64,000 bases of DNA, taken from Candidatus Pacearchaeota archaeon. GTDB lineage: Archaea > Nanobdellota > Nanobdellia > Pacearchaeales > GW2011-AR1. The stretch lies in the NCBI GenBank assembly GCA_041649755.1, contig JBAZMK010000005.1, positions 8,597 to 72,596 on the forward strand. The letters are read 5' to 3'. Numbering within the stretch: position 1 is the stretch's first letter; every line of letters begins with the position of its first letter. The translations under genes and the position numbers were made by a program. The notes below the pieces were generated by a model that did not search any database, was not told the DNA's origin, and saw only the letters and a program-made list of their open reading frames with translations. Below are positions 1 to 64,000 of this stretch, one piece after another.

Positions 1-573
1 AACCTAAATAAAGAGGGGATTTGTGTTTTGTAAGTTTCAATTTGATTAAACGCATTCATAACGGTTGCTTCTGGATCAGCAGGATTTTTTAGTTCAAACA
101 AGACTAAGGGCAATCCATTAACAAATAGTATTACATCAGGTCTCCTATTATAGTTTTCTTCAATTATTGTGAACTGATTCATAGATAAGAACTCGTTGTT
201 TTTAATATTATCAAAATCTACAATAAAAACTGGCTTGTGTTTTATTTCTCCTTTCTCTCTAAAAGAAACAGGAACTCCATTTACAAGATAATCATGAAAA
301 CTTTGATTATTAGATATTTGATTTTGACTATCTGTCCTAATTATTTTTTTAACAGCTTCTTCTATTGCATCTTTTGGAATTTTAGGATTTATTCTTTCAA
401 GAGCCGAACGAAGCCTATCAACTAAAACAACATCAGAATACTTTTCTCTTTCACCGTTTCCTTCTGGAGCTGGTGCAATATTTGGAGCATAAATATATTC
501 ATAGCCTTCACTTTGTAGAAACTTTAATGCTTCTTGTTCTATATGATCTTCAGTTATAATGTTTGATGGCATG
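1..573 (-). CDS. hsdR: Type I restriction enzyme R subunit (HsdR), N-terminal fragment; gene continues beyond window start
   Basis: Reverse translation from ATG at 571-573 gives MPSNIITEDHIEQEALKFLQSEGYEY...RPDVILFVNGLPLVLFELKN..., the classic HsdR N-terminal nuclease region. Not in the ORF track because it is truncated by the window edge. Confidence 0.8.
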
Positions 574-858
574 TTATTTTTTTACTTCCTCTCTTAATTT
601 TAATAATTCTTTCATTTCATTTATATGGTGTTGGATTCTTTTCTCTTTATACTTTACCATCTCCTCTATATAAGCCCATTTATTTTTTTGAATATCAAAT
701 TTTTTACTAGCCTTATCAACAATCAATTCTCCTCTTTGCTTCATTTCATGTACTGCAAGTTTTTCTGCAACATTGTAAATCCTTTCATAAACAGAGTCAA
801 TTTTACCTTGAAGGAATAATTTCTGTATTTTTATTGGTAGTATATCTATTTTGCCCAT
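574..858 (-). CDS. Hypothetical 94-aa protein between hsdR and the 564-aa gene
   Basis: ORF tightly packed inside the type I RM operon (1 nt from hsdR start). No recognisable domain. Confidence 0.4.
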   Translation of the reverse strand: MGKIDILPIKIQKLFLQGKIDSVYERIYNVAEKLAVHEMKQRGELIVDKASKKFDIQKNKWAYIEEMVKYKEKRIQHHINEMKELLKLREEVKK

Positions 859-887
859 GTTTAACTAAGGTTTAATGAGTTTTTAAC

Positions 888-2582
888 TTATTTGGATTGC
901 ATATATTTTTTTATTTGGTGAAAATGTATTTTTTTATTTTTAAGTGCCTCTGAAACCTCTTTCTTATTCATTTTTTTTGGAAACTTTTCTATTAAACAAA
1001 GTATAACATGTTGAGAACAAAAATCAACATCAGCATCTTTGTCATTTAGAGATTTTAATAACAACTCGTAAACTTTCTTATAAAATTTATTAGAAATCGT
1101 TTTTGAATTCTTGATGATATGTGATAGATGTGCAAGGACAAGAGGTTTATTATTTTCATAACCTTCTATGAGATAATCTATGAGTTCTTGAGTCTTTTCT
1201 CCCATTGAATAACTAATATTCTCTGTAAAGCAACCAAACTCCAGAATAAATTTCCTATCTCTTTTCTTTTTAGAATAAGTTTTTAGCACTCCCTTTAACA
1301 AATCATCATACATTTCTGGAAAATCATAAAGATAACTTGCTAGTTCCTCAAAAACATATTTACTCTCTTTGGAGTCCTCGTTTAACTCTTTAAGAGAGTG
1401 TTTAAGATATTCTTTATAATAATCTATAATCGGAGGCTCTGGAGTTAGTAAACTAAAATATATTCGTTCAATATCATAAGAAGTTCTTGTTATTAGAGTT
1501 TCAAAGATTATAGAATAATCCTCTATCGTTTCTTTGAATCCTAATTGGTCTAATATTTTTTTGTATTCTTTTTCATTAAAACCATGTGCTGCACTCGAAC
1601 TCCTAAACTTATTAAGCAATTTCAGAAACTTGGTTCCATCCTCTATTATTCCTTCATTTTGTAAAAAATAATCCTTGTTCTTAAAATTAGTTCCATAAAT
1701 TTTATAATTATAAAAGTTAGTAAACTCATTGGAAATTTTAGAATAAATATTCTTCTCTTTCTTTCTTAAATCTTTAAGGTTTTTTATATTCAAGGAAATT
1801 ATTATATCATGATGCACCTTTAATAAAAGCAAAAATTTTTGTAGCAATCTTAAACTTTTAAGAGGTTCTATTGAATTATTTAAAATGTCTTTTAGTTTTT
1901 TAGGAGTATCACCTTTAAGATATTTTTCTTCAATCTCTTTTAATGCTAATTTCTCATAGGAATAACATAAATTCTTATCTATTTTATTGAATATCTTATT
2001 TATTAACTTTGTATTAATAGATTCCAACAAAAGGATGTTTAAAAAAATAATTCTTGCTTGAAAATCATCAACTGTTGTTTCCTTATTAATTACTTTTTTT
2101 ATATGATTTAGTGCATTTTCCATTCGTGTTAAATCTAATAGTCTCATGTCTTCCACTTTTATGTTTGGATAAAATTTTTTGATGTGGTTTTCTACCCTGG
2201 TATTTGATAAATTCATAAAATGAACCATTCTACGAATGGTATCTCTAAAATCAAAATAACTCTCACCAGCAGGTATTTTTGAAGGAGATATATTATACTT
2301 TTTCCAGTATTCTAATTCTTTGTCAGGCAATCCTTCTCCGAGATCTCCCAAATTGACTGCAATAAATCCTTTAGCTACCCTATAAACTCCCCTAAATATG
2401 CCCCATTTATTTCCAAACAAAACTGTTCCATTATCCCCTATAGTAAAGTCCTTATGAGATTCATATCTTTTTAGTACCTCTTCTTTAAAATACACTTTTT
2501 CTAAAAAACCATCTATCTTATGTTCCGCTGCCTTTTTTGCAGACTTTAATCCATCTTTTGTGATAAATTTGATGTCTCCCAT
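888..2582 (-). CDS. Hypothetical 564-aa alpha-helical protein embedded between hsdS and hsdR; HEPN-like Rx5H motif (FRSSSAAHGF); candidate abortive-infection/defence protein
   Basis: Long ORF, Lys-rich and helical, with no P-loop. An R-x5-H motif matches the HEPN Rx4-6H signature. It sits 2 nt downstream of hsdS. Confidence 0.5.
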   Translation of the reverse strand: MGDIKFITKDGLKSAKKAAEHKIDGFLEKVYFKEEVLKRYESHKDFTIGDNGTVLFGNKWGIFRGVYRVAKGFIAVNLGDLGEGLPDKELEYWKKYNISPSKIPAGESYFDFRDTIRRMVHFMNLSNTRVENHIKKFYPNIKVEDMRLLDLTRMENALNHIKKVINKETTVDDFQARIIFLNILLLESINTKLINKIFNKIDKNLCYSYEKLALKEIEEKYLKGDTPKKLKDILNNSIEPLKSLRLLQKFLLLLKVHHDIIISLNIKNLKDLRKKEKNIYSKISNEFTNFYNYKIYGTNFKNKDYFLQNEGIIEDGTKFLKLLNKFRSSSAAHGFNEKEYKKILDQLGFKETIEDYSIIFETLITRTSYDIERIYFSLLTPEPPIIDYYKEYLKHSLKELNEDSKESKYVFEELASYLYDFPEMYDDLLKGVLKTYSKKKRDRKFILEFGCFTENISYSMGEKTQELIDYLIEGYENNKPLVLAHLSHIIKNSKTISNKFYKKVYELLLKSLNDKDADVDFCSQHVILCLIEKFPKKMNKKEVSEALKNKKIHFHQIKKYMQSK

Positions 2583-2583
2583 T

Positions 2584-3834
2584 TTATTTTATAGGAACTC
2601 TAATCTTTCTAGACATGAGTTTTGGTAATAGGGAATCTCGGAGTTGTGATAGACTTTTAATTTCTTCTTCATTTTGATATTTTAGATTAAATAATCTTTC
2701 TACTAAACTGTCAAACTTCTTAATAATCTTATTTTCAGGAATCAATATTTCATGATCATGAATAGAGTTTCTAGATAGATTCGGAACTGAAGATCCAGTA
2801 TTAACCATTGACATGGTTTTGATAAAATAGTAAAGATACCTTACAAGATTTTGATTTTCTATAGATACATAGTATGTTGTTTCAAGTGGGCAAAATTCTT
2901 TATGCGAATAGTAAACCGAATCAGATCCAATCTTTCCAGCCCTCCCTATTATTAGCCCTGCCTTTTTTATGAAACTTTCGTCATGATAACCACTTAAACC
3001 ACCAGAACCATAAACAGGAATATTGCCTTCTTTTCTATTCCATTCTGGGAGATGCCATCCATATTCTAATTTAAATAATTTAATAGCTTTGTCAACGCTC
3101 CACCCCTTAGGAATCACCCCTAATTCAGACTCAATCATTTCACCACCACTAGACTTGTAAGGTTTTCCTTCTTCGTTTGGAAATTGAAAATCAATAAACC
3201 AATGTTTGAAAAGAGCTTGTCCTATTGCTTCAAGAGTTTTATTCATCTTTTGATTGAGTTCTATTTTATTATCAAGATCTGAAAGAATTTTTGCTATTGC
3301 TTTTTGTTCTGGAAGGGGTGGAAATTCAATTTTAAGATCTCCAATAATTTTAGTTGTTAGACTGCCTCTTGAACTATTAGCATCTGAAACATTTCGGAGT
3401 TCTAAATATCTAGATACTAAATTGTAAAAAAGATACCCCGAATCTAATATTTTGGGATTAGCCCTTAAAGATATAACAGACTGATTAATATGCGTATCAA
3501 TCATGCAATAAGCTGTTTGTCCTCTCGTATATCCTTGACCAGCAGATGCAACAACTACATCTCCTTTCTTTGCTAGTCTTGTACTAGAATTTTTAACTCC
3601 TTCAGGAGTGATTTTTTTAATAGTATCTCTAATAAAAGTTTGACCTGTTTCTCCAGAAGATAACCATCTTATTTCACCATCCCAATATGAAGCTATTCTA
3701 GTATTTGGAGTACCCCCACTAAATATAGTATCTGTAGCTTCATTAAGTTTCATCTCTTCCCAATCTTCAGGAATTTCTCCTATTTCAGTTTGCTTTAATT
3801 TTTCTTTTGTTTTCATTTTCTTTTTACCATCCAA
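2584..3834 (-). CDS. hsdS: Type I restriction-modification specificity subunit (HsdS), two target-recognition domains
   Basis: Central conserved HsdS motif LPEQKAIAKILSDLDNKIE...FKHWFIDFQFPNEEGKPYKSSGG. A second repeat near the C-terminus (LSQLRDSLLPKLMS). Confidence 0.8.
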   Translation of the reverse strand: MDGKKKMKTKEKLKQTEIGEIPEDWEEMKLNEATDTIFSGGTPNTRIASYWDGEIRWLSSGETGQTFIRDTIKKITPEGVKNSSTRLAKKGDVVVASAGQGYTRGQTAYCMIDTHINQSVISLRANPKILDSGYLFYNLVSRYLELRNVSDANSSRGSLTTKIIGDLKIEFPPLPEQKAIAKILSDLDNKIELNQKMNKTLEAIGQALFKHWFIDFQFPNEEGKPYKSSGGEMIESELGVIPKGWSVDKAIKLFKLEYGWHLPEWNRKEGNIPVYGSGGLSGYHDESFIKKAGLIIGRAGKIGSDSVYYSHKEFCPLETTYYVSIENQNLVRYLYYFIKTMSMVNTGSSVPNLSRNSIHDHEILIPENKIIKKFDSLVERLFNLKYQNEEEIKSLSQLRDSLLPKLMSRKIRVPIK

Positions 3835-4324
3835 AATAATTTTTTAATAAATAAGAAGTGATAATTGTTGCTATCATTCCCAATATAAAGGAGATTATAT
3901 AACCTATCCAGTTTCTTTTAATATTCCTTTTTTCAGAATTTATTTTTGATAATATCTTTCTACTAATAGTATCTAGATTGTCCCATAGATCTTCATAATC
4001 ACCTAAGGGTAAATTATTACAATCTACTTTTGATTTTATTTTTTTAAGAGATTTTTCCTCTTCTATAAGAATATCTTTAAATTTCTTTATCTTCCCTTCT
4101 AGATTTATTATAAATTTTAAAAGAAAGGTCTTCCATTCAGACTTACATTTATTATCTATATCAATAGCTTCAGTTTTATTTATATTTTTCTTTGAAGTAT
4201 AATGCTCTATTAGGTCAGAGATATAATCATAGTCTTCTTTGGGTAGATTCTTCTGATAAACTCTATAAAGATTATTCAATGAAATAATATATTGGGTGGT
4301 ATCCATTATTACCCTCCCCACCAA
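3824..4324 (-). CDS. Hypothetical 166-aa protein with C-terminal transmembrane helix, between hsdM and hsdS
   Basis: ORF overlaps the hsdS start by 11 nt. C-terminal hydrophobic segment IGYIISFILGMIATIITSYLL. No known domain. Confidence 0.45.
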   Translation of the reverse strand: MVGRVIMDTTQYIISLNNLYRVYQKNLPKEDYDYISDLIEHYTSKKNINKTEAIDIDNKCKSEWKTFLLKFIINLEGKIKKFKDILIEEEKSLKKIKSKVDCNNLPLGDYEDLWDNLDTISRKILSKINSEKRNIKRNWIGYIISFILGMIATIITSYLLKNYFGW

Positions 4325-4467
4325 TTCCTTTCTTGAGGTCTTACAATATAATAAGCCTCAAGATAAGGGTCGTAATAGATCCTATCCCCCTTTCTTCTAG
4401 CTTTTAATGCATCAGTTTTATTTTTATAATATCTACGCCCATTATAAACAAAAATTTTTCCCATTCC

Positions 4468-6063
4468 CTAAACCCTCCAACCAATGCTTTTCAAATTTTC
4501 TTTAATCTCCTCTTCTAACTTTTCGCTTTCTTTAAATTGCTCTCCTAATTCTTTAGTCAATCTTTCCATCTTCTCATTAAAGACTTCTGGATCTTCTTCT
4601 ACTTCTTCAGTTCCAACATAACGACCAGCAGTAAGGACATATCCATGCTTTTCTATTTCCTCTAACTTAACAGACTTACAGAATCCTGCAACATCTTCAT
4701 ATTTTCCGCCTTCTCCTCTCCAAGCATGATATGTTTCTGAGATTCTTTTAACTTCTTCATCTGTAAGATCCTTATGCCTTCTATCAATCATCACACCATG
4801 TTTTCTAGCATCAATAAACAAAAATTCTCCTTCTCTATCCCTAAACTTATGATTCTTTTTATCTTTTGAAACAAACCATAAACAAGCAGGTATCATTGTG
4901 TTATAGAATAATTGAGAAGGCATAGCAACAATGCAGTCTACTAAATCTGCTTCAATAATGTTTTTCCTTATTTCTCCTTCTCCACCAGTGTTAGAAGATA
5001 AAGAACCATTAGCTAAAACAAACCCTGCAGTTCCATGAGGAGCTAAGTGATGTATAAAATGCTGTACCCATCCAAAGTTAGCATTACCTGTTGGAGGAAC
5101 TCCATATTTCCATCTTATATCTTCTTTTAGCTGTTCTCCTTTCCAATCAGAATCATTGAAGGGTGGATTGGCTAATATGAAATCTGCCTTTAAATCTCTG
5201 TGAGCATCATTAAGAAAACTTCCTTCTGAGTTCCATTGAATATCAGAATCAATTCCTCTAATTGCCAGATTCATTTTACATAGTTTCCACGTTGTTTGGT
5301 TGCTCTCCTGACCGTACACTGAGATGTCACCAATTCTTCCTCCATGACTTTCAACAAACTTTTCACTTTGCACAAACATGCCTCCACTTCCACAACAAGG
5401 ATCAAATATTCTTCCTTTGTAAGGCTCTAACATTTCAACAAGAAGTTTTACAATACATCTAGGTGTATAGAACTGTCCACCTTTCTTTCCTTCTGCATCT
5501 GCAAACTGTCCTAAGAAGTACTCATATACTCTTCCTAACACATCCTTACTCCTGTTTTCTTTATCACCTAAAGCAATAGAACCTATAAGATCTATTAACT
5601 CTCCAAGCCTCTGTTTATCTAGTGCAGGTCTAGCATAATCTTTTGGCAAAACTCCTTTCAAAGAAGGGTTTTCTTTTTCGATTGCATCCATTGCATCATC
5701 AATAATTGTTCCTATCTTTGGTTGCTTTGCATTGCTCTGAAGTTTCTCCCATCTTGCATCTTTTGGAACCCAGAATATATTTTTTGCTTTATATTCATCA
5801 ACGTCCTCCGGATCACCCTGCGGATCATTTTTTATTTCATCGTAAACTTCTCTGAAAGCATCGGAAATGTATTTCAAAAAGATCAAACCTAAGACCACAT
5901 GTTTATACTCTGAAGCATCCATATTGCTTCTAAGTTTATCTGCTGAGAGCCACAGCTTTTGTTCAAATCCCAAGTCTCCCTTATTATTGTTTTTTACCAT
6001 AAATTTAGATATATACCTTTTATAAAAAACTATCGCTATGCCTTCTTTTCTTTTCCAAACCAC
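4468..6063 (-). CDS. hsdM: Type I restriction-modification N6-adenine DNA methyltransferase subunit (HsdM)
   Basis: HsdM N-terminal domain ([32 protein letters not shown]). SAM-binding motif [10 protein letters not shown] and catalytic motif LANPPFN. Confidence 0.9.
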
Positions 6064-6308
6064 AATAAAATTGGTATAGCTTCCTTTTCTTTTTTGATTT
6101 TTCTTACTGCCCTCTCTAAATCTTCATAATCAGGATAGAGAATCATTTTATAATTGAATTTTGAAACCTTTTCTTTAAGTTGAGGAAATTCCTTAATTAA
6201 CTCTTTTTTGAATCTTATCTTATTCCATGCACCAACGCTATCGCCATAAGAGATTTTTCCGTTTATTTCTATTCTTTCTCTTCTTGGTCTTAGCGTTTGT
6301 GTTTCCAT
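6036..6308 (-). CDS. Hypothetical 90-aa protein overlapping the hsdM start
   Basis: ORF whose 3' end overlaps the hsdM start (translational-coupling geometry). No domain recognised. Confidence 0.3.
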
Positions 6309-6457
6309 TAGTGTGAATCACTCTTTTCACACCTCAACACCTCTCGACTTTATAAAAAAGAGAGGACACCTCATTTAAACCCTTTTCAAGAAACTTTGGT
6401 GAAAATACCACAAAAAGACTTAATAAGTGCAAAACCTACCAAAGATTATCAAAAGAA

Positions 6458-6856
6458 GTGAAAATGGAAACAATAGGAAAGATTAAATTCGGAAAGTTTG
6501 AATCGGAAATAAAATCTACGCCAAAAGTAATTAAGTATCTAAAAGAAGAAAATTTAAGTTTAGCAGTTTTAATCCCGAATGCTTATGATTTTTATGAAGT
6601 ACTATTATTTGATTCAATTGATGAAGACGAGGATGGAAAACCTGATAAGAAATTTGGAAATAAATTTGATTTAGTCTATTATGGGATAACTGAGAAAGGG
6701 ATTTGGAACGAAAAAGAGGGTTTGAAGGTTAAAGGATTTAAAGAGAATACTCTTCTTAAAAAGAACATACTCTTCCATTCAGGAACGCAAATAAATCAGA
6801 CTCCAAAAAATCCTAAAAAATCTTTTATGGTAAATTATGCGGTTTTGCAAAAATAA
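6458..6856 (+). CDS. Hypothetical 132-aa protein
   Basis: ORF with reasonable codon usage, immediately upstream of and overlapping the Lrp-like regulator gene. Confidence 0.4.
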   Translation: MKMETIGKIKFGKFESEIKSTPKVIKYLKEENLSLAVLIPNAYDFYEVLLFDSIDEDEDGKPDKKFGNKFDLVYYGITEKGIWNEKEGLKVKGFKENTLLKKNILFHSGTQINQTPKNPKKSFMVNYAVLQK

Positions 6857-7796
6857 AATGGACGAAAAAGATAAGTTAATCCTCTTTGAGCTTTTGCAGG
6901 ATTGCAGACAGCCGACTTCTAAAATAGCGAGAGCAGTTAGATTACCTCAGCAAACAGTTAGTTATAGAATTAAAAAGTTTGAAGATTCTAAAGTTATAAA
7001 GAAGTATACTGCAGATATTAATTATCCTAAACTCGGTTACAGTCGGCACTCTTTGTATCTGGATGTCAAGGGAGTTTCAGCTTCGGAAGTTGATAAATAT
7101 CTCAAAGCGATAACAGATATAAAAGAAGTTAGTTGTTGTTACATGCTTCACGAAGTTAGCCAGTGGAAATTATATGTTTCTGTCTGGACAAAAACCCTCG
7201 AGAGATACGACGAGATACAAACAAAAATAACGAGCAAATTCAAGAAAAAAATAAAAAATTATATTTCTTTTCAGAGCGTAAAATCCTTTACTTATTTTGC
7301 TAAAAGATTAAATCCAAATAAAAAATCATTAATTGATGTCAAAGGAAGTTCAGAAAATGTTGAAATCTCCGACGCTGACTGGAAGTTAATTGAAAAGTTA
7401 AAGAAAAATTCCAAAGTTTCAGCGATGGATTTAGCAAATCATTTCAGAACAAACGCGTCTTCAATTACCCGAAGAATAAACTCTCTTAAGAAAAAAGAAA
7501 TTATCGAAAGATTTTATCCGATTCTTGACGTGAAAAAATTAGGGTATACCGAGTACACTTTTATCACTAGAATTGATCCTTCATACAACAAAGAACTAGA
7601 ACAATTCATAGAGTTCACAAAAAAAGACCCGCGATTCGTTATCATGATTAAAGCAGTTGGTTACGTAAATTTATATTACGCATTTCTTATCGAGGACAAA
7701 AAAGAGTTAAGCGGCATCACTGAGAAAATTCATAAGATTTTAGGAAAGGCAGTTTTAGAAGAATATAAAATTGAAGTTGATGAGATGATTAGTTGA
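6837..7796 (+). CDS. Tandem Lrp/AsnC-type HTH transcriptional regulator
   Basis: Two HTH_AsnC-like segments (DKLILFELLQDCRQPTSKIARAVRLPQQTVSYRIKKFEDSKVI and DWKLIEKLKKNSKVSAMDLANHFRTNASSITRRINSLKKKEII), each followed by an RAM-like region. Confidence 0.6.
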   Translation: MRFCKNKMDEKDKLILFELLQDCRQPTSKIARAVRLPQQTVSYRIKKFEDSKVIKKYTADINYPKLGYSRHSLYLDVKGVSASEVDKYLKAITDIKEVSCCYMLHEVSQWKLYVSVWTKTLERYDEIQTKITSKFKKKIKNYISFQSVKSFTYFAKRLNPNKKSLIDVKGSSENVEISDADWKLIEKLKKNSKVSAMDLANHFRTNASSITRRINSLKKKEIIERFYPILDVKKLGYTEYTFITRIDPSYNKELEQFIEFTKKDPRFVIMIKAVGYVNLYYAFLIEDKKELSGITEKIHKILGKAVLEEYKIEVDEMIS

Positions 7797-7800
7797 AAAA

Positions 7801-8331
7801 TTATCTATTTATTTTCTTGTAAATAATATCCTTATAGTCTTTTCCTTTAGTGAGTGTCGAACCCTTTATTTCGCCCTCTTTTTCATAACTTGATTTTAAG
7901 AGTATTTTTTCAACAGATTTATTCAACTCATGAAAATATGCGTATACCTTAAGATACTTCAAATTATCAAATATGAATGAAGTCATCAATTTTACAGCCT
8001 CGCTCATGTAACCCTTATTCCAATAATCCTTTGCAGTCCAAAAACCAATTTCACCTTTTTTATTTTCTTCATCCAAATCAAAAAATCCAATGACTCCTAC
8101 AAAATCTTCGCTTGCTTTTTCATAAACTCCGAAATGATAAGACTTTTTTTCTTTCATCTTTTTATTGCAACTCCTAATATACATTTTAGCATCTTCTAAT
8201 GACTTTGAAGCCTTATAGGGTCCAGAATATTCGTTTAACTTGGGCTCCTTAGAAAATCTATGAAGTTTCTCAGCATCTTTGTCGCCCAAGGGTTTCAGGA
8301 TTATCTTTTCTCCAACAATTTTAGTTTCCAT
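7801..8331 (-). CDS. GNAT family N-acetyltransferase (RimJ/RimL-like)
   Basis: GNAT fold motifs: GVIGFFDLDEENKKGEIGFWTAKDYWNKGYMSEAVK. Last gene of the minus-strand operon that begins with the rSAM peptide locus. Confidence 0.7.
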   Translation of the reverse strand: METKIVGEKIILKPLGDKDAEKLHRFSKEPKLNEYSGPYKASKSLEDAKMYIRSCNKKMKEKKSYHFGVYEKASEDFVGVIGFFDLDEENKKGEIGFWTAKDYWNKGYMSEAVKLMTSFIFDNLKYLKVYAYFHELNKSVEKILLKSSYEKEGEIKGSTLTKGKDYKDIIYKKINR

Positions 8332-8373
8332 TTTAAATAAAAGGATTTTATATTTAAAGGCAATTCTTTTTAA

Positions 8374-8820
8374 TTATATCGAATCGCTTTTATTTTTTAA
8401 ATAATCTTCAATCAACTTAACTTTTTCTTCTCGACCAATTGACTTATAAAATTCAAGAGCACATTCTAAGGGTAGAATTGGAACCTCTAATTCACCCCAG
8501 TTTATTATTCTTACCTCATCAAAATAATTTTTATCTCGATCTCCATAGCAATTAATTTCAACTTCAAAACCGTTTATATCGCAAATTAATGAAGGACCTT
8601 TTATCTTATCGCTGTAGAAATCTTTCGTAATTAAATCTTTTAATGCTTCTCTAAAAATCTCAATTCCTTCTTCATTGGTTGTTATATCTAGGTCTCTAAT
8701 TGAAACATCAAGACCCTGAATCATAAGATTGGCACTTCCTTCTAATTGCCAGACAGGTTTTTTATCCCTTAGCCTTTCTAGGGTAATTTTTAAAACCTCT
8801 CTAATGTCTTTTTCTTCCAT
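8374..8820 (-). CDS. Minimal nucleotidyltransferase (Pol-beta superfamily, ANT/LinB-like)
   Basis: hG[GS]x9-13DhD signature: EGSANLMIQGLDVSIRDLDI. Size ~150 aa, typical of MNT/aminoglycoside-lincosamide NTases. Confidence 0.55.
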   Translation of the reverse strand: MEEKDIREVLKITLERLRDKKPVWQLEGSANLMIQGLDVSIRDLDITTNEEGIEIFREALKDLITKDFYSDKIKGPSLICDINGFEVEINCYGDRDKNYFDEVRIINWGELEVPILPLECALEFYKSIGREEKVKLIEDYLKNKSDSI

Positions 8821-8844
8821 AAAGTTATATTGTAAAGAGGTTTA

Positions 8845-9579
8845 TTAATCTTCTCTAAGGATATCTGCTAATTTCTTCTTAATAGCTTTTTTTTGTTTAA
8901 ATGTTCCGTCTTCTCTTTTCTCAAAAAGAATATATAATTGGGATGCTCTTGCCATTAACCAACTATTTATGTCTTGAACTATTCCATCATAGCTAAATTT
9001 AATGCTTTCTTTATAGTTCGAAATAATTTCTTCTTTTTTCTCTGGACTTGAAATTATTATTGAGGCAACATCTCTTGCAGGATGCCCCAAACCTCCAAGT
9101 TCAAAATCAAAGTAATAATTCTGTCCTTTAAAAGTCACCATGTTTTTTTGTTGTAAATCTCCGTGAAGAAGAGTCTTTAGTTCACGATTGAGTCTAACCT
9201 CCGAAAGTTTTCTTTTAACAAGTGAGCTCAACCCATGAAATAAATTAAGATTTTCAAAAACATAAGAAGAGACTTCACGAATATCATGGTGAATAAAAAT
9301 TTTATTATCTAAAGGATTCTCAAGAAAATAAGAATGAACTTTTGCCCATTCTCTAACTGCAAGACCCACGTCTTTTTTTCCAGTTTCAATAAAAGATGTT
9401 TGGAGTTCTAATCCGTCAACACGATATATTTGTGGAGTTCTAACCAAAGGAATTCTCTGGAATAAATCATAAAAGAATTCCTCCCTCTTTAAGAAAATAG
9501 GCTTCTGATGTGTCTTTGAAACAACTTTACTTCCATCAACTTCATAAATTCTCGAGGTATTTCTATTTAATTCTTCCAT
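8845..9579 (-). CDS. Aminoglycoside-phosphotransferase-fold (APH/choline-kinase-like) kinase
   Basis: Catalytic loop HGDLQQKNM (HGDLxxxN) and DFE metal-binding motif (YYFDFELGGLGHPARDVA). Confidence 0.7.
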   Translation of the reverse strand: MEELNRNTSRIYEVDGSKVVSKTHQKPIFLKREEFFYDLFQRIPLVRTPQIYRVDGLELQTSFIETGKKDVGLAVREWAKVHSYFLENPLDNKIFIHHDIREVSSYVFENLNLFHGLSSLVKRKLSEVRLNRELKTLLHGDLQQKNMVTFKGQNYYFDFELGGLGHPARDVASIIISSPEKKEEIISNYKESIKFSYDGIVQDINSWLMARASQLYILFEKREDGTFKQKKAIKKKLADILRED

Positions 9580-10453
9580 TTTCTTCTGTTAATAAAATAA
9601 CTGAATCTTGTTTGTCTTCTTTTCCTGGAACAATTGATTTGAATCTTCTTTCCAGGTAGTTGAAACCAAATCTTCTAAAAGTTTCTTGTCTTAGTTCACT
9701 TCTATTAATCAACTTTCTATTTTCACTAAAACCTTCTCTTGTATCATAAACATATGCTGCACAAATAATTCCTCCAAGAGTTAAATGCTTTCTTAAAGGA
9801 ACGAGAATCTCCTCACAGAAAGAATCTAAATAATTAGTTTCTCCAGGAAATAGATCTTGAGAATAATCCGCCAAGTTAGAAAGAAGGATGACCTCAAAAT
9901 TATCTTCTAACTTAGAAGTCAGATCTCTAACATCTGAATTAATTAATTTAACTCTTCCATTTCTAATATTAATCCGGGTTCTAATATAATTAAAATCGGA
10001 ATGCAAATAAAGATTGCAAACAGTTCTTAATTCATTTATATCAAACCTCTTATTAAATAACTTAGATTGTCTTATTTGTCTACCATCTTTTTTATATTTC
10101 TTATAGAGACTATCAAAAAAACTTACGCACTCTTCAGACAAGTTTCTTTTTAAACCCTCATAAATTCTGTGGTCCATCGTTCTTTTGCTTCCTGTAAAAA
10201 AATAATCTTTAAAATCTCTTATATCTAAATGCTGTAAAGCTTTAATCTTTAATTCGGCGAATAATAAAGCAAGACGATTTATATCAAAACCAACAACACT
10301 TTTAGCTCCAAAAAAGAAAGGATTGATTACGTGGTCTCCAGAGCCAATAACAGTCAACACATTTTTCCCTTCAAAACCTAACTCTCCCATATATTCTGCG
10401 AGATTTTCTGTTGTAAAAGGGTATACTTTAGATCTTTCTCCAAATGAAGGCAT
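9563..10453 (-). CDS. SAM-binding Rossmann-fold protein (methyltransferase/aminocarboxypropyl-transferase-like, DUF3419-like)
   Basis: Motif I-like VLTVIGSGDHV and an acidic post-I strand (VVGFDIN). Overlaps its neighbours on both sides. Confidence 0.45.
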   Translation of the reverse strand: MPSFGERSKVYPFTTENLAEYMGELGFEGKNVLTVIGSGDHVINPFFFGAKSVVGFDINRLALLFAELKIKALQHLDIRDFKDYFFTGSKRTMDHRIYEGLKRNLSEECVSFFDSLYKKYKKDGRQIRQSKLFNKRFDINELRTVCNLYLHSDFNYIRTRINIRNGRVKLINSDVRDLTSKLEDNFEVILLSNLADYSQDLFPGETNYLDSFCEEILVPLRKHLTLGGIICAAYVYDTREGFSENRKLINRSELRQETFRRFGFNYLERRFKSIVPGKEDKQDSVILLTEENGRIK

Positions 10454-10454
10454 T

Positions 10455-10955
10455 TTAAATTTTTTTGGCTAGAAAAATAATTATCTTATGTTGGTGCATA
10501 TCTTCCCCATGTTTCTTAGATAAACAATCGTGATTATGGATTATTTCCCAGCCAAAGTACAATTTATTTAATTCCTCTTTGTTTGGATAAAAATGAATTT
10601 TGTCATTCGATTCTTCTTGTGACATACAAATTAAAAAGTGGAATCCTCCTAAAATAGTGTTTTCCTGCATTTTTCTAATTAGGTTAGAAGCTTCTTTAAT
10701 TTCAAAAAAATGCAAAATTCCAGATCCAATAATTAAATCATATTTAGTTTCAAACTTAAATTTAGAAAGGTCTTGTTGAATAAATTTAAAATTCTCGGGT
10801 TGCTCTGCTATCCTTTCTTTATCCACCCCTGTAACACTAATTCCTTTTTCAATAAATATTTTAGAAAACTTACAGTTACCACAGCCTAAATCTAGAACCT
10901 TTGAAGGATCTAGCTGTTTTATAATATCAACGATTATTGGTTTGGCTGGTTGCAT
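10455..10955 (-). CDS. Class I SAM-dependent methyltransferase
   Basis: Motif I VLDLGCGNCKF with an acidic motif II (VTGVDKE). 166 aa. Confidence 0.75.
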   Translation of the reverse strand: MQPAKPIIVDIIKQLDPSKVLDLGCGNCKFSKIFIEKGISVTGVDKERIAEQPENFKFIQQDLSKFKFETKYDLIIGSGILHFFEIKEASNLIRKMQENTILGGFHFLICMSQEESNDKIHFYPNKEELNKLYFGWEIIHNHDCLSKKHGEDMHQHKIIIFLAKKI

Positions 10956-12033
10956 TTTCTATATACCTATCCTTTAGATCAGAAGGTTTAACTAAGTTTC
11001 TAAAACACATAGGATCCTTTGCCATGTAATCTCCAGTTGTCGCATAAGCTATAGCTCTGCATCCCTTGCAATGAGAAACATATTCACATCCAGTATCTTT
11101 TTTTAATTTTTTTAAATCCCTTAAATTATGCATTACTTCCTTTTCAGTTATAAGGCTGACCAGCCCCTCACTAATGTGACCTATCTCAATGGGAAGTCTT
11201 CTACATGGATAAACTCTCCCATTAGACAGAACTGAAATTCCGGAATACCCTGCACCACATCCTCCTAAAAATTTTCCAGTATCCCTTGAAGTTCTTTTCA
11301 AAGGGTCATCACAATGCATTAAGTGCCATAATACTTCTGTTTCTAGCAATCTTATTTTCCCTTCGTATTTCTCTTCTAATTTTCTTTGATCACCATATAT
11401 TTGGTATAAACCTTCTGCATCAATAAACTCCGGATCTCTTAGCCCTAAATCTTTTCTTGGGACGTAAGACTGTATTCCAAAAACATCTGCTCCTGCATCG
11501 ATAGAATCTTTTATTGCCTGTTCAATGTGATTTTTATTTGATTGCATCGCAGTAAAAGAAATTGTTACTCCAATCCCCACATCTCTACAATTTGCTATGC
11601 CTTCCATAGCCTTATCAAAAGCATAGTGTCTTTGTCTAACTTGGTTATGTCTTTCCTTGTCTCCATCAATAGAGATTTGTACTCTTTTAATTCCTCTTTC
11701 TTTTAAGGCTCTAGCTTTATCAGGAGTTATGAGAGTTCCATTTGTCAAAAGTTTTGTTGGAACTTGGAATCTTTGGGTATATTCTAATATATCTAATAGA
11801 TCTTTTCTCAAAAGAGGTTCGCCTCCAGAAATATTAAATCTAGGAATCATTGACCACCTTTGTGTTGTTCTAACAAGATCGTCTATCATTCCAGTAACTT
11901 CGCTAAACCCCATTAAACAAGATTCTTCTTGCTTATGTTCTTCTTGCCCTTCTCTAGTATGATAACAATGCTTACACCTAAGATTGCAGTCATTCGTAGA
12001 GTCCCATTGAATGAATATTTGTTTTTTCGTCAT
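10927..12033 (-). CDS. Radical SAM enzyme with C-terminal SPASM domain (peptide-modifying maturase family)
   Basis: CNLRCKHCY is a CxxxCxxC rSAM cluster. C-terminal Cys arrays: CGAGYSGISVLSNGRVYPC, CEYVSHCKGC and a further Cys in MAKDPMCF. These are SPASM/twitch auxiliary-cluster ligands. Confidence 0.85.
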   Translation of the reverse strand: MTKKQIFIQWDSTNDCNLRCKHCYHTREGQEEHKQEESCLMGFSEVTGMIDDLVRTTQRWSMIPRFNISGGEPLLRKDLLDILEYTQRFQVPTKLLTNGTLITPDKARALKERGIKRVQISIDGDKERHNQVRQRHYAFDKAMEGIANCRDVGIGVTISFTAMQSNKNHIEQAIKDSIDAGADVFGIQSYVPRKDLGLRDPEFIDAEGLYQIYGDQRKLEEKYEGKIRLLETEVLWHLMHCDDPLKRTSRDTGKFLGGCGAGYSGISVLSNGRVYPCRRLPIEIGHISEGLVSLITEKEVMHNLRDLKKLKKDTGCEYVSHCKGCRAIAYATTGDYMAKDPMCFRNLVKPSDLKDRYIENATSQTNNR

Positions 12034-12081
12034 ATTAAATTTACCAATACATCACTCTCCTTGAAATATCAGTAAAGAAAA

Positions 12082-12243
12082 TTAATCCCTTGGAAGATAA
12101 TCATTCCCATCACAACTAACGCAGTCTTGGCATCCTGAAACACAAGTATACCCTTCTTGTCTAACTTCAGGCATCATGCTTTCAAGAAAGTCTATTTCTT
12201 CAGGTGTTTTCTCAACCACATCTTGTAAACATCCATTTACCAT
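12082..12243 (-). CDS. 53-aa Cys-rich candidate RiPP precursor peptide (MVNGCLQDVVEKTPEEIDFLESMMPEVRQEGYTCVSGCQDCVSCDGNDYLPRD); absent from the ORF track
   Basis: Hand-translated minus-strand ORF that ends 49 nt upstream of the rSAM/SPASM gene start. The C-terminal core has four Cys in CxxxCxxCxxC spacing, plus Asp/Thr/Ser. An archaeal TATA box lies about 23-30 nt upstream of the ATG. Confidence 0.45.
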   Translation of the reverse strand: MVNGCLQDVVEKTPEEIDFLESMMPEVRQEGYTCVSGCQDCVSCDGNDYLPRD

Positions 12244-12264
12244 AAATTATAGAGTTAAATAAGG

Positions 12265-12273
12265 TATATAAAG
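12265..12273 (-). promoter_or_regulatory. TATA-box-like element (TTTATATA) upstream of the precursor-peptide ORF; leaderless-type start
   Basis: Minus-strand reading gives ctTTATATAccttatttaactctataatttATG. The A/T box is about 23-30 nt before the ATG. Confidence 0.35.
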
Positions 12274-12319
12274 ATTATTATGATCTAAAATAACTTTAAT
12301 TCTTTCTAATATTAAAAGT

Positions 12320-12739
12320 TCACTTAAACAACTCTAAACATTCATCTCTCAAAAATCCGCCTTCAATTTTTATTTTATTTCCGCCGTGCTTATTCAATTT
12401 CTTGTCGGTTATATCTATTTCTTTAAAGCCGTGTTTTATAGCGTCTTTGTTGCTTGCCCCGAAAACAATTTTATCGACGTCGGTTACCCAAGCCATATAG
12501 AAACACATCGGACAAGGCTCGCAGGTCGTGTAAAGCGTATACCCTTTTAGATTATTCTTTCCTATCTTGTCGGTCGCCCTAATAATCGCCTCAGTCTCAG
12601 CATGATAACGAACATCCCCGACAGGTCTTTTCCCCGCCCTAGAAATTATCGCATCCCCCTTAACAATAACTGCCCCAAAATGATGCCCATGCTTCTTAGC
12701 GTCCTTAATCGCCTCCCGCATAAAATCCTCTTTTTTCAT
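12320..12739 (-). CDS. Cytidine/deoxycytidylate-type zinc deaminase (TadA/dCMP deaminase-like)
   Basis: Zinc-binding motifs HAETEAI and TTCEPCPMC (H-A-E ... PCxxC). Confidence 0.75.
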   Translation of the reverse strand: MKKEDFMREAIKDAKKHGHHFGAVIVKGDAIISRAGKRPVGDVRYHAETEAIIRATDKIGKNNLKGYTLYTTCEPCPMCFYMAWVTDVDKIVFGASNKDAIKHGFKEIDITDKKLNKHGGNKIKIEGGFLRDECLELFK

Positions 12740-12790
12740 AAATTTTTCTAATTAAACAACTATTTAAATTTAGAGATTGTACAATAAGTT

Positions 12791-13237
12791 ATGACAATAA
12801 ACTACACTCCCGGAGATTTAATCGACCACCACGCAGTCTCAGCAGTTATTAAGAATAGCGAGGGAGATATCCTAATGCAAGATCACGTTAAGTATGGTTT
12901 TTGGACAATTCCAATCGGAAAGGCGGAACCTAATCAAGATCCAATTGAAGCAATAAAACAGGAAGCTTTCGAAGAATGCAATTTAATGATTAAAGAACTA
13001 AAAGAAATCGCATACAAGGAAGTCGAATACGAAAGAAATGAAAACAATATTAAAGCATTCACCCACGTATACGAAATTATCTCTTATTCAGGAGAACTAC
13101 AAAACAAAGAACCTCATAAACATAACGAACAGAAATTTATGTCTTTAGAAGAAATAAAAAAGATACCTTATCTATCAGACTCTACGATTTTCTTTTTAGA
13201 GAGTTTAGGTTTTAAGAGGGATGCGAGGTTGGATTAA
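12791..13237 (+). CDS. NUDIX-like hydrolase (degenerate Nudix box)
   Basis: GKAEPNQDPIEAIKQEAFEECNL loosely fits GX5EX7REUXEEXGU. The fit is weak. Confidence 0.4.
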   Translation: MTINYTPGDLIDHHAVSAVIKNSEGDILMQDHVKYGFWTIPIGKAEPNQDPIEAIKQEAFEECNLMIKELKEIAYKEVEYERNENNIKAFTHVYEIISYSGELQNKEPHKHNEQKFMSLEEIKKIPYLSDSTIFFLESLGFKRDARLD

Positions 13238-13266
13238 TTTTATAAGTCTCAAAACTATCCAATTCT

Positions 13267-13995
13267 ATGACATGCTATTCCCACTCCCGTCTCTCAACTT
13301 ACGAAACCTGCCCCTATAAATACAAGCTTCAATATATTGATAGAATAAAAGTAGATGTTCCAACGACAATTGAGGCGTTTATGGGAGATTTGGTGCACCA
13401 GACTCTCGAAAAGCTATACAAGGACAAAAAGTTCAAGAAAGTCGTTTCTAAGGCCACGTTGCTTAAATTTTATAAGGATTTGTGGGCGAAGGAGTATTCT
13501 GAAGATATTCTAGTGGCCAAGGCTGACCAAGGGATAACTTCAGAGAATTATCGAAAAATGGGCCTTAAATTTATTGAAGATTATTATGATAAATACAAGC
13601 CGTTTAACCAATTGACTATTTTAGGACTTGAAACTCAAGACCGGATGACCTTGCCGGATGGAAACCAATGGCACGTTAGAATCGATAAGTTAGCTTGTGA
13701 CCAAGAAGGTAATTATTACGTTTGCGATTATAAGACAAATGCTCGAATGAAGGATCAAGAGGAAGCCGATGCGGACAGACAACTTGCACTTTATTCGATT
13801 TGGGTTAAAGATAAATTCAAGGATGCAAAATCTGTTAAATTAGTTTGGCATATGTTGGCTTTCAATAAGGATGCGGTTTCAGAGAGGACGGACGAGGAGT
13901 TGGAGAAATTGCAACAAGATGTTTGTGATAAGATTAAAGAGATTGAGTCGGCGACAGAATTTCCTAGAAATCAAACGGTTTATCAGGCTTCGTAG
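13267..13995 (+). CDS. PD-(D/E)xK nuclease, Cas4/RecB-family-like
   Basis: N-terminal SRLSTYETCPYKYKLQYI motif, a VCDYKT (D-x-K) catalytic core and a QLALYS (QxxxY) motif. Confidence 0.6.
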   Translation: MTCYSHSRLSTYETCPYKYKLQYIDRIKVDVPTTIEAFMGDLVHQTLEKLYKDKKFKKVVSKATLLKFYKDLWAKEYSEDILVAKADQGITSENYRKMGLKFIEDYYDKYKPFNQLTILGLETQDRMTLPDGNQWHVRIDKLACDQEGNYYVCDYKTNARMKDQEEADADRQLALYSIWVKDKFKDAKSVKLVWHMLAFNKDAVSERTDEELEKLQQDVCDKIKEIESATEFPRNQTVYQAS

Positions 13996-14664
13996 CGTCA
14001 TTTTCTCTAGACTAATAGCCGTTTCCTCCATTCTCTCCAAAACCTCTAACACGTCGCCTAAGATCGGTGGTTGATTCTTCCAGCTTTTCTTCTCATTCAT
14101 ATAAATGTCCCTTCGCTCGTATGCTTCAGTCAATGCCTGATCAATAAAAGACTTCTGCGGTTCTGTCAAATTCCCAAGCATTACTGGCATCAAATCCATC
14201 AAAGAAAGTCGCTTCTCGGCATAATCGTGTCCCATCAAATCAAGAGGATTAATAATAGTCTTAGAAGTCCTAGACAAATCTATCCTCTGACCTTTAAACT
14301 TTTCAACTAAGCCCTTATATTCACTTTGTGGGTCAATTACAATAACTTTCGTACCATTGAGCAGATGTCTCGTGATAAATAATTTAGTCATATAGCTTTT
14401 ACCTGCCCCCGAACTTGCCAAACACATCCCATTTGAATTTGAAAGTTTGAAAATATCCCTAATTATAGGGATATTATTTTTATTTAACCCAAACCAAACG
14501 CCAGTCTCATCAAATTTAAAGAAAGAAGATGTAAAAGGGAAAAAAGCCGAAAGTGCCGAAGTCGTAATATTTCTAGTTGCCCCAAGAAAATCTTTAGCCA
14601 AAGGAAGACAAGACTTAAATCCTTGAATCATTCTAAAATTAGGTTGTCTGGGAATTATTAACAA
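13879..14664 (-). pseudogene. HerA/DUF87-like P-loop ATPase fragment (truncated; 3' end overlaps the convergent nuclease gene by ~117 nt)
   Basis: Walker A SSGAGKSY followed by VIVIDPQSEYKGL, the HerA/DUF87 GxxGSGKS...IxDPHGEY pattern. It is only 261 aa and has no room for an N-terminal domain because the pyruvate kinase gene ends 26 nt upstream. The C-terminal ~35 aa are low-complexity. Confidence 0.4.
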
Positions 14665-14689
14665 CGCATTAAGTTCCGACTCTATCTTT

Positions 14690-15700
14690 TTAGTTATGTT
14701 TTAAATAGTCGAGCGTAGTATCAATAATATGTTTCGTTATTAGAACAGCATTAACTCTGTCCGAACTGTCATAAACAGTTTCTTCACATAATTGTATTGC
14801 ATCAGCTCCATCAAGAACTGAATTTGTTATATCGGTTATTTCTGAGGGATATGGTCTAGGTCTTGAAATAGAACTCATTAATGTCCCAGTAGAAACCATT
14901 CCAAACTTTTTGTGTAGATTGCATAATTTCAATATTTGTTTTTGATAAAGCCCCATTTTGCCATAATCTTCGTGAGAAGGTAAATCTCCTCTAGCAATCA
15001 TAATCCCATCACTTACTCTTACTATTCCTTCTAGATTTCTAATTCCTTGAGAGTTTTCTATCTTTCCCATAATAAAAGGTCTTTCTTTTCCAGCAGCCAT
15101 TATTCTCTGACGAACATACTCAATATCATCTGGTGATTCAGTAAATGAAATAGCTAACCAGTCTACTTTATGTCGTATTGAATAATCAATTTCATAATCT
15201 ATCTTACTCATATTTTTAGAAATAATGTTTCTTCCAGGGATAGCCAATCCTTTTCTAGATGGCAAAGAAACATACGATGTAGGAGAAACCAATAAAATTT
15301 CTCTGTTTTTTTCTTTAACTCTCAAAACAGCTTCTCCATCTCCACAAACAATCTCATCTCCCACTTCACATAAAGAACAAGGTTCTTTATGTCGTAGGGG
15401 TAAATGCGTTGGATCTTTAGCACGTTCTCCAGAAGAGATCCAATATTCTTTATTAGGATCTAATGGGAATGGATTGGTAAAAAAATCACCAAAGCGAATT
15501 TTTTCGCTTTTTGTATCAATAACAAAAGGAATATGAGGATTATAACTACGAATTCTTTCAAGATTCATTGTTATTTGTGGTTCAAATTCCCTCCAGAATG
15601 GAACTCTTACCATTCCTGCTCCTGCATCTAATAGATCATATAACCTTTGTTGATCATCTAAATCGCACCCAATAGACGCACTTATTAATACTTTTCTCAT
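14690..15700 (-). CDS. pyk: Pyruvate kinase (short form lacking C-terminal regulatory domain)
   Basis: PK barrel-domain motifs FIMGKIENSQGIRNLEGIVRVSDGIMIARGDL and SEITDITNSVLDGADAIQLCEETV. Confidence 0.8.
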   Translation of the reverse strand: MRKVLISASIGCDLDDQQRLYDLLDAGAGMVRVPFWREFEPQITMNLERIRSYNPHIPFVIDTKSEKIRFGDFFTNPFPLDPNKEYWISSGERAKDPTHLPLRHKEPCSLCEVGDEIVCGDGEAVLRVKEKNREILLVSPTSYVSLPSRKGLAIPGRNIISKNMSKIDYEIDYSIRHKVDWLAISFTESPDDIEYVRQRIMAAGKERPFIMGKIENSQGIRNLEGIVRVSDGIMIARGDLPSHEDYGKMGLYQKQILKLCNLHKKFGMVSTGTLMSSISRPRPYPSEITDITNSVLDGADAIQLCEETVYDSSDRVNAVLITKHIIDTTLDYLKHN

Positions 15701-15789
15701 AATAATTTGTTGAAAACTTCGTTTAAATAATTTTTTATTTAAAAAAACTTGTCAGCAAGATTTATAAGTTAGAATTATTAATTTTCTTT

Positions 15790-16245
15790 ATGGCAGAAAA
15801 GATAGGGATTAGGAGCGCAACAGTAACTATAAGGGATGGTAAAGTATTGTTGGTAAATTCAAAATATGATGATGGAGAATATTATCTATTTCCGGGAGGA
15901 GGAGTTGAGTTTGGAGAAACTATTGAAGAGGGAGCAATAAGGGAAACTTTCGAAGAGACTGGATTTAAGGTAAAAATAGAGAAATTAATCCATATAAATG
16001 AATTTATCTATAAGGAAGATTGGAATAAAAGATCTATAACCGCGTTTTTCTTAGCTTCTCCAAAAGAAGAATCTTTAGAAAATATCTCTAATGATAATGG
16101 GAAAATAAAAACGGTTGAATGGATAGACATATCCAAATTAGAAGACTTAGATATTCGACCGGAGATTCTCTCTAAGATTTTAAAAGAATATAAAGAGGAT
16201 TTAAATAAAATTGTTTCAAGCTATAGCGTTGATTTTAAAGAGTAA
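15790..16245 (+). CDS. NUDIX hydrolase
   Basis: Canonical Nudix box GGGVEFGETIEEGAIRETFEETG. Confidence 0.8.
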   Translation: MAEKIGIRSATVTIRDGKVLLVNSKYDDGEYYLFPGGGVEFGETIEEGAIRETFEETGFKVKIEKLIHINEFIYKEDWNKRSITAFFLASPKEESLENISNDNGKIKTVEWIDISKLEDLDIRPEILSKILKEYKEDLNKIVSSYSVDFKE

Positions 16246-16248
16246 ATT

Positions 16249-16863
16249 ATGGATTTTCGACAAATATTCTTCGATCTTGATGATACGTTAGTAAATACTA
16301 GAGAAACTATTTATAAGAGAATTGGAATTCTATTGGAGGAGTTTCAATTGAGAACTGACCCTTATAAAATATATGATTTGCTTGATCTTAAAGATCGAGA
16401 AGAAAGGTTAAAAGGTTTAGTAAAAAATCCTGCAGATTTTTGGGAGCGATATGAACAACTTAGGAGAATAGTCAGAGTATCAAGTATCTCGGGAGTAATC
16501 CCAACACTTGAAGAACTACGTTCTAGAAATATCCCTCTTGGGATAATTACGAATAATAGACACGGTAAAACCTTGGAAAAATTAACTTCTGCTAAGATAA
16601 ATAGCAGGATTTTTATTGGAGGTATTTACAGTTGTTCAGAAATCGATTTTCTTAAACCCTCTTCAGAAATAGCAAAAATAATAAATTTATTTCCTGAGAA
16701 AGTTTTATATGTTGGAGATGATTTAATTGATTATGAATTTGCACAAAATATGGGCGTAGATTTTTATGGCGTTTGCACAGGATTTTATGGCAAAGAAGAC
16801 TTTTTAAAAAAAGGTTTAGGCGTTGAAAGAATCTTTCCAAATATTAGAAAGGCTTTTAAATGA
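16249..16863 (+). CDS. HAD-superfamily hydrolase (phosphatase)
   Basis: Motif I IFFDLDDTLVNT, motif III/IV region ...KVLYVGDDLIDYEFAQNMG. Confidence 0.8.
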   Translation: MDFRQIFFDLDDTLVNTRETIYKRIGILLEEFQLRTDPYKIYDLLDLKDREERLKGLVKNPADFWERYEQLRRIVRVSSISGVIPTLEELRSRNIPLGIITNNRHGKTLEKLTSAKINSRIFIGGIYSCSEIDFLKPSSEIAKIINLFPEKVLYVGDDLIDYEFAQNMGVDFYGVCTGFYGKEDFLKKGLGVERIFPNIRKAFK

Positions 16864-17715
16864 TTTACAAAAAGATTCTATATTCATCAATATGGTGCCA
16901 ATTAGAAAATATAATAGAGGTTCTGAGTTATTTTTTTTACTAACTTCATCATTGATTTTCAATATTATCCTAGAAAAATCTTCGTTAAAATAATTTTTAT
17001 TTGAAAAGGACGTTATGATTTCTCCAAAGATTTCTCCAATTCTTTTAAGTTCATCTATAGAGACATTTGAATAATTTTTCTTGCCCCTATTTTTATAATA
17101 AATTAATATACCCTTTTGGATGTTTTTTAAAGATTCAAATCCCGTTTTACATAGTAAATAATTACTTCCAATTCTTTGCGAAAAAAAGATTTGTCTTAGA
17201 AATAAACTTATTTTAGAAGAAACTTCATAAGATATATCTTCAATTTCTTCAATATTTCTTAGATTTTTATTCTGTAACTCTTTTTGAAGAGATTGAATTT
17301 GCCATTTCAATAATGATAAAATATTTATAATACTTTTATTATTATCAATATTAAACTTATGATTTGAAAATAATATTTGTGCGTCCTTTTTCCCTCTCTC
17401 TAAAATGTCAGCACCTACCAAATTGTCGATAACTTTTTTTATTACCTTATAATCTTTTTCTGTCTTAAATAAAATATTAATTTCAGAAAAACCCTCAGAA
17501 TAGAGCCTGTAGATTTCTTCAAGATTTGTTTCATCAAAGAGAATAACCTTTGATTCTTTAAGTATTTCCAAATTGTCAGCGGTTATTAAGATTGATTCTC
17601 CTTCAACAGTAACTTCTAATTCTTGACCTTTTTTTATCTCTTTCTGTTTAATCCAATTTTTTGGAAGACTAATCATATAACTTGCAGGCCCCTGTCTAAT
17701 AACTCTCCTTTTCAT
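16816..17715 (-). CDS. Hypothetical protein with N-terminal AbrB/SpoVT-like swapped-hairpin domain (possible PhoU-type regulator)
   Basis: N-terminus VIRQGPASYMISLPKNWIKQKEIKKGQELEV resembles archaeal AbrB-domain regulators. The rest is helical. Confidence 0.4.
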   Translation of the reverse strand: MKRRVIRQGPASYMISLPKNWIKQKEIKKGQELEVTVEGESILITADNLEILKESKVILFDETNLEEIYRLYSEGFSEINILFKTEKDYKVIKKVIDNLVGADILERGKKDAQILFSNHKFNIDNNKSIINILSLLKWQIQSLQKELQNKNLRNIEEIEDISYEVSSKISLFLRQIFFSQRIGSNYLLCKTGFESLKNIQKGILIYYKNRGKKNYSNVSIDELKRIGEIFGEIITSFSNKNYFNEDFSRIILKINDEVSKKNNSEPLLYFLIGTILMNIESFCKSFKSLSNIWKDSFNA

Positions 17716-17788
17716 TTTATTTAAATAATATATACATAATAATTGTATATAGACTACATTTATATATATTTCTATTGTAACGATAATT

Positions 17789-18763
17789 ATGGTTATAATT
17801 GGAATAGCTGCATATAATGAAGAAAATAACCTTTGTGAAACACTACCTTATTTAGAGGATCAATTAATGAAAATGAAGATAATCAAAGACTCTAAAATTT
17901 TAGTTTGTTTAAATGGTTGTACCGATCAAACTGAAAGAATTGTAAAGAGAATGCAAAGGGAATATAACAATATTGCAATCCTTCACTCTAAAAAAGGCAA
18001 ATTAAAAGCACATAAAAAGATTTTGGATAATCTACCTAACGGCGAGATAATATTTTTTTCGGACGCAGATGTATTTGTTCCGCGAAAAACGATTCAGAAT
18101 ATATTGAATGAATTCAAAAATAATAGAAACGCAAAAATCATCTCAGCATATCCTTATGCGTTAAAGTTAGGGAAATCTAATCTTTATGTAAAACTAGTAT
18201 ATAATGTTTTAAATATTAAAAGAATATATCCAAAAATTGAAGTAGCAGAGAAAGATGTATCCAAATTTCATGGTAATGTGGAGGATAAATTTTTAAAAAA
18301 ATCCAGAATATATTTTCATGGGAGATTTTTTGGTATTAAAACCAAGGAGGTATATCAATTCCCTAAAAAGGGCAGTAAGATAAGAGGAGATGACACTTTT
18401 CTAACAAGATGTACTTTGTTAAAATATGGTGGGGGATCAATAAAGGTTTTATTTAAATCTCCAGTTTATTGTTCACCGGTAACTTCAGTTAAAGAATATT
18501 TAAAATCTTGGTATCGAATTAGAAAAGATATTGATCTTATTGGAGAAGAATATCCCGAATATAAAGAGATAAACAAAAATGTTGAGATGACCATCAATTG
18601 GGATTATTTAAAAAAAATGAAAACTTCAGTTAAGATTTATGCAGTCCTATTTTTTATATTAAGAAAATATGAAAAGTATTCTTTTTTTATATTAAAGAGA
18701 TATATAGATTTAGATAATATTTGGTCTTATGATAAGAAAGATTCAATAAGGAGGTTTAAATAA
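17789..18763 (+). CDS. Glycosyltransferase family 2
   Basis: N-terminal GT-A signature VIIGIAAYNEENNL plus FFSDADV (DxD-type). Confidence 0.7.
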   Translation: MVIIGIAAYNEENNLCETLPYLEDQLMKMKIIKDSKILVCLNGCTDQTERIVKRMQREYNNIAILHSKKGKLKAHKKILDNLPNGEIIFFSDADVFVPRKTIQNILNEFKNNRNAKIISAYPYALKLGKSNLYVKLVYNVLNIKRIYPKIEVAEKDVSKFHGNVEDKFLKKSRIYFHGRFFGIKTKEVYQFPKKGSKIRGDDTFLTRCTLLKYGGGSIKVLFKSPVYCSPVTSVKEYLKSWYRIRKDIDLIGEEYPEYKEINKNVEMTINWDYLKKMKTSVKIYAVLFFILRKYEKYSFFILKRYIDLDNIWSYDKKDSIRRFK

Positions 18764-18764
18764 A

Positions 18765-19883
18765 ATGAAAATTGCAATCCATAATGCACAAATAAGCCAC
18801 TATCTTGGTGGGACTGAAAGGGCAATATATCTAGAAATAAAAAATTTATTAAAAATTGACCCCGATTTAGAAATAACCCTCCTAACAACAAAAACAGAAA
18901 ATGAATCTATCTTATTTAAAAAAATCAAAGCTCTTCAATCAAATAGATTTAAAATTGTTTTATTTGATATTTCTAAGATCTCAATTGAAATAAAAAGCGA
19001 TTCAAATACATCTGACAAATGGCATATGGAATCTATGCAATTTGGATTAAGAACTGGCGATTATTATCTAAAAAATAATTTTGACTTAGTTCTTTATCAT
19101 TTTACTACAGATATTATGTTTCTGCCAAAAAAGTTTAAAAGAGTTTTAAATGTTCATGGTACTCCTAGCAAAAGATCCTTACTAGATGAAAATTGTTTAG
19201 AAAGTCCGGATGTTATTATTTATACAACTAATGACATTAAAAATATAATTGAAAAAATGCATCCTTTTACTAAATCAAGAATAAGTAAGGTAATTTATCT
19301 TGGAACCCCGGTAGATAATCGTATTTTTCCAAAAAAGGAAAGGATAATCGATATTTTATTTGTAGGAAGATTGATAAAAATTAAAGGAGTGGATTTATTA
19401 ATAAAGGCGGTACATAAACTGAAGAATAATAAAAACTTAAAGATTTCAATCATAGGAAAAGGTCCAGAAGAAAAAAATCTCAAACTTCTAGTTAAAAAAT
19501 TGGGATTAGAAAAAAATGTAGTTTTTCACTCTTTTGTTTCTGATAAAAAATTATTGAACATTTATAGAACAACAAAAATAGCGGTTTTTCCTTCTTATAA
19601 GAAAGAAGGTATAATATTGGCAATGCTAGAAGCAGCATCTTTTGGTTGTGGACTGATTGTTTCAAATTGTTGCGGGATGCCAGAATTTATTGAGAATAAT
19701 TCTGAAGGATTATTATTTGAACCAAAAAATATATCTGATTTATCTAAAAAGATAAATTTCTTGTTGAATCATCCAAATAAAAGAGAGGAGATGGGTAAAA
19801 AAGCTACAGACAAGATAAATAATTATTGGAATGAATTATCTAAAACAAAGGAACTTTACGAATATCTTCGGGAGGTAATATGA
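18765..19883 (+). CDS. Glycosyltransferase family 4 (GT-B)
   Basis: C-terminal GT4 motif EGIILAMLEAASFGCGLIVSNCCGMPEFIENNSEGLLFEP. Confidence 0.8.
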   Translation: MKIAIHNAQISHYLGGTERAIYLEIKNLLKIDPDLEITLLTTKTENESILFKKIKALQSNRFKIVLFDISKISIEIKSDSNTSDKWHMESMQFGLRTGDYYLKNNFDLVLYHFTTDIMFLPKKFKRVLNVHGTPSKRSLLDENCLESPDVIIYTTNDIKNIIEKMHPFTKSRISKVIYLGTPVDNRIFPKKERIIDILFVGRLIKIKGVDLLIKAVHKLKNNKNLKISIIGKGPEEKNLKLLVKKLGLEKNVVFHSFVSDKKLLNIYRTTKIAVFPSYKKEGIILAMLEAASFGCGLIVSNCCGMPEFIENNSEGLLFEPKNISDLSKKINFLLNHPNKREEMGKKATDKINNYWNELSKTKELYEYLREVI

Positions 19884-20746
19884 AAAAAACAATTTATTTA
19901 GATTCTAAAGGATCGGTATGTAGACTTACGGGAACAAACAGCGTAATCGAAGAAATTATAGAAGATGATTTTACAAAACATTTTATTCCTGATTTAAGAA
20001 TTCGTCTAAAATATAAAGATCCTGCTATAAACGTTATAGCAAAGGAAATAAAGGTTCCAACTATGATCTCTTATCCTAATGTAACATATAAACCAAACTT
20101 GCCTCCAAGAGATATTGTTTCATTATGCGAGTATTTATTAGAAAGAAATAGACAAGAAAAAAAAGGTTACTATTCACTAAGTTCTGCTACTGCTTCTAGA
20201 AATGGAGATTCAGTAATTTTTTTTGCTGGCGCAACAAATTCTGGGAAAACAAGTGGAATGCTGGATTTAATTCAAAACCATGGATTTAGTTTTTATTCTG
20301 ATGAACATACCTTAATAGACTTAGAGAATAAAAAGGTTGTAGGAGGTTCAAGATCCATAGCAACAAGAAAAGAGATTTTAAAGAAAAGATTGTCTAACGT
20401 AGGGGAATTTCTTTTGAAAGATTTAGATGATGATTATGAAAAAAAGGCTAGACTTTTTATTTATCCCCATATAGACCATGGACTAGATAAACCCATTCAA
20501 TATCAGTTTAGCCCCTTAGATTTTCACTGGCTGCTCTCTCGAGAATTTGGAGGAGTGATAAGAGGCGTTGTTAAATTCACCGATCATTTCAGATACCCTC
20601 TTCCCTCTCTTGACACTCGGAAGTTATCTAAAATAAGAGCTCATAGAACACAACAATTTGCAAACTTTGTTCCTTGTTATTATTTCCAAGGATCCTTGAG
20701 CCAGATGTCAAATTTTGTAGAGGAGAAATTAAAAGAAAATGATTAA
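19880..20746 (+). CDS. HPr-kinase C-terminal-domain-like P-loop protein
   Basis: VIFFAGATNSGKTSGMLDLIQNHGFSFYSDEHTLIDLE parallels HprK GxSGxGKSE...GHxLVADD. Confidence 0.5.
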   Translation: MKKTIYLDSKGSVCRLTGTNSVIEEIIEDDFTKHFIPDLRIRLKYKDPAINVIAKEIKVPTMISYPNVTYKPNLPPRDIVSLCEYLLERNRQEKKGYYSLSSATASRNGDSVIFFAGATNSGKTSGMLDLIQNHGFSFYSDEHTLIDLENKKVVGGSRSIATRKEILKKRLSNVGEFLLKDLDDDYEKKARLFIYPHIDHGLDKPIQYQFSPLDFHWLLSREFGGVIRGVVKFTDHFRYPLPSLDTRKLSKIRAHRTQQFANFVPCYYFQGSLSQMSNFVEEKLKEND

Positions 20747-21509
20747 ATTAAATGAAAAAAAGATATTGCATACCCTTAAGAAAGATGACAAAGTCTTAGA
20801 TATCGGCGGGTGGGATAAGCCATTCAATAGGGCTAATTATGTTTTAGATATTCAGCCATATAAAACAAGGGGGTTTCATGGGAGTCAAGGGGGAAAACAA
20901 GAGTTTTTTACAGAAAAGACTTGGATAATCCATGATATTTCTTCTAGAAAAAAGCTGCCTTTCAAAGATAATTTCTTTGATTTTGTTATTTGCAGTCATG
21001 TTTTAGAAGACATACGAGATCCATTATGGCTTTGTTCTGAGATTAAGAGAATTTCTAAAAGGGGGTATATTGAATTTCCTTCAATTTTCGCTGAATTAAC
21101 AAAAGGAATTGATAATAATAAATACGTCGGATATTACCATCATCGATGGTTAATTGAATTAAAAAAAAATAAGCTTTATTTTAGATTTAAACCTCACTTT
21201 ATACATAATGACAAAAGGTATCACTTTCCAAAAACATATCTTAAACGTATAACCGAGGAGAAAATTAACACTTTTTTATTTTGGGATGATGAATTTGAAT
21301 TTTCAGAAATTATTCAAATTAGTCGAGATAAAACAAAAAGATACCTAAATAGGATTATATTGAAAGAAGGGTATAGAAAAAAAGCCACACTTTTTCTAAA
21401 CTTTATAGATAAAATAAAATATAACTATAAATATATTAAAAAAAAACTTAACAAGAATACATATTGTCCAAGGTATATGGATGTTGAAGAGTATCATTCA
21501 ACGGCGTAA
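20739..21509 (+). CDS. Putative SAM-dependent methyltransferase-like protein
   Basis: VLDIGGWDKPF ... FDFVICSHVLEDIRDP resembles Methyltransf_11/23 motifs I and post-II. The match is weak. Confidence 0.4.
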   Translation: MIKLNEKKILHTLKKDDKVLDIGGWDKPFNRANYVLDIQPYKTRGFHGSQGGKQEFFTEKTWIIHDISSRKKLPFKDNFFDFVICSHVLEDIRDPLWLCSEIKRISKRGYIEFPSIFAELTKGIDNNKYVGYYHHRWLIELKKNKLYFRFKPHFIHNDKRYHFPKTYLKRITEEKINTFLFWDDEFEFSEIIQISRDKTKRYLNRIILKEGYRKKATLFLNFIDKIKYNYKYIKKKLNKNTYCPRYMDVEEYHSTA

Positions 21510-21656
21510 TGATAATCTTTATTTTGCGTTCAAAAAGAAAGACAAATTGAAATAGAGTAAATTTCAACTTAGAACAGTTAAGAGAAATTATACAATATAA
21601 TCTCAGAACTATCTTGTTGGTTTAAAAAGGTTCAATGCTCCGCTAGAGCACTATCA

Positions 21657-21816
21657 TGCTCCCACCGGGATTTGAACCCGGGTCTCCGCCGTTCTCCAAT
21701 GAATCTCAAAGAGATTATCGGTAGTGGTTCAAGCGAACCTGAAATTTATTGTCTCACCGACTAAAATTTCCCACCTCTTGAGAGGGCGGTATCCTTGGCC
21801 TCTAGACTATGAGAGC
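21657..21816 (-). tRNA. tRNA-Glu(CUC) candidate with ~87-nt intron at canonical 37/38 position; no encoded CCA
   Basis: Exon 1 (21816..21779) is GCTCTCATAGTCTAGAGGCCAAGGATACCGCCCTCTCA. Exon 2 (21691..21657) is CGGCGGAGACCCGGGTTCAAATCCCGGTGGGAGCA. The 7-bp acceptor pairs GCTCTCA/TGGGAGC, the T-arm is CCGGG-TTCAAAT-CCCGG, and the anticodon stem CCGCC/GGCGG forms only after the intron is removed. Loop is CUCUCAA. Isotype and intron boundaries need tRNAscan confirmation. Confidence 0.5.
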
Positions 21817-21850
21817 ACATAAGAAAGATACAAAGAGGCTTTTAAAATTT
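21788..21850 (-). repeat. 63-nt unit (tRNA 5' exon part + upstream promoter), copy 1 of tandem direct repeat
   Basis: Identical except for 1 nt to 21932..21994. Contains a TTTTAAAA TATA-like box 24-31 nt upstream of the tRNA 5' end. Confidence 0.7.
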
Positions 21851-21931
21851 CCCATCTCAAGTTGAGAGGCGAGTAAAACGCTCCGAACAACACTAAAATG
21901 AAAATCTTGTTGCGAGGTGCATTTTGCGAGA

Positions 21932-21994
21932 GGTATCCTTGGCCTCTAGACTATGAGAGCATATAAGAAAGATACAAAGAGGCTTTTAAAATTT
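21932..21994 (-). repeat. Copy 2 of promoter + tRNA 5'-part duplication (orphan 5' half, no matching 3' half found downstream)
   Basis: Same 63 nt, including GCTCTCATAGTCTAGAGGCCAAGGATACC and the TATA-like box. The downstream sequence diverges and regains similarity to the copy-1 intron start (GGGAAATTTTA) before running into the copy-1 promoter. Confidence 0.6.
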
Positions 21995-22003
21995 GCCCTC
22001 AAA

Positions 22004-22333
22004 TTATTTTTTCTCGTCAGTCTTTTTTCCCTTAGATTTTTTCACCCTAATAACAAAATCTTCTAAAGACATCTCTAAAGAAGAAACTGATGAAGGACTC
22101 CCAGAAGTATCAATAATATGGGTACCCTGAATAACCTCTGGGCTTCCATTAAAATGAGCTACATAAGGATAAAGATGGATTACGTAACTATTAGGAAAAC
22201 GAGAATCACACGCCTTTAAAATCCCTGTCCCCCCGATTCCACCAGATACATCTACCCTAACGGGCTTACCCAAATGAACACTATAAATTGTATCATGGAT
22301 GTTTACATTACCCGAACTAAACCCAAAAACCAT
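22004..22333 (-). CDS. Hypothetical 109-aa protein downstream of alaS
   Basis: ORF with Gly-rich segment DVSGGIGGTGILKA. No confident family. Confidence 0.35.
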   Translation of the reverse strand: MVFGFSSGNVNIHDTIYSVHLGKPVRVDVSGGIGGTGILKACDSRFPNSYVIHLYPYVAHFNGSPEVIQGTHIIDTSGSPSSVSSLEMSLEDFVIRVKKSKGKKTDEKK

Positions 22334-22387
22334 AAGAAGAGGGAATATTCTTTGTTTATAAAAGTTACTATTATAAAATAACTAAAG

Positions 22388-24136
22388 CTATTCCAAAGCA
22401 GCCTTTATTCTCCTAACACCCGAACTAGACGACTCTTCTTTCAATATCTTAAAATGTCCAAGCTCCCCTGTATTCTTAACATGGGGTCCTGCACAAATTT
22501 CCTTGCTAAAATCTCCTATAAAGTAAACCTTCACCTTCTCCCCATATTTGCTCTCAAAAACACCCTGAGCACCCTTCTTCTTTGCATCATCTAAAGACAT
22601 TTCTTCCATAACAACAGGTATACCTTCTGAAATCTTCTCATTAACAATCTTCTCAACTTCCTCAACTTCTTCTTTAGTCAATTTCCTGTCAAAATTAAAA
22701 TCAAACCTAATCCTCTCAGGGGTTATATTAGAACCCTTCTGATGAATATCTGGCTTATTCAAAACAACTCTCAAAGCCTGATTAAGAAGATGTGTCGCCG
22801 TATGAAGACGAGTAGTAGCCTCACTATTATCTGCAAGACCACTCTTAAATTTACCCGCAGAAGCCGTTCTTGACAGAGTCTTATGTCTTTCAAACTCCTC
22901 GTTAAAACCCTTTTCATCAACATTGATACCACTTTCTTTAGCCATCTCTCTTACCATCTCTATAGGAAATCCATAAGATTGAAAAAGCAAAAACGCATTC
23001 TTCCCGTCAACAACCTTCTTTTCCTTAGTTAACTTCTCAAAAAGACTCAATCCTTTTTCCAAAGTCTTCTCAAACCTCTCCTCTTCAAGATTTATCTCTG
23101 AAAAAACCCTTTCCTTATTCCTCTGCAAGACCTCATAATCGTCATAAATTTCAAAAACTTTTTCTGCAATAGGATTAATTAAATCAATTCCAACAAAACC
23201 GAGTTTCCTTAAATTAACAATCGCCCTCCTCAAAAGCCTTCTTAAAACATAACCTCTTTCGGTATTTGAAGGAACAACCCCATCAGCAATTATAAAAACA
23301 GAAGCTTTAACATGGTCAGCAATAATTCTCATTGTCCTTTCATTACCTTCATAGGACTTTCCGGACAAATGTTCTACTTCCTCAATAATCGGCTTCCACA
23401 TGTCCGCGAGATAATTATCATCCAACCCATTCAGAACCGCAATTGTTCTCTCCACCCCCATTCCCGTATCAATATTCTTTTGCCCCGCTTCAGAATAACC
23501 CCCCTTAGCGTCTTTTTCATACTGCATCAAAACATCGTTCCATATTTCAACCCAGTTCTCGTCCTCTGGATTAAAAATTTTAGGGGCTGGCTTGTGAGAC
23601 TTCCAGTAAAACATCTCTGTATCAGGTCCGCAAGGTCCAGCTCCCGCAGTTTCCCACCAGTTATCCTTTAAGTATACTATTCTTTCTTTAGGTATACCTA
23701 AAAAGTTCCAGATTTTATAAGATTCTAAATCCTTTTCGGACTTGTTGTCCCCTCCAAAAACAGAAACCGCCAGCCTTTCCTTAGGTAGCTTAAGAACATT
23801 TATCAGGAAATCAAAACTCCATTCAATAGCTTCTTTTTTAAAATAATCTCCTAAACTCCAGTTGCCTAACATTTCAAAGAATGTATGATGAAAAGAATCC
23901 CCTACATCGTCAATATCCCCCGTTCTAATGCACCTCTGGACATTAACCAACCTCTTGCCTTGAGGGTGCTTTTCCCCAAGCAAAAAAGGAACCAAAGGAT
24001 GCATTCCTGCAGTCGTAAAGAGAACCGTCGGATCATTTTCAGGAACAAGTGAAGAATTTTTCACCTCTTTATGCCCCTTAGACCTAAAAAATTCTATATA
24101 TTTCCTTATCAATTCTTTCCTTTCCATCAATTGCAA
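22388..24136 (-). CDS. alaS: Alanyl-tRNA synthetase, short form (catalytic + tRNA-recognition + editing domains, no C-Ala domain)
   Basis: Catalytic-domain motifs FTTAGMHPLVPF and RCIRTGDIDDVGDSFHHTFFEMLGNWSLGDYFK. Editing-domain motifs HTATHLLNQAL and CAGPH. Confidence 0.85.
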   Translation of the reverse strand: MQLMERKELIRKYIEFFRSKGHKEVKNSSLVPENDPTVLFTTAGMHPLVPFLLGEKHPQGKRLVNVQRCIRTGDIDDVGDSFHHTFFEMLGNWSLGDYFKKEAIEWSFDFLINVLKLPKERLAVSVFGGDNKSEKDLESYKIWNFLGIPKERIVYLKDNWWETAGAGPCGPDTEMFYWKSHKPAPKIFNPEDENWVEIWNDVLMQYEKDAKGGYSEAGQKNIDTGMGVERTIAVLNGLDDNYLADMWKPIIEEVEHLSGKSYEGNERTMRIIADHVKASVFIIADGVVPSNTERGYVLRRLLRRAIVNLRKLGFVGIDLINPIAEKVFEIYDDYEVLQRNKERVFSEINLEEERFEKTLEKGLSLFEKLTKEKKVVDGKNAFLLFQSYGFPIEMVREMAKESGINVDEKGFNEEFERHKTLSRTASAGKFKSGLADNSEATTRLHTATHLLNQALRVVLNKPDIHQKGSNITPERIRFDFNFDRKLTKEEVEEVEKIVNEKISEGIPVVMEEMSLDDAKKKGAQGVFESKYGEKVKVYFIGDFSKEICAGPHVKNTGELGHFKILKEESSSSGVRRIKAALE

Positions 24137-24151
24137 AAGAATTAAGAGTTT

Positions 24152-24529
24152 TTAAGATTTGGGATAACTATTCTCCGCCCAATTATTCAACTCTTCAATC
24201 TTCTCATTAATCCGCCTTAACTCTTCATCAATCTTATCATTCTTGGAATAATCCTTCATAAAATCTGCTTTAACTTCTTCCTCCCTTTTAAACTCCTTGG
24301 GGATTTCAACAACAGGCAACTTATTCTCAAAAGAACTAACATCACTCTTCAAGGAGTTTATTGTTTGATGAAGTTTCTTCTTTAAATCACTTTTTTGTCT
24401 TGAAAAAACAGCCAGTTTATGAAGATTTTTAAGAGAGTTAAGCAAATCTGCCTGACTTTTCAAAACATTTGCCTTACTCGCCCGATACTTTTCCAAACTT
24501 ATAGAAACATAGATTTCTTCTGAAACCAT
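24152..24529 (-). CDS. Hypothetical coiled-coil protein
   Basis: ORF with heptad-like charge pattern, directly downstream of the Pro-rich protein gene. Confidence 0.4.
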   Translation of the reverse strand: MVSEEIYVSISLEKYRASKANVLKSQADLLNSLKNLHKLAVFSRQKSDLKKKLHQTINSLKSDVSSFENKLPVVEIPKEFKREEEVKADFMKDYSKNDKIDEELRRINEKIEELNNWAENSYPKS

Positions 24530-25230
24530 TAAATCTGACTAAAGACATCGGAGTCAATTTCTGAAAGTCTCGCTTTTAATTTCTCTACTTCTTCTAACCA
24601 CCCCTTTATCTCCTCTTCCTCTTTTAATTTCACTTGATTAATCTTACTTATAATTCCTTCCATTTCTTTAATCTTAGTTTTCATCTGTTCAATATTTTTT
24701 CTAGCTAATTGAAACTTATCAATTCTTATAAAAACTGGCTCAGCATCTAAACAAGCCTTAGAAGTAACAGGAACATTAAAGTGAGGAGTAATTGGTTTTT
24801 GCTGAATTGTTTTAGGTTGAATTTTGGGTTTAGTATAAATGGGTGGAGTCGGTTTAGGGAGGGGTTTCTTTGGTGCTTGTGGGATAGCTCCTGAAGAAGA
24901 TTCGTCCATTATAGAACTCTTCCCAGGTATTGAAGGAATACTCACAACTTTTGGACTCTCTAAAACAGGAGGAGGAGAAACTTTGTTTGTTCCTCCATCC
25001 TTGATTACCTCTTCTTCCTTAGGAGAAAAATTATCACTTATCGCAGACTTAACTATTTCCTGATTGAGCCCCTCATTTTTAGAATTACTGGGGATGGACG
25101 GAAGCTCAGGAACTTCATACTCCCCAGCACTACTTAAATTACTCTCAACAGAAACATCAGGAAGACTTGGTGCCAAAGGAATCTCAGGAACTTTTTCTTT
25201 CTTTTTAAACAACCCCATATAGATTATCAA
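24529..25230 (-). CDS. Hypothetical Pro/Ser-rich protein with C-terminal coiled coil
   Basis: Low-complexity PxP-rich central region and a C-terminal coiled coil (KIKEMEGIISKINQVKLKEEEEIKGWLEEVEKLKARLSEI). Confidence 0.4.
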   Translation of the reverse strand: MIIYMGLFKKKEKVPEIPLAPSLPDVSVESNLSSAGEYEVPELPSIPSNSKNEGLNQEIVKSAISDNFSPKEEEVIKDGGTNKVSPPPVLESPKVVSIPSIPGKSSIMDESSSGAIPQAPKKPLPKPTPPIYTKPKIQPKTIQQKPITPHFNVPVTSKACLDAEPVFIRIDKFQLARKNIEQMKTKIKEMEGIISKINQVKLKEEEEIKGWLEEVEKLKARLSEIDSDVFSQI

Positions 25231-25317
25231 CTAAATTCTTTTTTATAGGTTTATAGTAATTATGAAATGACTACATAACAAGGAAAGATATTTAAAACAG
25301 ATAAATTTTTATCTCAG

Positions 25318-25998
25318 ATGCAGGTCAAACTTCTACATGATTTCGTCGAGGAAATGGCAGGTCCTGGAACAGGAAAAATAGCCGAAATTTTATTTAGCAA
25401 AAGAGATGTAAACGAATTTCTAATTGCTAAGAAGATGAACCTAACTATAAACCAAGTCAGAAATATATTATACAAACTTTCAGCAGAAGGTTTGGTCTCT
25501 TTCGTCAGAAAAAAAGATAAAAGAAAAGGATGGTATATCTATTTCTGGACCCTAAATACAGAAAAATGCCTCGTAAAACTTGAACAGAACCTACTTAAAA
25601 AAATAGAAGAATACAACATGATACTAAGTAATAGAGAATTAAAAAGATTTTATGTCTGTAAGTCCTGCGGAATCGAAGTAAACGAACCAAAGGCTCTTGA
25701 AAATGGATTCACCTGCGAAGAGTGTGCTGAAGTCTATGAATTATCCGAAAATAAAGAAGTAATCAGAGACACAAAAACGAAGATTACAAAAACAGAAAAA
25801 GAACTAAAACTTATCCAAGAAGAGTTGGAAAAACACAGAAAAAAAGAATCAGACAAGAAAAAAAGACAAGAAAAAAAGAATAATAAGAAAGAAAAGAAGA
25901 CTCCAAAGAAAACCGCAAAAAAACCAAAGAAAACCGCAAAAAAGAATAATAAGAAAAATCAAAGTAAGAAAAAGAAAATAGCTAGAAAAAAGAAATAA
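25318..25998 (+). CDS. tfe: Transcription factor E (TFE/TFIIE-alpha homologue) with Lys-rich C-terminal tail
   Basis: Winged-helix domain (IAKKMNLTINQVRNILYKLSAEGLVSFVRKKDKRKGWYIYFW) and zinc ribbon (CKSCGIEV...FTCEECAEVYE). The tail carries KKTAKKPKK repeats. Confidence 0.75.
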   Translation: MQVKLLHDFVEEMAGPGTGKIAEILFSKRDVNEFLIAKKMNLTINQVRNILYKLSAEGLVSFVRKKDKRKGWYIYFWTLNTEKCLVKLEQNLLKKIEEYNMILSNRELKRFYVCKSCGIEVNEPKALENGFTCEECAEVYELSENKEVIRDTKTKITKTEKELKLIQEELEKHRKKESDKKKRQEKKNNKKEKKTPKKTAKKPKKTAKKNNKKNQSKKKKIARKKK

Positions 25999-26018
25999 TC
26001 TAATCAAACCTAAATAAA

Positions 26019-26849
26019 ATGAGAAGAAAATTTTTATCAAGTTACACAAGAATATTAATTTTAATAAATGTAATAATCTTTTTTTTATCATTAATTCTCT
26101 TTGGAATCTATGGAGAAAAATTCTTTGAATTATTCGCACTAACTCCTAAATTATTTTTCTCGGGTTATATCTGGACGGCCCTGACAAGTATGTTTTTGCA
26201 CTCCCCAAGCGGGATCTTATCAATACATCTTCTTGCAAACATGATTTCTCTATTCTTTATCGGAACTTTCGTCGAACATCTTGTCGGTAGAAAAAGATTT
26301 TTAGGAATTTACATTGCAAGCGGAATATTCGCAGGAATATTTTTTGCTACACTCTCTTTCTTCTTTGGGAATTCAGAAATTGGAGCAAGACTTTTTGGCT
26401 CTCCTAATATTATCGCCTTGGGAGCATCAGGAGCTATATTTGGTCTAGCAGGATTAATCGCCGTCCTAACACCAAGAAATAAAATCTATCTAATTGCAGG
26501 TCCATTAATCGCAATAATAATCCAATCTATCCTTGAAGTAACAATCTCTAACCCATCTATCTTATCCTTGATAAATTTCATCGTTCTTGCTTATTTTCTA
26601 TTCTCCTTATACACTTTTTTCTCTTTCAACAAAAACTTAAAAAAATTCGCACTGCCTATTGAAATGCCATTCTACATCCTCCCAATAGTAGCAATCGTCC
26701 CCCTTGTAATAATCGGATTGTTTATTGACCTGCCAATTGGAAACTCCGCACATCTAGGGGGACTCATCGTAGGAGTCTTATACGGATTCTACTTAAGAAA
26801 AAAATACCCGAAAAAATCAAAAATGATCAGAAACTATTTTTCAAAATAA
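26019..26849 (+). CDS. Rhomboid family intramembrane serine protease
   Basis: Multi-TM protein with catalytic GASGAIFGLAG (GxSG) and downstream AHLGGLIVG (His). Confidence 0.8.
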   Translation: MRRKFLSSYTRILILINVIIFFLSLILFGIYGEKFFELFALTPKLFFSGYIWTALTSMFLHSPSGILSIHLLANMISLFFIGTFVEHLVGRKRFLGIYIASGIFAGIFFATLSFFFGNSEIGARLFGSPNIIALGASGAIFGLAGLIAVLTPRNKIYLIAGPLIAIIIQSILEVTISNPSILSLINFIVLAYFLFSLYTFFSFNKNLKKFALPIEMPFYILPIVAIVPLVIIGLFIDLPIGNSAHLGGLIVGVLYGFYLRKKYPKKSKMIRNYFSK

Positions 26850-26894
26850 CTCAAGAACAATAATATTTAAAATAAACCTAAAAGAATCTATTTA

Positions 26895-27452
26895 ATGGAA
26901 TGTTCAAAAAATTTAATAAAATTTATATTAGATGACCTGACCAACGGGAGAACATTCAAAAGAACCTGCATAAGTTATGCCCGAATATCTCTTGGTATTC
27001 ACGAAGATACGGCTGAAGAGCTTTATCAAGAATTATGCCTAAGAGCACTATCAAAAAACAGATATACCCCAAGAAAAGGAGAACCTAAAGGGTATTTATA
27101 CCAGGCGTACAGAAACTTATGTAGGGGGCATCTAAGAAACAAAAGAAACAGAAAAGAAACCTTAGAATCAAGTCTATTTGATAACTCTGAAGGAGAAGAT
27201 TCTCTTCTAGAAGTTATAGATAGCGAAACCGTCTCGCCACAAGAATTACTAACTCACCAAGAAGACGAAGAGACACTACAAAAAGTTATAGGAACTCTTA
27301 GAGAAAGAAATCAAAAAGTTCTAATAAAAAGATACTTTGAAGGAAAAAGCCATAAAGAAATAGCCCAAGACACAGGATATAAAGTCAGTTCAGTAAAAAG
27401 CAGAATTTACAGGTCAATAAGAAAACTGAGAAGTATCACGTGGCCTGATTAA
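26895..27452 (+). CDS. ECF-type sigma-70-like factor (regions 2 and 4)
   Basis: Region-2-like TAEELYQELCLRAL...PKGYLYQAYRNLCRGHLRNKRNR matches the AEDLxQExFL...WLxxIARNxxIDxxR pattern. Region-4 HTH LQKVIGTLRERNQKVLIKRYFEGKSHKEIAQDTGYKVSSVKSRIYRSIRKLR. Confidence 0.7.
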   Translation: MECSKNLIKFILDDLTNGRTFKRTCISYARISLGIHEDTAEELYQELCLRALSKNRYTPRKGEPKGYLYQAYRNLCRGHLRNKRNRKETLESSLFDNSEGEDSLLEVIDSETVSPQELLTHQEDEETLQKVIGTLRERNQKVLIKRYFEGKSHKEIAQDTGYKVSSVKSRIYRSIRKLRSITWPD

Positions 27453-27482
27453 GTTTAAAAAAGACTAACGTTTAATCAGCTT

Positions 27483-28064
27483 ATGAAAAGAAAAATTTTT
27501 GTCAAAGAAAACTATTCTCTCTGCCTAAGGTATCTAAGAGAAATCAAATGGCATATCGTATTATCTCTCGGGATTTTTAGCTTCATATTCATTTTAGGTT
27601 TCTTATTCCCAATTCTCTTCAGAGAAGAAATACTCTCACTAATTTCAGAACTAATGTTTCTTGTAGAAGGTAAAAATCTTTATGAAATGATTATCTTTAT
27701 CTTTTTAAATAACCTAAAAGTAAGCTTCATTGCAATGATTTCCGGAATTTTCATAGGACTTTTTCCCTTAATAACCTTAATCGTTAATGGCTATGTGCTT
27801 GGTTTTGTAGCAAGAGAGTCTGTTGAACTGCAAGGGCTATCAATTTTATGGAGACTCCTGCCACATGGGATTTTTGAACTTCCAGCAGTCTTTTTCTCAA
27901 CAGGAATAGGATTAAAAATTGGATTGGACTTATTCAAAAAAGACTGGAAGAAAAAAATAAAACACAACTTTAATGAAGGATTGAGATTCTTTATCTCCGT
28001 CGTCATTCCTTTCTTAATAATCGCAGCATTAATAGAAAGTGCACTAATATTTTACTTTAGTTAA
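27483..28064 (+). CDS. SpoIIM/DUF95 family integral membrane protein
   Basis: Signature LLPHGIFELPAVFFSTGIGLKIG and 4-5 TM helices. The gene starts 31 nt after the sigma-like gene. Confidence 0.6.
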   Translation: MKRKIFVKENYSLCLRYLREIKWHIVLSLGIFSFIFILGFLFPILFREEILSLISELMFLVEGKNLYEMIIFIFLNNLKVSFIAMISGIFIGLFPLITLIVNGYVLGFVARESVELQGLSILWRLLPHGIFELPAVFFSTGIGLKIGLDLFKKDWKKKIKHNFNEGLRFFISVVIPFLIIAALIESALIFYFS

Positions 28065-29250
28065 AATCATTAAGTGTCTTCTGCTTCCCATAATTTTTCA
28101 ACAGCCAGGAATTCTCATTCAACTCCTCTAAAGATATCTTAATTTTTCTCTTTAAATAACTCAAAACATTTTGAAGACTATCAAATCTCTCGGGAGGATT
28201 AGAGAATGCTCTCCTCGTACACTCTCTGACAATACCCACCCCAAGAGGAGCGTAATATTCGGGCAAAACCTCTCTAAATACCAAAACTGTCGCCTGCCTC
28301 CTCATCTTATCAAAATATTCTGCCACAGGAAGACGCATAGCATAATACCCCCCAGTAACATTTGAAGCATAATCTTTCCTTCCAAAAAAAGTCTCATGAT
28401 CACTCGTCACACTTTTAGAATTTGTTAAAGAATTTGAGTTAAACCAGACCTCCACGACTTCAAAAGAAAACTTTCCAGGAAGAAATAACACCTTCATATA
28501 ATTCCCTAAAAAATTCCCTGAAAATACCAAAAACTCATTTAATTCAGGGTAGTATTTTATTTTTTCAAGTAGATGCTTTGAAATGATATCATCAGTAGAG
28601 GTTATTGCCCATCTGGTAGGAACCATCTTTCTTGAGGATTTTAAACCCAGTAAACCAACAGAAAGAAGTTTTTGTATATGGTCTACGTCAATAGAAGAAT
28701 AAAGTTCTCTCATTGCTGTTATCGCAAGAGAATCGCTATCGGAAGTCAGATAATCTACCTTCTTTAAAACCTTTGGGTTCTCTTCCAACAAGACCCTGTC
28801 AATCGGAGCAGAGTTCATTATCGGACGAAAAACAGAATCAAGATTAACCCCAAACTTCGGTTTCTTCTTTAAAAAAAATTCCGTCAGTAAAGGTTTAGAA
28901 GACAAAGCCAATTCCTGTATTATCTTTTTAAAATTGCCTCTGGACTTAATCTCTATCTTATCCCTTCCATAAACAAGTCTAGAACGCACTCGTAGAATAT
29001 TCTCAATAGAAAAATTATTACCTGACCATTCTTCCGCCGTTGAAAAACCAGCAAGAGAACTTCCATCACTCGGTGCAAAAACACCTGAGTTAACAAAAGG
29101 ATATCCAACCCTTCCGACAAAAACTTCTGGAGGACTCTCACCGGAGAAATGAATTTTCGGTTTAGGAAACGCCTCTCTGAATCTGCTTAAAATTTTGCAA
29201 GGTCCCCCACAAAAACCCTTCCCCTTACAACGAATACATAGATTATCCAT
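28057..29250 (-). CDS. Nre-family-like protein (archaeal DNA-repair-associated, N-terminal C4 zinc finger)
   Basis: N-terminal LCIRCKGKGFCGGPCKI zinc-finger-like start and ~400 aa length, as in archaeal NreA/NreB. Assignment is tentative. Confidence 0.45.
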   Translation of the reverse strand: MDNLCIRCKGKGFCGGPCKILSRFREAFPKPKIHFSGESPPEVFVGRVGYPFVNSGVFAPSDGSSLAGFSTAEEWSGNNFSIENILRVRSRLVYGRDKIEIKSRGNFKKIIQELALSSKPLLTEFFLKKKPKFGVNLDSVFRPIMNSAPIDRVLLEENPKVLKKVDYLTSDSDSLAITAMRELYSSIDVDHIQKLLSVGLLGLKSSRKMVPTRWAITSTDDIISKHLLEKIKYYPELNEFLVFSGNFLGNYMKVLFLPGKFSFEVVEVWFNSNSLTNSKSVTSDHETFFGRKDYASNVTGGYYAMRLPVAEYFDKMRRQATVLVFREVLPEYYAPLGVGIVRECTRRAFSNPPERFDSLQNVLSYLKRKIKISLEELNENSWLLKNYGKQKTLNDFN

Positions 29251-29304
29251 AAAAGAAAAGAAAACAATTTATTTATATTGATTTATATTCTAAATAGGCT
29301 ATCT

Positions 29305-29511
29305 CTAATTTTTCAAATCACTTATACCTATAAGAATAAAAACAACTCCAATTAAAATCAGCATCCAAACAAGACCACCCTTAAAAAAAACTAATGCAGA
29401 GTCTCCCACTCCCCAGAAATTAACAATCCACGCATATATAGGCACAAGTAGAAAAATCAATCCAATGAGTAACTCTAAAAACTTATTCATAAAAATACAT
29501 ACTTTTTGCAT
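29305..29511 (-). CDS. Small membrane protein (68 aa, 2 TM)
   Basis: Hydrophobic ORF. Could be spurious. Confidence 0.35.
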   Translation of the reverse strand: MQKVCIFMNKFLELLIGLIFLLVPIYAWIVNFWGVGDSALVFFKGGLVWMLILIGVVFILIGISDLKN

Positions 29512-29570
29512 TTAAATATCTTTTGGAACTAAAAAGAAGATTTTATAAATAAAGAACTACTAAATAAACT

Positions 29571-29843
29571 ATGAAAAAGGTGATAGGTTACGTCCTTTGC
29601 ATTATAGGACTATTAATTTTAGTATTCAGCGCAGGAATAATAAAAGTAAATATCAAAATTTTAAATACTGCAAACCCCTATTACGTAATTGGGACCGGAA
29701 TCGTTTTCATAATAATCGGAGCGGTTCTCGTTATGACTGACAAAGATAAAAATAAAAAGAAAAGTCAGCAATCTGAAGAAGAAGTGCCGATTTACGAAGG
29801 AACAGGTAAAAAAAGAAGGATAGTTGGTTATAGGAGAAGTTAA
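29571..29843 (+). CDS. Small membrane protein (90 aa, 2 TM, charged C-terminus)
   Basis: ORF with two clear TM helices and a Lys-rich tail. Confidence 0.4.
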   Translation: MKKVIGYVLCIIGLLILVFSAGIIKVNIKILNTANPYYVIGTGIVFIIIGAVLVMTDKDKNKKKSQQSEEEVPIYEGTGKKRRIVGYRRS

Positions 29844-29891
29844 GTCCTAAATCAGCACAACCTTTATAAATTACCCTTCCCCATAAGAACT

Positions 29892-30386
29892 ATGAAAAAA
29901 GGTGATCTTAAATTCAAAAAAGGTTTATCTCCAGTTATCGCTACAGTTCTTTTGATAGTTTTGGTATTCGTTTTATTTGCATTAATCTTCTTATGGATGC
30001 GCGGGCTCATAAGTGAACAAATAGAAAAAAACGAACAGGCGATTGAAAATGTTTGCCCCTCAGTCACCTTTCAGGCAGATTTAGTCAGAGAGGGTTCAAA
30101 TTATTTTATAGAAGTAATTAATCGTGGAAGCGTCCACATACACCGCCTTGAAGTAAAATTAATTGACAGCCAAGGAGACTCAGAAATATATTCGTTCAAT
30201 GAAGCAGATGTTTTAATGGTAGGTGTCGGCGAAACCCTAAAAAAAGATATTGATTTAACTATGGATAGCGGCGATACAGCCACAGAAATTATAGTCTACC
30301 CTATTATTGCAGGAACAGTAAAAGGCGGTTCCACAAACAAACCCTACACCTGTATAGACATGGGTCAAACAATAAATGTAATTTAA
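29892..30386 (+). CDS. Archaeal type IV pilin-like protein (class III signal peptide)
   Basis: N-terminus MKKGDLKFKKG|LSPVIATVLLIVLVFVLF, i.e. KG cleavage site plus hydrophobic helix. Confidence 0.65.
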   Translation: MKKGDLKFKKGLSPVIATVLLIVLVFVLFALIFLWMRGLISEQIEKNEQAIENVCPSVTFQADLVREGSNYFIEVINRGSVHIHRLEVKLIDSQGDSEIYSFNEADVLMVGVGETLKKDIDLTMDSGDTATEIIVYPIIAGTVKGGSTNKPYTCIDMGQTINVI

Positions 30387-30413
30387 CTCAAGATAAATGA
30401 AAGGAGGTCAAAA

Positions 30414-30896
30414 ATGAAAAATAATAAAAAAGGAGTCTCAGCAGTAATCGCTACAGTCTTAATTATCTTAATTACAATTGCAGCGGTCACAATTATATGG
30501 GCAGCAATTATTCCGATGATTAAAGGTTTAATAGAATCCGGAACTACTTGCCTTGATGTAATGAAAGAGGTAGAACTAGGAGACAGAACTTGCTTAGTAG
30601 ATAATGATACTGTCACTGTTCAGGTAGTAAGAGGTTCTACGTCTTTTGAATGGGCAGATATTCAAGTTAGGGTAGAAGATGAAGAAGGAAATACTGCATC
30701 TTCTTACTTAGTCGCTGATGAAGATGAACCTCTTGAAGATCTTCCAGGAAGAAACGAAGCTCAAACATTTACTTTGAATATCACAGGTCTTAATAGCGAA
30801 TTGGTTAACGTCGCAATTGCCCCTGTTGTTCAGGTTGATGGAAAACAGGAAAACTGCGGAGTTACATCCACAAAGAAATTAATAGCTTGTCCATAA
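30414..30896 (+). CDS. Archaeal type IV pilin-like protein (class III signal peptide)
   Basis: MKNNKKG|VSAVIATVLIILITIAAV. SD-like AGGAGGT upstream. Confidence 0.65.
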   Translation: MKNNKKGVSAVIATVLIILITIAAVTIIWAAIIPMIKGLIESGTTCLDVMKEVELGDRTCLVDNDTVTVQVVRGSTSFEWADIQVRVEDEEGNTASSYLVADEDEPLEDLPGRNEAQTFTLNITGLNSELVNVAIAPVVQVDGKQENCGVTSTKKLIACP

Positions 30897-30983
30897 TTAA
30901 ATTATTTAATCGGCTCCTTATTTTTTGAGCCTTTTTATTTTATTCTTGCAAAACTATATAAAGGAAAAAATTCTTATTTTTGA

Positions 30984-31532
30984 ATGAGGGGATTAATTAA
31001 AAAAAGAGGTCAGGTTTGGGTTGAAACAGTAATATACACTCTCATTGGTCTGGCGATCATAGGTCTTGTTCTCGCCGTAGCTAAACCCAACATTGACAGA
31101 AAAAAAAGCGAGATGATAATTGAGCAATCAATAGAATCAATAACGAACATAGACTCAAAAATAAGCGAGGTTCTTTCGGCACAGGGAAATCAAAGAGTAA
31201 TAGAATTAAAAATAAGCGAAGGAAATTTTTACATTGACTCTGGGAATAATAAAATATCTTGGATTATACAATCAAAATTTCAATATAGCGAAAAAGACGA
31301 AGAAATTCCTTTGGGAACTTTCTTCGTAACGACTACTGGAGACGAGAAAAACGATTTATGGGAGATAAAAATTGAGAAGCAATACTCGAACATAGACTTG
31401 AGATTCAATAATGAAAACATCGGAGAAAAGCAAATTAGTCCAGCACCAACCCCTTACAAAATGACTATAATCAACGATGACAAAGATGAAGAAAGCGAAG
31501 GAAAAACCATCGTAAATATAGGAATTAACTAA
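30984..31532 (+). CDS. Prepilin-like protein with bacterial-style G|QVWVE (Glu at +5) N-terminus
   Basis: MRGLIKKRG|QVWVETVIYTLIGLAIIGLVLAV. Confidence 0.55.
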   Translation: MRGLIKKRGQVWVETVIYTLIGLAIIGLVLAVAKPNIDRKKSEMIIEQSIESITNIDSKISEVLSAQGNQRVIELKISEGNFYIDSGNNKISWIIQSKFQYSEKDEEIPLGTFFVTTTGDEKNDLWEIKIEKQYSNIDLRFNNENIGEKQISPAPTPYKMTIINDDKDEESEGKTIVNIGIN

Positions 31533-31566
31533 TAAGATTAATAAAGCTTAATTTCTTAAAAATAAA

Positions 31567-33093
31567 ATGGGTGAAATAAAAATTAATCTTAATCCTCAAA
31601 TACCTGTAATCCCAAAATTTGAAGATAAAACAAAAATCAACGTTAGATATGTGGTTATTGAACCCTACGTTTCAATTCACATATACTGGGACAAAGAACT
31701 GCAGGAGGTCATTTATGAAGTTGAAGAACCAATTTTATCAAAAGAAGAACAGGAAAACTTTAGAAGGATAGAATCTGCAGTAAAAGAAGTTGTAGATGTC
31801 AGCATGTTAGGAGAAGAAAAAACCCATGAAGACCTGCTGGACTACATAGATAAAACTTCAAAATTAATAATATCTGAACTAAGTCTGAAGGTTACAGAAG
31901 AGTCTTATAAAAAAATCTTCTATTATTTATACAGAGACTTTTTGGGTTTAAACGAAATAGAACCTATGATGAGAGACTATTTTATAGAAGACCTTGAGTG
32001 CAATGGAGTAAACGAACCCCTTTATATTGTTCATAGAGCATTCAGAAACCTAAAAACAACTATAAAATTTACAGACATAGATGAATTATCAAACTTTGTA
32101 GAAAAACTTGCACAAAAAACTGGAAGATACATCTCTTACGCTTCACCAATATTAGATGGAAGTCTTCCTGATGGGTCAAGAGTCAACGCAACCTACACAA
32201 AAGATATTTCTTCAAAAGGCCCGACATTTACTATACGTAAATTCACGAAAACACCTTGGACACCGACACAACTAATGGGCTTCCACGCTTTAAGCCCTGA
32301 AATGCTGGCATACTTTTGGATTACATTACAATATCAGTCAAACCTCATGATTGTCGGCGGAACAGCATCAGGAAAAACAACCCTCCTTAATGCAATCGCT
32401 TTCTTCATACCACAGGAAAACAGAGTTGTCTCAATAGAGGACACAAGAGAACTAAACCTTCCAAGAGAAAACTGGCTTCCATCCGTAGTCAGAAGCGGAA
32501 TATCTGCACAAGGCGTCGGTGCCGTTGATATGTTTAGTTTATTAAGAGGTTCTTTCAGACAAAATCCAGATTATGTAATTGTAGGGGAAGTAAGAGGAAA
32601 CGAAGCTTCAGTATTATTTCAAGGAATGGCTTCGGGACACGCGTCCATTTCAACTATGCACGCAGACTCCGTAGAATCCTTAATAAGAAGACTTGAAACA
32701 CCACCAATTAGTCTAAGTCCAATGCTTGTAAACGGTCTCGACACTGTAGCAATTATGACTCACGCAATAGTAGATGGAAGAGAAACAAGAAGACTAAGAA
32801 AAATTGTAGAGATTGTAGAAGTTAAAAACGATGGAAGTGTGACAACCGTAACCCCTTTTGTATGGAACCCTGCAGATGACAAGTTCTATTATTCAGAAGA
32901 GAGCATAATGTTTTCAAAAATTTCAGAGAAATACGGAATACCTGTATCGGAATTAATTAAAGAATTTGACACCAGAACAAGACTCTTATACAAGATGTAT
33001 AACCAAAAAGTTTTGGGCTACGAAGAAGTTCAGAAAATAATAAATGAATATCAAAAAAATCCTCAGGCAGTAATTAAAAGGTTTAACTTATAA
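31567..33093 (+). CDS. Type II/IV secretion-system ATPase (FlaI/ArlI/PilB/TadA family)
   Basis: Walker A GGTASGKTT, Asp box SIEDTRELNL, Walker B/His box NPDYVIVGEVRGNEA ... ISTMHADS. Confidence 0.85.
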   Translation: MGEIKINLNPQIPVIPKFEDKTKINVRYVVIEPYVSIHIYWDKELQEVIYEVEEPILSKEEQENFRRIESAVKEVVDVSMLGEEKTHEDLLDYIDKTSKLIISELSLKVTEESYKKIFYYLYRDFLGLNEIEPMMRDYFIEDLECNGVNEPLYIVHRAFRNLKTTIKFTDIDELSNFVEKLAQKTGRYISYASPILDGSLPDGSRVNATYTKDISSKGPTFTIRKFTKTPWTPTQLMGFHALSPEMLAYFWITLQYQSNLMIVGGTASGKTTLLNAIAFFIPQENRVVSIEDTRELNLPRENWLPSVVRSGISAQGVGAVDMFSLLRGSFRQNPDYVIVGEVRGNEASVLFQGMASGHASISTMHADSVESLIRRLETPPISLSPMLVNGLDTVAIMTHAIVDGRETRRLRKIVEIVEVKNDGSVTTVTPFVWNPADDKFYYSEESIMFSKISEKYGIPVSELIKEFDTRTRLLYKMYNQKVLGYEEVQKIINEYQKNPQAVIKRFNL

Positions 33094-33136
33094 TTCTAAA
33101 AACATTAATAAACAACAATTTCTTTGCTTTTAAGGA

Positions 33137-33298
33137 ATGGCCAACATAGTATTAATAAAAGAGTGGGTTGAATCTATGGAAAAATATGTTCTCAATCTGG
33201 AAAGAGCTATCAAGAAAGGAGATAAAAACGAAGCAAACCGAATGAGGGTTTTCATATTTGATCTGCATAAAAAAATTGAGGAGGCACTAAAGGAATAA
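33137..33298 (+). CDS. Unannotated 53-aa ORF (MANIVLIKEWVESMEKYVLNLERAIKKGDKNEANRMRVFIFDLHKKIEEALKE) between the ATPase and TadC-like genes
   Basis: Hand-translated. It fills the only gap in the pilus operon, and GAGGAGG lies near the next gene's start. Confidence 0.25.
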   Translation: MANIVLIKEWVESMEKYVLNLERAIKKGDKNEANRMRVFIFDLHKKIEEALKE

Positions 33299-33299
33299 A

Positions 33300-34613
33300 A
33301 TGTTTGAAGAATTAAAGAAAAACATTGAACAGGAAAAAAAGATTATCGCAGATGTGCAGTCTATTCTAAGCGGAATGAAAAGCAACCCTTCCCTTAGAAC
33401 TTTCTATCTTTCCAGCCTATCTTCTCTAACCCACCAATTAAATCTTCTAAATAAAGCCGTTCCAGAACTGCTTAAAGAAGAATCCCCATTAAAAAAATTC
33501 ACTGAAAAATCCGAAGAAACAAAAAAAGACCTCACAAAAAGAACTCTACAAAAAGAAGAACCCATGAAAAAAGAAATTAATAAAAACGTTGTAAAGATTA
33601 GTTATATCTCCCCCTCCACTAAAGAAAAGGAATTTATTACATTAAATAAAGAAGACAAAAAGGCTTTTCTTGAAAAATTAAAAATCTCTGAAGAAAATCT
33701 TAAAAAAATAAGACAAGAAGGAGGCTTAGAAAAGAAAAGGAAAATAAAGATAAGCCAGCCACTTTTTTACACAAAATTTTCAAACCGTTTTTTTAGAGAA
33801 ACTTCAGAAAAACTATCCCCTAAATTTAATGGGTTATCCCAGGATTTAAAAAAAGGTAATATGAATATTCTGTTGGCATCTTATATTTCCTTGGCTCTAA
33901 TGTCAACAACACTCTCATTTATAGCAGGAATGATAATTTTTATTTTTCTTGTAATTATGAATCTAAGTAATTTAATACACTTCTGGATTCCTTTCGGTCT
34001 TGCGGGGGCGACTATGACTCTTTTTTATTTCTACCCTGCAAGCGTAGCCAATTCTGTCCAAAAGAGAATTACACAAGAACTCCCCTTCGCAACGATTCAC
34101 ATGGCGGCAATTTCAGGCTCAGATATAGAACCAACAAAAATCTTCAAGATTATATCTGCTTCTAAAGAATACCCAAACATCGCAAAAGAGATTCACAAAA
34201 TTACTACTCAGATTGAAATCTATGGATATGACTTAGTAACCTCATTAAAAAACGTCGCATCAAGAACATCAAACAAAAAACTTTCAGAGTTATTCTCAGG
34301 ACTCGCAACAAATATAAGCACGGGAGGGGAACTTAAAACCTATCTTGAAAGTAAAGCTGAAAACTTCCTGTTAGATTATAGATTAGAAAGACAAAAATAT
34401 TCAGAAACGGCAGGAACTTTTATGGACATATATATCTCCATTTTAATTGCAGGTCCACTCGTACTAATGATGATGTTTATCGTGATGAATGTTGTAGGTT
34501 TAAGCTTAGGAGGTTTGGGCATGGAAGCGATACTCCTACTAAGCGTAGGCTTAATCGTAATAGTAAACTTAATATTTATAGCAGTATTAAATATGAAACA
34601 GCCTAACGTATAA
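33300..34613 (+). CDS. TadC/FlaJ-like membrane platform protein (T2SSF domain) with long N-terminal coiled-coil region
   Basis: C-terminal half has the GspF/TadC-like helix pattern and TM bundles (ISGSDIEPTKIFKIISAS...ELFSGLATNISTGGELKTYLESKAE). Confidence 0.6.
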   Translation: MFEELKKNIEQEKKIIADVQSILSGMKSNPSLRTFYLSSLSSLTHQLNLLNKAVPELLKEESPLKKFTEKSEETKKDLTKRTLQKEEPMKKEINKNVVKISYISPSTKEKEFITLNKEDKKAFLEKLKISEENLKKIRQEGGLEKKRKIKISQPLFYTKFSNRFFRETSEKLSPKFNGLSQDLKKGNMNILLASYISLALMSTTLSFIAGMIIFIFLVIMNLSNLIHFWIPFGLAGATMTLFYFYPASVANSVQKRITQELPFATIHMAAISGSDIEPTKIFKIISASKEYPNIAKEIHKITTQIEIYGYDLVTSLKNVASRTSNKKLSELFSGLATNISTGGELKTYLESKAENFLLDYRLERQKYSETAGTFMDIYISILIAGPLVLMMMFIVMNVVGLSLGGLGMEAILLLSVGLIVIVNLIFIAVLNMKQPNV

Positions 34614-35437
34614 TGAAAAAGAAAAAGTTTTTTGGGATAATTCCTGCCCTTTTTGTAGTAGCAGGTTCTATAACTCTTTTTGGAATAAAAAACCCCCTGA
34701 CATATTTTTTAATAATTATTGCACTAATTCTTGCAATCCTGCCTTTTGTAATAGATCTAATTCTAAGTCAAAACAAACAAAGAGAAAAAGAAGAAATGTT
34801 TCTTGCATTCTCAAGGGATTTAGTTGAAACTGTTAAATCAGGAACTCCTGTAAGCAAAGGCATAATCAACTTGAGAAATAGGAATTATGGTGCACTAAGC
34901 CCCCATGTCTCAAAACTTGCTAATCAAATTTCTCTCGGGAGAACTCTGACGGAAGCATTGCAAACATTCTCCCGCGAAACGGGAAGCAAAGTAATTGCAA
35001 GAGCGGTAAGCCTCATATCTGAAGCAGAGAGATCTGGTGGAAGAATAGAAACGATAATAGAATCCGTAGCACTTTCTGTAAATCAAATAGATAATTTAAA
35101 AAAAGAAAGAAAAGCCGCTGTATCAAATTTAATCACTCAAGGTTACATAATCTTTATTGTTTTTATAATCATTATGCTCGTCCTGGAATTTAAAATACTC
35201 CCTTTAGTTTCAGATTTATCATCTGGAGGAACGGGTCTTGGAGTTGAAGTCCAAAAAATGGATCCTGAAGAATTCTCAATGCCCTTATTAGTAACTATCC
35301 TCGTCCAATCATTTTTCTCGGGTCTCGTCATAGGAAAAATATCTGAAGGAAATTTAAAAGCGGGAATCAAACATTCATTTATATTATTAGCCCTGACTCT
35401 CCTCGTTACAACTGGGGCAAAAGTATTATTTAACTGA
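34613..35437 (+). CDS. TadC/FlaJ-like membrane protein, second T2SSF-domain gene
   Basis: GSKVIARAVSLISEAERSGGRIETIIESVA resembles a T2SSF repeat. Its ATG overlaps the upstream stop, so the platform looks split into two genes. Confidence 0.6.
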   Translation: MKKKKFFGIIPALFVVAGSITLFGIKNPLTYFLIIIALILAILPFVIDLILSQNKQREKEEMFLAFSRDLVETVKSGTPVSKGIINLRNRNYGALSPHVSKLANQISLGRTLTEALQTFSRETGSKVIARAVSLISEAERSGGRIETIIESVALSVNQIDNLKKERKAAVSNLITQGYIIFIVFIIIMLVLEFKILPLVSDLSSGGTGLGVEVQKMDPEEFSMPLLVTILVQSFFSGLVIGKISEGNLKAGIKHSFILLALTLLVTTGAKVLFN

Positions 35438-35480
35438 GATTTAAACGACATATATTTAAACTAATAAAATATATTTTTAT

Positions 35481-36212
35481 ATGCTTAAAAAAAGGGTGAA
35501 AGAAAACAAAAGAGGTTCTGGACACCTCGAAATGATTTTTTCGTTCGTATTTTTCGCAGGATTTGTATTCCTTCTTTTCCTACTTCTCAAACCATACGAC
35601 ACAAAATCTATGTTAAATTCGGTTCTAAAAGGTTTAGAAGAAAATCTTGAAGAAAGAGCTCTCGAGAATCTAACAACATTCTTTTTGGAAGCAAATACGA
35701 GTTCAGGAAGCTGTTTTTCCTTAGATTTATCTATGGAAGGGAATCTTTTCACCTACGGATACAGCAACTCTTACATTGAAGATCTCCCCTCAGGAGCAAA
35801 AGTTGATGCAAGTATAAATGACATAGGTTTATTGAAAATAAAAACCGCCCCTGGAATAAAACATTTCAGAGTATATATCTCCCCAGAGTTTGAAGATAGT
35901 ATCATCTCTGAGCCCTGTATTGTAATAGAAGAAGAAAACTATAACATCGGAAGCGTCTTAGAAAGGGAAGTTTTCTCTTATCAGGAATTAGAAGAAATAA
36001 ACAACAGTTACTATTCAGACTATGAAAATCTAAAAGAAGAATTAGGAATACCAAAAATTTACGACTTTGCGATTACCTCTAAAGAAATAGGAATAAGTAT
36101 GGAAAGATTAATACCTTCTTCTTCTGAAGTTTTAGCAAAAAACCGTTATTACACTGTTTTAAAACAAGAAGGTGAATTAATAAATGCTGAATTTAATATA
36201 AAGATATGGTAA
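35481..36212 (+). CDS. Hypothetical secreted/pilin-like protein with N-terminal TM anchor
   Basis: KRGSGHLEMIFSFVFFAGFVFLLFLLL. Lies inside the pilus locus. Confidence 0.4.
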   Translation: MLKKRVKENKRGSGHLEMIFSFVFFAGFVFLLFLLLKPYDTKSMLNSVLKGLEENLEERALENLTTFFLEANTSSGSCFSLDLSMEGNLFTYGYSNSYIEDLPSGAKVDASINDIGLLKIKTAPGIKHFRVYISPEFEDSIISEPCIVIEEENYNIGSVLEREVFSYQELEEINNSYYSDYENLKEELGIPKIYDFAITSKEIGISMERLIPSSSEVLAKNRYYTVLKQEGELINAEFNIKIW

Positions 36213-36631
36213 ACAAAAGAGGGTGGATTAGAATTTTAGAAGCAACTATAGCCGTACTTATAGTAAGTAGCGTCCTAATAATGATTTACTCTGGGCATCC
36301 TGAAAGGGTAGACCTATCAGAAGAAATCTCAAGCCTCCAAAAAAGCATATTAAATGAAATCTCATCAGACAACAATTTAAGGTCGCATGTCTTAAACTCA
36401 GAAGTTGGTTCTAACTATGAAATGCTCGTCCAGCATATTGAAGGAAAAATCCCCTCCCAGTTAAATTTCTCATTAAAAATATGTAGTCTATCCGAAGCCT
36501 CATGCAAACTTGACGAAGACATTTTCAAAACATTGGTTGACAAAGAAGTATTCGTAGAAGAGATAATTATCTCAACAGATTTATCAACATACAATCCAAA
36601 GAAAGTCAGACTATTTGTTTGGATGATTTAA
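36206..36631 (+). CDS. Minor pilin-like protein (prepilin-type N-terminus)
   Basis: MVNKRG|WIRILEATIAVLIVSSVLIMIY. Overlaps the previous gene by 7 nt. Confidence 0.5.
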   Translation: MVNKRGWIRILEATIAVLIVSSVLIMIYSGHPERVDLSEEISSLQKSILNEISSDNNLRSHVLNSEVGSNYEMLVQHIEGKIPSQLNFSLKICSLSEASCKLDEDIFKTLVDKEVFVEEIIISTDLSTYNPKKVRLFVWMI

Positions 36632-37905
36632 TAAATAATTCTCTCGCTAAACTCCTCCGAAATATTCTCTAGCATCTTCTCTCTTACCTTGTTTTTATCT
36701 TTAGCCCATGTCTTATGCCCAAGAATCCACGAAAGCTTTACAAAAGCAGTCTCCGAAAGCATATCTTCAAGAAAAATTATACCTGTTTTATTTAACTCTC
36801 TCCCCGCAGAATAAACATTAGGATTAAGACGCCCATAAATTGTCTGAGGCACGGCACAAATAACAATCCCCCTATCAACAACCTTTTTAATCTTAGGCAA
36901 CCAATTAAACTTTGCCTCCTTAGAAGGGACTTGCCCTATTCCCGTAACTTCTAAAATAATCCCTAAATAACCTTCCGCTTCATAATAATCAAGAATGGAA
37001 GGATCCTGCCCTGGATAAACCTTAATTATCGCAACCTTGTCAGAATATTTAGAATCCGATTTAACTTTGAAATCACTTCTCGCATTAAAACTCCTCAAAA
37101 TCTTAAAATCCATCTTAGAAATTTCTGCGAAAGGCTCTCCATTAACAACTTTAAAAGCATCTCTCCGAGAAGTATGCATCTTTCTAACTTTCGTCCCAGG
37201 CATTGCAAGACAAAATTCATCATTTAAATCTTTATGCCCCACTAAAGAAATTTCTGCAATATCAGAAACTGCATATTTAGCCGCACAAATTAAATTTAAC
37301 GCCGCATCAGTAGAACCCCGGTCTATAGACCTCTGAGAATAAGTCAGTGCTATCGGCTTATTTATCTTTTGAAGAAAAAAAGAAAGAACAGCGGAAGTAT
37401 AGTGAAGAAAATCTGTTCCGTGAGTAATTATTATTCCGTCAATGCTTTTATCATTAAGCAAAGACTCACAAACGTCAGAAAGCTTTTTCCAATCAGCAAA
37501 AGACATATTTTCCGACCACTTCATAAAAGGCTTCTCAATCTTAACAATATTGCAAATTTTACTTATTTCTGGGGCAATATTCAAAATCTCCTCCGCATCA
37601 GTAAATATAACCCCTCCAGTCTTAGAATCAAGTCTTGAAGATATCGTCCCACCAGTAATTACAACAGCAACATTCCTTAATCCCTTATCTTTTTTAATAT
37701 CAAAAATTCCCTTTTCTACAGGCTTAACCTTCTCTATGACCTTAGCACCCAAAATTTCCGACTCCCGAATTCCTATATTATAACCAGAATTCAATTTCAA
37801 AAGAACAATAGAAAGGTCGTAAGACTCTAAAACAACCCCTTCCCAGTCTCTATTCTTAGTCCTAAACAGAACTCTTTCCCCCACATCAAAATTCTTCACT
37901 TCCAT
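36628..37905 (-). CDS. gatD: Glutamyl-tRNA(Gln) amidotransferase subunit D
   Basis: Asparaginase-fold motifs VAVVITGGTISS and IIITHGTDFL. Archaeal GatD size (425 aa). Confidence 0.85.
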   Translation of the reverse strand: MEVKNFDVGERVLFRTKNRDWEGVVLESYDLSIVLLKLNSGYNIGIRESEILGAKVIEKVKPVEKGIFDIKKDKGLRNVAVVITGGTISSRLDSKTGGVIFTDAEEILNIAPEISKICNIVKIEKPFMKWSENMSFADWKKLSDVCESLLNDKSIDGIIITHGTDFLHYTSAVLSFFLQKINKPIALTYSQRSIDRGSTDAALNLICAAKYAVSDIAEISLVGHKDLNDEFCLAMPGTKVRKMHTSRRDAFKVVNGEPFAEISKMDFKILRSFNARSDFKVKSDSKYSDKVAIIKVYPGQDPSILDYYEAEGYLGIILEVTGIGQVPSKEAKFNWLPKIKKVVDRGIVICAVPQTIYGRLNPNVYSAGRELNKTGIIFLEDMLSETAFVKLSWILGHKTWAKDKNKVREKMLENISEEFSERIIY

Positions 37906-38003
37906 AAAATTATATAATAACTTAGATTAAAAATGTTTAGATTAGAAAAGACCTTCCTTCTCAGAGTAATTAACTTTTTATATACTCCCTTCCACCTTCT
38001 ATT

Positions 38004-39386
38004 ATGGAAAAAAAAAGTTTCCCTATAAAAATTGGTTTAGAAATACACGGATATCTAAACACAAAAGAAAAGCTTTTCTGCAAGTGTAAAGTATCCGAAG
38101 AAGAAAAACCAAACGCTTTTATCTGCCCTATATGCACTGGTCAACCTGGAAGCAAACCAATGGCACCAAACGAAGAAGCAGTTAATAAAATAATCCAGAT
38201 AGCCCTCATCTTAGACTCAAAAGTTAACGAAAAGTGGATTTGGCAAAGAAAACATTACAACTGGGCAGATTTACCAAAAGGATACCAAAACACAATTTCG
38301 GGACCCCATTCAACTCCGTGCGCCATCGGAGGAAAATTTGCCGGCATAAACATCACAGAAGCCCACTTAGAAGAAGACCCCGCCCAATGGAACCCCCAAA
38401 CTGGAAAAATAAATTACAACAGAAGCGGACTACCTCTAGTAGAAATTGTAACCGAACCCGAATTTTCCTCTTCAGAGCAAGTAACATCATGGCTAAAATC
38501 CTTAATTCTCTTCTTATCTTACATAAAAGCCATAAGAAAAAACGCAGGAATAAAAGTAGATGTCAATGTTTCAACTTATGGAGACAGAGTTGAAATGAAA
38601 AACCTAAACTCTCTCGAAAAAATAGGCAAAGCAATAGAATATGAAATTGCAAAACAGATAGAAAATCATAACAAAGGAATTGAACAAAAAAGAGAAACCC
38701 TCGCATTTGACGAAAAACTAGGAAAAACAATAAAGATGCGAGAAAAAGAAGGCGCACAAGATTACAGATTTATTCCTGACCCAGACCTTCCGTCAGTCAA
38801 AATTGACGAGGGAAGAATTAATAATATAAAGAAAAATCTCCCTGAAATGCCCGATAAAAAACTGAAAAAATTAATCTCTGAGCTCAAGATTCCCGAAAAA
38901 GACGCAAAAATCCTAATAAAAAATCTAGAACTCGTAGAATTCGTTGAAGAACTCGAAAAAGAAAAAATAAACGTCAAAGAAAATCTCTCTTGGATAACAA
39001 TAGAACTTCTAAGAATACTAAATTATAACAAAAAAACACTTGAGGATGAAGACGTTGAAATAAATCCAAAACACCTTGCAGAACTAATCAAACTTGTAAA
39101 TTCAAAAAAAATAACGGTTCTTAAAGCAAAACAAATCATGAATGACTTTATCCCAAAAAGTTTCTCAATAAAAGAAAAAGGAGATGTAGACAAAATTAAC
39201 AACGAAGCAATTGAAAACATCTGTAAGCAAGTAATTGAAGAAAACAAACACGTTGTTGAAGAATACCAGTCAGGTAAGGGAGTAAGCCTAAACTTCTTAA
39301 TTGGTCAAGTAATGAAACTATCTCAAAGAAGAGCAGACTTCAAAATAGCAAAAGAAAAGTTAGTCAAGTTGATAAAAGGACAATAG
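38004..39386 (+). CDS. gatE: Glutamyl-tRNA(Gln) amidotransferase subunit E/B (GatE-like)
   Basis: N-terminal IGLEIHGYLNTKEKLFCKC (GatB/E cradle motif). C-terminal GatB/YqeY-like region NFLIGQVMKLSQRRADFKIAKEKL. Divergent from gatD. Confidence 0.8.
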   Translation: MEKKSFPIKIGLEIHGYLNTKEKLFCKCKVSEEEKPNAFICPICTGQPGSKPMAPNEEAVNKIIQIALILDSKVNEKWIWQRKHYNWADLPKGYQNTISGPHSTPCAIGGKFAGINITEAHLEEDPAQWNPQTGKINYNRSGLPLVEIVTEPEFSSSEQVTSWLKSLILFLSYIKAIRKNAGIKVDVNVSTYGDRVEMKNLNSLEKIGKAIEYEIAKQIENHNKGIEQKRETLAFDEKLGKTIKMREKEGAQDYRFIPDPDLPSVKIDEGRINNIKKNLPEMPDKKLKKLISELKIPEKDAKILIKNLELVEFVEELEKEKINVKENLSWITIELLRILNYNKKTLEDEDVEINPKHLAELIKLVNSKKITVLKAKQIMNDFIPKSFSIKEKGDVDKINNEAIENICKQVIEENKHVVEEYQSGKGVSLNFLIGQVMKLSQRRADFKIAKEKLVKLIKGQ

Positions 39387-39420
39387 GATAATTACTCTAG
39401 TGTAGGATAAAATTAAAAAT

Positions 39421-39654
39421 TTAGGGGAAGATTTGACGAGGAACATATCTATCTATTTTCTCTACTTGCCCCACATCAACCACCACATATCTAACCGCTT
39501 CAGAATCCCCTGCTAGAATCTCTGGATTCAAAGGACGAACTTTAATCAGTCCCTGCCGATCTCCTTTATAATGACCTAAAAAAGATTTGACAACTATCTC
39601 TCCAATAGGGTAAACTAAATGAGTTTCTGCACCCCTACATACAGGGCTATACAT
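39421..39654 (-). CDS. Hypothetical 77-aa protein
   Basis: ORF only. A weak resemblance to small RNA-binding beta-barrel proteins is not supportable from sequence alone. Confidence 0.35.
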   Translation of the reverse strand: MYSPVCRGAETHLVYPIGEIVVKSFLGHYKGDRQGLIKVRPLNPEILAGDSEAVRYVVVDVGQVEKIDRYVPRQIFP

Positions 39655-39756
39655 TAGGTTATATTATAGTATAAAACTTTCAAAGAAATCTTCGCATTAA
39701 AAATAAAAAATAATAGAATTAATTAAAAATAAAAAATTAAATTAGGTTTTTAAACC

Positions 39757-40068
39757 TTAATACCTTCCTCGACCGCCGCCCCTATTACCGCCGAAACTTC
39801 TTCGTGGTCTGTCGTCACTTGAGCGCGCTTCCATTGGTTTTGCTTCAGAAACCTTAAGTTTTCGTCCGTCGATTTCTTTATCGTTAAACTCTGAAACTGC
39901 TTTTTTAGCTTCTTCGTCATCCGAAATTGTCACAAAACCAAAACCCTTAGATCTGCCAGAAAATTTGTCTTTGATAAGACTAACTTCATCAACTGAATAT
40001 GAAGAAAATAAATCTTTCAATCCATTCTCATCAATACTCCAAGGCAAGTTACCTACATATATCTTCAT
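39757..40068 (-). CDS. RRM-domain RNA-binding protein with C-terminal RGG/Gly-Arg tail
   Basis: RNP2 KIYVGNLPW and RNP1 KGFGFVTI motifs. Tail is RRSFGGNRGGGRGRY. Confidence 0.75.
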   Translation of the reverse strand: MKIYVGNLPWSIDENGLKDLFSSYSVDEVSLIKDKFSGRSKGFGFVTISDDEEAKKAVSEFNDKEIDGRKLKVSEAKPMEARSSDDRPRRSFGGNRGGGRGRY

Positions 40069-40168
40069 TTTTCCTCCCGAGCCTTTAGCTTAATTTAATA
40101 ACAAATAAGGGTTTTTAAGCCTGTGCCTTCCAAATTTAGAGAAAAAAAGCCTAAACTTATTAAAAAAA

Positions 40169-41188
40169 CTACTTATTAAGTCTTTTAGCCCTGTAACTTA
40201 TCACCACTATTAAAATCCCCGTAAGCCCTGCAGAAACACACCCCCCAACCCCTAATATAGAAGTAAATCCAAGAAGACCAAAAACCTCAACAAATAAATA
40301 AAGAATCAGAGGAACAACAGAATAAAAGAAAAAATTCAATTTTCCTGAAATTTTCAAATCATATTTAAAAGTATCCTTAAGGACAAAAGATAACACTAAA
40401 TAAGCACAGAACATAGTAAAAATTCCTATAACGTTCACTAAACCCCCAAAAGAAAGCGTCGCCACTTCTGTAACACTTTTACCAAGAACCCCAACAAAAA
40501 CTGCACTAAAAATAAGATTTAATAGAATAGGTATAATACTCCCAACAAAAACAGCCTTCTTCAACAAATTTTCGCTCCCCCTTATCTCCTCCCTCAGCTT
40601 AGGAATAGAAGTAAAACCCAAAAGAGCAAAAAGAACAACCCCCATAGGAATAAAAAAACCTGAAAGATTAACCTCTAAAAGATTATTTACCTGAATCTGC
40701 GGAGCAAACCTAATAAAAAGGAAAAAAACCATAACAATAACTGTCAAAACAGCATAAGTTTCCATCTTTTTTAAACCACGAAGACCTTCTCTAACAAGAA
40801 AATTCATTAAAACCCAAAAAACAATCCCTAAAATTAGAGGATTCAAATTACCTGGAAGAACCTGTGAAAAACTTCTGCTTTCTCCAACAAGATAGGCAAG
40901 AAGAGCAGAATAAATCCCAAAAATAGTTGCAAAAAACATAATCCTTTTACCCCATTTTCCCAGATAAATCTCAGCGTAACCTGTAAGTTGATGATTCCCT
41001 TTAGTCTTCAAAGTAACTTCAGCCATACTAAGATTTATAAGTAGAATTATAGCTCCTAAAAAGACCATCCAAAAAAGGCCAATCAAAAAACCAGCCTCGG
41101 CAAAAACATAAGGAAGACCTAAAATCCCTGCACCGATTATCGTTCCACTAAGCGTAAAAGCCGTAGCCCAAAACCTCTTATTCACCAT
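40169..41188 (-). CDS. Amino-acid permease-like membrane transporter (APC/Trp-Tyr permease-type)
   Basis: About 10 TM segments. N-terminal TAFTLSGTIIGAGILGLPYVFAEAGF is typical of amino-acid transporter families. Confidence 0.65.
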   Translation of the reverse strand: MVNKRFWATAFTLSGTIIGAGILGLPYVFAEAGFLIGLFWMVFLGAIILLINLSMAEVTLKTKGNHQLTGYAEIYLGKWGKRIMFFATIFGIYSALLAYLVGESRSFSQVLPGNLNPLILGIVFWVLMNFLVREGLRGLKKMETYAVLTVIVMVFFLFIRFAPQIQVNNLLEVNLSGFFIPMGVVLFALLGFTSIPKLREEIRGSENLLKKAVFVGSIIPILLNLIFSAVFVGVLGKSVTEVATLSFGGLVNVIGIFTMFCAYLVLSFVLKDTFKYDLKISGKLNFFFYSVVPLILYLFVEVFGLLGFTSILGVGGCVSAGLTGILIVVISYRAKRLNK

Positions 41189-41278
41189 TCATATTAAACC
41201 CACAAACCATTTTTATAGGTTTTCATTACAATTATTCTTTTAAACCCCTCTTACCATTCTTTATCTACGGGGTGAAAA

Positions 41279-43057
41279 ATGGTTGATATCATAATAAATG
41301 AAGATTTTTCAGATGAACTTCCTTTATTTCGTAAAACTGAAAAAGAATTTGATTCGTCTAAGTTTTTTGAACTAAAGATGAATGTAGAGAGAATCTCAAA
41401 AAAATCAGAAATAAATGAACTAAGTTCGTATAATGAAATAAAAAAGAACCTTCTCTATGACCTGCCACATCAAAGGGAAGGTGCCTTAAAATTAATTAAA
41501 GAATTGAACGCCACAGCTCTGCTCGCAGACGAAGTCGGTCTGGGAAAAACTATAACTTCAGGAATGGTTATAAAAGAGGGAATATCAAGGGGGTTGTTCA
41601 AAAATATTTTAATTCTCTCCCCGCCAAGCCTCGTAGACCAATGGGTAACCGAATTAGAAGAAAAATTTGAAATCAAATTCAAAATAATAGAATCCCCTGA
41701 AGACTGGACTGCACATAACTACACAATAGCCTCTATTGACCGAGTTAAAATCTACGATAAAACTGAAAGGTCATTTCGGCATAAAAAAGCACATGAAATA
41801 ATTTGGGACCTGGTAATAGTAGATGAGGCTCATAAATTAAAAGAAAAAAATACGATAAGGTGGAGATTTGTAGACAAGCTTAATAAAAAAAGATTTCTCC
41901 TTCTCACAGCAACCCCATTTCAAAATGACTTATTTGAGCTTTACAATCTTTTGCACTTATTAAAAAAAGGACATCTCGGAACTATAAAAGAATTCCGAAA
42001 AAAATTTCTCTATAAAGGAAACAAAAGATACCCCCTTAACCCAACAGAATTAAAGAAAAAGCTCGAAGAAGTTATGATTAGAAGAAGAAGGGACGAAACA
42101 GGAATAGAGTATAAACAAAGAATTCCGAAAATTATAAACGTCGAACTAACCGAAAAAGAAAAGAAAATCTATGAAAATACTGTCAGGCTTTTAAAAGAAA
42201 ATTATTTTCAGGCAAGTGGTGAAAAAATAAATGGAAGACTTGTAGTCTTTGCAATTCTCCCAAAAATAACAAGCTCGTCAAAGTCTGCAATAGAAAGCCT
42301 TCAAAGAATAACTGAAAACGAAAATTATCATAAAGCAACAAGAAACATAGCTCAGGAGATACTGGAAGATTATAAAAATTTAGACAGAGACTCAAAAATT
42401 GAAAAATTATTAGAATTAATTAAAGAAATAAGAAAAAGAAGCGACGACGAGAAAATACTAATATACACAAGACATCCAACAACCCTAAAATACATTGTCG
42501 AAAAACTCATCCCTTTTAATCTTAGTATAATAGAATTTCAGGGAGGGTTAGACAGAGAAGAAAAAACAAGAAGAATAAAAGAGTTTAGAGAAGGCAAAGG
42601 AGACATATTAATTTCAACGGACACTGGAGCTGAAGGATTGAACTTTCAATTCTGCAGAAATCTGATAAATTATGACCTGCCTTGGAATCCAATGTCTGTT
42701 GAGCAAAGAATCGGAAGACTTGACAGAATTGGTCAAAAAAGAGAAATATACATATATTCTTTCGCAACAAAGGGGACAATGGAAGAACATGTAGTTGATT
42801 TAATAATAAATAAAATGTGCTGCGTCGGCCTTGTAATAGGGGAACTTCCGATTATCTTGTTTAACCTAAACTTAGACGGAGAAGGAAAAAGCGGAAAAAA
42901 CAAAATAGAAGAGAAACTGATGAATTTATTTTTAGACTCAAAAGGAAATATGAAAATTTTCAGTGAAGGTGTAGATGAAATCGCCCAGATAATTGAAAAA
43001 GGTATAAAAAGCTATGAAAAAGAAAAAGAGTATAACAAAAACTTCCTTGATAATTAG
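41279..43057 (+). CDS. SNF2-family (SWI2/RapA-like) helicase
   Basis: Motif I LADEVGLGKTI, motif II VIVDEAHKLK, motif III LLLTATPFQN. Helicase-C motifs ILISTDTGAEGLNFQ and QRIGRLDRIGQ. Confidence 0.85.
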   Translation: MVDIIINEDFSDELPLFRKTEKEFDSSKFFELKMNVERISKKSEINELSSYNEIKKNLLYDLPHQREGALKLIKELNATALLADEVGLGKTITSGMVIKEGISRGLFKNILILSPPSLVDQWVTELEEKFEIKFKIIESPEDWTAHNYTIASIDRVKIYDKTERSFRHKKAHEIIWDLVIVDEAHKLKEKNTIRWRFVDKLNKKRFLLLTATPFQNDLFELYNLLHLLKKGHLGTIKEFRKKFLYKGNKRYPLNPTELKKKLEEVMIRRRRDETGIEYKQRIPKIINVELTEKEKKIYENTVRLLKENYFQASGEKINGRLVVFAILPKITSSSKSAIESLQRITENENYHKATRNIAQEILEDYKNLDRDSKIEKLLELIKEIRKRSDDEKILIYTRHPTTLKYIVEKLIPFNLSIIEFQGGLDREEKTRRIKEFREGKGDILISTDTGAEGLNFQFCRNLINYDLPWNPMSVEQRIGRLDRIGQKREIYIYSFATKGTMEEHVVDLIINKMCCVGLVIGELPIILFNLNLDGEGKSGKNKIEEKLMNLFLDSKGNMKIFSEGVDEIAQIIEKGIKSYEKEKEYNKNFLDN

Positions 43058-43091
43058 AAACAGCAATTTCTAAAAAATCTCCCCAGAAAAA

Positions 43092-44489
43092 ATGAAAAAC
43101 AAAATAGAAGAATTTACTTTAGAATTTTTTGATAACCTAAAGTGCAAAATAAAGGAAGAAAATGGGAATTTTATAGTTGAATCGGTTCCAAAAAGCTTTG
43201 AGGATATATTTGGGAAAAAATCACCTTACAAAGTCAGCTTTTCAAAGAACAAAGAAGGAACAGAATTTGCAGGGGAAGGAAGTAACCTCTTTAATGCAAT
43301 AAATAAATACTTAGAGAATACGGGAAAAACCACTCTTTTAAAAATTGACTTTGATGTCGACCCCAAAAAAGAAATAAGCAAAGCGGTATCTTTTAAAAAT
43401 TGTAGCATAGAAAACATAACAAAAAAACACCGGAACAATTACTTTTCAAGATTCACATTTAGAACAACTTTTAGTTCCCTTAGCGAAATAAATCAAATTA
43501 TAAATGAAATCTATATACATCAGGGAAAAATTATAAAAGGAAATTTATCGGGCTACAAAATTCTTGAAGGAGAACCTGAGGAGGCATCAACAGAGCATTT
43601 AGAAGAAAGTTACAAAATCGCAAAAGAAGAGCTTAAAAATTTAATAAAAGAAAAAACCGAAAGTATAAGTAGGAGCTTAAAAGAAAAATTAGAAAAAGAA
43701 GTAGAGGGAATAAAAGAGTATTATAATAACTATCTTCAGGAATTTGGAGGAGACCTAAATAGTTCTTTAGAAAAGATAAAAGAAATTGAACTTCAGATTA
43801 GACTGGCTGAAAAAAATGAAGCAGAATCTTTAAAAGTAAGATTAGAAAAATTAAGAAAAAATCTTTTAAAAATGGCCGACGACGAATCAAAGAACAAAAT
43901 TATAAGGGAACAGGATTCGGCAATAAAAGGTGCAATTCACAAACATAGTTTAAGTATTGAAAACAAATTAATAAATACAACCATAATCTATTATCCTCTT
44001 TTCCTGTTTAATTTATTCATAAAAGGAGATGGCTCAGGTAGATTCTTTGAAATGAGTTATGACCCTCTAACAAAACAAATCAGCAAACTCCATTGCGAAA
44101 GTTGCAATAAAGAAATCTCAAAACTAAACTTATGTTCTTCAGGGCATATCTCTTGTGAAGAGTGTTTAGACAAGTGCGAAGAGTGTAGAAAAAGCTTCTG
44201 TAAAAAATGCCTGACAAGGCGTTGTTCTATATGTGGAAAAAAAATGTGTAAAAATTGTGCACTAACTTGCCTAACTTGCAGGAAATATGTCTGCAAAAAC
44301 GACTTAAGAAAAGACAATGTCACTGGAGATGAAAAATGCCTAAACTGCCTTCGCCCTTGCACCAAATGTAACCAGCTCACAAGCCCAGAATACCTTAAAG
44401 AAGCCTCAAACGGCTCAAAAATCTGTCAAAAGTGCCTTGGAGAAGAAAAAAGAAAGAAAGTAATAAAAAAAATCTTTGAAAATGAATAA
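43092..44489 (+). CDS. Hypothetical protein with central coiled coil and C-terminal multi-Cys zinc-ribbon cluster
   Basis: C-terminal ~110 aa contain more than 20 Cys in CxxC pairs (CESCNKE...CEECLDKCEECRKSFCKKCLTRRCSICGKKMCKNCALTCLTCRKYVCKN...CLNCLRPCTKCNQ). The gene follows the SNF2 gene by 34 nt. Confidence 0.5.
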   Translation: MKNKIEEFTLEFFDNLKCKIKEENGNFIVESVPKSFEDIFGKKSPYKVSFSKNKEGTEFAGEGSNLFNAINKYLENTGKTTLLKIDFDVDPKKEISKAVSFKNCSIENITKKHRNNYFSRFTFRTTFSSLSEINQIINEIYIHQGKIIKGNLSGYKILEGEPEEASTEHLEESYKIAKEELKNLIKEKTESISRSLKEKLEKEVEGIKEYYNNYLQEFGGDLNSSLEKIKEIELQIRLAEKNEAESLKVRLEKLRKNLLKMADDESKNKIIREQDSAIKGAIHKHSLSIENKLINTTIIYYPLFLFNLFIKGDGSGRFFEMSYDPLTKQISKLHCESCNKEISKLNLCSSGHISCEECLDKCEECRKSFCKKCLTRRCSICGKKMCKNCALTCLTCRKYVCKNDLRKDNVTGDEKCLNCLRPCTKCNQLTSPEYLKEASNGSKICQKCLGEEKRKKVIKKIFENE

Positions 44490-44630
44490 AAACGTTTATA
44501 AAGCCAAAGTTCTTCTCTGAAACGTTGAAATACCTGAGGTTCATTATCACTTTCACCATCACACTTACGTTCAAGGGTTGTTAGAGAAAAACCCAGGTAG
44601 TTCTAACTTTAACTAAATTAAGGAGAAAAA

Positions 44631-45794
44631 ATGGCAAAAATTAGTCCAACATCGATTAAATACTCTATTATTGCAGATTTTATCGCGGAAGGTCCATTCC
44701 AAAAACCAGATGTAATCGGAGCTCTATTTGGGCAGACAGAAGGATTGCTCGGTTCAGATATGGAACTTAGAGAACTACAAAAAGAAGGAAAAATCGGCAG
44801 AATAGAAGTGGAACTCAAAACAGAAGGCGGTAAGACTACTGGAGAAATTATTATTCCTTCTGCACTTGACAAAACAGAAACAACAATAATTGCTGCTGCT
44901 CTTGAAACCATTGACAAGATAGGTCCAACTGACGCCAAAATTTCAATTAAAGAAATTGAGGATGTCAGAGGTTCAAAAAGAGACTATATCATGGAAAGAG
45001 CAAAACAGCTTCTTTCAGGGATAAAAAACGAAGGAATGGACTCTGTAGAAATAGAAACTGAATTAAGAGAATCTTCAAGAATAGCCAAAGTCATAGAATA
45101 TGGAGACGAAAAATTATCTGCAGGTCCAGAAGTAGAATCTTCCAAAGAAGTTATTGTAGTTGAGGGTCGTGCAGATGTAATAAACCTGCTTAGGTATGGT
45201 ATAAAGAATGCTATTGGAATGCAGGGGACAAGATTCCCAAGAACAATAACAAAGTTGGGGGAAGAAAAAGAGCTTACTCTATTCGTTGACGGAGACAGGG
45301 GAGGAAAACTAATCGCAAGAAATGTCTGTGACAACGCTAAAATATCTTTTATTGCAATAGCTCCTGACGGAAAAGAAGTTGAGGAACTTTCAGGAAAAGA
45401 AATTCTTCAGGCACTAAGGAAAAAGATTCCATCAGAAGAATTCTTCAAAAAGTTTGAAGAAACCCCAAAAAGAAAATTTGGAGTACAAAAAGATAACTAT
45501 TTAGAAAAAACTGAAAGAAGAAAGATAACCAATGAAGACATTTCAAGACTTAGGGATCTTTCAAAAGAGATAAAAGGAAAGAATGTCCTAGTGATAAACG
45601 ACAAACTTGAAATTGTCCAAAACGTGCCTTCTTCAAGAGTTGGTTCAGTTAATCCAAAAGACGCATATATCCTTCTAACTTCTACCGCAACAAATACAAT
45701 AATAGAAAACGCAGAAAAGCTAAACTCTAAAGCCGTTGCGGCAAAAAACTTTAGCAGAACCACCGACACAAACATAGAATTAATTTCATTATAG
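44631..45794 (+). CDS. dnaG: Archaeal DnaG-type primase/exosome-associated TOPRIM protein
   Basis: Conserved archaeal DnaG N-terminus KYSIIADFIAEGPFQKPDVIGALFGQTEGLLG. TOPRIM motifs VIVVEGRADVINL and LFVDGDRGGKLI. Confidence 0.85.
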   Translation: MAKISPTSIKYSIIADFIAEGPFQKPDVIGALFGQTEGLLGSDMELRELQKEGKIGRIEVELKTEGGKTTGEIIIPSALDKTETTIIAAALETIDKIGPTDAKISIKEIEDVRGSKRDYIMERAKQLLSGIKNEGMDSVEIETELRESSRIAKVIEYGDEKLSAGPEVESSKEVIVVEGRADVINLLRYGIKNAIGMQGTRFPRTITKLGEEKELTLFVDGDRGGKLIARNVCDNAKISFIAIAPDGKEVEELSGKEILQALRKKIPSEEFFKKFEETPKRKFGVQKDNYLEKTERRKITNEDISRLRDLSKEIKGKNVLVINDKLEIVQNVPSSRVGSVNPKDAYILLTSTATNTIIENAEKLNSKAVAAKNFSRTTDTNIELISL

Positions 45795-45852
45795 GGATTT
45801 TCCCTTTTTATTAATAAGTTAATTTTATATACTTCTTTTTTCTTTTTATAAA

Positions 45853-46335
45853 ATGATAAAAAGAGAGAGAAAGGTGATTAACTTCAAACCGATTCTAGTA
45901 ATATTTTGTATTCTCGCCCTTGGGTTTTTTATATGGAGATTTCTTATTTACTCTGAAAAATGTGAAAGCTGGAATTGTTTTAATAATAACTTAGAATCCT
46001 GTAAAAGAACAACTTTTGTTGGAGGGAGTGAAATGATTTTTAGATACGAAATTTTAGGAAAAACAGGGGATAGGTGTGAAGTAAACATAACTTTACTACA
46101 GGGAGAAGTTGGAAACCAAGACTCAAAAAAAATTGAAGGGAAAAGTATGACCTGCTCACTACCTCTTGGGGTAGTTATGATCCCTGAATCAAATCTCATT
46201 TATTGTAGTGGAGTATTAAAAGAGAGCTTCCAAGAATTATTCATAAACAAGCTTTACACATACATAGTCCAAAATCTCGGAAGAATAAACCTTGAAATTC
46301 TTGACCCAAGAAAAATAATAAACCAATCCCTATAA
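45853..46335 (+). CDS. Hypothetical membrane-anchored Cys-containing protein (160 aa)
   Basis: N-terminal TM helix ILVIFCILALGFFIWRFLIY, then a soluble domain with several Cys. Confidence 0.4.
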   Translation: MIKRERKVINFKPILVIFCILALGFFIWRFLIYSEKCESWNCFNNNLESCKRTTFVGGSEMIFRYEILGKTGDRCEVNITLLQGEVGNQDSKKIEGKSMTCSLPLGVVMIPESNLIYCSGVLKESFQELFINKLYTYIVQNLGRINLEILDPRKIINQSL

Positions 46336-46374
46336 TTAGATAATCTTATAAATTCGCTAAATAATTCAATTACG

Positions 46375-46446
46375 GGGCTCGTAGTTTAATGGATAGAACA
46401 ACAGGTTTCGGCCCTGTCGATGGGAGTTCGATTCTTCCCGAGCCCG
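46375..46446 (+). tRNA. tRNA-Arg(TCG)
   Basis: GGGCTCG-TA-GTTT-AATGGATA-GAAC-A-ACAGG-TTTCGGC-CCTGT-CGAT-GGGAG-TTCGATT-CTTCC-CGAGCCC-G. Acceptor, D, anticodon and T stems all pair. U33 and anticodon UCG are in the standard loop positions. No encoded CCA. Confidence 0.8.
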
Positions 46447-46482
46447 TAATCCCATAAGTCTTAAATACCTCCCTTCCATTAT

Positions 46483-47937
46483 TTGTCTATGACAAAAAAC
46501 AAGACAACATTTAATATTTCAAAAGAGAAAAATTTCTCCGAATGGTATTCTGAAATCTTAAACAAAGCAGAAGTTACCGACTTGCGTTATGGAGTCAAAG
46601 GTTTTATAGTAATCCGTCCTTGGGGTGCCCGAATTATAGAAAAGATGTATAAAATTTACGACTCAGCATTAAGAAGAACGGGACACCAACCCTCATTTTT
46701 TCCTTTAGTAATCCCTGAAGAAAATTTCAAAAAAGAAGCAAATCATGTAGAGGGCTTTTCGCCAGACGTATTTTGGCTTGAACAAAAACAAGGCGAAGAA
46801 AAAGTAGCCCTAAGACCTACAAGTGAAACCGCATTCTACCAGCTTTACCATTTATGGATTCGTAGCTACAAAGATTTACCCTTAAAACTTTATCAAAGAG
46901 CCAACATTTACAGATACGAGACAAAAGCTACAAGACCACTTATTCGCTCAAGAGAATTCTATTGGTTAGAAGCACACGACGCCTTCGCAACTAAAAAAGA
47001 AGCTGAAGAACAAGTCAAAGAAGACATAGAAATGACAAAATCTGTTATGTACCAGATTTTTGGAGTCCCTTTTATTCCAATGAGAAGACCAGAGTGGGAC
47101 AAGTTCCCCGGTGCAGAGTACACAATCGGCAGTGATTCAATTATGCCTGACGGAAAAATAATCCAGCAACCTTCGACCCATTTACTCGGACAACACTTTT
47201 CAAAAGCATTTGAAATCAAATACACAGACAAAGACGAAAAAGAAAAGTACGTCTGGCAAACCTGTTATGGTCCCGCAATTTCAAGAATTCTGGCTTCAGT
47301 AATTTCCTGTCACGGAGATGATTCTGGACTAATCCTGCCATACGCAATATCGCCCATCCAGGTGATAATTATCCCCCATTATAGCAAAAACAAAAAAGTT
47401 ATAGAAAACAAAATAGGAGAATTAAAAGAACTCTTCTTTGAAAATAATATTGAATGTGAATTAGATGATTCTGACAAAAGACCTGGAGAAAAATTCTTTT
47501 TCTGGGAGATGAAAGGTGTCCCGTTCAGAATAGAAATTGGAGAACACGAAATAAAATCCAAAGAAATAACAGTCTTCATAAGAGACTTAAAAGAAAAAAT
47601 AAAAATCAAAGAGAAAAATTTAATTGAGGAAATAAAAAATCTCGGTGCAGAATTTGACGCAAGAATAAGGTTAAAAGCAAACGAATTTTTTGCTAGTAAG
47701 ATAACAAATTGTGACAGCAAAGAAGAAATAAAAAATGCTCTGGACAATGGAAAAATAGCAAGATTTAATTTTTGTTCTAATGAAAAAGAAGGAACTAAAT
47801 GCGCAGAATTCGTAGAGAAAGAACTATCCGCCCGCATAACTGGAACAAGAGAAGACAAAAAAGAGAAAGCCTCGGGAAAATGCCCTTTCTGCGGAAAAAA
47901 AGCAAATGTAGTAGTCTATGCAGGCAAAAGCTACTAG
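46483..47937 (+). CDS. proS: Prolyl-tRNA synthetase, archaeal/eukaryotic type
   Basis: Class II aaRS core, archaeal ProRS C-terminal Zn-binding region (CPFCGKKA) and the conserved terminal Tyr (...AGKSY*). Confidence 0.9.
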   Translation: MSMTKNKTTFNISKEKNFSEWYSEILNKAEVTDLRYGVKGFIVIRPWGARIIEKMYKIYDSALRRTGHQPSFFPLVIPEENFKKEANHVEGFSPDVFWLEQKQGEEKVALRPTSETAFYQLYHLWIRSYKDLPLKLYQRANIYRYETKATRPLIRSREFYWLEAHDAFATKKEAEEQVKEDIEMTKSVMYQIFGVPFIPMRRPEWDKFPGAEYTIGSDSIMPDGKIIQQPSTHLLGQHFSKAFEIKYTDKDEKEKYVWQTCYGPAISRILASVISCHGDDSGLILPYAISPIQVIIIPHYSKNKKVIENKIGELKELFFENNIECELDDSDKRPGEKFFFWEMKGVPFRIEIGEHEIKSKEITVFIRDLKEKIKIKEKNLIEEIKNLGAEFDARIRLKANEFFASKITNCDSKEEIKNALDNGKIARFNFCSNEKEGTKCAEFVEKELSARITGTREDKKEKASGKCPFCGKKANVVVYAGKSY

Positions 47938-47954
47938 TTAACTAAATCTTTAAA

Positions 47955-48039
47955 TTCGCAGCAAGCGAAGCGCGACCGAATTTCACGCGTGGCTCTGCCA
48001 CAAGACAATATAGATTAAATGCCACCGAACACTATAAAT
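47955..48039 (+). repeat. 85-nt intergenic repeat element, copy A (hairpin-rich; possible small RNA/MITE-like element/terminator)
   Basis: TTCGCAGCAAGCGAAGCGCGACCGAATTTCACGCGTGGCTCTGCCACAAGACAATATAGATTAAATGCCACCGAACACTATAAAT. Matches 62764..62848 (79/85 identity). Hairpins: TTCGC/GCGAA, GTGGC/GCCAC, CACGCGTG. Confidence 0.7.
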
Positions 48040-48069
48040 ATTTAAATAACTTCAATCCCTTTATAAAAT

Positions 48070-48345
48070 ATGATACCAATAGAAAAACAAAGTAAGCCCA
48101 TTGCCCAGCTAAAAAAAGGTAATACCTTTTATATACAAGGCAAAAAAATGATTATTGAATCTCACTTTTTATTTATAGACCACAAAACCACAAAAGAAAT
48201 GATTATTGAATGTTACAATCCGGAAAACGAAAGAGAATATCAGATTAGATATTTTGATGACCAAGTTGAAACAAGCATTGAAGTTTACGAACTCGTAAGC
48301 GACTTCCAGTATATAAAAAGAGAGCCAACAAGCATCAGTTGGTAA
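48070..48345 (+). CDS. Hypothetical 91-aa protein
   Basis: ORF following repeat copy A. No domain recognised. Confidence 0.35.
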   Translation: MIPIEKQSKPIAQLKKGNTFYIQGKKMIIESHFLFIDHKTTKEMIIECYNPENEREYQIRYFDDQVETSIEVYELVSDFQYIKREPTSISW

Positions 48346-49297
48346 AACACTTCCCAACAATTATTGGAAATAAAATTGTTGCATCACCAAAAACTTTCAC
48401 AGATTCCGCTTCGGGTGTAATCTTCCCCCACGACACCGCCTCATCAGGTCTTGCCCCTGCATCTGACGCATCAAATTCCTGAGAGTTATTTATATAAACA
48501 ACATAATCCGCCCCATTTCTAAACATATTAGCGTTACAAATATGGTGCTTCACAACACCCGAACCAAGAATAATCAGTCCTGTCTTTTCCTTCTCAAAAA
48601 CACTCTCATTCATCTTCACAATATCTTCCGCAACATCAATTTTAAAATCAGGATTCTTAAATTTAAAAAAATAGATAAGGTCGCCAATTGCTCCATCAGT
48701 TATCGCAGGACAAAACACAGGTATACCATTTTTTTGAGCCCAGTAATAGATAGATTCCTCATTATTTATTTCCTTTCCAAGAATATGAATAAGTTCAGAC
48801 ACACACAAAACTCGGTCTTTATGCTTTTCAAGAACAGGAATAAAAAAATCTTCAAACCGGCAATACCTCGAATTTGGAACCAAGATGTTACCTATTCTAT
48901 TTATCCCCTTTTCTCTCAGTTCCTTTCCTTCAAGATTAAAATCGCCAATTTTAAAATCACCTAAACACTTTATCAAATCTTCTTCTATACCACCTGTAGT
49001 CGTAACAATCACATCAACGAATTTATGCTTAACTAAATACCTGAAAACATCTCGCAAACCGGAAGAAACCATATTTGAGGTATACCCCAAATATATTTTA
49101 GCCTTGGCTTTCCTCATCTCTTTTATTATCTCTATTGCCTTCGCCAAATTTGTCGCCTGCGCTCCCATAGTGGAGTAAGAATCAACAACCTTTTCCCAAT
49201 CAACACCCTTATCAAAATCGTAACCCTTCACAGAAATCCCTTTAACATCATTGCTTTCTCTTAAAACATTCTCTCTTGCTTTTGATTCATTTGTCAT
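48335..49297 (-). CDS. dys: Deoxyhypusine synthase
   Basis: 320 aa with N-terminal region VKGYDFDKGVDWEKVVDSYSTMGAQATNLAKAIEII, typical of DHS. Confidence 0.75.
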   Translation of the reverse strand: MTNESKARENVLRESNDVKGISVKGYDFDKGVDWEKVVDSYSTMGAQATNLAKAIEIIKEMRKAKAKIYLGYTSNMVSSGLRDVFRYLVKHKFVDVIVTTTGGIEEDLIKCLGDFKIGDFNLEGKELREKGINRIGNILVPNSRYCRFEDFFIPVLEKHKDRVLCVSELIHILGKEINNEESIYYWAQKNGIPVFCPAITDGAIGDLIYFFKFKNPDFKIDVAEDIVKMNESVFEKEKTGLIILGSGVVKHHICNANMFRNGADYVVYINNSQEFDASDAGARPDEAVSWGKITPEAESVKVFGDATILFPIIVGKCFTN

Positions 49298-49327
49298 AAA
49301 AAAACCTAAATTTAAGAGTATATAACT

Positions 49328-50383
49328 TTATTGATTAACTTCCTTGTTTACCTCTTCCTTAAAATTGTCAAGTTGGTCCACAGGAATCATAGCACCCGTT
49401 GCCTCTTTATGCCCCCCACCCGTAGAATAGGGTATCTTCTCTATCACTTTTTTAGTTATCTCTAAAGCATTCTTCCCCCTTATAGAAATATTAATTTTAT
49501 CCGGTCTCTTAAACAAAACAACAACAAACTTATCAGGATGCTTAAAATAAAGCCCATTAGCAATTTCAGACGACATACTTATACTCCCTGAGTAAGAAAA
49601 AAACAACAAATGAGAATTCTTATTCAAATTAGATTCAGCCTTCCCAATCTGCTTATTATAAAAATCATTAAGTTTTTCGTATCTTTTATGAAAAGACCTC
49701 GTATAGAAATTCTCTTCTAAAATATCATAAACACCCTCTGCTTTGAATAAATACCTGATTAGGCTAATAACATTTGTCGTAGTATCCATAAGACCAAAAT
49801 TCAGCATCCTCACAACTCTACCAATCTCCGTGCAATGAAGAGCATCAAAAGCAGGAATATTAGAATTAAACAATTCTGGAAAGTCCTCAGCAAATTTCCC
49901 TGCAAAATCAGGCATATAAACATCACCAATACAACCAATTAAAGCAAGCCATAAATCTTCCTTTCTGTCAAAAACTTTCTGAGCTAAATAAGTCACAGGT
50001 TCAAATTCAGGCACGGAATTATAATAAAATGTCTGCCTAATAATTTCCTTAGGCGTTTTAGTCTCATGATGGTCAATCCAAATTATAGGGAGCCCTTTCT
50101 TTCTAACTCCTTTAATAAAATCCGCACTTACTTCTGCCTTATCTAAAATAAAAACAGAATCGGGATTAATCTCCTCAACCTTCCTTAAATACTGCTCTTT
50201 TAACTCAGGGAAAGACTTTATAGGAATGCCCCTGCCCCTGCCAACTGCCCTCCTCAAAATCAAAAAAGCACAAAGCCCGTCTACATCATTATCAAAGAAA
50301 AACAAAGGGTTTTGAGAGGCTTCTAAATGTTCGCGAATTTCCGCAATTTGCTCCTGTGTTAACATAATAAAAACAAAATACAA
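49328..50383 (-). CDS. DHH/DHHA1 family phosphoesterase (RecJ-like/nanoRNase-like)
   Basis: DHH-domain Asp/His motifs (FILDKAEVSA...IIWIDHHETK) and DHHA1 signature STGGGHKEATG. Confidence 0.75.
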   Translation of the reverse strand: MYFVFIMLTQEQIAEIREHLEASQNPLFFFDNDVDGLCAFLILRRAVGRGRGIPIKSFPELKEQYLRKVEEINPDSVFILDKAEVSADFIKGVRKKGLPIIWIDHHETKTPKEIIRQTFYYNSVPEFEPVTYLAQKVFDRKEDLWLALIGCIGDVYMPDFAGKFAEDFPELFNSNIPAFDALHCTEIGRVVRMLNFGLMDTTTNVISLIRYLFKAEGVYDILEENFYTRSFHKRYEKLNDFYNKQIGKAESNLNKNSHLLFFSYSGSISMSSEIANGLYFKHPDKFVVVLFKRPDKINISIRGKNALEITKKVIEKIPYSTGGGHKEATGAMIPVDQLDNFKEEVNKEVNQ

Positions 50384-50405
50384 AGGGTTTTATAGTTTTT
50401 GATGA

Positions 50406-51023
50406 CTATCTTGCTGCATCAGCCTGCTTCTCAGAATCGTTCTTTTTCTGTATTGCATAACTTTCTGTTGAATTTTCAGCTGCAAGCATTATCTCTTTCG
50501 CCAATGACTCAGTAATTGTTGCCTTCTTATTAAATGCCTTATCATAAGCCCCGTTAATAAGATACCTTAAAACAAGATTCAACCTTCTTCTTGGAGAAAC
50601 ATCAACCGCCTGAGGATACCTCGCACCCCCATATTCTATCGCAGTAACTTCATCACGGGGAGCACCATTTTCTATAGCTTTCACAAAAATCTTCAAAGGA
50701 TTCTCTCCTGTCTTCTCCCCAATTATCTTAAAAGCATCAACAACTATCTTCGTACATTTAGCCTGCTTACCAGTAATCCAGCCAGTAATAATCCTGTGTT
50801 TCTTACCCCTTGAACCTGGAACCTGCAATAAATTAATCAACCTTTCAACTACGTTCACTTCAGATTTTGTAGGGTCCCACTTTATCCTTCCATGAGACTT
50901 AAGCATAAGCTTCGGATTAAGATTTATCACTTTCTTCAAACCAGGGTCCGAAACTTTAACTTCACCGACATCATACATCCCAAAAACTTTCATCTGCATC
51001 ATCTTATTCTTTCTCCCCTCCAA
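50406..51023 (-). CDS. rps7: 30S ribosomal protein S7 (uS7), archaeal type
   Basis: VERLINLLQVPGSRGKKHR...AVDVSPRRRLNLVLRYLINGA...SLAKEIMLAAENSTESYAIQKKNDSEKQADAAR. Confidence 0.9.
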   Translation of the reverse strand: MEGRKNKMMQMKVFGMYDVGEVKVSDPGLKKVINLNPKLMLKSHGRIKWDPTKSEVNVVERLINLLQVPGSRGKKHRIITGWITGKQAKCTKIVVDAFKIIGEKTGENPLKIFVKAIENGAPRDEVTAIEYGGARYPQAVDVSPRRRLNLVLRYLINGAYDKAFNKKATITESLAKEIMLAAENSTESYAIQKKNDSEKQADAAR

Positions 51024-51271
51024 TAATAAGCCTCTTCCAATTGACGAATAACCAAATCTGCATCGTTGACCGCAACAGCCACTCCAATTAATCTTCCTGA
51101 CTTCGGGTTAACTTCGCAAATTCTATAAGCATATCCAGAACTTTCGTAAATATAGATGTTTCCTTCCTCATTTTTTCTCCACCCTAAATAATCCCCCCAT
51201 CTTCCCTCTGTTGATATATCCTTATGAGTAAATCTTACATTTTTATTGTTAGCATCTGTCCTTTTTTTCAT
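50999..51271 (-). CDS. Hypothetical 90-aa protein inserted between rps12 and rps7
   Basis: The ORF starts 2 nt after the rps12 stop and overlaps the rps7 start by 25 nt. Sequence MKKRTDANNKNVRFTHKDISTEGRWGDYLGWRKNEEGNIYIYESSGYAYRICEVNPKSGRLIGVAVAVN... matches no family I recognise. Confidence 0.45.
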   Translation of the reverse strand: MKKRTDANNKNVRFTHKDISTEGRWGDYLGWRKNEEGNIYIYESSGYAYRICEVNPKSGRLIGVAVAVNDADLVIRQLEEAYYWRGERIR

Positions 51272-51272
51272 T

Positions 51273-51695
51273 TTATCTTCTACCCTTCTCTATCTTGCCT
51301 TGCCAAAGTCTGTCAAGTGGCTGGTCATTTACTTTAATTATCTGGAATCTAACTCCGGACAAATCTCCTTTTGTCCGACCTTGCTTGCCCCCAATTCGCT
51401 CAATTATAACTTCATCGTGCTCGTCCACAAATTTCTGCGCCAGATTTCCTGGAATAAAAGCCGTAACTTCTTTCCCACTCTTAATCAACTGAACCCTACA
51501 ACACTTTCTCATAGCAGAATTCGGTTGCTTCGCCTCTTTTTGAACCTTCTTTATAACAATCCCTTTCGCCTGAGCACTCCTCCCAAGAGGGTCAAACTTC
51601 AAACTAATCCCAAGCCTTTTCTTCTTACGAGGCAATTTATTATCTCGAAATTTATTTCTGGCTTTCTTCAACTTCCTTGCATTCATCAATCCCAT
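51273..51695 (-). CDS. rps12: 30S ribosomal protein S12 (uS12), archaeal/eukaryotic S23 type
   Basis: AKGIVIKKVQKEAKQPNSAMRKCCRVQLIKSGKEVTAFIPG...RTKGDLSGVRFQIIKVN. Confidence 0.9.
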   Translation of the reverse strand: MGLMNARKLKKARNKFRDNKLPRKKKRLGISLKFDPLGRSAQAKGIVIKKVQKEAKQPNSAMRKCCRVQLIKSGKEVTAFIPGNLAQKFVDEHDEVIIERIGGKQGRTKGDLSGVRFQIIKVNDQPLDRLWQGKIEKGRR

Positions 51696-51784
51696 CTCAT
51701 TTAGGCGAAAATTCGCTTTATAAAGTTTACTTAAAAACTCGCAAATTAAGTTAGATTAATAAACCCCTCTCGCCTTAATTCTCT

Positions 51785-52462
51785 ATGACTAAGACTATAG
51801 CGAGAATAAAAAAAGAAGGAAAACATTTTGAAATATTAGTAGATTTAGAAGAAGCTTTAAAAGTTGCAAAAGGAGAAAAAAATGCAAATTTAAGCTCGGC
51901 AATTTTAACAGACGCAGTTTTTTACAATCTAAAATCTGGCGAACACGCCTCCGAGGAAGATTTAGAAAAAGCATTTGAAACTACAAATTTTGAAGAAGTA
52001 GCAGAAAAAATAATCAAAACTGGCGAAATAGTGAGAACCACAGAATCAATGAAAGAAGAACAAAACAAAAAATACAAACAAGTCGTAGATTTTCTTTCAA
52101 AAAACGCAGTCTCTCCAGAAGGGCGCCCATACACTCCTGACAGGATTATGAAAGCCCTAAGCGAGGCTCATGTTAATATAAAAAACAAGCCCATAGAAAT
52201 ACAGATAGACGAAATTCTAGAACAACTTTTCAGAGTGCTACCTATAAAAATAGAAAGGAAAAAAGTTCGTCTAACCATCCCTGCAATACACACAGGAAAA
52301 GCCTACGGAATAGTCAAAGAATTCATAAAAGAAGAAGATTGGAAATCAAACGGAGATTTAGAAGTTGTAGTTGAAATGCCCACTGCAATGATTTTTGATT
52401 TCTACGATAAGATAAATTCAGCAACTCACGGCTCAGTTTTAAGTGAAGAAATAAAAAATTAA
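51785..52462 (+). CDS. sdo1: SBDS-family ribosome maturation protein (Sdo1 homologue)
   Basis: N-terminal FYSH-domain start ARIKKEGKHFEILVDLEEALKVAKGE...AVFYNLKSGEHASEEDLEKAF. Confidence 0.85.
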   Translation: MTKTIARIKKEGKHFEILVDLEEALKVAKGEKNANLSSAILTDAVFYNLKSGEHASEEDLEKAFETTNFEEVAEKIIKTGEIVRTTESMKEEQNKKYKQVVDFLSKNAVSPEGRPYTPDRIMKALSEAHVNIKNKPIEIQIDEILEQLFRVLPIKIERKKVRLTIPAIHTGKAYGIVKEFIKEEDWKSNGDLEVVVEMPTAMIFDFYDKINSATHGSVLSEEIKN

Positions 52463-52708
52463 TTACTTAGAAGACTTCTTCTTAGATTTATTAGGTTTTT
52501 TAGAACCTTTCTTTAATTCGTCTTTCAATCTCTCAACTTCTCCCAATAAGGTCGCGTGATTCATACTCAAATGCCTTATTTTCTCATTAAGGTCAGAGAA
52601 AACATCATTAAGCATTAGTATGTCTTTCTTCACATAACCAAAACTCGCCGAAATGTCCTTCTCAAGCTGTTCAGTAGTTTTTTTCATATAAATCCATATT
52701 TTCAACAT
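52463..52708 (-). CDS. Small coiled-coil protein (81 aa) with Lys-rich tail
   Basis: ORF only. Helical heptads, no domain. Confidence 0.35.
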   Translation of the reverse strand: MLKIWIYMKKTTEQLEKDISASFGYVKKDILMLNDVFSDLNEKIRHLSMNHATLLGEVERLKDELKKGSKKPNKSKKKSSK

Positions 52709-52781
52709 TTATAAACTTTTGTAACTTTAAAATTAATACAAAAATTACCAAAACATTTAAACAGATTTTTCAGATAATTTC

Positions 52782-53996
52782 ATGGCAAAATACGAACTTT
52801 TAGCCCCTGTTGGAAATTTCGCAATGCTTCACTCAGCTCTTGAAGCTGGAGCAGACGCGGTATACTTTGGTTTACAAGAGTTCAATATGAGAGATTCTGC
52901 AAAAAACTTCCGCATAAGAAACCTAAACAAAATAAAAAGAATATGCGAAAATTACCCAAAAAAACCGAAAATCTACCTAACCCTCAACACAATAATCTAC
53001 GATAAAGAATTAAGAAAAATTGAAGAAATACTAAAAAAAGTAAAAGGAAAAATAGACGCCGTAATATGTTGGGATTTCTCTGTAATAAACCTCTGTAAAA
53101 AATACAAAATCCCTTTCCATATCTCAACTCAGGCTTCTGTCTCAAATTCGGATTCGGCAAAATTCTTTAAGAACCTCGGAGCAGAAAGAATCGTTCTGGC
53201 TCGCGAACTAAACCTTAAACAAATAAAGAAAATATCTAAAATTATCCCTGTTGAATGTTTCATTCACGGAGCAATGTGCGTCTCTGTATCAGGAAGATGT
53301 TTCGCCTCTCAATTCGTTCATAACCTATCTGCAAACAGAGGAAAATGCGCCCACCCCTGCAGAAGAGAATGGAAAATAACAGACGACACAGGAAATGAAC
53401 TAAAACTCTCAAACAACCGAGTTATGTCTGCTAAAGACCTATGCACTCTCCCCTTCATAGAAAAAATGAAAAAAGCGGGAATAAAGAGCTTCAAAATTGA
53501 AGGAAGAAACCGAAGCCCCGAGTATGTCTCAAAAATCGTCTCAGTCTACAGAAAAGCACTTGACAAAAAACTTTCAACAGAAGAAATCTCAAAATCAATA
53601 AAAGAACTAAAAAAAGTTTACAACAGGGGATTAAGCCCTGGATTCTACATAAGACCACCTACATCAGAAGACTTTTCCTCTTCAGAAAACGGCGAACAAA
53701 CCGAAAGTAAAGTCTTCATTGGAAAAATTGAAAAATACTGGCCAAAATCCGAAGCCGCATCTGTAAGAATATTTAATAATGGATTAAAAATTGGAAAAGA
53801 AGTCTACATAATCTCTAAAAATGCGCCTATAAAAAGGACAAAAATAGAGAGTATAGAATTTGAAGGTGAAAAAATCAATGGGGCAAAAAAAGGCGAAAGT
53901 GTAGGAATCAGCCTCCCAAAATGTTTCAAAGGTGATGAAATTTACCTAATTAAAAAGAGCTTACACCTTCCTCAAAACTACTACCCCTATCAATAA
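52782..53996 (+). CDS. Peptidase U32 family protein (RlhA/TrhP-like)
   Basis: N-terminal YELLAPVGNFAMLHSALEAGADAVYFGLQEFNMR signature and a Cys cluster (CVSVSGRCFASQF...CAHPC). Confidence 0.8.
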   Translation: MAKYELLAPVGNFAMLHSALEAGADAVYFGLQEFNMRDSAKNFRIRNLNKIKRICENYPKKPKIYLTLNTIIYDKELRKIEEILKKVKGKIDAVICWDFSVINLCKKYKIPFHISTQASVSNSDSAKFFKNLGAERIVLARELNLKQIKKISKIIPVECFIHGAMCVSVSGRCFASQFVHNLSANRGKCAHPCRREWKITDDTGNELKLSNNRVMSAKDLCTLPFIEKMKKAGIKSFKIEGRNRSPEYVSKIVSVYRKALDKKLSTEEISKSIKELKKVYNRGLSPGFYIRPPTSEDFSSSENGEQTESKVFIGKIEKYWPKSEAASVRIFNNGLKIGKEVYIISKNAPIKRTKIESIEFEGEKINGAKKGESVGISLPKCFKGDEIYLIKKSLHLPQNYYPYQ

Positions 53997-54491
53997 AATT
54001 AACCCCCCCAAGACAAGACTAAAAAGGACATCTGTAAACCAATGAACCCTCAAATACATTCTAGAAAAGCTTACAAGAAGGATTAAAAGGATAAATAAGG
54101 CATAAAAACAAGCCTTTGTCTTAATCTCTCTCCCTAATGAAAGCAAATAGACAAAAAGCCCAAAAAACACAACCGAAATAGTAACATGCCCACTAGGAAA
54201 AGAATAACCAGTAGTTTCAATTAAAGGATTTAAAGGACGAAATTTCATAAAGACTTCCTTAAAAATTGCTACTAAAACTCCTGCCAAAACCAAAGTTCCG
54301 GAAACAACAAACCCCTTTTTCCACGACTTTTTATAAAAAAAGTAACAGGAGATAAGAACCCCTAAAACTATAAGAAACTCGGGATTAAAGACCTTATCAA
54401 CAAATACGGAAAAATCCGTCAAAAAAGGGCTTTCTAAAGATTCCATAAACAAATTTACTACTCTATCCATCAACCCCAAAGAATAAAACAA
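53961..54491 (-). CDS. PAP2-family membrane phosphatase
   Basis: KFRP...YSFPSGHV...SRMYLRVHWFTDV (KxxxxxxRP, PSGH, SRxxxxxHxxxD motifs). Confidence 0.75.
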   Translation of the reverse strand: MFYSLGLMDRVVNLFMESLESPFLTDFSVFVDKVFNPEFLIVLGVLISCYFFYKKSWKKGFVVSGTLVLAGVLVAIFKEVFMKFRPLNPLIETTGYSFPSGHVTISVVFFGLFVYLLSLGREIKTKACFYALFILLILLVSFSRMYLRVHWFTDVLFSLVLGGLILLIGVVVLRKV

Positions 54492-54501
54492 TTAATAAAC
54501 C

Positions 54502-54939
54502 TTACTTCAAATATTTCATAACGTGAACCCTCTCAGGGTCTTCCCCTGCTGTCTCAACAAACCCGTTCTTTTTATAAAAACGATGAGCATTCTCCATTAT
54601 AGGATAGGTGCTTAAAATCATCTTTTCATAGCCTTTCTCTCGAGCAAAATTAACTAAATTATCAAGCAACTTCTGAGCAATTCCCCTCCCCTCATAACCT
54701 TTCCTGACATACATTCTTTTCAATCTAACAGTCTTATTATCTATCTTTTTCAAAGCCATAGTCCCGACAACCCTTTTATCAACTTCAACAACTAAAAAAG
54801 AGAGATAGTCTTTTTTAACTCTGAACTCTTTAAGAAGCTTAAACTGATGAGGGTCCCCATTAAATATATCCCCAAGTACTTCAGAAACCATATTCAGAAC
54901 TTCCTGCCTGTCCACGGGTTTATATTTTCTTATTTTCAT
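54502..54939 (-). CDS. GNAT family N-acetyltransferase
   Basis: RMYVRKGYEGRGIAQKLLDNLVNFAREKGYEKMIL (acetyl-CoA binding motif A). Confidence 0.75.
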   Translation of the reverse strand: MKIRKYKPVDRQEVLNMVSEVLGDIFNGDPHQFKLLKEFRVKKDYLSFLVVEVDKRVVGTMALKKIDNKTVRLKRMYVRKGYEGRGIAQKLLDNLVNFAREKGYEKMILSTYPIMENAHRFYKKNGFVETAGEDPERVHVMKYLK

Positions 54940-54983
54940 AAAATACTATTACTAATAAGTAATCCCTTTATTTAAGACTTGCG

Positions 54984-55736
54984 CTAATACCTATAAAAAA
55001 GAATCATCCCGTAATCATCTATCACATAAAGCGTATCCCCTTCATCATTCCAAACACACGAAAAATTCCTTAAAAATAAAGAATCAGCTAAAATTTTCTC
55101 TCTATAAATATGAGTCGCGTCATCTTTTATCAAAACATCAATATCAAAACTACAACTATTCTTTAAAATAATTTTCTCCCTGTTCGTGCACCTCTCACCC
55201 CCTTCAAAATAAACCAATTTTACTAAATCAACACAGGAAGAATTCCCTGATTTATTCCATATCCCCCTTTCGTTCAAACGAGCAAACTCTTCAGCACCCC
55301 TAAGTTCATTGTAATAATCATCTTTCTCATAGTAATACAAAGAACCAAAACCCCTCCTTAATATCTCTTCATTAACATTTTCCCCGTCATAAAAAACATA
55401 CGATAAAATCCGTCCATATTTATCATAACCGAAACTCTCCAACAACAAAGTCTTATTTTCTATTTTTTCCTTCAAAAACTCCTTAGACTCATTATAAAAA
55501 AACATTTTTTCTTCAGGAGCATTTATACCCTTAAGCCTAACCCGACCAATATCTGTATCAAAAGTATCACCATCTATTACCCTCACAACAAACACCTCTA
55601 AATCAGAAGAATTATCCTCCACAAGACAATAATAAAACACGCCTGAAACAATAACCAAAAAAAGAACTAATAACTTTCCCAGCATTTTGCTAAAACTATC
55701 TCTTCCTTTTAGATTTCTTAGCGAGTTTTCTTTCAA
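54984..55736 (-). CDS. Secreted staphylococcal-nuclease-like (thermonuclease/SNase) protein
   Basis: Signal/TM N-terminus. SNase motifs VVRVIDGDTFDTDIGRVRLKGINAPE...YGRILSYVFYDGENVNEEILRRGFG. Confidence 0.8.
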   Translation of the reverse strand: MKENSLRNLKGRDSFSKMLGKLLVLFLVIVSGVFYYCLVEDNSSDLEVFVVRVIDGDTFDTDIGRVRLKGINAPEEKMFFYNESKEFLKEKIENKTLLLESFGYDKYGRILSYVFYDGENVNEEILRRGFGSLYYYEKDDYYNELRGAEEFARLNERGIWNKSGNSSCVDLVKLVYFEGGERCTNREKIILKNSCSFDIDVLIKDDATHIYREKILADSLFLRNFSCVWNDEGDTLYVIDDYGMILFYRY

Positions 55737-56487
55737 AAATTATAAGAACTGCAAGAACCCCTACAGCACCGACAAAAATAAGCGCTAAAGGAAGCTTATC
55801 CAATGATAAAAACCTTTCATCTTCTTCATCCTCTAATCCGCCAACTCCCGCAAGACCTGTATAACCCACGAGTTCCTTATTCACCGCACCAACAACATTT
55901 CCAGAACCATAAAGTTGAACATTTTCTCTCCTAAGAGTAGTTTTCCCGTCAGTTACTTCAATATTGTAAGTCCCCTCTGGAGAGACCAACTTTAAAACTT
56001 TCTCCTCACCTACCCCAATATTCTGAACATAAGTGTTCTCATTACTTCCAATTTTTATCTTAAGAGTTTTTGTATACCTGACATTACCAATATTCCTAAT
56101 TATTAACTCATCACCCTCAATTTTAAATTCTACCTCAGAATTCTCCCCCACTAAAAAATTCCTCTCTACTTCCACGTCAGAATAACTCGCAGTAATACTC
56201 CATATCCCGCTCGGAAAATCGCTTTCAACAAGAAACTTGGTTTCTTTATTGGCTGTTGCATTAATCAAAATTTCCTTCTTTTTCAAGGCATCCTGAACAA
56301 CTAAAGAAACCACTCCATCAACAAATTTCTCCCCTTCAAGAAGAATTACCTTAAAACTAACTTCCTCCCCTAAAGAATAATCCCCCGCCTTAAGTCCAGA
56401 TATATCAATAGAATACTGGGCAGAGCCAAGACCTACAAGAATAAACACAACAAATGCAAACATAATCTTTCTCATACAATCTACCAT
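55696..56487 (-). CDS. Secreted beta-rich protein with C-terminal TM anchor + basic tail (archaeosortase-substrate-like)
   Basis: N-terminal signal peptide. C-terminus ...GGLEDEEDERFLSLDKLPLALIFVGAVGVLAVLIIFERKLAKKSKRKR. Confidence 0.45.
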   Translation of the reverse strand: MVDCMRKIMFAFVVFILVGLGSAQYSIDISGLKAGDYSLGEEVSFKVILLEGEKFVDGVVSLVVQDALKKKEILINATANKETKFLVESDFPSGIWSITASYSDVEVERNFLVGENSEVEFKIEGDELIIRNIGNVRYTKTLKIKIGSNENTYVQNIGVGEEKVLKLVSPEGTYNIEVTDGKTTLRRENVQLYGSGNVVGAVNKELVGYTGLAGVGGLEDEEDERFLSLDKLPLALIFVGAVGVLAVLIIFERKLAKKSKRKR

Positions 56488-56549
56488 CGTAATTTCTATT
56501 TAAATGTTTTGATAACAAAATATTTAAATAAGATTAATACTCATTTAAT

Positions 56550-59500
56550 ATGGGAAAAGTCTTTGTAGGTGTAGCGGGTTTCTTAATCTGCTTTCTTTTC
56601 ATAACCGTGATAATTTTAGCAAATTTTACTACTACTGGCTTCGCAATATTTGAACAGTCTTCCGAAGGCAATTTTAATGAAGGAACTTACGAGAATACCC
56701 AATGGAACGGAAGTGCAGTAACTCTTTCGTCTGGTGAAACAAATGGAAATTATACTTCAAAAGTTTTCGACGCAGGTCTAAATGTAAATTGGAATAATAT
56801 TTCATGGGTTTCTGGAAAATACTCTGAATTACCAAACAATCAAGAAAACGATGGAAATGTAAACATGGCTAACAATTTCCTATTATTACACCTAAACGAA
56901 GACTATTTAGATTACTCGGGTAATGAAAACCATGGAGAAAGCGTAGGAGGGCTTACTTTCGGAGAAGGGGTATTTGGAGAGGCAACAATAATAGATGGGA
57001 GTAATGAGTATATATCTGTCACAAATGATGGCTTGAGCTTCACAAATAGTTATAGCATTGAATTTTGGATAAAACCTTCTGCCTCTGCTTCACAATGGAG
57101 CACAATGGTAGAAAGAACAAACCAATTTATCTTTGACCTAATAGCTGGAGACAAAGTTCGAGTCCAGGGAACTGGCTATTCAAATTTAGATTCAAGTATA
57201 AGTATCCCTCGTGAAAAATGGAATCACATAGTTTTTACCCTTTACGACACCCCTACTGGAAATGACATCCTCAAACTCTATTTAAACGGGCAAATAGTCG
57301 GAACCATAGGTCCTGCCTGGGGAACACCCGCAAGTTCAAGTGCCCCCTTAAAAATTGGTGGAATAGGAGGAACTAACTATGTCGCAGGAATCTATGATGA
57401 ATTCGCAAGTTATTCCAGAGTACTCTCAGAAGACGAAGTAAAAGAAAGATACAAAAGAGGAATTATGAAATTAGAGGTTTCAGCAAGAAGCTGTGATGAC
57501 TCCCAATGTTCTGGAGAAAGCTGGACAAATTTAGAAACAGCATCGCCTCAAAATCTAACAATAGACGAAAATCGATACTTTCAATATAGATTCAACTTTA
57601 AAACTGGAAACTCAAGCTACTCTCCTTTCCTTTCCGAAGTAACAATTGATTATACCCCGTTAAGCTCCTCTCCCTTCATTAACATAATTTCTCCAACAAA
57701 TACAAACTATCCTTACAACGAACTAATCTATCTTAACTACTCTGTATATGACTTAGACGAAGACCTAGAATCTTGTTGGTATACTTTAGATTCTGAACAG
57801 CCAGTAATTCTGAACAATTGCGAAAACACAAGCTTCTACACGGAAGAAGGAACACACACCCTCACCCTTTACGCAAATGATACCCTAGGAGCAGAATCAT
57901 CTTCAAATGTTTCCTTTAACTCAATAAATACTGCCCCCACCATAACATTAGTTGAACCTTCCAATGGAACAACTTATGGTTATAACGAGTCCATAGAATT
58001 AAGATTCTTAATAGAAGACGCCGAATCTGACACTGACTCTTGTTGGTATATTATAAATGGAGGAGAAAACGAATATATAGAAAACTGCGAAAACACAACT
58101 TTCAGCGTTCCGGGGAACGAAGAATATCTTCTCCTAATCTATATAAATGATAGCCTCAACGAACAAGACTCCGACGCCGTACTTTTCTCAGTAAGTTTGG
58201 GAGCACCAACAATTACGGTACACTCTCCAATTGATGGAGAATACCTAAATCATAGCGAAGTAGAATTCTCATATACCCCTACCGATATAGACTTGGAATC
58301 CTGTATGCTCTGGGGAGACTTTGATGGAGAATTTAAAGTCAACCAAACAAAATACATAGGTGTTGGAGGGAGTGGCTTAGAAGATAAATTCACCCTAACA
58401 CTTACAGACGGAGTCTATAACTGGAATATAAAATGCAATGATTCTGAAGGAAACTCTGCGTTTAATGGAAATAAAACTCTATACATAGACGCCACATCTC
58501 CAAAAATATCTATTTCAGAACCAATAGGAACAAAAAAATCAAGAACAGCGATTCCTCTGACAACCTCTGTCATAGATAATTCCCCAACAACCTGCCTATA
58601 TAACATTTACAGAGGTCAAAATATAGAAATCCAGAATACCTCTATCAATTGTTCTGGAAGCTCCTCTTTCAGTGTAACTGTAGACGCCGACTTTGTTCTA
58701 AACTTTTACTCCAACGACTCTGCAGGAAATTCAAACTATAGTGTCTCAAATTTCAAGGTTGACACCTCAACAACAACTATTCCTGAACAGCCATCAGGAG
58801 GAGGTTCTGGAGGAGGAAGTATTTTAGTCACTTCTGCACCTTCAAAGCTAAAAATTACTCCGGTTAATATAATTGTCATGCTTGGAGAAGAAAGAAGTCT
58901 TCAGGTAAGTGTAAAAAACGAAGGCAGAACTTCTGCAAACAAATGCAGGTTAATTGCAAACGAAAATTATTCTGATTACATAGAATCTAAAGATATAAAA
59001 AACATAGGAGTAGGAGAGATTGTTGAATTCCCTCTGTTGCTAAAAGTTTTGGACAAAGAAATAAAAAATATGAATCTATCTATTGTCTGCCTTGAAAATG
59101 TTTCTGGTAAAGTTCCTCTTTCAATAAACATTTTAGAAAACAAATTAAATACAATCATAAAAGAAATAACTATAGACTCAAACGAACTCCTGATAAAATA
59201 TGAAATCGCAACGAACATAGATTCCGTTGAAGAAGTTTACTTTAGAATTTTAAGTTCATTGGGAGAACCTGTAAAAGAAATCTTAGAGAATATTAATTTA
59301 AAATCCAACGAACCTTATTTAGGAGAAATCAAAATTCCTCTTTCAGGAATAAACGAAGGAGTATTGAAAATATCCGTAACAGACAAAAACAAAGAGGAAA
59401 TTTTCATAGAAGAAGAGTTTATCTATGAAAGAAAAAATAGTTTGTTTACAGGCAATGTTATTCTTGAACAAATAAGCAGATTCTCTTATGTAATCGTTAT

Positions 59501-59573
59501 CCTTCTGGTCTTCTTAATTTTAGCTATAGTTTTAGTAAAAAGAATTTTAAAGCTAAAAAAAATCTTAAAATAA
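56550..59573 (+). CDS. Large cell-surface protein (1007 aa) with LamG/concanavalin-like domain, repeated Ig-like domains and C-terminal TM anchor
   Basis: Signal anchor, then a LamG-like region (FTNSYSIEFWIKPSASASQWSTMVERTNQFIFDLIAGDKVRVQG...LKLYLNGQIVG). Repeated ~90-aa Cys-pair modules follow (SCWYTLDSEQPVILNNCENTSF / SCWYIINGGENEYIENCENTTF). A PSGGGSGGGS linker precedes the C-terminal TM helix. Confidence 0.6.
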   Translation: MGKVFVGVAGFLICFLFITVIILANFTTTGFAIFEQSSEGNFNEGTYENTQWNGSAVTLSSGETNGNYTSKVFDAGLNVNWNNISWVSGKYSELPNNQENDGNVNMANNFLLLHLNEDYLDYSGNENHGESVGGLTFGEGVFGEATIIDGSNEYISVTNDGLSFTNSYSIEFWIKPSASASQWSTMVERTNQFIFDLIAGDKVRVQGTGYSNLDSSISIPREKWNHIVFTLYDTPTGNDILKLYLNGQIVGTIGPAWGTPASSSAPLKIGGIGGTNYVAGIYDEFASYSRVLSEDEVKERYKRGIMKLEVSARSCDDSQCSGESWTNLETASPQNLTIDENRYFQYRFNFKTGNSSYSPFLSEVTIDYTPLSSSPFINIISPTNTNYPYNELIYLNYSVYDLDEDLESCWYTLDSEQPVILNNCENTSFYTEEGTHTLTLYANDTLGAESSSNVSFNSINTAPTITLVEPSNGTTYGYNESIELRFLIEDAESDTDSCWYIINGGENEYIENCENTTFSVPGNEEYLLLIYINDSLNEQDSDAVLFSVSLGAPTITVHSPIDGEYLNHSEVEFSYTPTDIDLESCMLWGDFDGEFKVNQTKYIGVGGSGLEDKFTLTLTDGVYNWNIKCNDSEGNSAFNGNKTLYIDATSPKISISEPIGTKKSRTAIPLTTSVIDNSPTTCLYNIYRGQNIEIQNTSINCSGSSSFSVTVDADFVLNFYSNDSAGNSNYSVSNFKVDTSTTTIPEQPSGGGSGGGSILVTSAPSKLKITPVNIIVMLGEERSLQVSVKNEGRTSANKCRLIANENYSDYIESKDIKNIGVGEIVEFPLLLKVLDKEIKNMNLSIVCLENVSGKVPLSINILENKLNTIIKEITIDSNELLIKYEIATNIDSVEEVYFRILSSLGEPVKEILENINLKSNEPYLGEIKIPLSGINEGVLKISVTDKNKEEIFIEEEFIYERKNSLFTGNVILEQISRFSYVIVILLVFLILAIVLVKRILKLKKILK

Positions 59574-59597
59574 CCAGTAAATTCTTAAACTACCTGC

Positions 59598-60455
59598 TTG
59601 TCTAATTATATGGTTCGCATTCGTTATAGTTTTGGTTCAAGACACACGGGTAAAATAAAAAATATAGCTAAACAAAGAAAAGAATTCCCTGAAATCGTAA
59701 ATGAAGTAATCAGAATATCTGACATTATTTTGGAGGTTCTGGATTGTCGTTTCATAAACAAAACAAGAAACCTTGCTCTTGAAGAATGTGTCAAGTGGAT
59801 GAATAAAAAAATAATTTTTGTTTTAAACAAAGCAGATTTGGTAGAGATAAACGAAATTAAAAAAAGCATTAAAAAAGAAATTAAACCTTTTGTCTTTGTC
59901 TCTTCAAAAAATGGTTACGGCGCAAAAGACCTCAGAAACAAGATAAAAATTGAGGCGAAAAGGATAAAAATAGATAACAAAGAAAGAATTCAGATTGGAA
60001 TTATAGGATACCCCAATACTGGAAAAAGTTCGCTAATCAATCTTTTAGCCAGAAAAGGAAGTGCAAAAATTTCAAAACAGGCAGGATTTACAAAAGGAAT
60101 ACAAAAAATCAGATTTACAAAAGACATTTTGCTTCTAGACACCCCTGGAGTAATCCCTAACGAAGAATATTCTGCATCACAGGAAAAAATAATAAAACAC
60201 ACCGAAGTCGGAGCAAGAACTTTTAGCGACGTAAAAAACCCTGAAGAAGTCGTTGCTCACCTGATAAAAGATAATCTCAAAGTTATTGAAAAGTTTTATA
60301 ATATTAATTCTTCGGGCGACCCCGAAAAACTAATTGAAGAAATCGGAAAAAAGAAAAATCTTCTAAGGAAAAAAGGTGAAGTAGACACAGACAGAACTTC
60401 ACGAAAAATTTTAAGAGACTGGCAGGAAGGAAAAATCACCCCCTCATTAGATTAA
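59598..60455 (+). CDS. Circularly permuted ribosome-biogenesis GTPase (YlqF/RbgA/Nug1-type)
   Basis: G4 VLNKADL precedes G1 IGIIGYPNTGKSSLIN. G3 LDTPGV is also present. Confidence 0.8.
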   Translation: MSNYMVRIRYSFGSRHTGKIKNIAKQRKEFPEIVNEVIRISDIILEVLDCRFINKTRNLALEECVKWMNKKIIFVLNKADLVEINEIKKSIKKEIKPFVFVSSKNGYGAKDLRNKIKIEAKRIKIDNKERIQIGIIGYPNTGKSSLINLLARKGSAKISKQAGFTKGIQKIRFTKDILLLDTPGVIPNEEYSASQEKIIKHTEVGARTFSDVKNPEEVVAHLIKDNLKVIEKFYNINSSGDPEKLIEEIGKKKNLLRKKGEVDTDRTSRKILRDWQEGKITPSLD

Positions 60456-60978
60456 GATAATGGGTAACACTCCCTTTCCCCCTCATAACAAAAGATTCAA
60501 AAAATAAATTAGCAAGAAAAGTCAACTCACTTACATTTTCTATAAAACTCTCTTTTTTAGCCACATTTCTTGGAATAAGCCCTTCTGTTCCACAAAAAAC
60601 TCTAAAAAAACCACCCCTCTCTTCTCTACCACTCTCAGCACCATAAATATAAAAATCATGTCCTATTACTCCAATACGAACCTCCTCTTCCCTTAAACAC
60701 AAAAGCTCCAAATCAGGTTTTTCTTCCTTTAATCTTCCCACAAAATAAGGAATATAGGGAAGAATCTCTATAGGCTCTTCCTCAGAATAAAGTGAAATAT
60801 TCATAGCATAAACCATTCCTGAAAGGATTATCTCTGAACTAATTACGCGACTCGAATCCACGGGAGAAGAATCTGAAAAAGTGACAATCTTGCTGGGAAA
60901 CTTATCATCAAGATATCTGCAACTCCTTTCTAGAACATTAAATAAATTATGAGGTTCCGCAATTTCTACCCCTTTCAT
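60436..60978 (-). CDS. Hypothetical 180-aa protein
   Basis: ORF overlapping the GTPase gene's 3' end by 20 nt. No family recognised. Confidence 0.4.
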   Translation of the reverse strand: MKGVEIAEPHNLFNVLERSCRYLDDKFPSKIVTFSDSSPVDSSRVISSEIILSGMVYAMNISLYSEEEPIEILPYIPYFVGRLKEEKPDLELLCLREEEVRIGVIGHDFYIYGAESGREERGGFFRVFCGTEGLIPRNVAKKESFIENVSELTFLANLFFESFVMRGKGSVTHYLNLMRG

Positions 60979-61097
60979 AAGTATACTAATAATTTAGGTT
61001 TCTTAAAAATTCTTATATTACAAAATATACTTCTTTTAATAATCTATATTCAAAAAGCCCTACTATTTATAAAAAACTAAGAAAAAAGGATATAAAA

Positions 61098-61241
61098 TTA
61101 TATTATTATTTTGTGACCCTCGCCAAACCTTTCCCAAATTGCGTTTGGGTATCTCTGAAACAAGGTCCGCCTGATTTCGTCCGCTTCACGGCTGAAATCA
61201 TCATTTAAGTTTTCATCTTTTACAGTTAATTCAATTTCCAT
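61098..61241 (-). CDS. Unannotated 47-aa ORF (MEIELTVKDENLNDDFSREADEIRRTLFQRYPNAIWERFGEGHKIII) with strong SD (GGAGGTG)
   Basis: Hand-translated. AAGGAGGTGAAAATGGAA gives a near-ideal SD spacing. Local GC is higher than the surroundings. Not in the ORF track (<60 aa). Confidence 0.3.
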   Translation of the reverse strand: MEIELTVKDENLNDDFSREADEIRRTLFQRYPNAIWERFGEGHKIII

Positions 61242-61450
61242 TTTCACCTCCTTACTAAACAAAAGAAATTTACTTTATATAGAAATATGAATCTTGAAAT
61301 ATATTTGAAATTATAGTTTTATTTATATAGTAATTGACTTGTAAGTAGTGTTGGATAATTTTAAAGTGGTGTCTGGCTGTTTTTGGTGAAGACTTCAAAC
61401 AAAATTGAACTTATCAAATTATTTATATAGGCAAAAAGATTAATTAATAA

Positions 61451-62011
61451 ATGAGTGAAAAAAACATTTTAATCCCCCTGGGCGACGAAAAACTTAAAGA
61501 TATTTCTGAAGTAATAAGCAATAAAACTTGCAACAAAATTTTAGACTTTTTAGTGGAGGAAGAAGCGACAATAAGCGACGTTTCAAAAAAGTTAAGCATC
61601 CCAATTAATACTGCAGAGTACAATATTAAAAAATTAACAAAAACAGGATTAATTGAAAAAAAAAGCCATTTTTGGAGTGTAAAAGGGAAAAAAATGCCAG
61701 TCTACGTAGTTTCAAATAAAAAAATAATTATCTCTCCAAAAAGATCAAAAAGCCTTTTGTCTTTAATTCTTGCCTTGGGATTAACCGGCTTTTTCGCCCT
61801 AATCATTAAAAAAACAACTTCTAAAATATCTGAAAACATTGTTGCCCCAGAAGAAATGATATTAAAAGCAGACAGATTTGCAGAAGCCACTGCACAACAT
61901 CCAGAAATCCTCTCAACAATGGCTCCTTGGGAATGGTTCCTCATCGGTGCGTGGCTGGCAATCATCTTCTTTTTTGTAATTTCATCAATTACTGAAAGGA
62001 GGAAAAAATGA
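61451..62011 (+). CDS. Winged-HTH (ArsR/MarR-like) domain fused to C-terminal transmembrane segments
   Basis: KILDFLVEEEATISDVSKKLSIPINTAEYNIKKLTKTGLIEKK, then two TM helices. Confidence 0.55.
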   Translation: MSEKNILIPLGDEKLKDISEVISNKTCNKILDFLVEEEATISDVSKKLSIPINTAEYNIKKLTKTGLIEKKSHFWSVKGKKMPVYVVSNKKIIISPKRSKSLLSLILALGLTGFFALIIKKTTSKISENIVAPEEMILKADRFAEATAQHPEILSTMAPWEWFLIGAWLAIIFFFVISSITERRKK

Positions 62012-62754
62012 GCAAAATAGATAATTCAGTCAAAATTACTGGAATGATTGTTTTAGCAGTTGTAATTTTAGCTGTTCTGGGGTTTTATGTAATCAACCCT
62101 GTTTCTGCAAATGAAACAATCCGTTCTGACGGAGTCTCAACAGTAACAGTCATACCTGACAAAGTAAGTATTTACTTCAGTGTAGAAACCTCTGGAACAA
62201 CCGCTGCAGAAGCCAAAGACCTAAACACAGAAACGGCAAACAAAGTCATTGACGCCATAATAGGAGAAGGCTTTGAAAGAAAAGATATTGAAACTACTTC
62301 TTTTAATGTATACGAAGATATTGAATGGACAGAAAGAGGGAGGGTTTCTAAAGGGTACAAAGCAACACACTCTTTAAGAGTTAAGTTTTCCGCAGAAGAA
62401 TCAGAAAAAATTGGAAAAGTAATAGATGCGGGTATTGACTCAGGAGCCCTACTTTCTTATATAAGCTTTGAACTAAGCCAGGAGCTTGAAAACCAATACA
62501 AAGCAGAAGCTCTTAAACTCGCAACTGAAGATGCGCGAACAAAAGCTGAAGCAATAGCAACAGGTCTTGGAGCAAAACTCGGAAAGGTTGTCTCCGTGAG
62601 CAGTTCAGAAGCAAGTTACTATCCTTCAATTTCCTACGACGCAAGAGCAATGGAAGAATCAGTCTCGATCAAAGGAAGCGAAATAGCCACAAGCATCCAG
62701 CCAGGAGAACGAGAAATAACAGGCAGAGTTTCAGTAATATACAAAATTAATTAA
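62008..62754 (+). CDS. SIMPL/DUF541 (YggE-like) secreted protein
   Basis: N-terminal TM, then TVTVIPDKVSIYFSVETSGTTAAEAKDLNTETANKVIDAI...RVKFSAEE, the SIMPL-domain pattern. The start overlaps the upstream gene's stop. Confidence 0.65.
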   Translation: MSKIDNSVKITGMIVLAVVILAVLGFYVINPVSANETIRSDGVSTVTVIPDKVSIYFSVETSGTTAAEAKDLNTETANKVIDAIIGEGFERKDIETTSFNVYEDIEWTERGRVSKGYKATHSLRVKFSAEESEKIGKVIDAGIDSGALLSYISFELSQELENQYKAEALKLATEDARTKAEAIATGLGAKLGKVVSVSSSEASYYPSISYDARAMEESVSIKGSEIATSIQPGEREITGRVSVIYKIN

Positions 62755-62763
62755 ATCCTTTAA

Positions 62764-62848
62764 TTCGCAACAAGCGAAGCGCGACCGAATTTCACGCGTG
62801 GCTCTGCCACAAGACAACATAGAATAAATGCCACCAGACACTATAAAT
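62764..62848 (+). repeat. 85-nt intergenic repeat element, copy B, flanked by identical 14-nt direct repeats TAAATCCTTTAATT
   Basis: TTCGCAACAAGCGAAGCGCGACCGAATTTCACGCGTGGCTCTGCCACAAGACAACATAGAATAAATGCCACCAGACACTATAAAT. TAAATCCTTTAATT occurs immediately 5' (62750-62763) and overlapping the 3' end (62843-62856). Confidence 0.7.
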
Positions 62849-62928
62849 CCTTTAATTTTTTAGGATTTTTCTTTTTTAAGAAATCTTTTTATATCTAAAC
62901 CTAAATTAGTAAACTCTAAAAATCTCGT

Positions 62929-63357
62929 TTGTTTTTATTTAAAATGAAATCTTACACGCGATATCTTAAAATAAATACTGATAAAAGAATAGACTTTGTA
63001 AACATAACAAAAAAAATCGCCGAAATTATTGACGACAGTCAAATAGACGAAGGACTTGTTTTAATTAATCCTATGCACATTACGGCGAGTGTTTTTATCA
63101 ATGACGCAGAGTCGGGTTTAATTGAGGACTTCAAAGAATGGCTTGAGAAACTCGCACCGAAAGATAAAGACTATCACCATCACCAAACTGGAGAAGACAA
63201 TGGTTTCTCACATTTATGGAGGACAATTATGGGAAGAGAAACAACTATTGCAATCACCGAAGGCAAAATGGATTTAGGAACATGGGAACAGATTTTCTAC
63301 GGAGAGTTTGACGGTCAAAGAGATAAAAGAATTTTAGTCAAAGTAATTGGAGAATAA
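62929..63357 (+). CDS. YjbQ/UPF0047 family protein (secondary thiamine-phosphate synthase-like)
   Basis: [16 protein letters not shown]...[55 protein letters not shown] matches UPF0047 conserved blocks. Confidence 0.8.
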
Positions 63358-63561
63358 TCAAATCAGCAAAGACTCATATATAGGCCTATAAACTCTTAAT
63401 GCCTGCTCAAAACAAGTAGGAATTGATGTACCTTCAAAATGCTTTTTAGCATAGTCCAATGACCTACGAAGCTCTTCATAAGCTCCCCGAAAAACCTTCA
63501 AATCAAAACTTTCAAGTCGAACTCTTATATCCCCTTCATCAACCCAATTCTCTCTTACCAT
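63358..63561 (-). CDS. Hypothetical 67-aa protein
   Basis: ORF only. Confidence 0.3.
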   Translation of the reverse strand: MVRENWVDEGDIRVRLESFDLKVFRGAYEELRRSLDYAKKHFEGTSIPTCFEQALRVYRPIYESLLI

Positions 63562-63633
63562 ACTCTTAAAAAATTAAGATATTTAACTACTTTTCTATAA
63601 ACATATTTAAAAATTCTCTTTCTATTTATTTAT

Positions 63634-64000
63634 ATGAATATTATACTCCTCGGAGTGCAAGGAAGTGGAAAAGGAACTCAGGCTAAATTAATCTCTGGAA
63701 AAAAAAGGCTCACACACATATCAACAGGTGATTTGCTAAGAAACACAAAAGGAAAACTAAAAGAGCAAATTGATTCTTACATCAACAAAGGAAACCTCGT
63801 CCCCGACGAATTAATGTTAAAAATTCTAAAAAATAAAATAGATGATTGCAAAAAGGGTTTTATCCTTGACGGCTTTCCGAGAAATTTAAAACAAGCTGAA
63901 ATGCTAAACAAAATCACCAAAATTGACAAAGTAATAGAAATTTTCATATCTGACAGAGAAGCCATAGAAAGAATCAGTGGAAGAAGAAACTGCTCAAAAT
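63634..64000 (+). CDS. adk: Adenylate kinase (partial, continues past window end)
   Basis: P-loop MNIILLGVQGSGKGTQAK, NMP-binding TGDLLR, and GFILDGFPRNLKQAE. The ORF track shows only an antisense ORF here. Confidence 0.85.
   Translation, partial: MNIILLGVQGSGKGTQAKLISGKKRLTHISTGDLLRNTKGKLKEQIDSYINKGNLVPDELMLKILKNKIDDCKKGFILDGFPRNLKQAEMLNKITKIDKVIEIFISDREAIERISGRRNCSK

Follow-up and report, generated by a model that had tools for sequence, protein, structure and literature searches.

This study was concerned with the gene for an ECF-type sigma-70 family protein in the window, the 64,000-nucleotide stretch of Candidatus Pacearchaeota DNA that was analyzed. The gene lies within a conserved array, AlaRS / TFE-rhomboid-[sigma]-SpoIIM / Nre, in which the sigma gene interrupts the rhomboid-SpoIIM pair (Table 1). 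The gene for transcription factor E alpha (TFE-alpha) ends 897 nt upstream of the sigma start with the rhomboid gene in between, and the Nre gene is convergent with the SpoIIM gene and overlaps it by 8 nt. The original prediction, which was made from the letters of the sequence, had placed TFE about 1 kb upstream of the sigma gene and a SpoIIM/DUF95 gene 31 nt downstream. Both neighbors were recovered in these places, and the second spacer was corrected to 30 nt after the sigma stop codon. The SpoIIM protein matches PF01944 at 91.2 bits (cut-off 26.9) over residues 34-186 and profile positions 3-159 of 163. TFE-alpha scored 106.8 and 91.3 bits against the NCBIfam TFE models, both below the curated thresholds (180 and 149.5).

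Table 1. Features of the sigma locus, with positions in the window.
Feature	Position	Strand	Basis
Archaeal transcription factor E alpha (TFE-alpha)	25318..25998	+	PF02002, 52.7 bits
Rhomboid intramembrane protease	26019..26849	+	PF01694, 86.6 bits; synteny
TATA-like box TTTAAAATA of sigma gene	26866..26874	+	Starts 29 nt upstream of sigma ATG; read from sequence
ECF-type sigma-70 family protein	26895..27452	+	185 aa; Pfam r2, r4 and r4_2 and TIGR02937 above cut-offs
Sigma-2 domain, residues 1-96	26895..27182	+	AlphaFold2 model, subfamily alignments, column comparison with bacterial ECFs
Sigma-2/sigma-4 linker, acidic, disordered, residues 97-114	27183..27236	+	pLDDT <50 at residues 101-110
Sigma-4 helix-turn-helix domain, residues 115-182	27237..27440	+	PF08281 match at residues 127-178, 51.6 bits; model helices
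TATA-like box TTTAAAAAA of SpoIIM gene	27454..27462	+	Starts 29 nt upstream of SpoIIM ATG, within the 30-nt spacer
SpoIIM/DUF95 multipass membrane protein	27483..28064	+	193 aa; PF01944 match
Archaeal Nre protein	28057..29250	-	Nre_N 253.6 bits, Nre_C 115.9 bits

The sigma protein exceeded the curated cut-offs of four profile models: Sigma70_r4_2 (PF08281; 51.6 bits, cut-off 25.7), Sigma70_r4 (PF04545; 37.6 bits, cut-off 24.1), Sigma70_r2 (PF04542; 35.0 bits, cut-off 24.0) and the whole-protein model TIGR02937 sigma70-ECF (85.4 bits, cut-off 42.9). Thus, the sigma-70 regions 2 and 4 that the original prediction had read in this 185-aa ORF are confirmed, including by the hmmscan for PF04542 and PF08281 that it had proposed. 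None of the specific ECF equivalog or subfamily models of NCBIfam reached its own cut-off, and Pfam gave no match to Sigma70_r3 or Sigma70_r1. With 185 aa, a short linker and neither region 1.1 nor region 3, the protein has the architecture of an ECF sigma factor. It is identical to an NCBI record named [quoted passage not shown] its best match in a sequence search was AlgU (E about 3e-7), and no paralogues of it were found within the window.

The AlphaFold2 model of the protein (mean pLDDT 86) consists of four helices in sigma-2 (residues 2-17, 20-33, 37-53 and 64-96), a disordered linker, and four helices in sigma-4 (residues 115-132, 137-148, 153-160 and 164-182). The top Foldseek matches in the PDB were all ECF sigma factors, namely M. 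tuberculosis SigH/SigL, E. coli sigmaE, AlgU and SigW, and the sigma-4 domain aligned with 2h27, the structure of sigmaE region 4 on -35 DNA, with a target-normalized TM-score of 0.78. Sigma-2 carries an N-terminal motif of its subfamily (D14, N17-G18, F21, A29, G34) and a region 2.2-like motif (A40-E41-E42..Q45-E46).

The group IV bacterial ECF sigma factors (E. coli sigmaE/RpoE, P. aeruginosa AlgU, SigH/SigL, B. subtilis SigW) share the sigma-2/sigma-4 layout without region 1.1 or region 3, have hallmark motifs in common with the window protein, and provide its best sequence and structure matches. However, the window protein differs from them in several respects. First, sigma-2 begins in its subfamily with remodelled helices, which have a D-[LM]-x-N-G-[RK]-x-F motif and about 9 residues deleted, and the subfamily departs from bacterial ECFs at conserved positions equivalent to F54, I77, A78 and R176 of E. 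coli sigmaE. Secondly, no bacterial RNA polymerase is in evidence in the host, in which an archaeal one is expected. Third, the gene is preceded by an archaeal TATA box instead of an autoregulated ECF promoter. Lastly, no co-encoded anti-sigma factor was found. An autoregulated promoter and a co-transcribed anti-sigma gene are typical, though not universal, among ECFs, and the sigma locus has neither.

The TATA box of the sigma gene is located at -29 in the 45-nt spacer upstream of the gene, and TATA-like hexamers upstream of the 65 window genes cluster at -29 to -26. The sigma ortholog in a related lineage, L001, has the same box as TTTAAAATA at -29, and similar boxes precede 8 of 9 subfamily sigma genes. 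No ECF-type -35/-10 motif (AAC...CGT-type bipartite) was seen by eye in the 120 nt upstream of the sigma gene. From its sequence and position, the box appears to be an archaeal promoter with the geometry of a leaderless mRNA.

The setting of the gene is archaeal. The window also encodes GatD/GatE, an archaeal-type ProRS, archaeal pilins and an intron-bearing tRNA. Three independent assemblies, from NCBI, ENA and Logan data, show the arrangement of the sigma locus, and L001 is syntenic across the locus with a sigma protein about 48-49% identical to that of the window. These archaeal flanks, assemblies and relative sustain the earlier claim of a sigma-like factor in a genuine archaeal genome, and the independent assemblies and the divergent syntenic relative exclude a chimera as well as a contaminant or misbin, the objection that the claim itself had raised. 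The earlier reading as a horizontally acquired bacterial regulator can be kept only in part. The GC content of the sigma gene (0.348), its GC3 (0.253) and its codon usage are indistinguishable from those of its neighbors, and a bacterial transfer, if there was one, therefore took place long ago; the comparison of GC and codon usage that had been proposed as a check for transfer gave no anomaly. A recent transfer was rejected on this composition, and the archaeal TATA/leaderless promoter and the distinct subfamily also speak against it, whereas acquisition as an ancient event is plausible. An origin from a virus or mobile element was likewise rejected, since no sigma relatives were found in IMG/VR and bacterial phages gave only generic ECF-level matches (25-35% identity).

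The subfamily of the window protein is small and fast-evolving, comes from archaeal contexts and has its own N-terminal motif. An exhaustive HMMER search returned 8554 ECF-like matches, and the motif was present in only about 15 clusters; word-indexed protein searches recovered just 2-4 subfamily members, and the rest came from the exhaustive search. A GTDB genome scan with a two-sequence profile gave just five bacterial ECFs, which were chance pattern matches, and a 4-sequence alignment scanned against metagenomes matched 10 loci, of which nine had high GC (0.52-0.70) and were taken as bacterial. The sampling of contexts was limited to nine for sigma and three for SpoIIM. Archaeal markers (S19e, L31e, Nre, an archaeal ThrRS editing domain, etc.) were present at 8 of the 9 sigma loci. 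In a neighbor-joining tree with 200 bootstraps, a comparison with bacterial ECFs that had been suggested earlier, the subfamily stood apart from the bacterial proteins as a distinct group (bootstrap 85-100). Within the subfamily the tree is star-like, and it does not distinguish between a single ancestral origin and two separate origins of the sigma-SpoIIM adjacency seen in window/L001 and in L028. The sigma-4 models PF08281 and PF04545 matched all 14 members compared, and the sigma-2 model PF04542 matched 12 of the 14 at E <= 0.01. Hallmark columns (AED..Q, N74, R81, P115, E123, YxEIA and GTVKSR) occur in the subfamily at frequencies like those in bacterial ECFs.

The interpretation favored here, which we consider probable, is that the gene encodes an intact two-domain ECF-type sigma protein, a long-standing resident of Pacearchaeota and probably a DNA-binding regulator, of which SpoIIM is not a partner. 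The host TBP/TFB appears to direct transcription of the gene from the TATA box at -29, which would give a leaderless mRNA. The protein is most likely a sequence-specific transcription regulator that would bind DNA via the helix-turn-helix of sigma-4. Sigma-2 may use its conserved region 2.2-like surface to dock on another protein, for which the RNA polymerase clamp coiled-coil (Rpo1/A') would be the best candidate. The archaeal Rpo1 clamp coiled-coil corresponds structurally to the beta-prime clamp helices of bacteria, and TFE and Spt5 use this site. A replacement of TBP/TFB by this protein as initiation factor is unlikely.

Other interpretations were weighed, and they are taken here in order of decreasing probability. 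In the first, the subfamily would be a functioning hybrid of bacterial and archaeal parts, in which sigma-2 docks on the archaeal clamp coiled-coil while sigma-4 reads an upstream DNA element, so that the protein would modulate or redirect TBP/TFB-dependent initiation; in a few lineages, SpoIIM and the rhomboid might restrain it at the membrane. As a combination, this is unlikely.

The second concerns the SpoIIM neighbor. The original prediction had compared the pair to a sigma/anti-sigma operon, and on this interpretation the sigma protein and SpoIIM, perhaps with the rhomboid, would form a membrane-tethered module in which SpoIIM sequesters the sigma protein and proteolysis by the rhomboid frees it. 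The two genes are co-oriented, with a 30-nt spacer in which no oligo-T terminator is obvious, and the sigma gene falls exactly between a gene for an intramembrane protease and one for a multipass membrane protein, a pair whose translation is coupled in relatives. L001 preserves the adjacency, as does the distant L028, in which the genes upstream of sigma have changed and identity is 30% for sigma and 59% for Nre. However, the likeness to the class I/ZAS membrane anti-sigma factors RseA, RsiW and MucA, which act through regulated intramembrane proteolysis, is one of layout only, with a membrane-protein gene after the sigma gene and an intramembrane protease nearby. SpoIIM is a multipass protein with about 24 cytoplasmic residues ahead of its first membrane helix, as against the about 80-90 aa of a cytoplasmic anti-sigma domain, which often has an H-x3-C-x2-C zinc motif; PF01944 was the sole Pfam match, with no anti-sigma family (zf-HC2, RskA or other) at E <= 1, and the HxxxCxxC motif is absent from the SpoIIM sequence. 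In addition, the local protease is a rhomboid and not an S2P, and the sigma-SpoIIM pairing is not conserved in the sigma subfamily.

The SpoIIM gene of the window also has a TATA-like box of its own (TTTAAAAAA) at -29 in the spacer, and therefore a predicted promoter of its own; a box lies at -29 in L001 and L028 as well (3/3 sigma-SpoIIM loci). The co-occurrence of the pair, which had been proposed as a check, is limited to three of the nine subfamily loci. At the other six, neither SpoIIM (none within several kb) nor the rhomboid was found, and the sigma gene precedes YhbY-S19e, tRNA-synt_1b or small ORFs; L028 also has no rhomboid nearby. No flanking gene family was shared between sigma context classes. 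Conversely, SpoIIM orthologues are vastly more numerous than the sigma subfamily; 1217 homologues were found, and Pacearchaeota and Nanoarchaeota hold many of them. The three related lineages sampled (L029-L034) carry rhomboid-SpoIIM-Nre without sigma at this site, with the SpoIIM start overlapping the rhomboid stop by 4 nt, and related sigma-less genomes carry TFE-rhomboid-SpoIIM-Nre. Protein-cluster records further suggest one genome type (P0016/P0388) in which both genes are present and unlinked, the shared contig being recognized by its length only. Since the whole array from AlaRS to Nre is equally conserved, the adjacency of sigma and SpoIIM is background synteny only. Thus, SpoIIM is an ordinary syntenic, chance neighbor that is not supported as a partner, the operon-like reading is not upheld, and a membrane-tethered module is distinctly unlikely. 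The SpoIIM protein belongs by HMM score to the same family as B. subtilis SpoIIM/DUF95 (PF01944, COG1300), and a sequence search against solved structures gave nothing meaningful. In contrast to B. subtilis, archaea to our knowledge do not sporulate and have no SpoIID/SpoIIP partners. The archaeal DUF95 members are uncharacterized, housekeeping-like membrane proteins, and in sigma-less relatives of the window genome SpoIIM shows coupling to the rhomboid gene.

Third, the gene could be left over from an old bacterial transfer and be decaying or without function. It is the fastest-evolving gene of its neighborhood: between the window and L001 the sigma proteins are 48% identical, compared with 68-87% for most neighbors and 55% for the rhomboid, and dN is 0.42, compared with about 0.1-0.2 for the neighbors and 0.40 for the rhomboid. 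The subfamily is also patchily distributed, its gene position is variable, and sigma-2 fell below detection in 2 of 14 members. Moreover, the P-x-G-T turn of region 4.2, conserved elsewhere, is lost in the window/L001 lineage, and the position equivalent to R176 of E. coli sigmaE, which we take to be a -35 contact, is variable in the subfamily; therefore, constraint may be weak or specificity may be shifting. Decay is nevertheless improbable. The ORF is intact and is 185 aa long in both orthologues despite saturated synonymous sites, and pN (0.32) is well under pS (0.77), although with this saturation only pN < pS can be stated. In addition, the hallmark motifs are kept among members that share only 25-31% identity, and the gene has a canonical promoter and a confidently predicted fold.

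Fourth, the protein could be a true initiation factor for the archaeal RNA polymerase, recognizing and melting promoters independently of TBP/TFB. The retention of both sigma-2 and sigma-4 across the subfamily, the bacterial-ECF-like frequencies of the hallmark columns in region 2.2 (core-binding) and regions 2.3/2.4, and the Rpo1 counterpart of the beta-prime clamp helices are consistent with such a role. Opposed to these are the TATA box in place of an ECF-type -35/-10 upstream of the sigma gene itself, the overwhelming predominance of TATA boxes at about -27 among window genes, and the fast evolution of the protein with variable residues at its expected -35 contacts. The beta-flap tip helix, which anchors sigma-4, also differs in the archaeal RNA polymerase. 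We consider this role to be highly doubtful.

Lastly, the protein could act as an effector on the RNA polymerase of a bacterial host. Some Pacearchaeota have been proposed as bacterial episymbionts. An association with bacteria has been suggested for some Pacearchaeota and Woesearchaeota (Castelle et al. 2021, Front Microbiol, PMC8204110), and the bacterial-like core-binding motifs retained in the sigma protein would suit such a function. This is very improbable, as no signal peptide or secretion-linked domain was seen in the sequence, the gene lies among housekeeping genes and not among secretion or host-interaction genes, and delivery of the protein is unsupported. A bacterial contaminant, misbinned contig, assembly chimera or virus/mobile-element cargo, which has only the bacterial affinity of the protein family in its favor, is almost certainly wrong given the three independent assemblies and the divergent syntenic relative, the archaeal genes on both sides, the host-like composition, and the search of IMG/VR and phages that gave generic matches only.

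Sigma-70 genes in DPANN archaea have been known since 2021, and NCBI already names the window protein as sigma-70. The earlier study reported such genes as family fam00359 with misbinning excluded, most prevalent in Woesearchaeota, found no anti-sigma factors for them, and left open their function alongside TBP/TFB/TFE (PMC8204110). The window protein fits the description of fam00359 (sigma-70-like, Pacearchaeota/DPANN, no anti-sigma), the two having been compared by description only. For fam00359, no subfamilies, promoters, evolutionary rates or gene neighborhoods were described (PMC8204110). New in this study are the subfamily with its own motif, the inference of an ancient transfer, the TATA box at -29, and the recognition of the SpoIIM adjacency as synteny.

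Bacteria have sigma factors as their defining initiation factors, and archaea rely on TBP/TFB/TFE. Therefore, a conserved and expressed sigma-like protein in an archaeon would pose the question whether both sets of parts cooperate, and this question of the compatibility of bacterial and archaeal parts had already been raised in 2021. Our analysis places the sigma gene as an old, domesticated archaeal resident with a predicted archaeal promoter, in a subfamily that has no conserved partner gene and for which SpoIIM is not supported as an anti-sigma candidate. The about 15 subfamily sequences and the confident structural model provide a resource for work on binding to the archaeal RNA polymerase.

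The sigma-70 regions 2 and 4 claimed in the original prediction were confirmed by profile searches of the sigma ORF. Sigma70_r4_2 (51.6 bits, cut-off 25.7), Sigma70_r4 (37.6 bits, cut-off 24.1) and Sigma70_r2 (35.0 bits, cut-off 24.0) of Pfam, and the NCBIfam superfamily model TIGR02937 sigma70-ECF (85.4 bits, cut-off 42.9), all scored above their curated thresholds, and none of the specific ECF subfamily or equivalog models of NCBIfam matched at its own cut-off. Among solved structures, ECF sigmas such as P. aeruginosa AlgU come nearest in sequence. The AlphaFold2 model, with a 69-sequence alignment as input, had a mean pLDDT of 86 and consists of N-terminal helices at residues 2-17, 20-33, 37-53 and 64-96, an acidic disordered linker at 97-114 and four further helices within 115-182. 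The top Foldseek matches to this model in the PDB were all ECF factors (M. tuberculosis SigH and SigL, E. coli sigmaE, AlgU, SigW and BldN).

The setting of the locus is archaeal and is not an artefact of contamination or misbinning. NCBI already records the identical protein as [quoted passage not shown]; its contig there is 81 kb long. Gene order is identical in independent ENA (80.7 kb) and Logan (7 kb) assemblies and is also found in L001, a relative whose sigma is just 49% identical. Archaeal genes flank the locus: TFE-alpha, Nre, GatD/GatE, an archaeal-type ProRS, pilins with an archaeal class III signal and a tRNA with a long intron. The GC and codon-usage comparison proposed as a check for horizontal transfer did not set the gene apart: its GC (0.348), GC3 (0.253) and codon-adaptation score (0.72) are within the range of 19 other window genes.

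Several other features were recorded in the window and at related loci (see table). The tRNA has an implied intron of ~88 nt and received no ARAGORN call. The archaeal type IV pilus-like locus is conserved in L001, and type I restriction-modification genes are present on the reverse strand. A giant Laminin_G_3 protein lies just upstream of the sigma gene in L008, another sigma locus; giant proteins of this kind at the cell surface may be connected with symbiosis. Two long ORFs had no Pfam match at E <= 1e-5.

Features of the window and of related loci
Locus	Feature	Position	Strand	Details
Window	ORF without Pfam match	888-2582	-	564 aa
Window	Type I restriction-modification genes	2584-6063	-
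Window	HsdS specificity subunit	2584-3834	-
Window	HsdM methylase	4468-6063	-
Window	tRNA	21657-21816	-	Rfam, complete, 46.2 bits, spread over 160 nt
Window	AlaRS-to-Nre array	22388-29250
Window	Rhomboid	26019-26849		276 aa
Window	Sigma TATA box, TTTAAAATA	26866-26874	+	starts exactly at -29
Window	Sigma ORF	26895-27452	+	185 aa
Window	SpoIIM TATA box, TTTAAAAAA	27454-27462	+	starts exactly at -29, within the spacer
Window	SpoIIM/DUF95 ORF	27483-28064	+	193 aa; PF01944, 91.2 bits
Window	Type IV pilus-like locus	29892-35437
Window	Three pilin-like ORFs	29892-31532		class III signal-type N-termini
Window	T2SSE-family ATPase	31567-33093
Window	Two T2SSF-family membrane proteins	33300-35437
Window	ORF without Pfam match	43092-44489	+	465 aa
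Window	Large secreted-type protein	56550-59573	+	1007 aa; Laminin_G_3/concanavalin-like domain
L008	Laminin_G_3 protein	1-7184		3607 aa
L008	CRS1/YhbY-like gene	8681-8935		downstream of sigma
L012	CRS1/YhbY-like gene	788-1039		downstream of sigma
L027	CRS1/YhbY-like gene	6671-6925		downstream of sigma
L028	SpoIIM	6574-7356		260 aa

TATA-like hexamers were counted upstream of 65 ATG-initiated window genes. They cluster at -29 to -26, with 40 at these four positions against ~1-2 per position elsewhere, a pattern read as the signature of leaderless transcripts. This peak makes it probable that most genes of this Pacearchaeota genome have individual promoters and give rise to leaderless mRNAs. The sigma and SpoIIM genes each have such a box; L001 has the same boxes, also at -29, and L028, a distant locus with sigma upstream of SpoIIM, has TATAAA at -29 ahead of SpoIIM. 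A comparable box is found 20-30 nt upstream of eight of nine subfamily sigma genes. Inspection of the sequence by eye revealed no ECF-type -35/-10 motif upstream of sigma, whose promoter is of the archaeal type.

The protein belongs to a small, fast-evolving subfamily in archaeal contexts. When 1.84 billion representative proteins were searched exhaustively with HMMER, 8554 matched at E <= 1e-3, of which only the query and its L001 orthologue fell below 1e-30. About 15 clusters, 25-31% identical to the window protein, align over its full length. Their N-termini have in common the signature F-[IL]-x-x-D-[LM]-x-N-G-[RK]-x-F-[YK] and, compared with bacterial ECFs, a deletion of ~9 residues. The members include a second Pacearchaeota protein from NCBI. 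Archaeal marker genes are present at eight of the nine sigma loci with readable neighbourhoods: ribosomal proteins S19e and L31e, RuBisCO and YhbY in L008, L012 and L027, ThrRS with an archaeal editing domain in L009, whose sigma-tRNA-synt_1b-ATPase layout recurs in L026, and Nre in the window, L001 and L028. Neighbour-joining set the subfamily apart from the closest bacterial ECFs (bootstrap 85-100), but its interior was star-like.

Of 14 members, all had a recognisable sigma-4 and 12 a recognisable sigma-2. The column comparison indicated that bacterial hallmarks are kept at similar frequency (A-E-D..Q of region 2.2; N74, R81, P115, E123 and L135; Y-x-E-I-A and G-T-V-K-S-R of region 4.2). 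The subfamily deviates at the equivalents of E. coli sigmaE F54, I77, A78 and R176, and the P-x-G-T turn is lost in the window/L001 lineage. No gene of the neighbourhood has diverged faster between the window and L001 than sigma (48% identity, dN 0.42). Rhomboid comes next (55%, dN 0.40); other neighbours are 68-87% identical with dN of about 0.1-0.2. Both sigma ORFs nevertheless have 185 codons for amino acids, and pN (0.32) is far under pS (0.77, saturated); the gene has been kept over a long divergence.

The sigma gene recurrently heads strings of housekeeping genes. In three other DPANN lineages (L008, L012 and L027), it lies directly upstream of a CRS1/YhbY-like RNA-binding gene, followed by S19e in all three and L31e in L008 and L027. 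In two others, it directly precedes a class Ib aminoacyl-tRNA synthetase gene.

The original prediction placed a SpoIIM/DUF95 gene 31 nt behind sigma and likened the two to a sigma/anti-sigma operon. The family assignment was correct and the spacer, as read from the sequence, is 30 nt. The operon analogy found no support, because SpoIIM has its own TATA box, no anti-sigma domain and no conserved pairing with sigma: SpoIIM appears to be its neighbour and not its partner. That the two form a regulatory module is improbable for several reasons. First, SpoIIM orthologues are far commoner (1217 matches; >100 clusters with 48-80% identity, many of them labelled Pacearchaeota or Nanoarchaeota) than the sigma subfamily, with only ~15 clusters. 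Second, the pair adjoins in the window, L001 and L028, but not at the other six subfamily loci, where the genes downstream of sigma are YhbY-S19e-L31e (three loci), tRNA-synt_1b (two) or small ORFs (one) and no SpoIIM was found within the fetched flanks. Third, when all ORFs lying up to 3 kb from sigma at the nine loci were compared with one another, the three context classes had no family in common. Fourth, SpoIIM matched no anti-sigma Pfam family, and just ~24 residues precede its first hydrophobic segment. Lastly, no SpoIIM occurs within 8 kb of the sigma of cluster P0016, and the longest contig recorded is 85,093 bp for both this cluster and SpoIIM cluster P0388; the matching length suggests a shared contig, and with it one genome type carrying both genes unlinked.

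Related lineages without sigma also argue against a module. The window and L001, L029-L034 contain a strongly conserved Pacearchaeota array: AlaRS(-), two small coiled-coil-like ORFs(-), TFE-alpha, rhomboid, SpoIIM(+) and Nre(-). Three lineages (L029-31, L032-33 and L034) keep this order without sigma, with SpoIIM 50-60% identical, and the window/L001 lineage has sigma between rhomboid and SpoIIM. Since the whole array is equally conserved, the sigma-SpoIIM adjacency is no stronger than background synteny. What favors a module is L028, where sigma again precedes SpoIIM despite different genes upstream of sigma; an inserted glycosyltransferase gene and Nre follow. Its identity to the window is 30% for sigma, 44% for SpoIIM and 59% for Nre, and the Nre comparison places it with lineages lacking sigma at the SpoIIM site. 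The simplest reading is that sigma lay next to SpoIIM ancestrally, that two lineages have kept it there and that in a third it was lost or relocated. Sigma may also have inserted independently at the same site in the L028 and window/L001 lineages, and for this reason a module was still given a slight chance. The L028 SpoIIM has a ~70-aa N-terminal extension with two extra hydrophobic segments.

In the lineages without sigma, the rhomboid stop codon lies within a 4-nt overlap (ATGA) with the start of SpoIIM. The overlap points to translational coupling of these two genes and perhaps to a functional link. The window rhomboid has 9-aa and ~52-aa insertions, both common to L032; the longer is hydrophobic and probably adds membrane helices. 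L001, the window's closest relative, has the short form, as do L029 and L034, and rhomboid identity is 55% for window-L001 versus 69% for L001-L029. This pattern is at odds with the trees of TFE and Nre and points to replacement of an allele, or to parallel deletion, directly adjoining the sigma gene.

The sigma fold and hallmark motifs are intact and no partner gene is conserved. The sigma-4 helix-turn-helix would bind DNA in double-stranded form, in the manner of sigmaE region 4 in PDB 2h27, to which the model aligns with a target-normalised TM-score of 0.78. Sigma-2 would contact a protein through its conserved, region 2.2-like face, and the archaeal clamp coiled-coil is the obvious candidate since it is the structural counterpart of the bacterial target of region 2.2. 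Together with the archaeal promoter and long retention, these points favor a regulator of TBP/TFB-dependent transcription, a mechanism to which we would give nearly even chances. A true initiation factor, a host-directed effector and a relic each seem less likely. Since the DNA-contact positions vary and the gene evolves fast, its target specificity may be shifting.

The MiST2 count of 2009, which covered 67 complete genomes of archaea, included no ECF factor from them (PMC2808908), and sigma is presented as exclusively bacterial in a 2018 review of archaeal transcription (PMC7289017). That DPANN archaea, and Woesearchaeota above all, carry sigma-70 genes (fam00359) was described by Castelle et al. 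2021, who excluded misbinning, found no anti-sigma factors and called the control mechanism unclear (PMC8204110). The sigma gene noted in the original prediction is confirmed and the interpretation given there holds in part, but that study and the NCBI annotation had already made ECF-like sigmas of DPANN archaea known. To the role of sigma in archaea, which it otherwise makes no more testable, this locus contributes a well-defined subfamily and a structural model.
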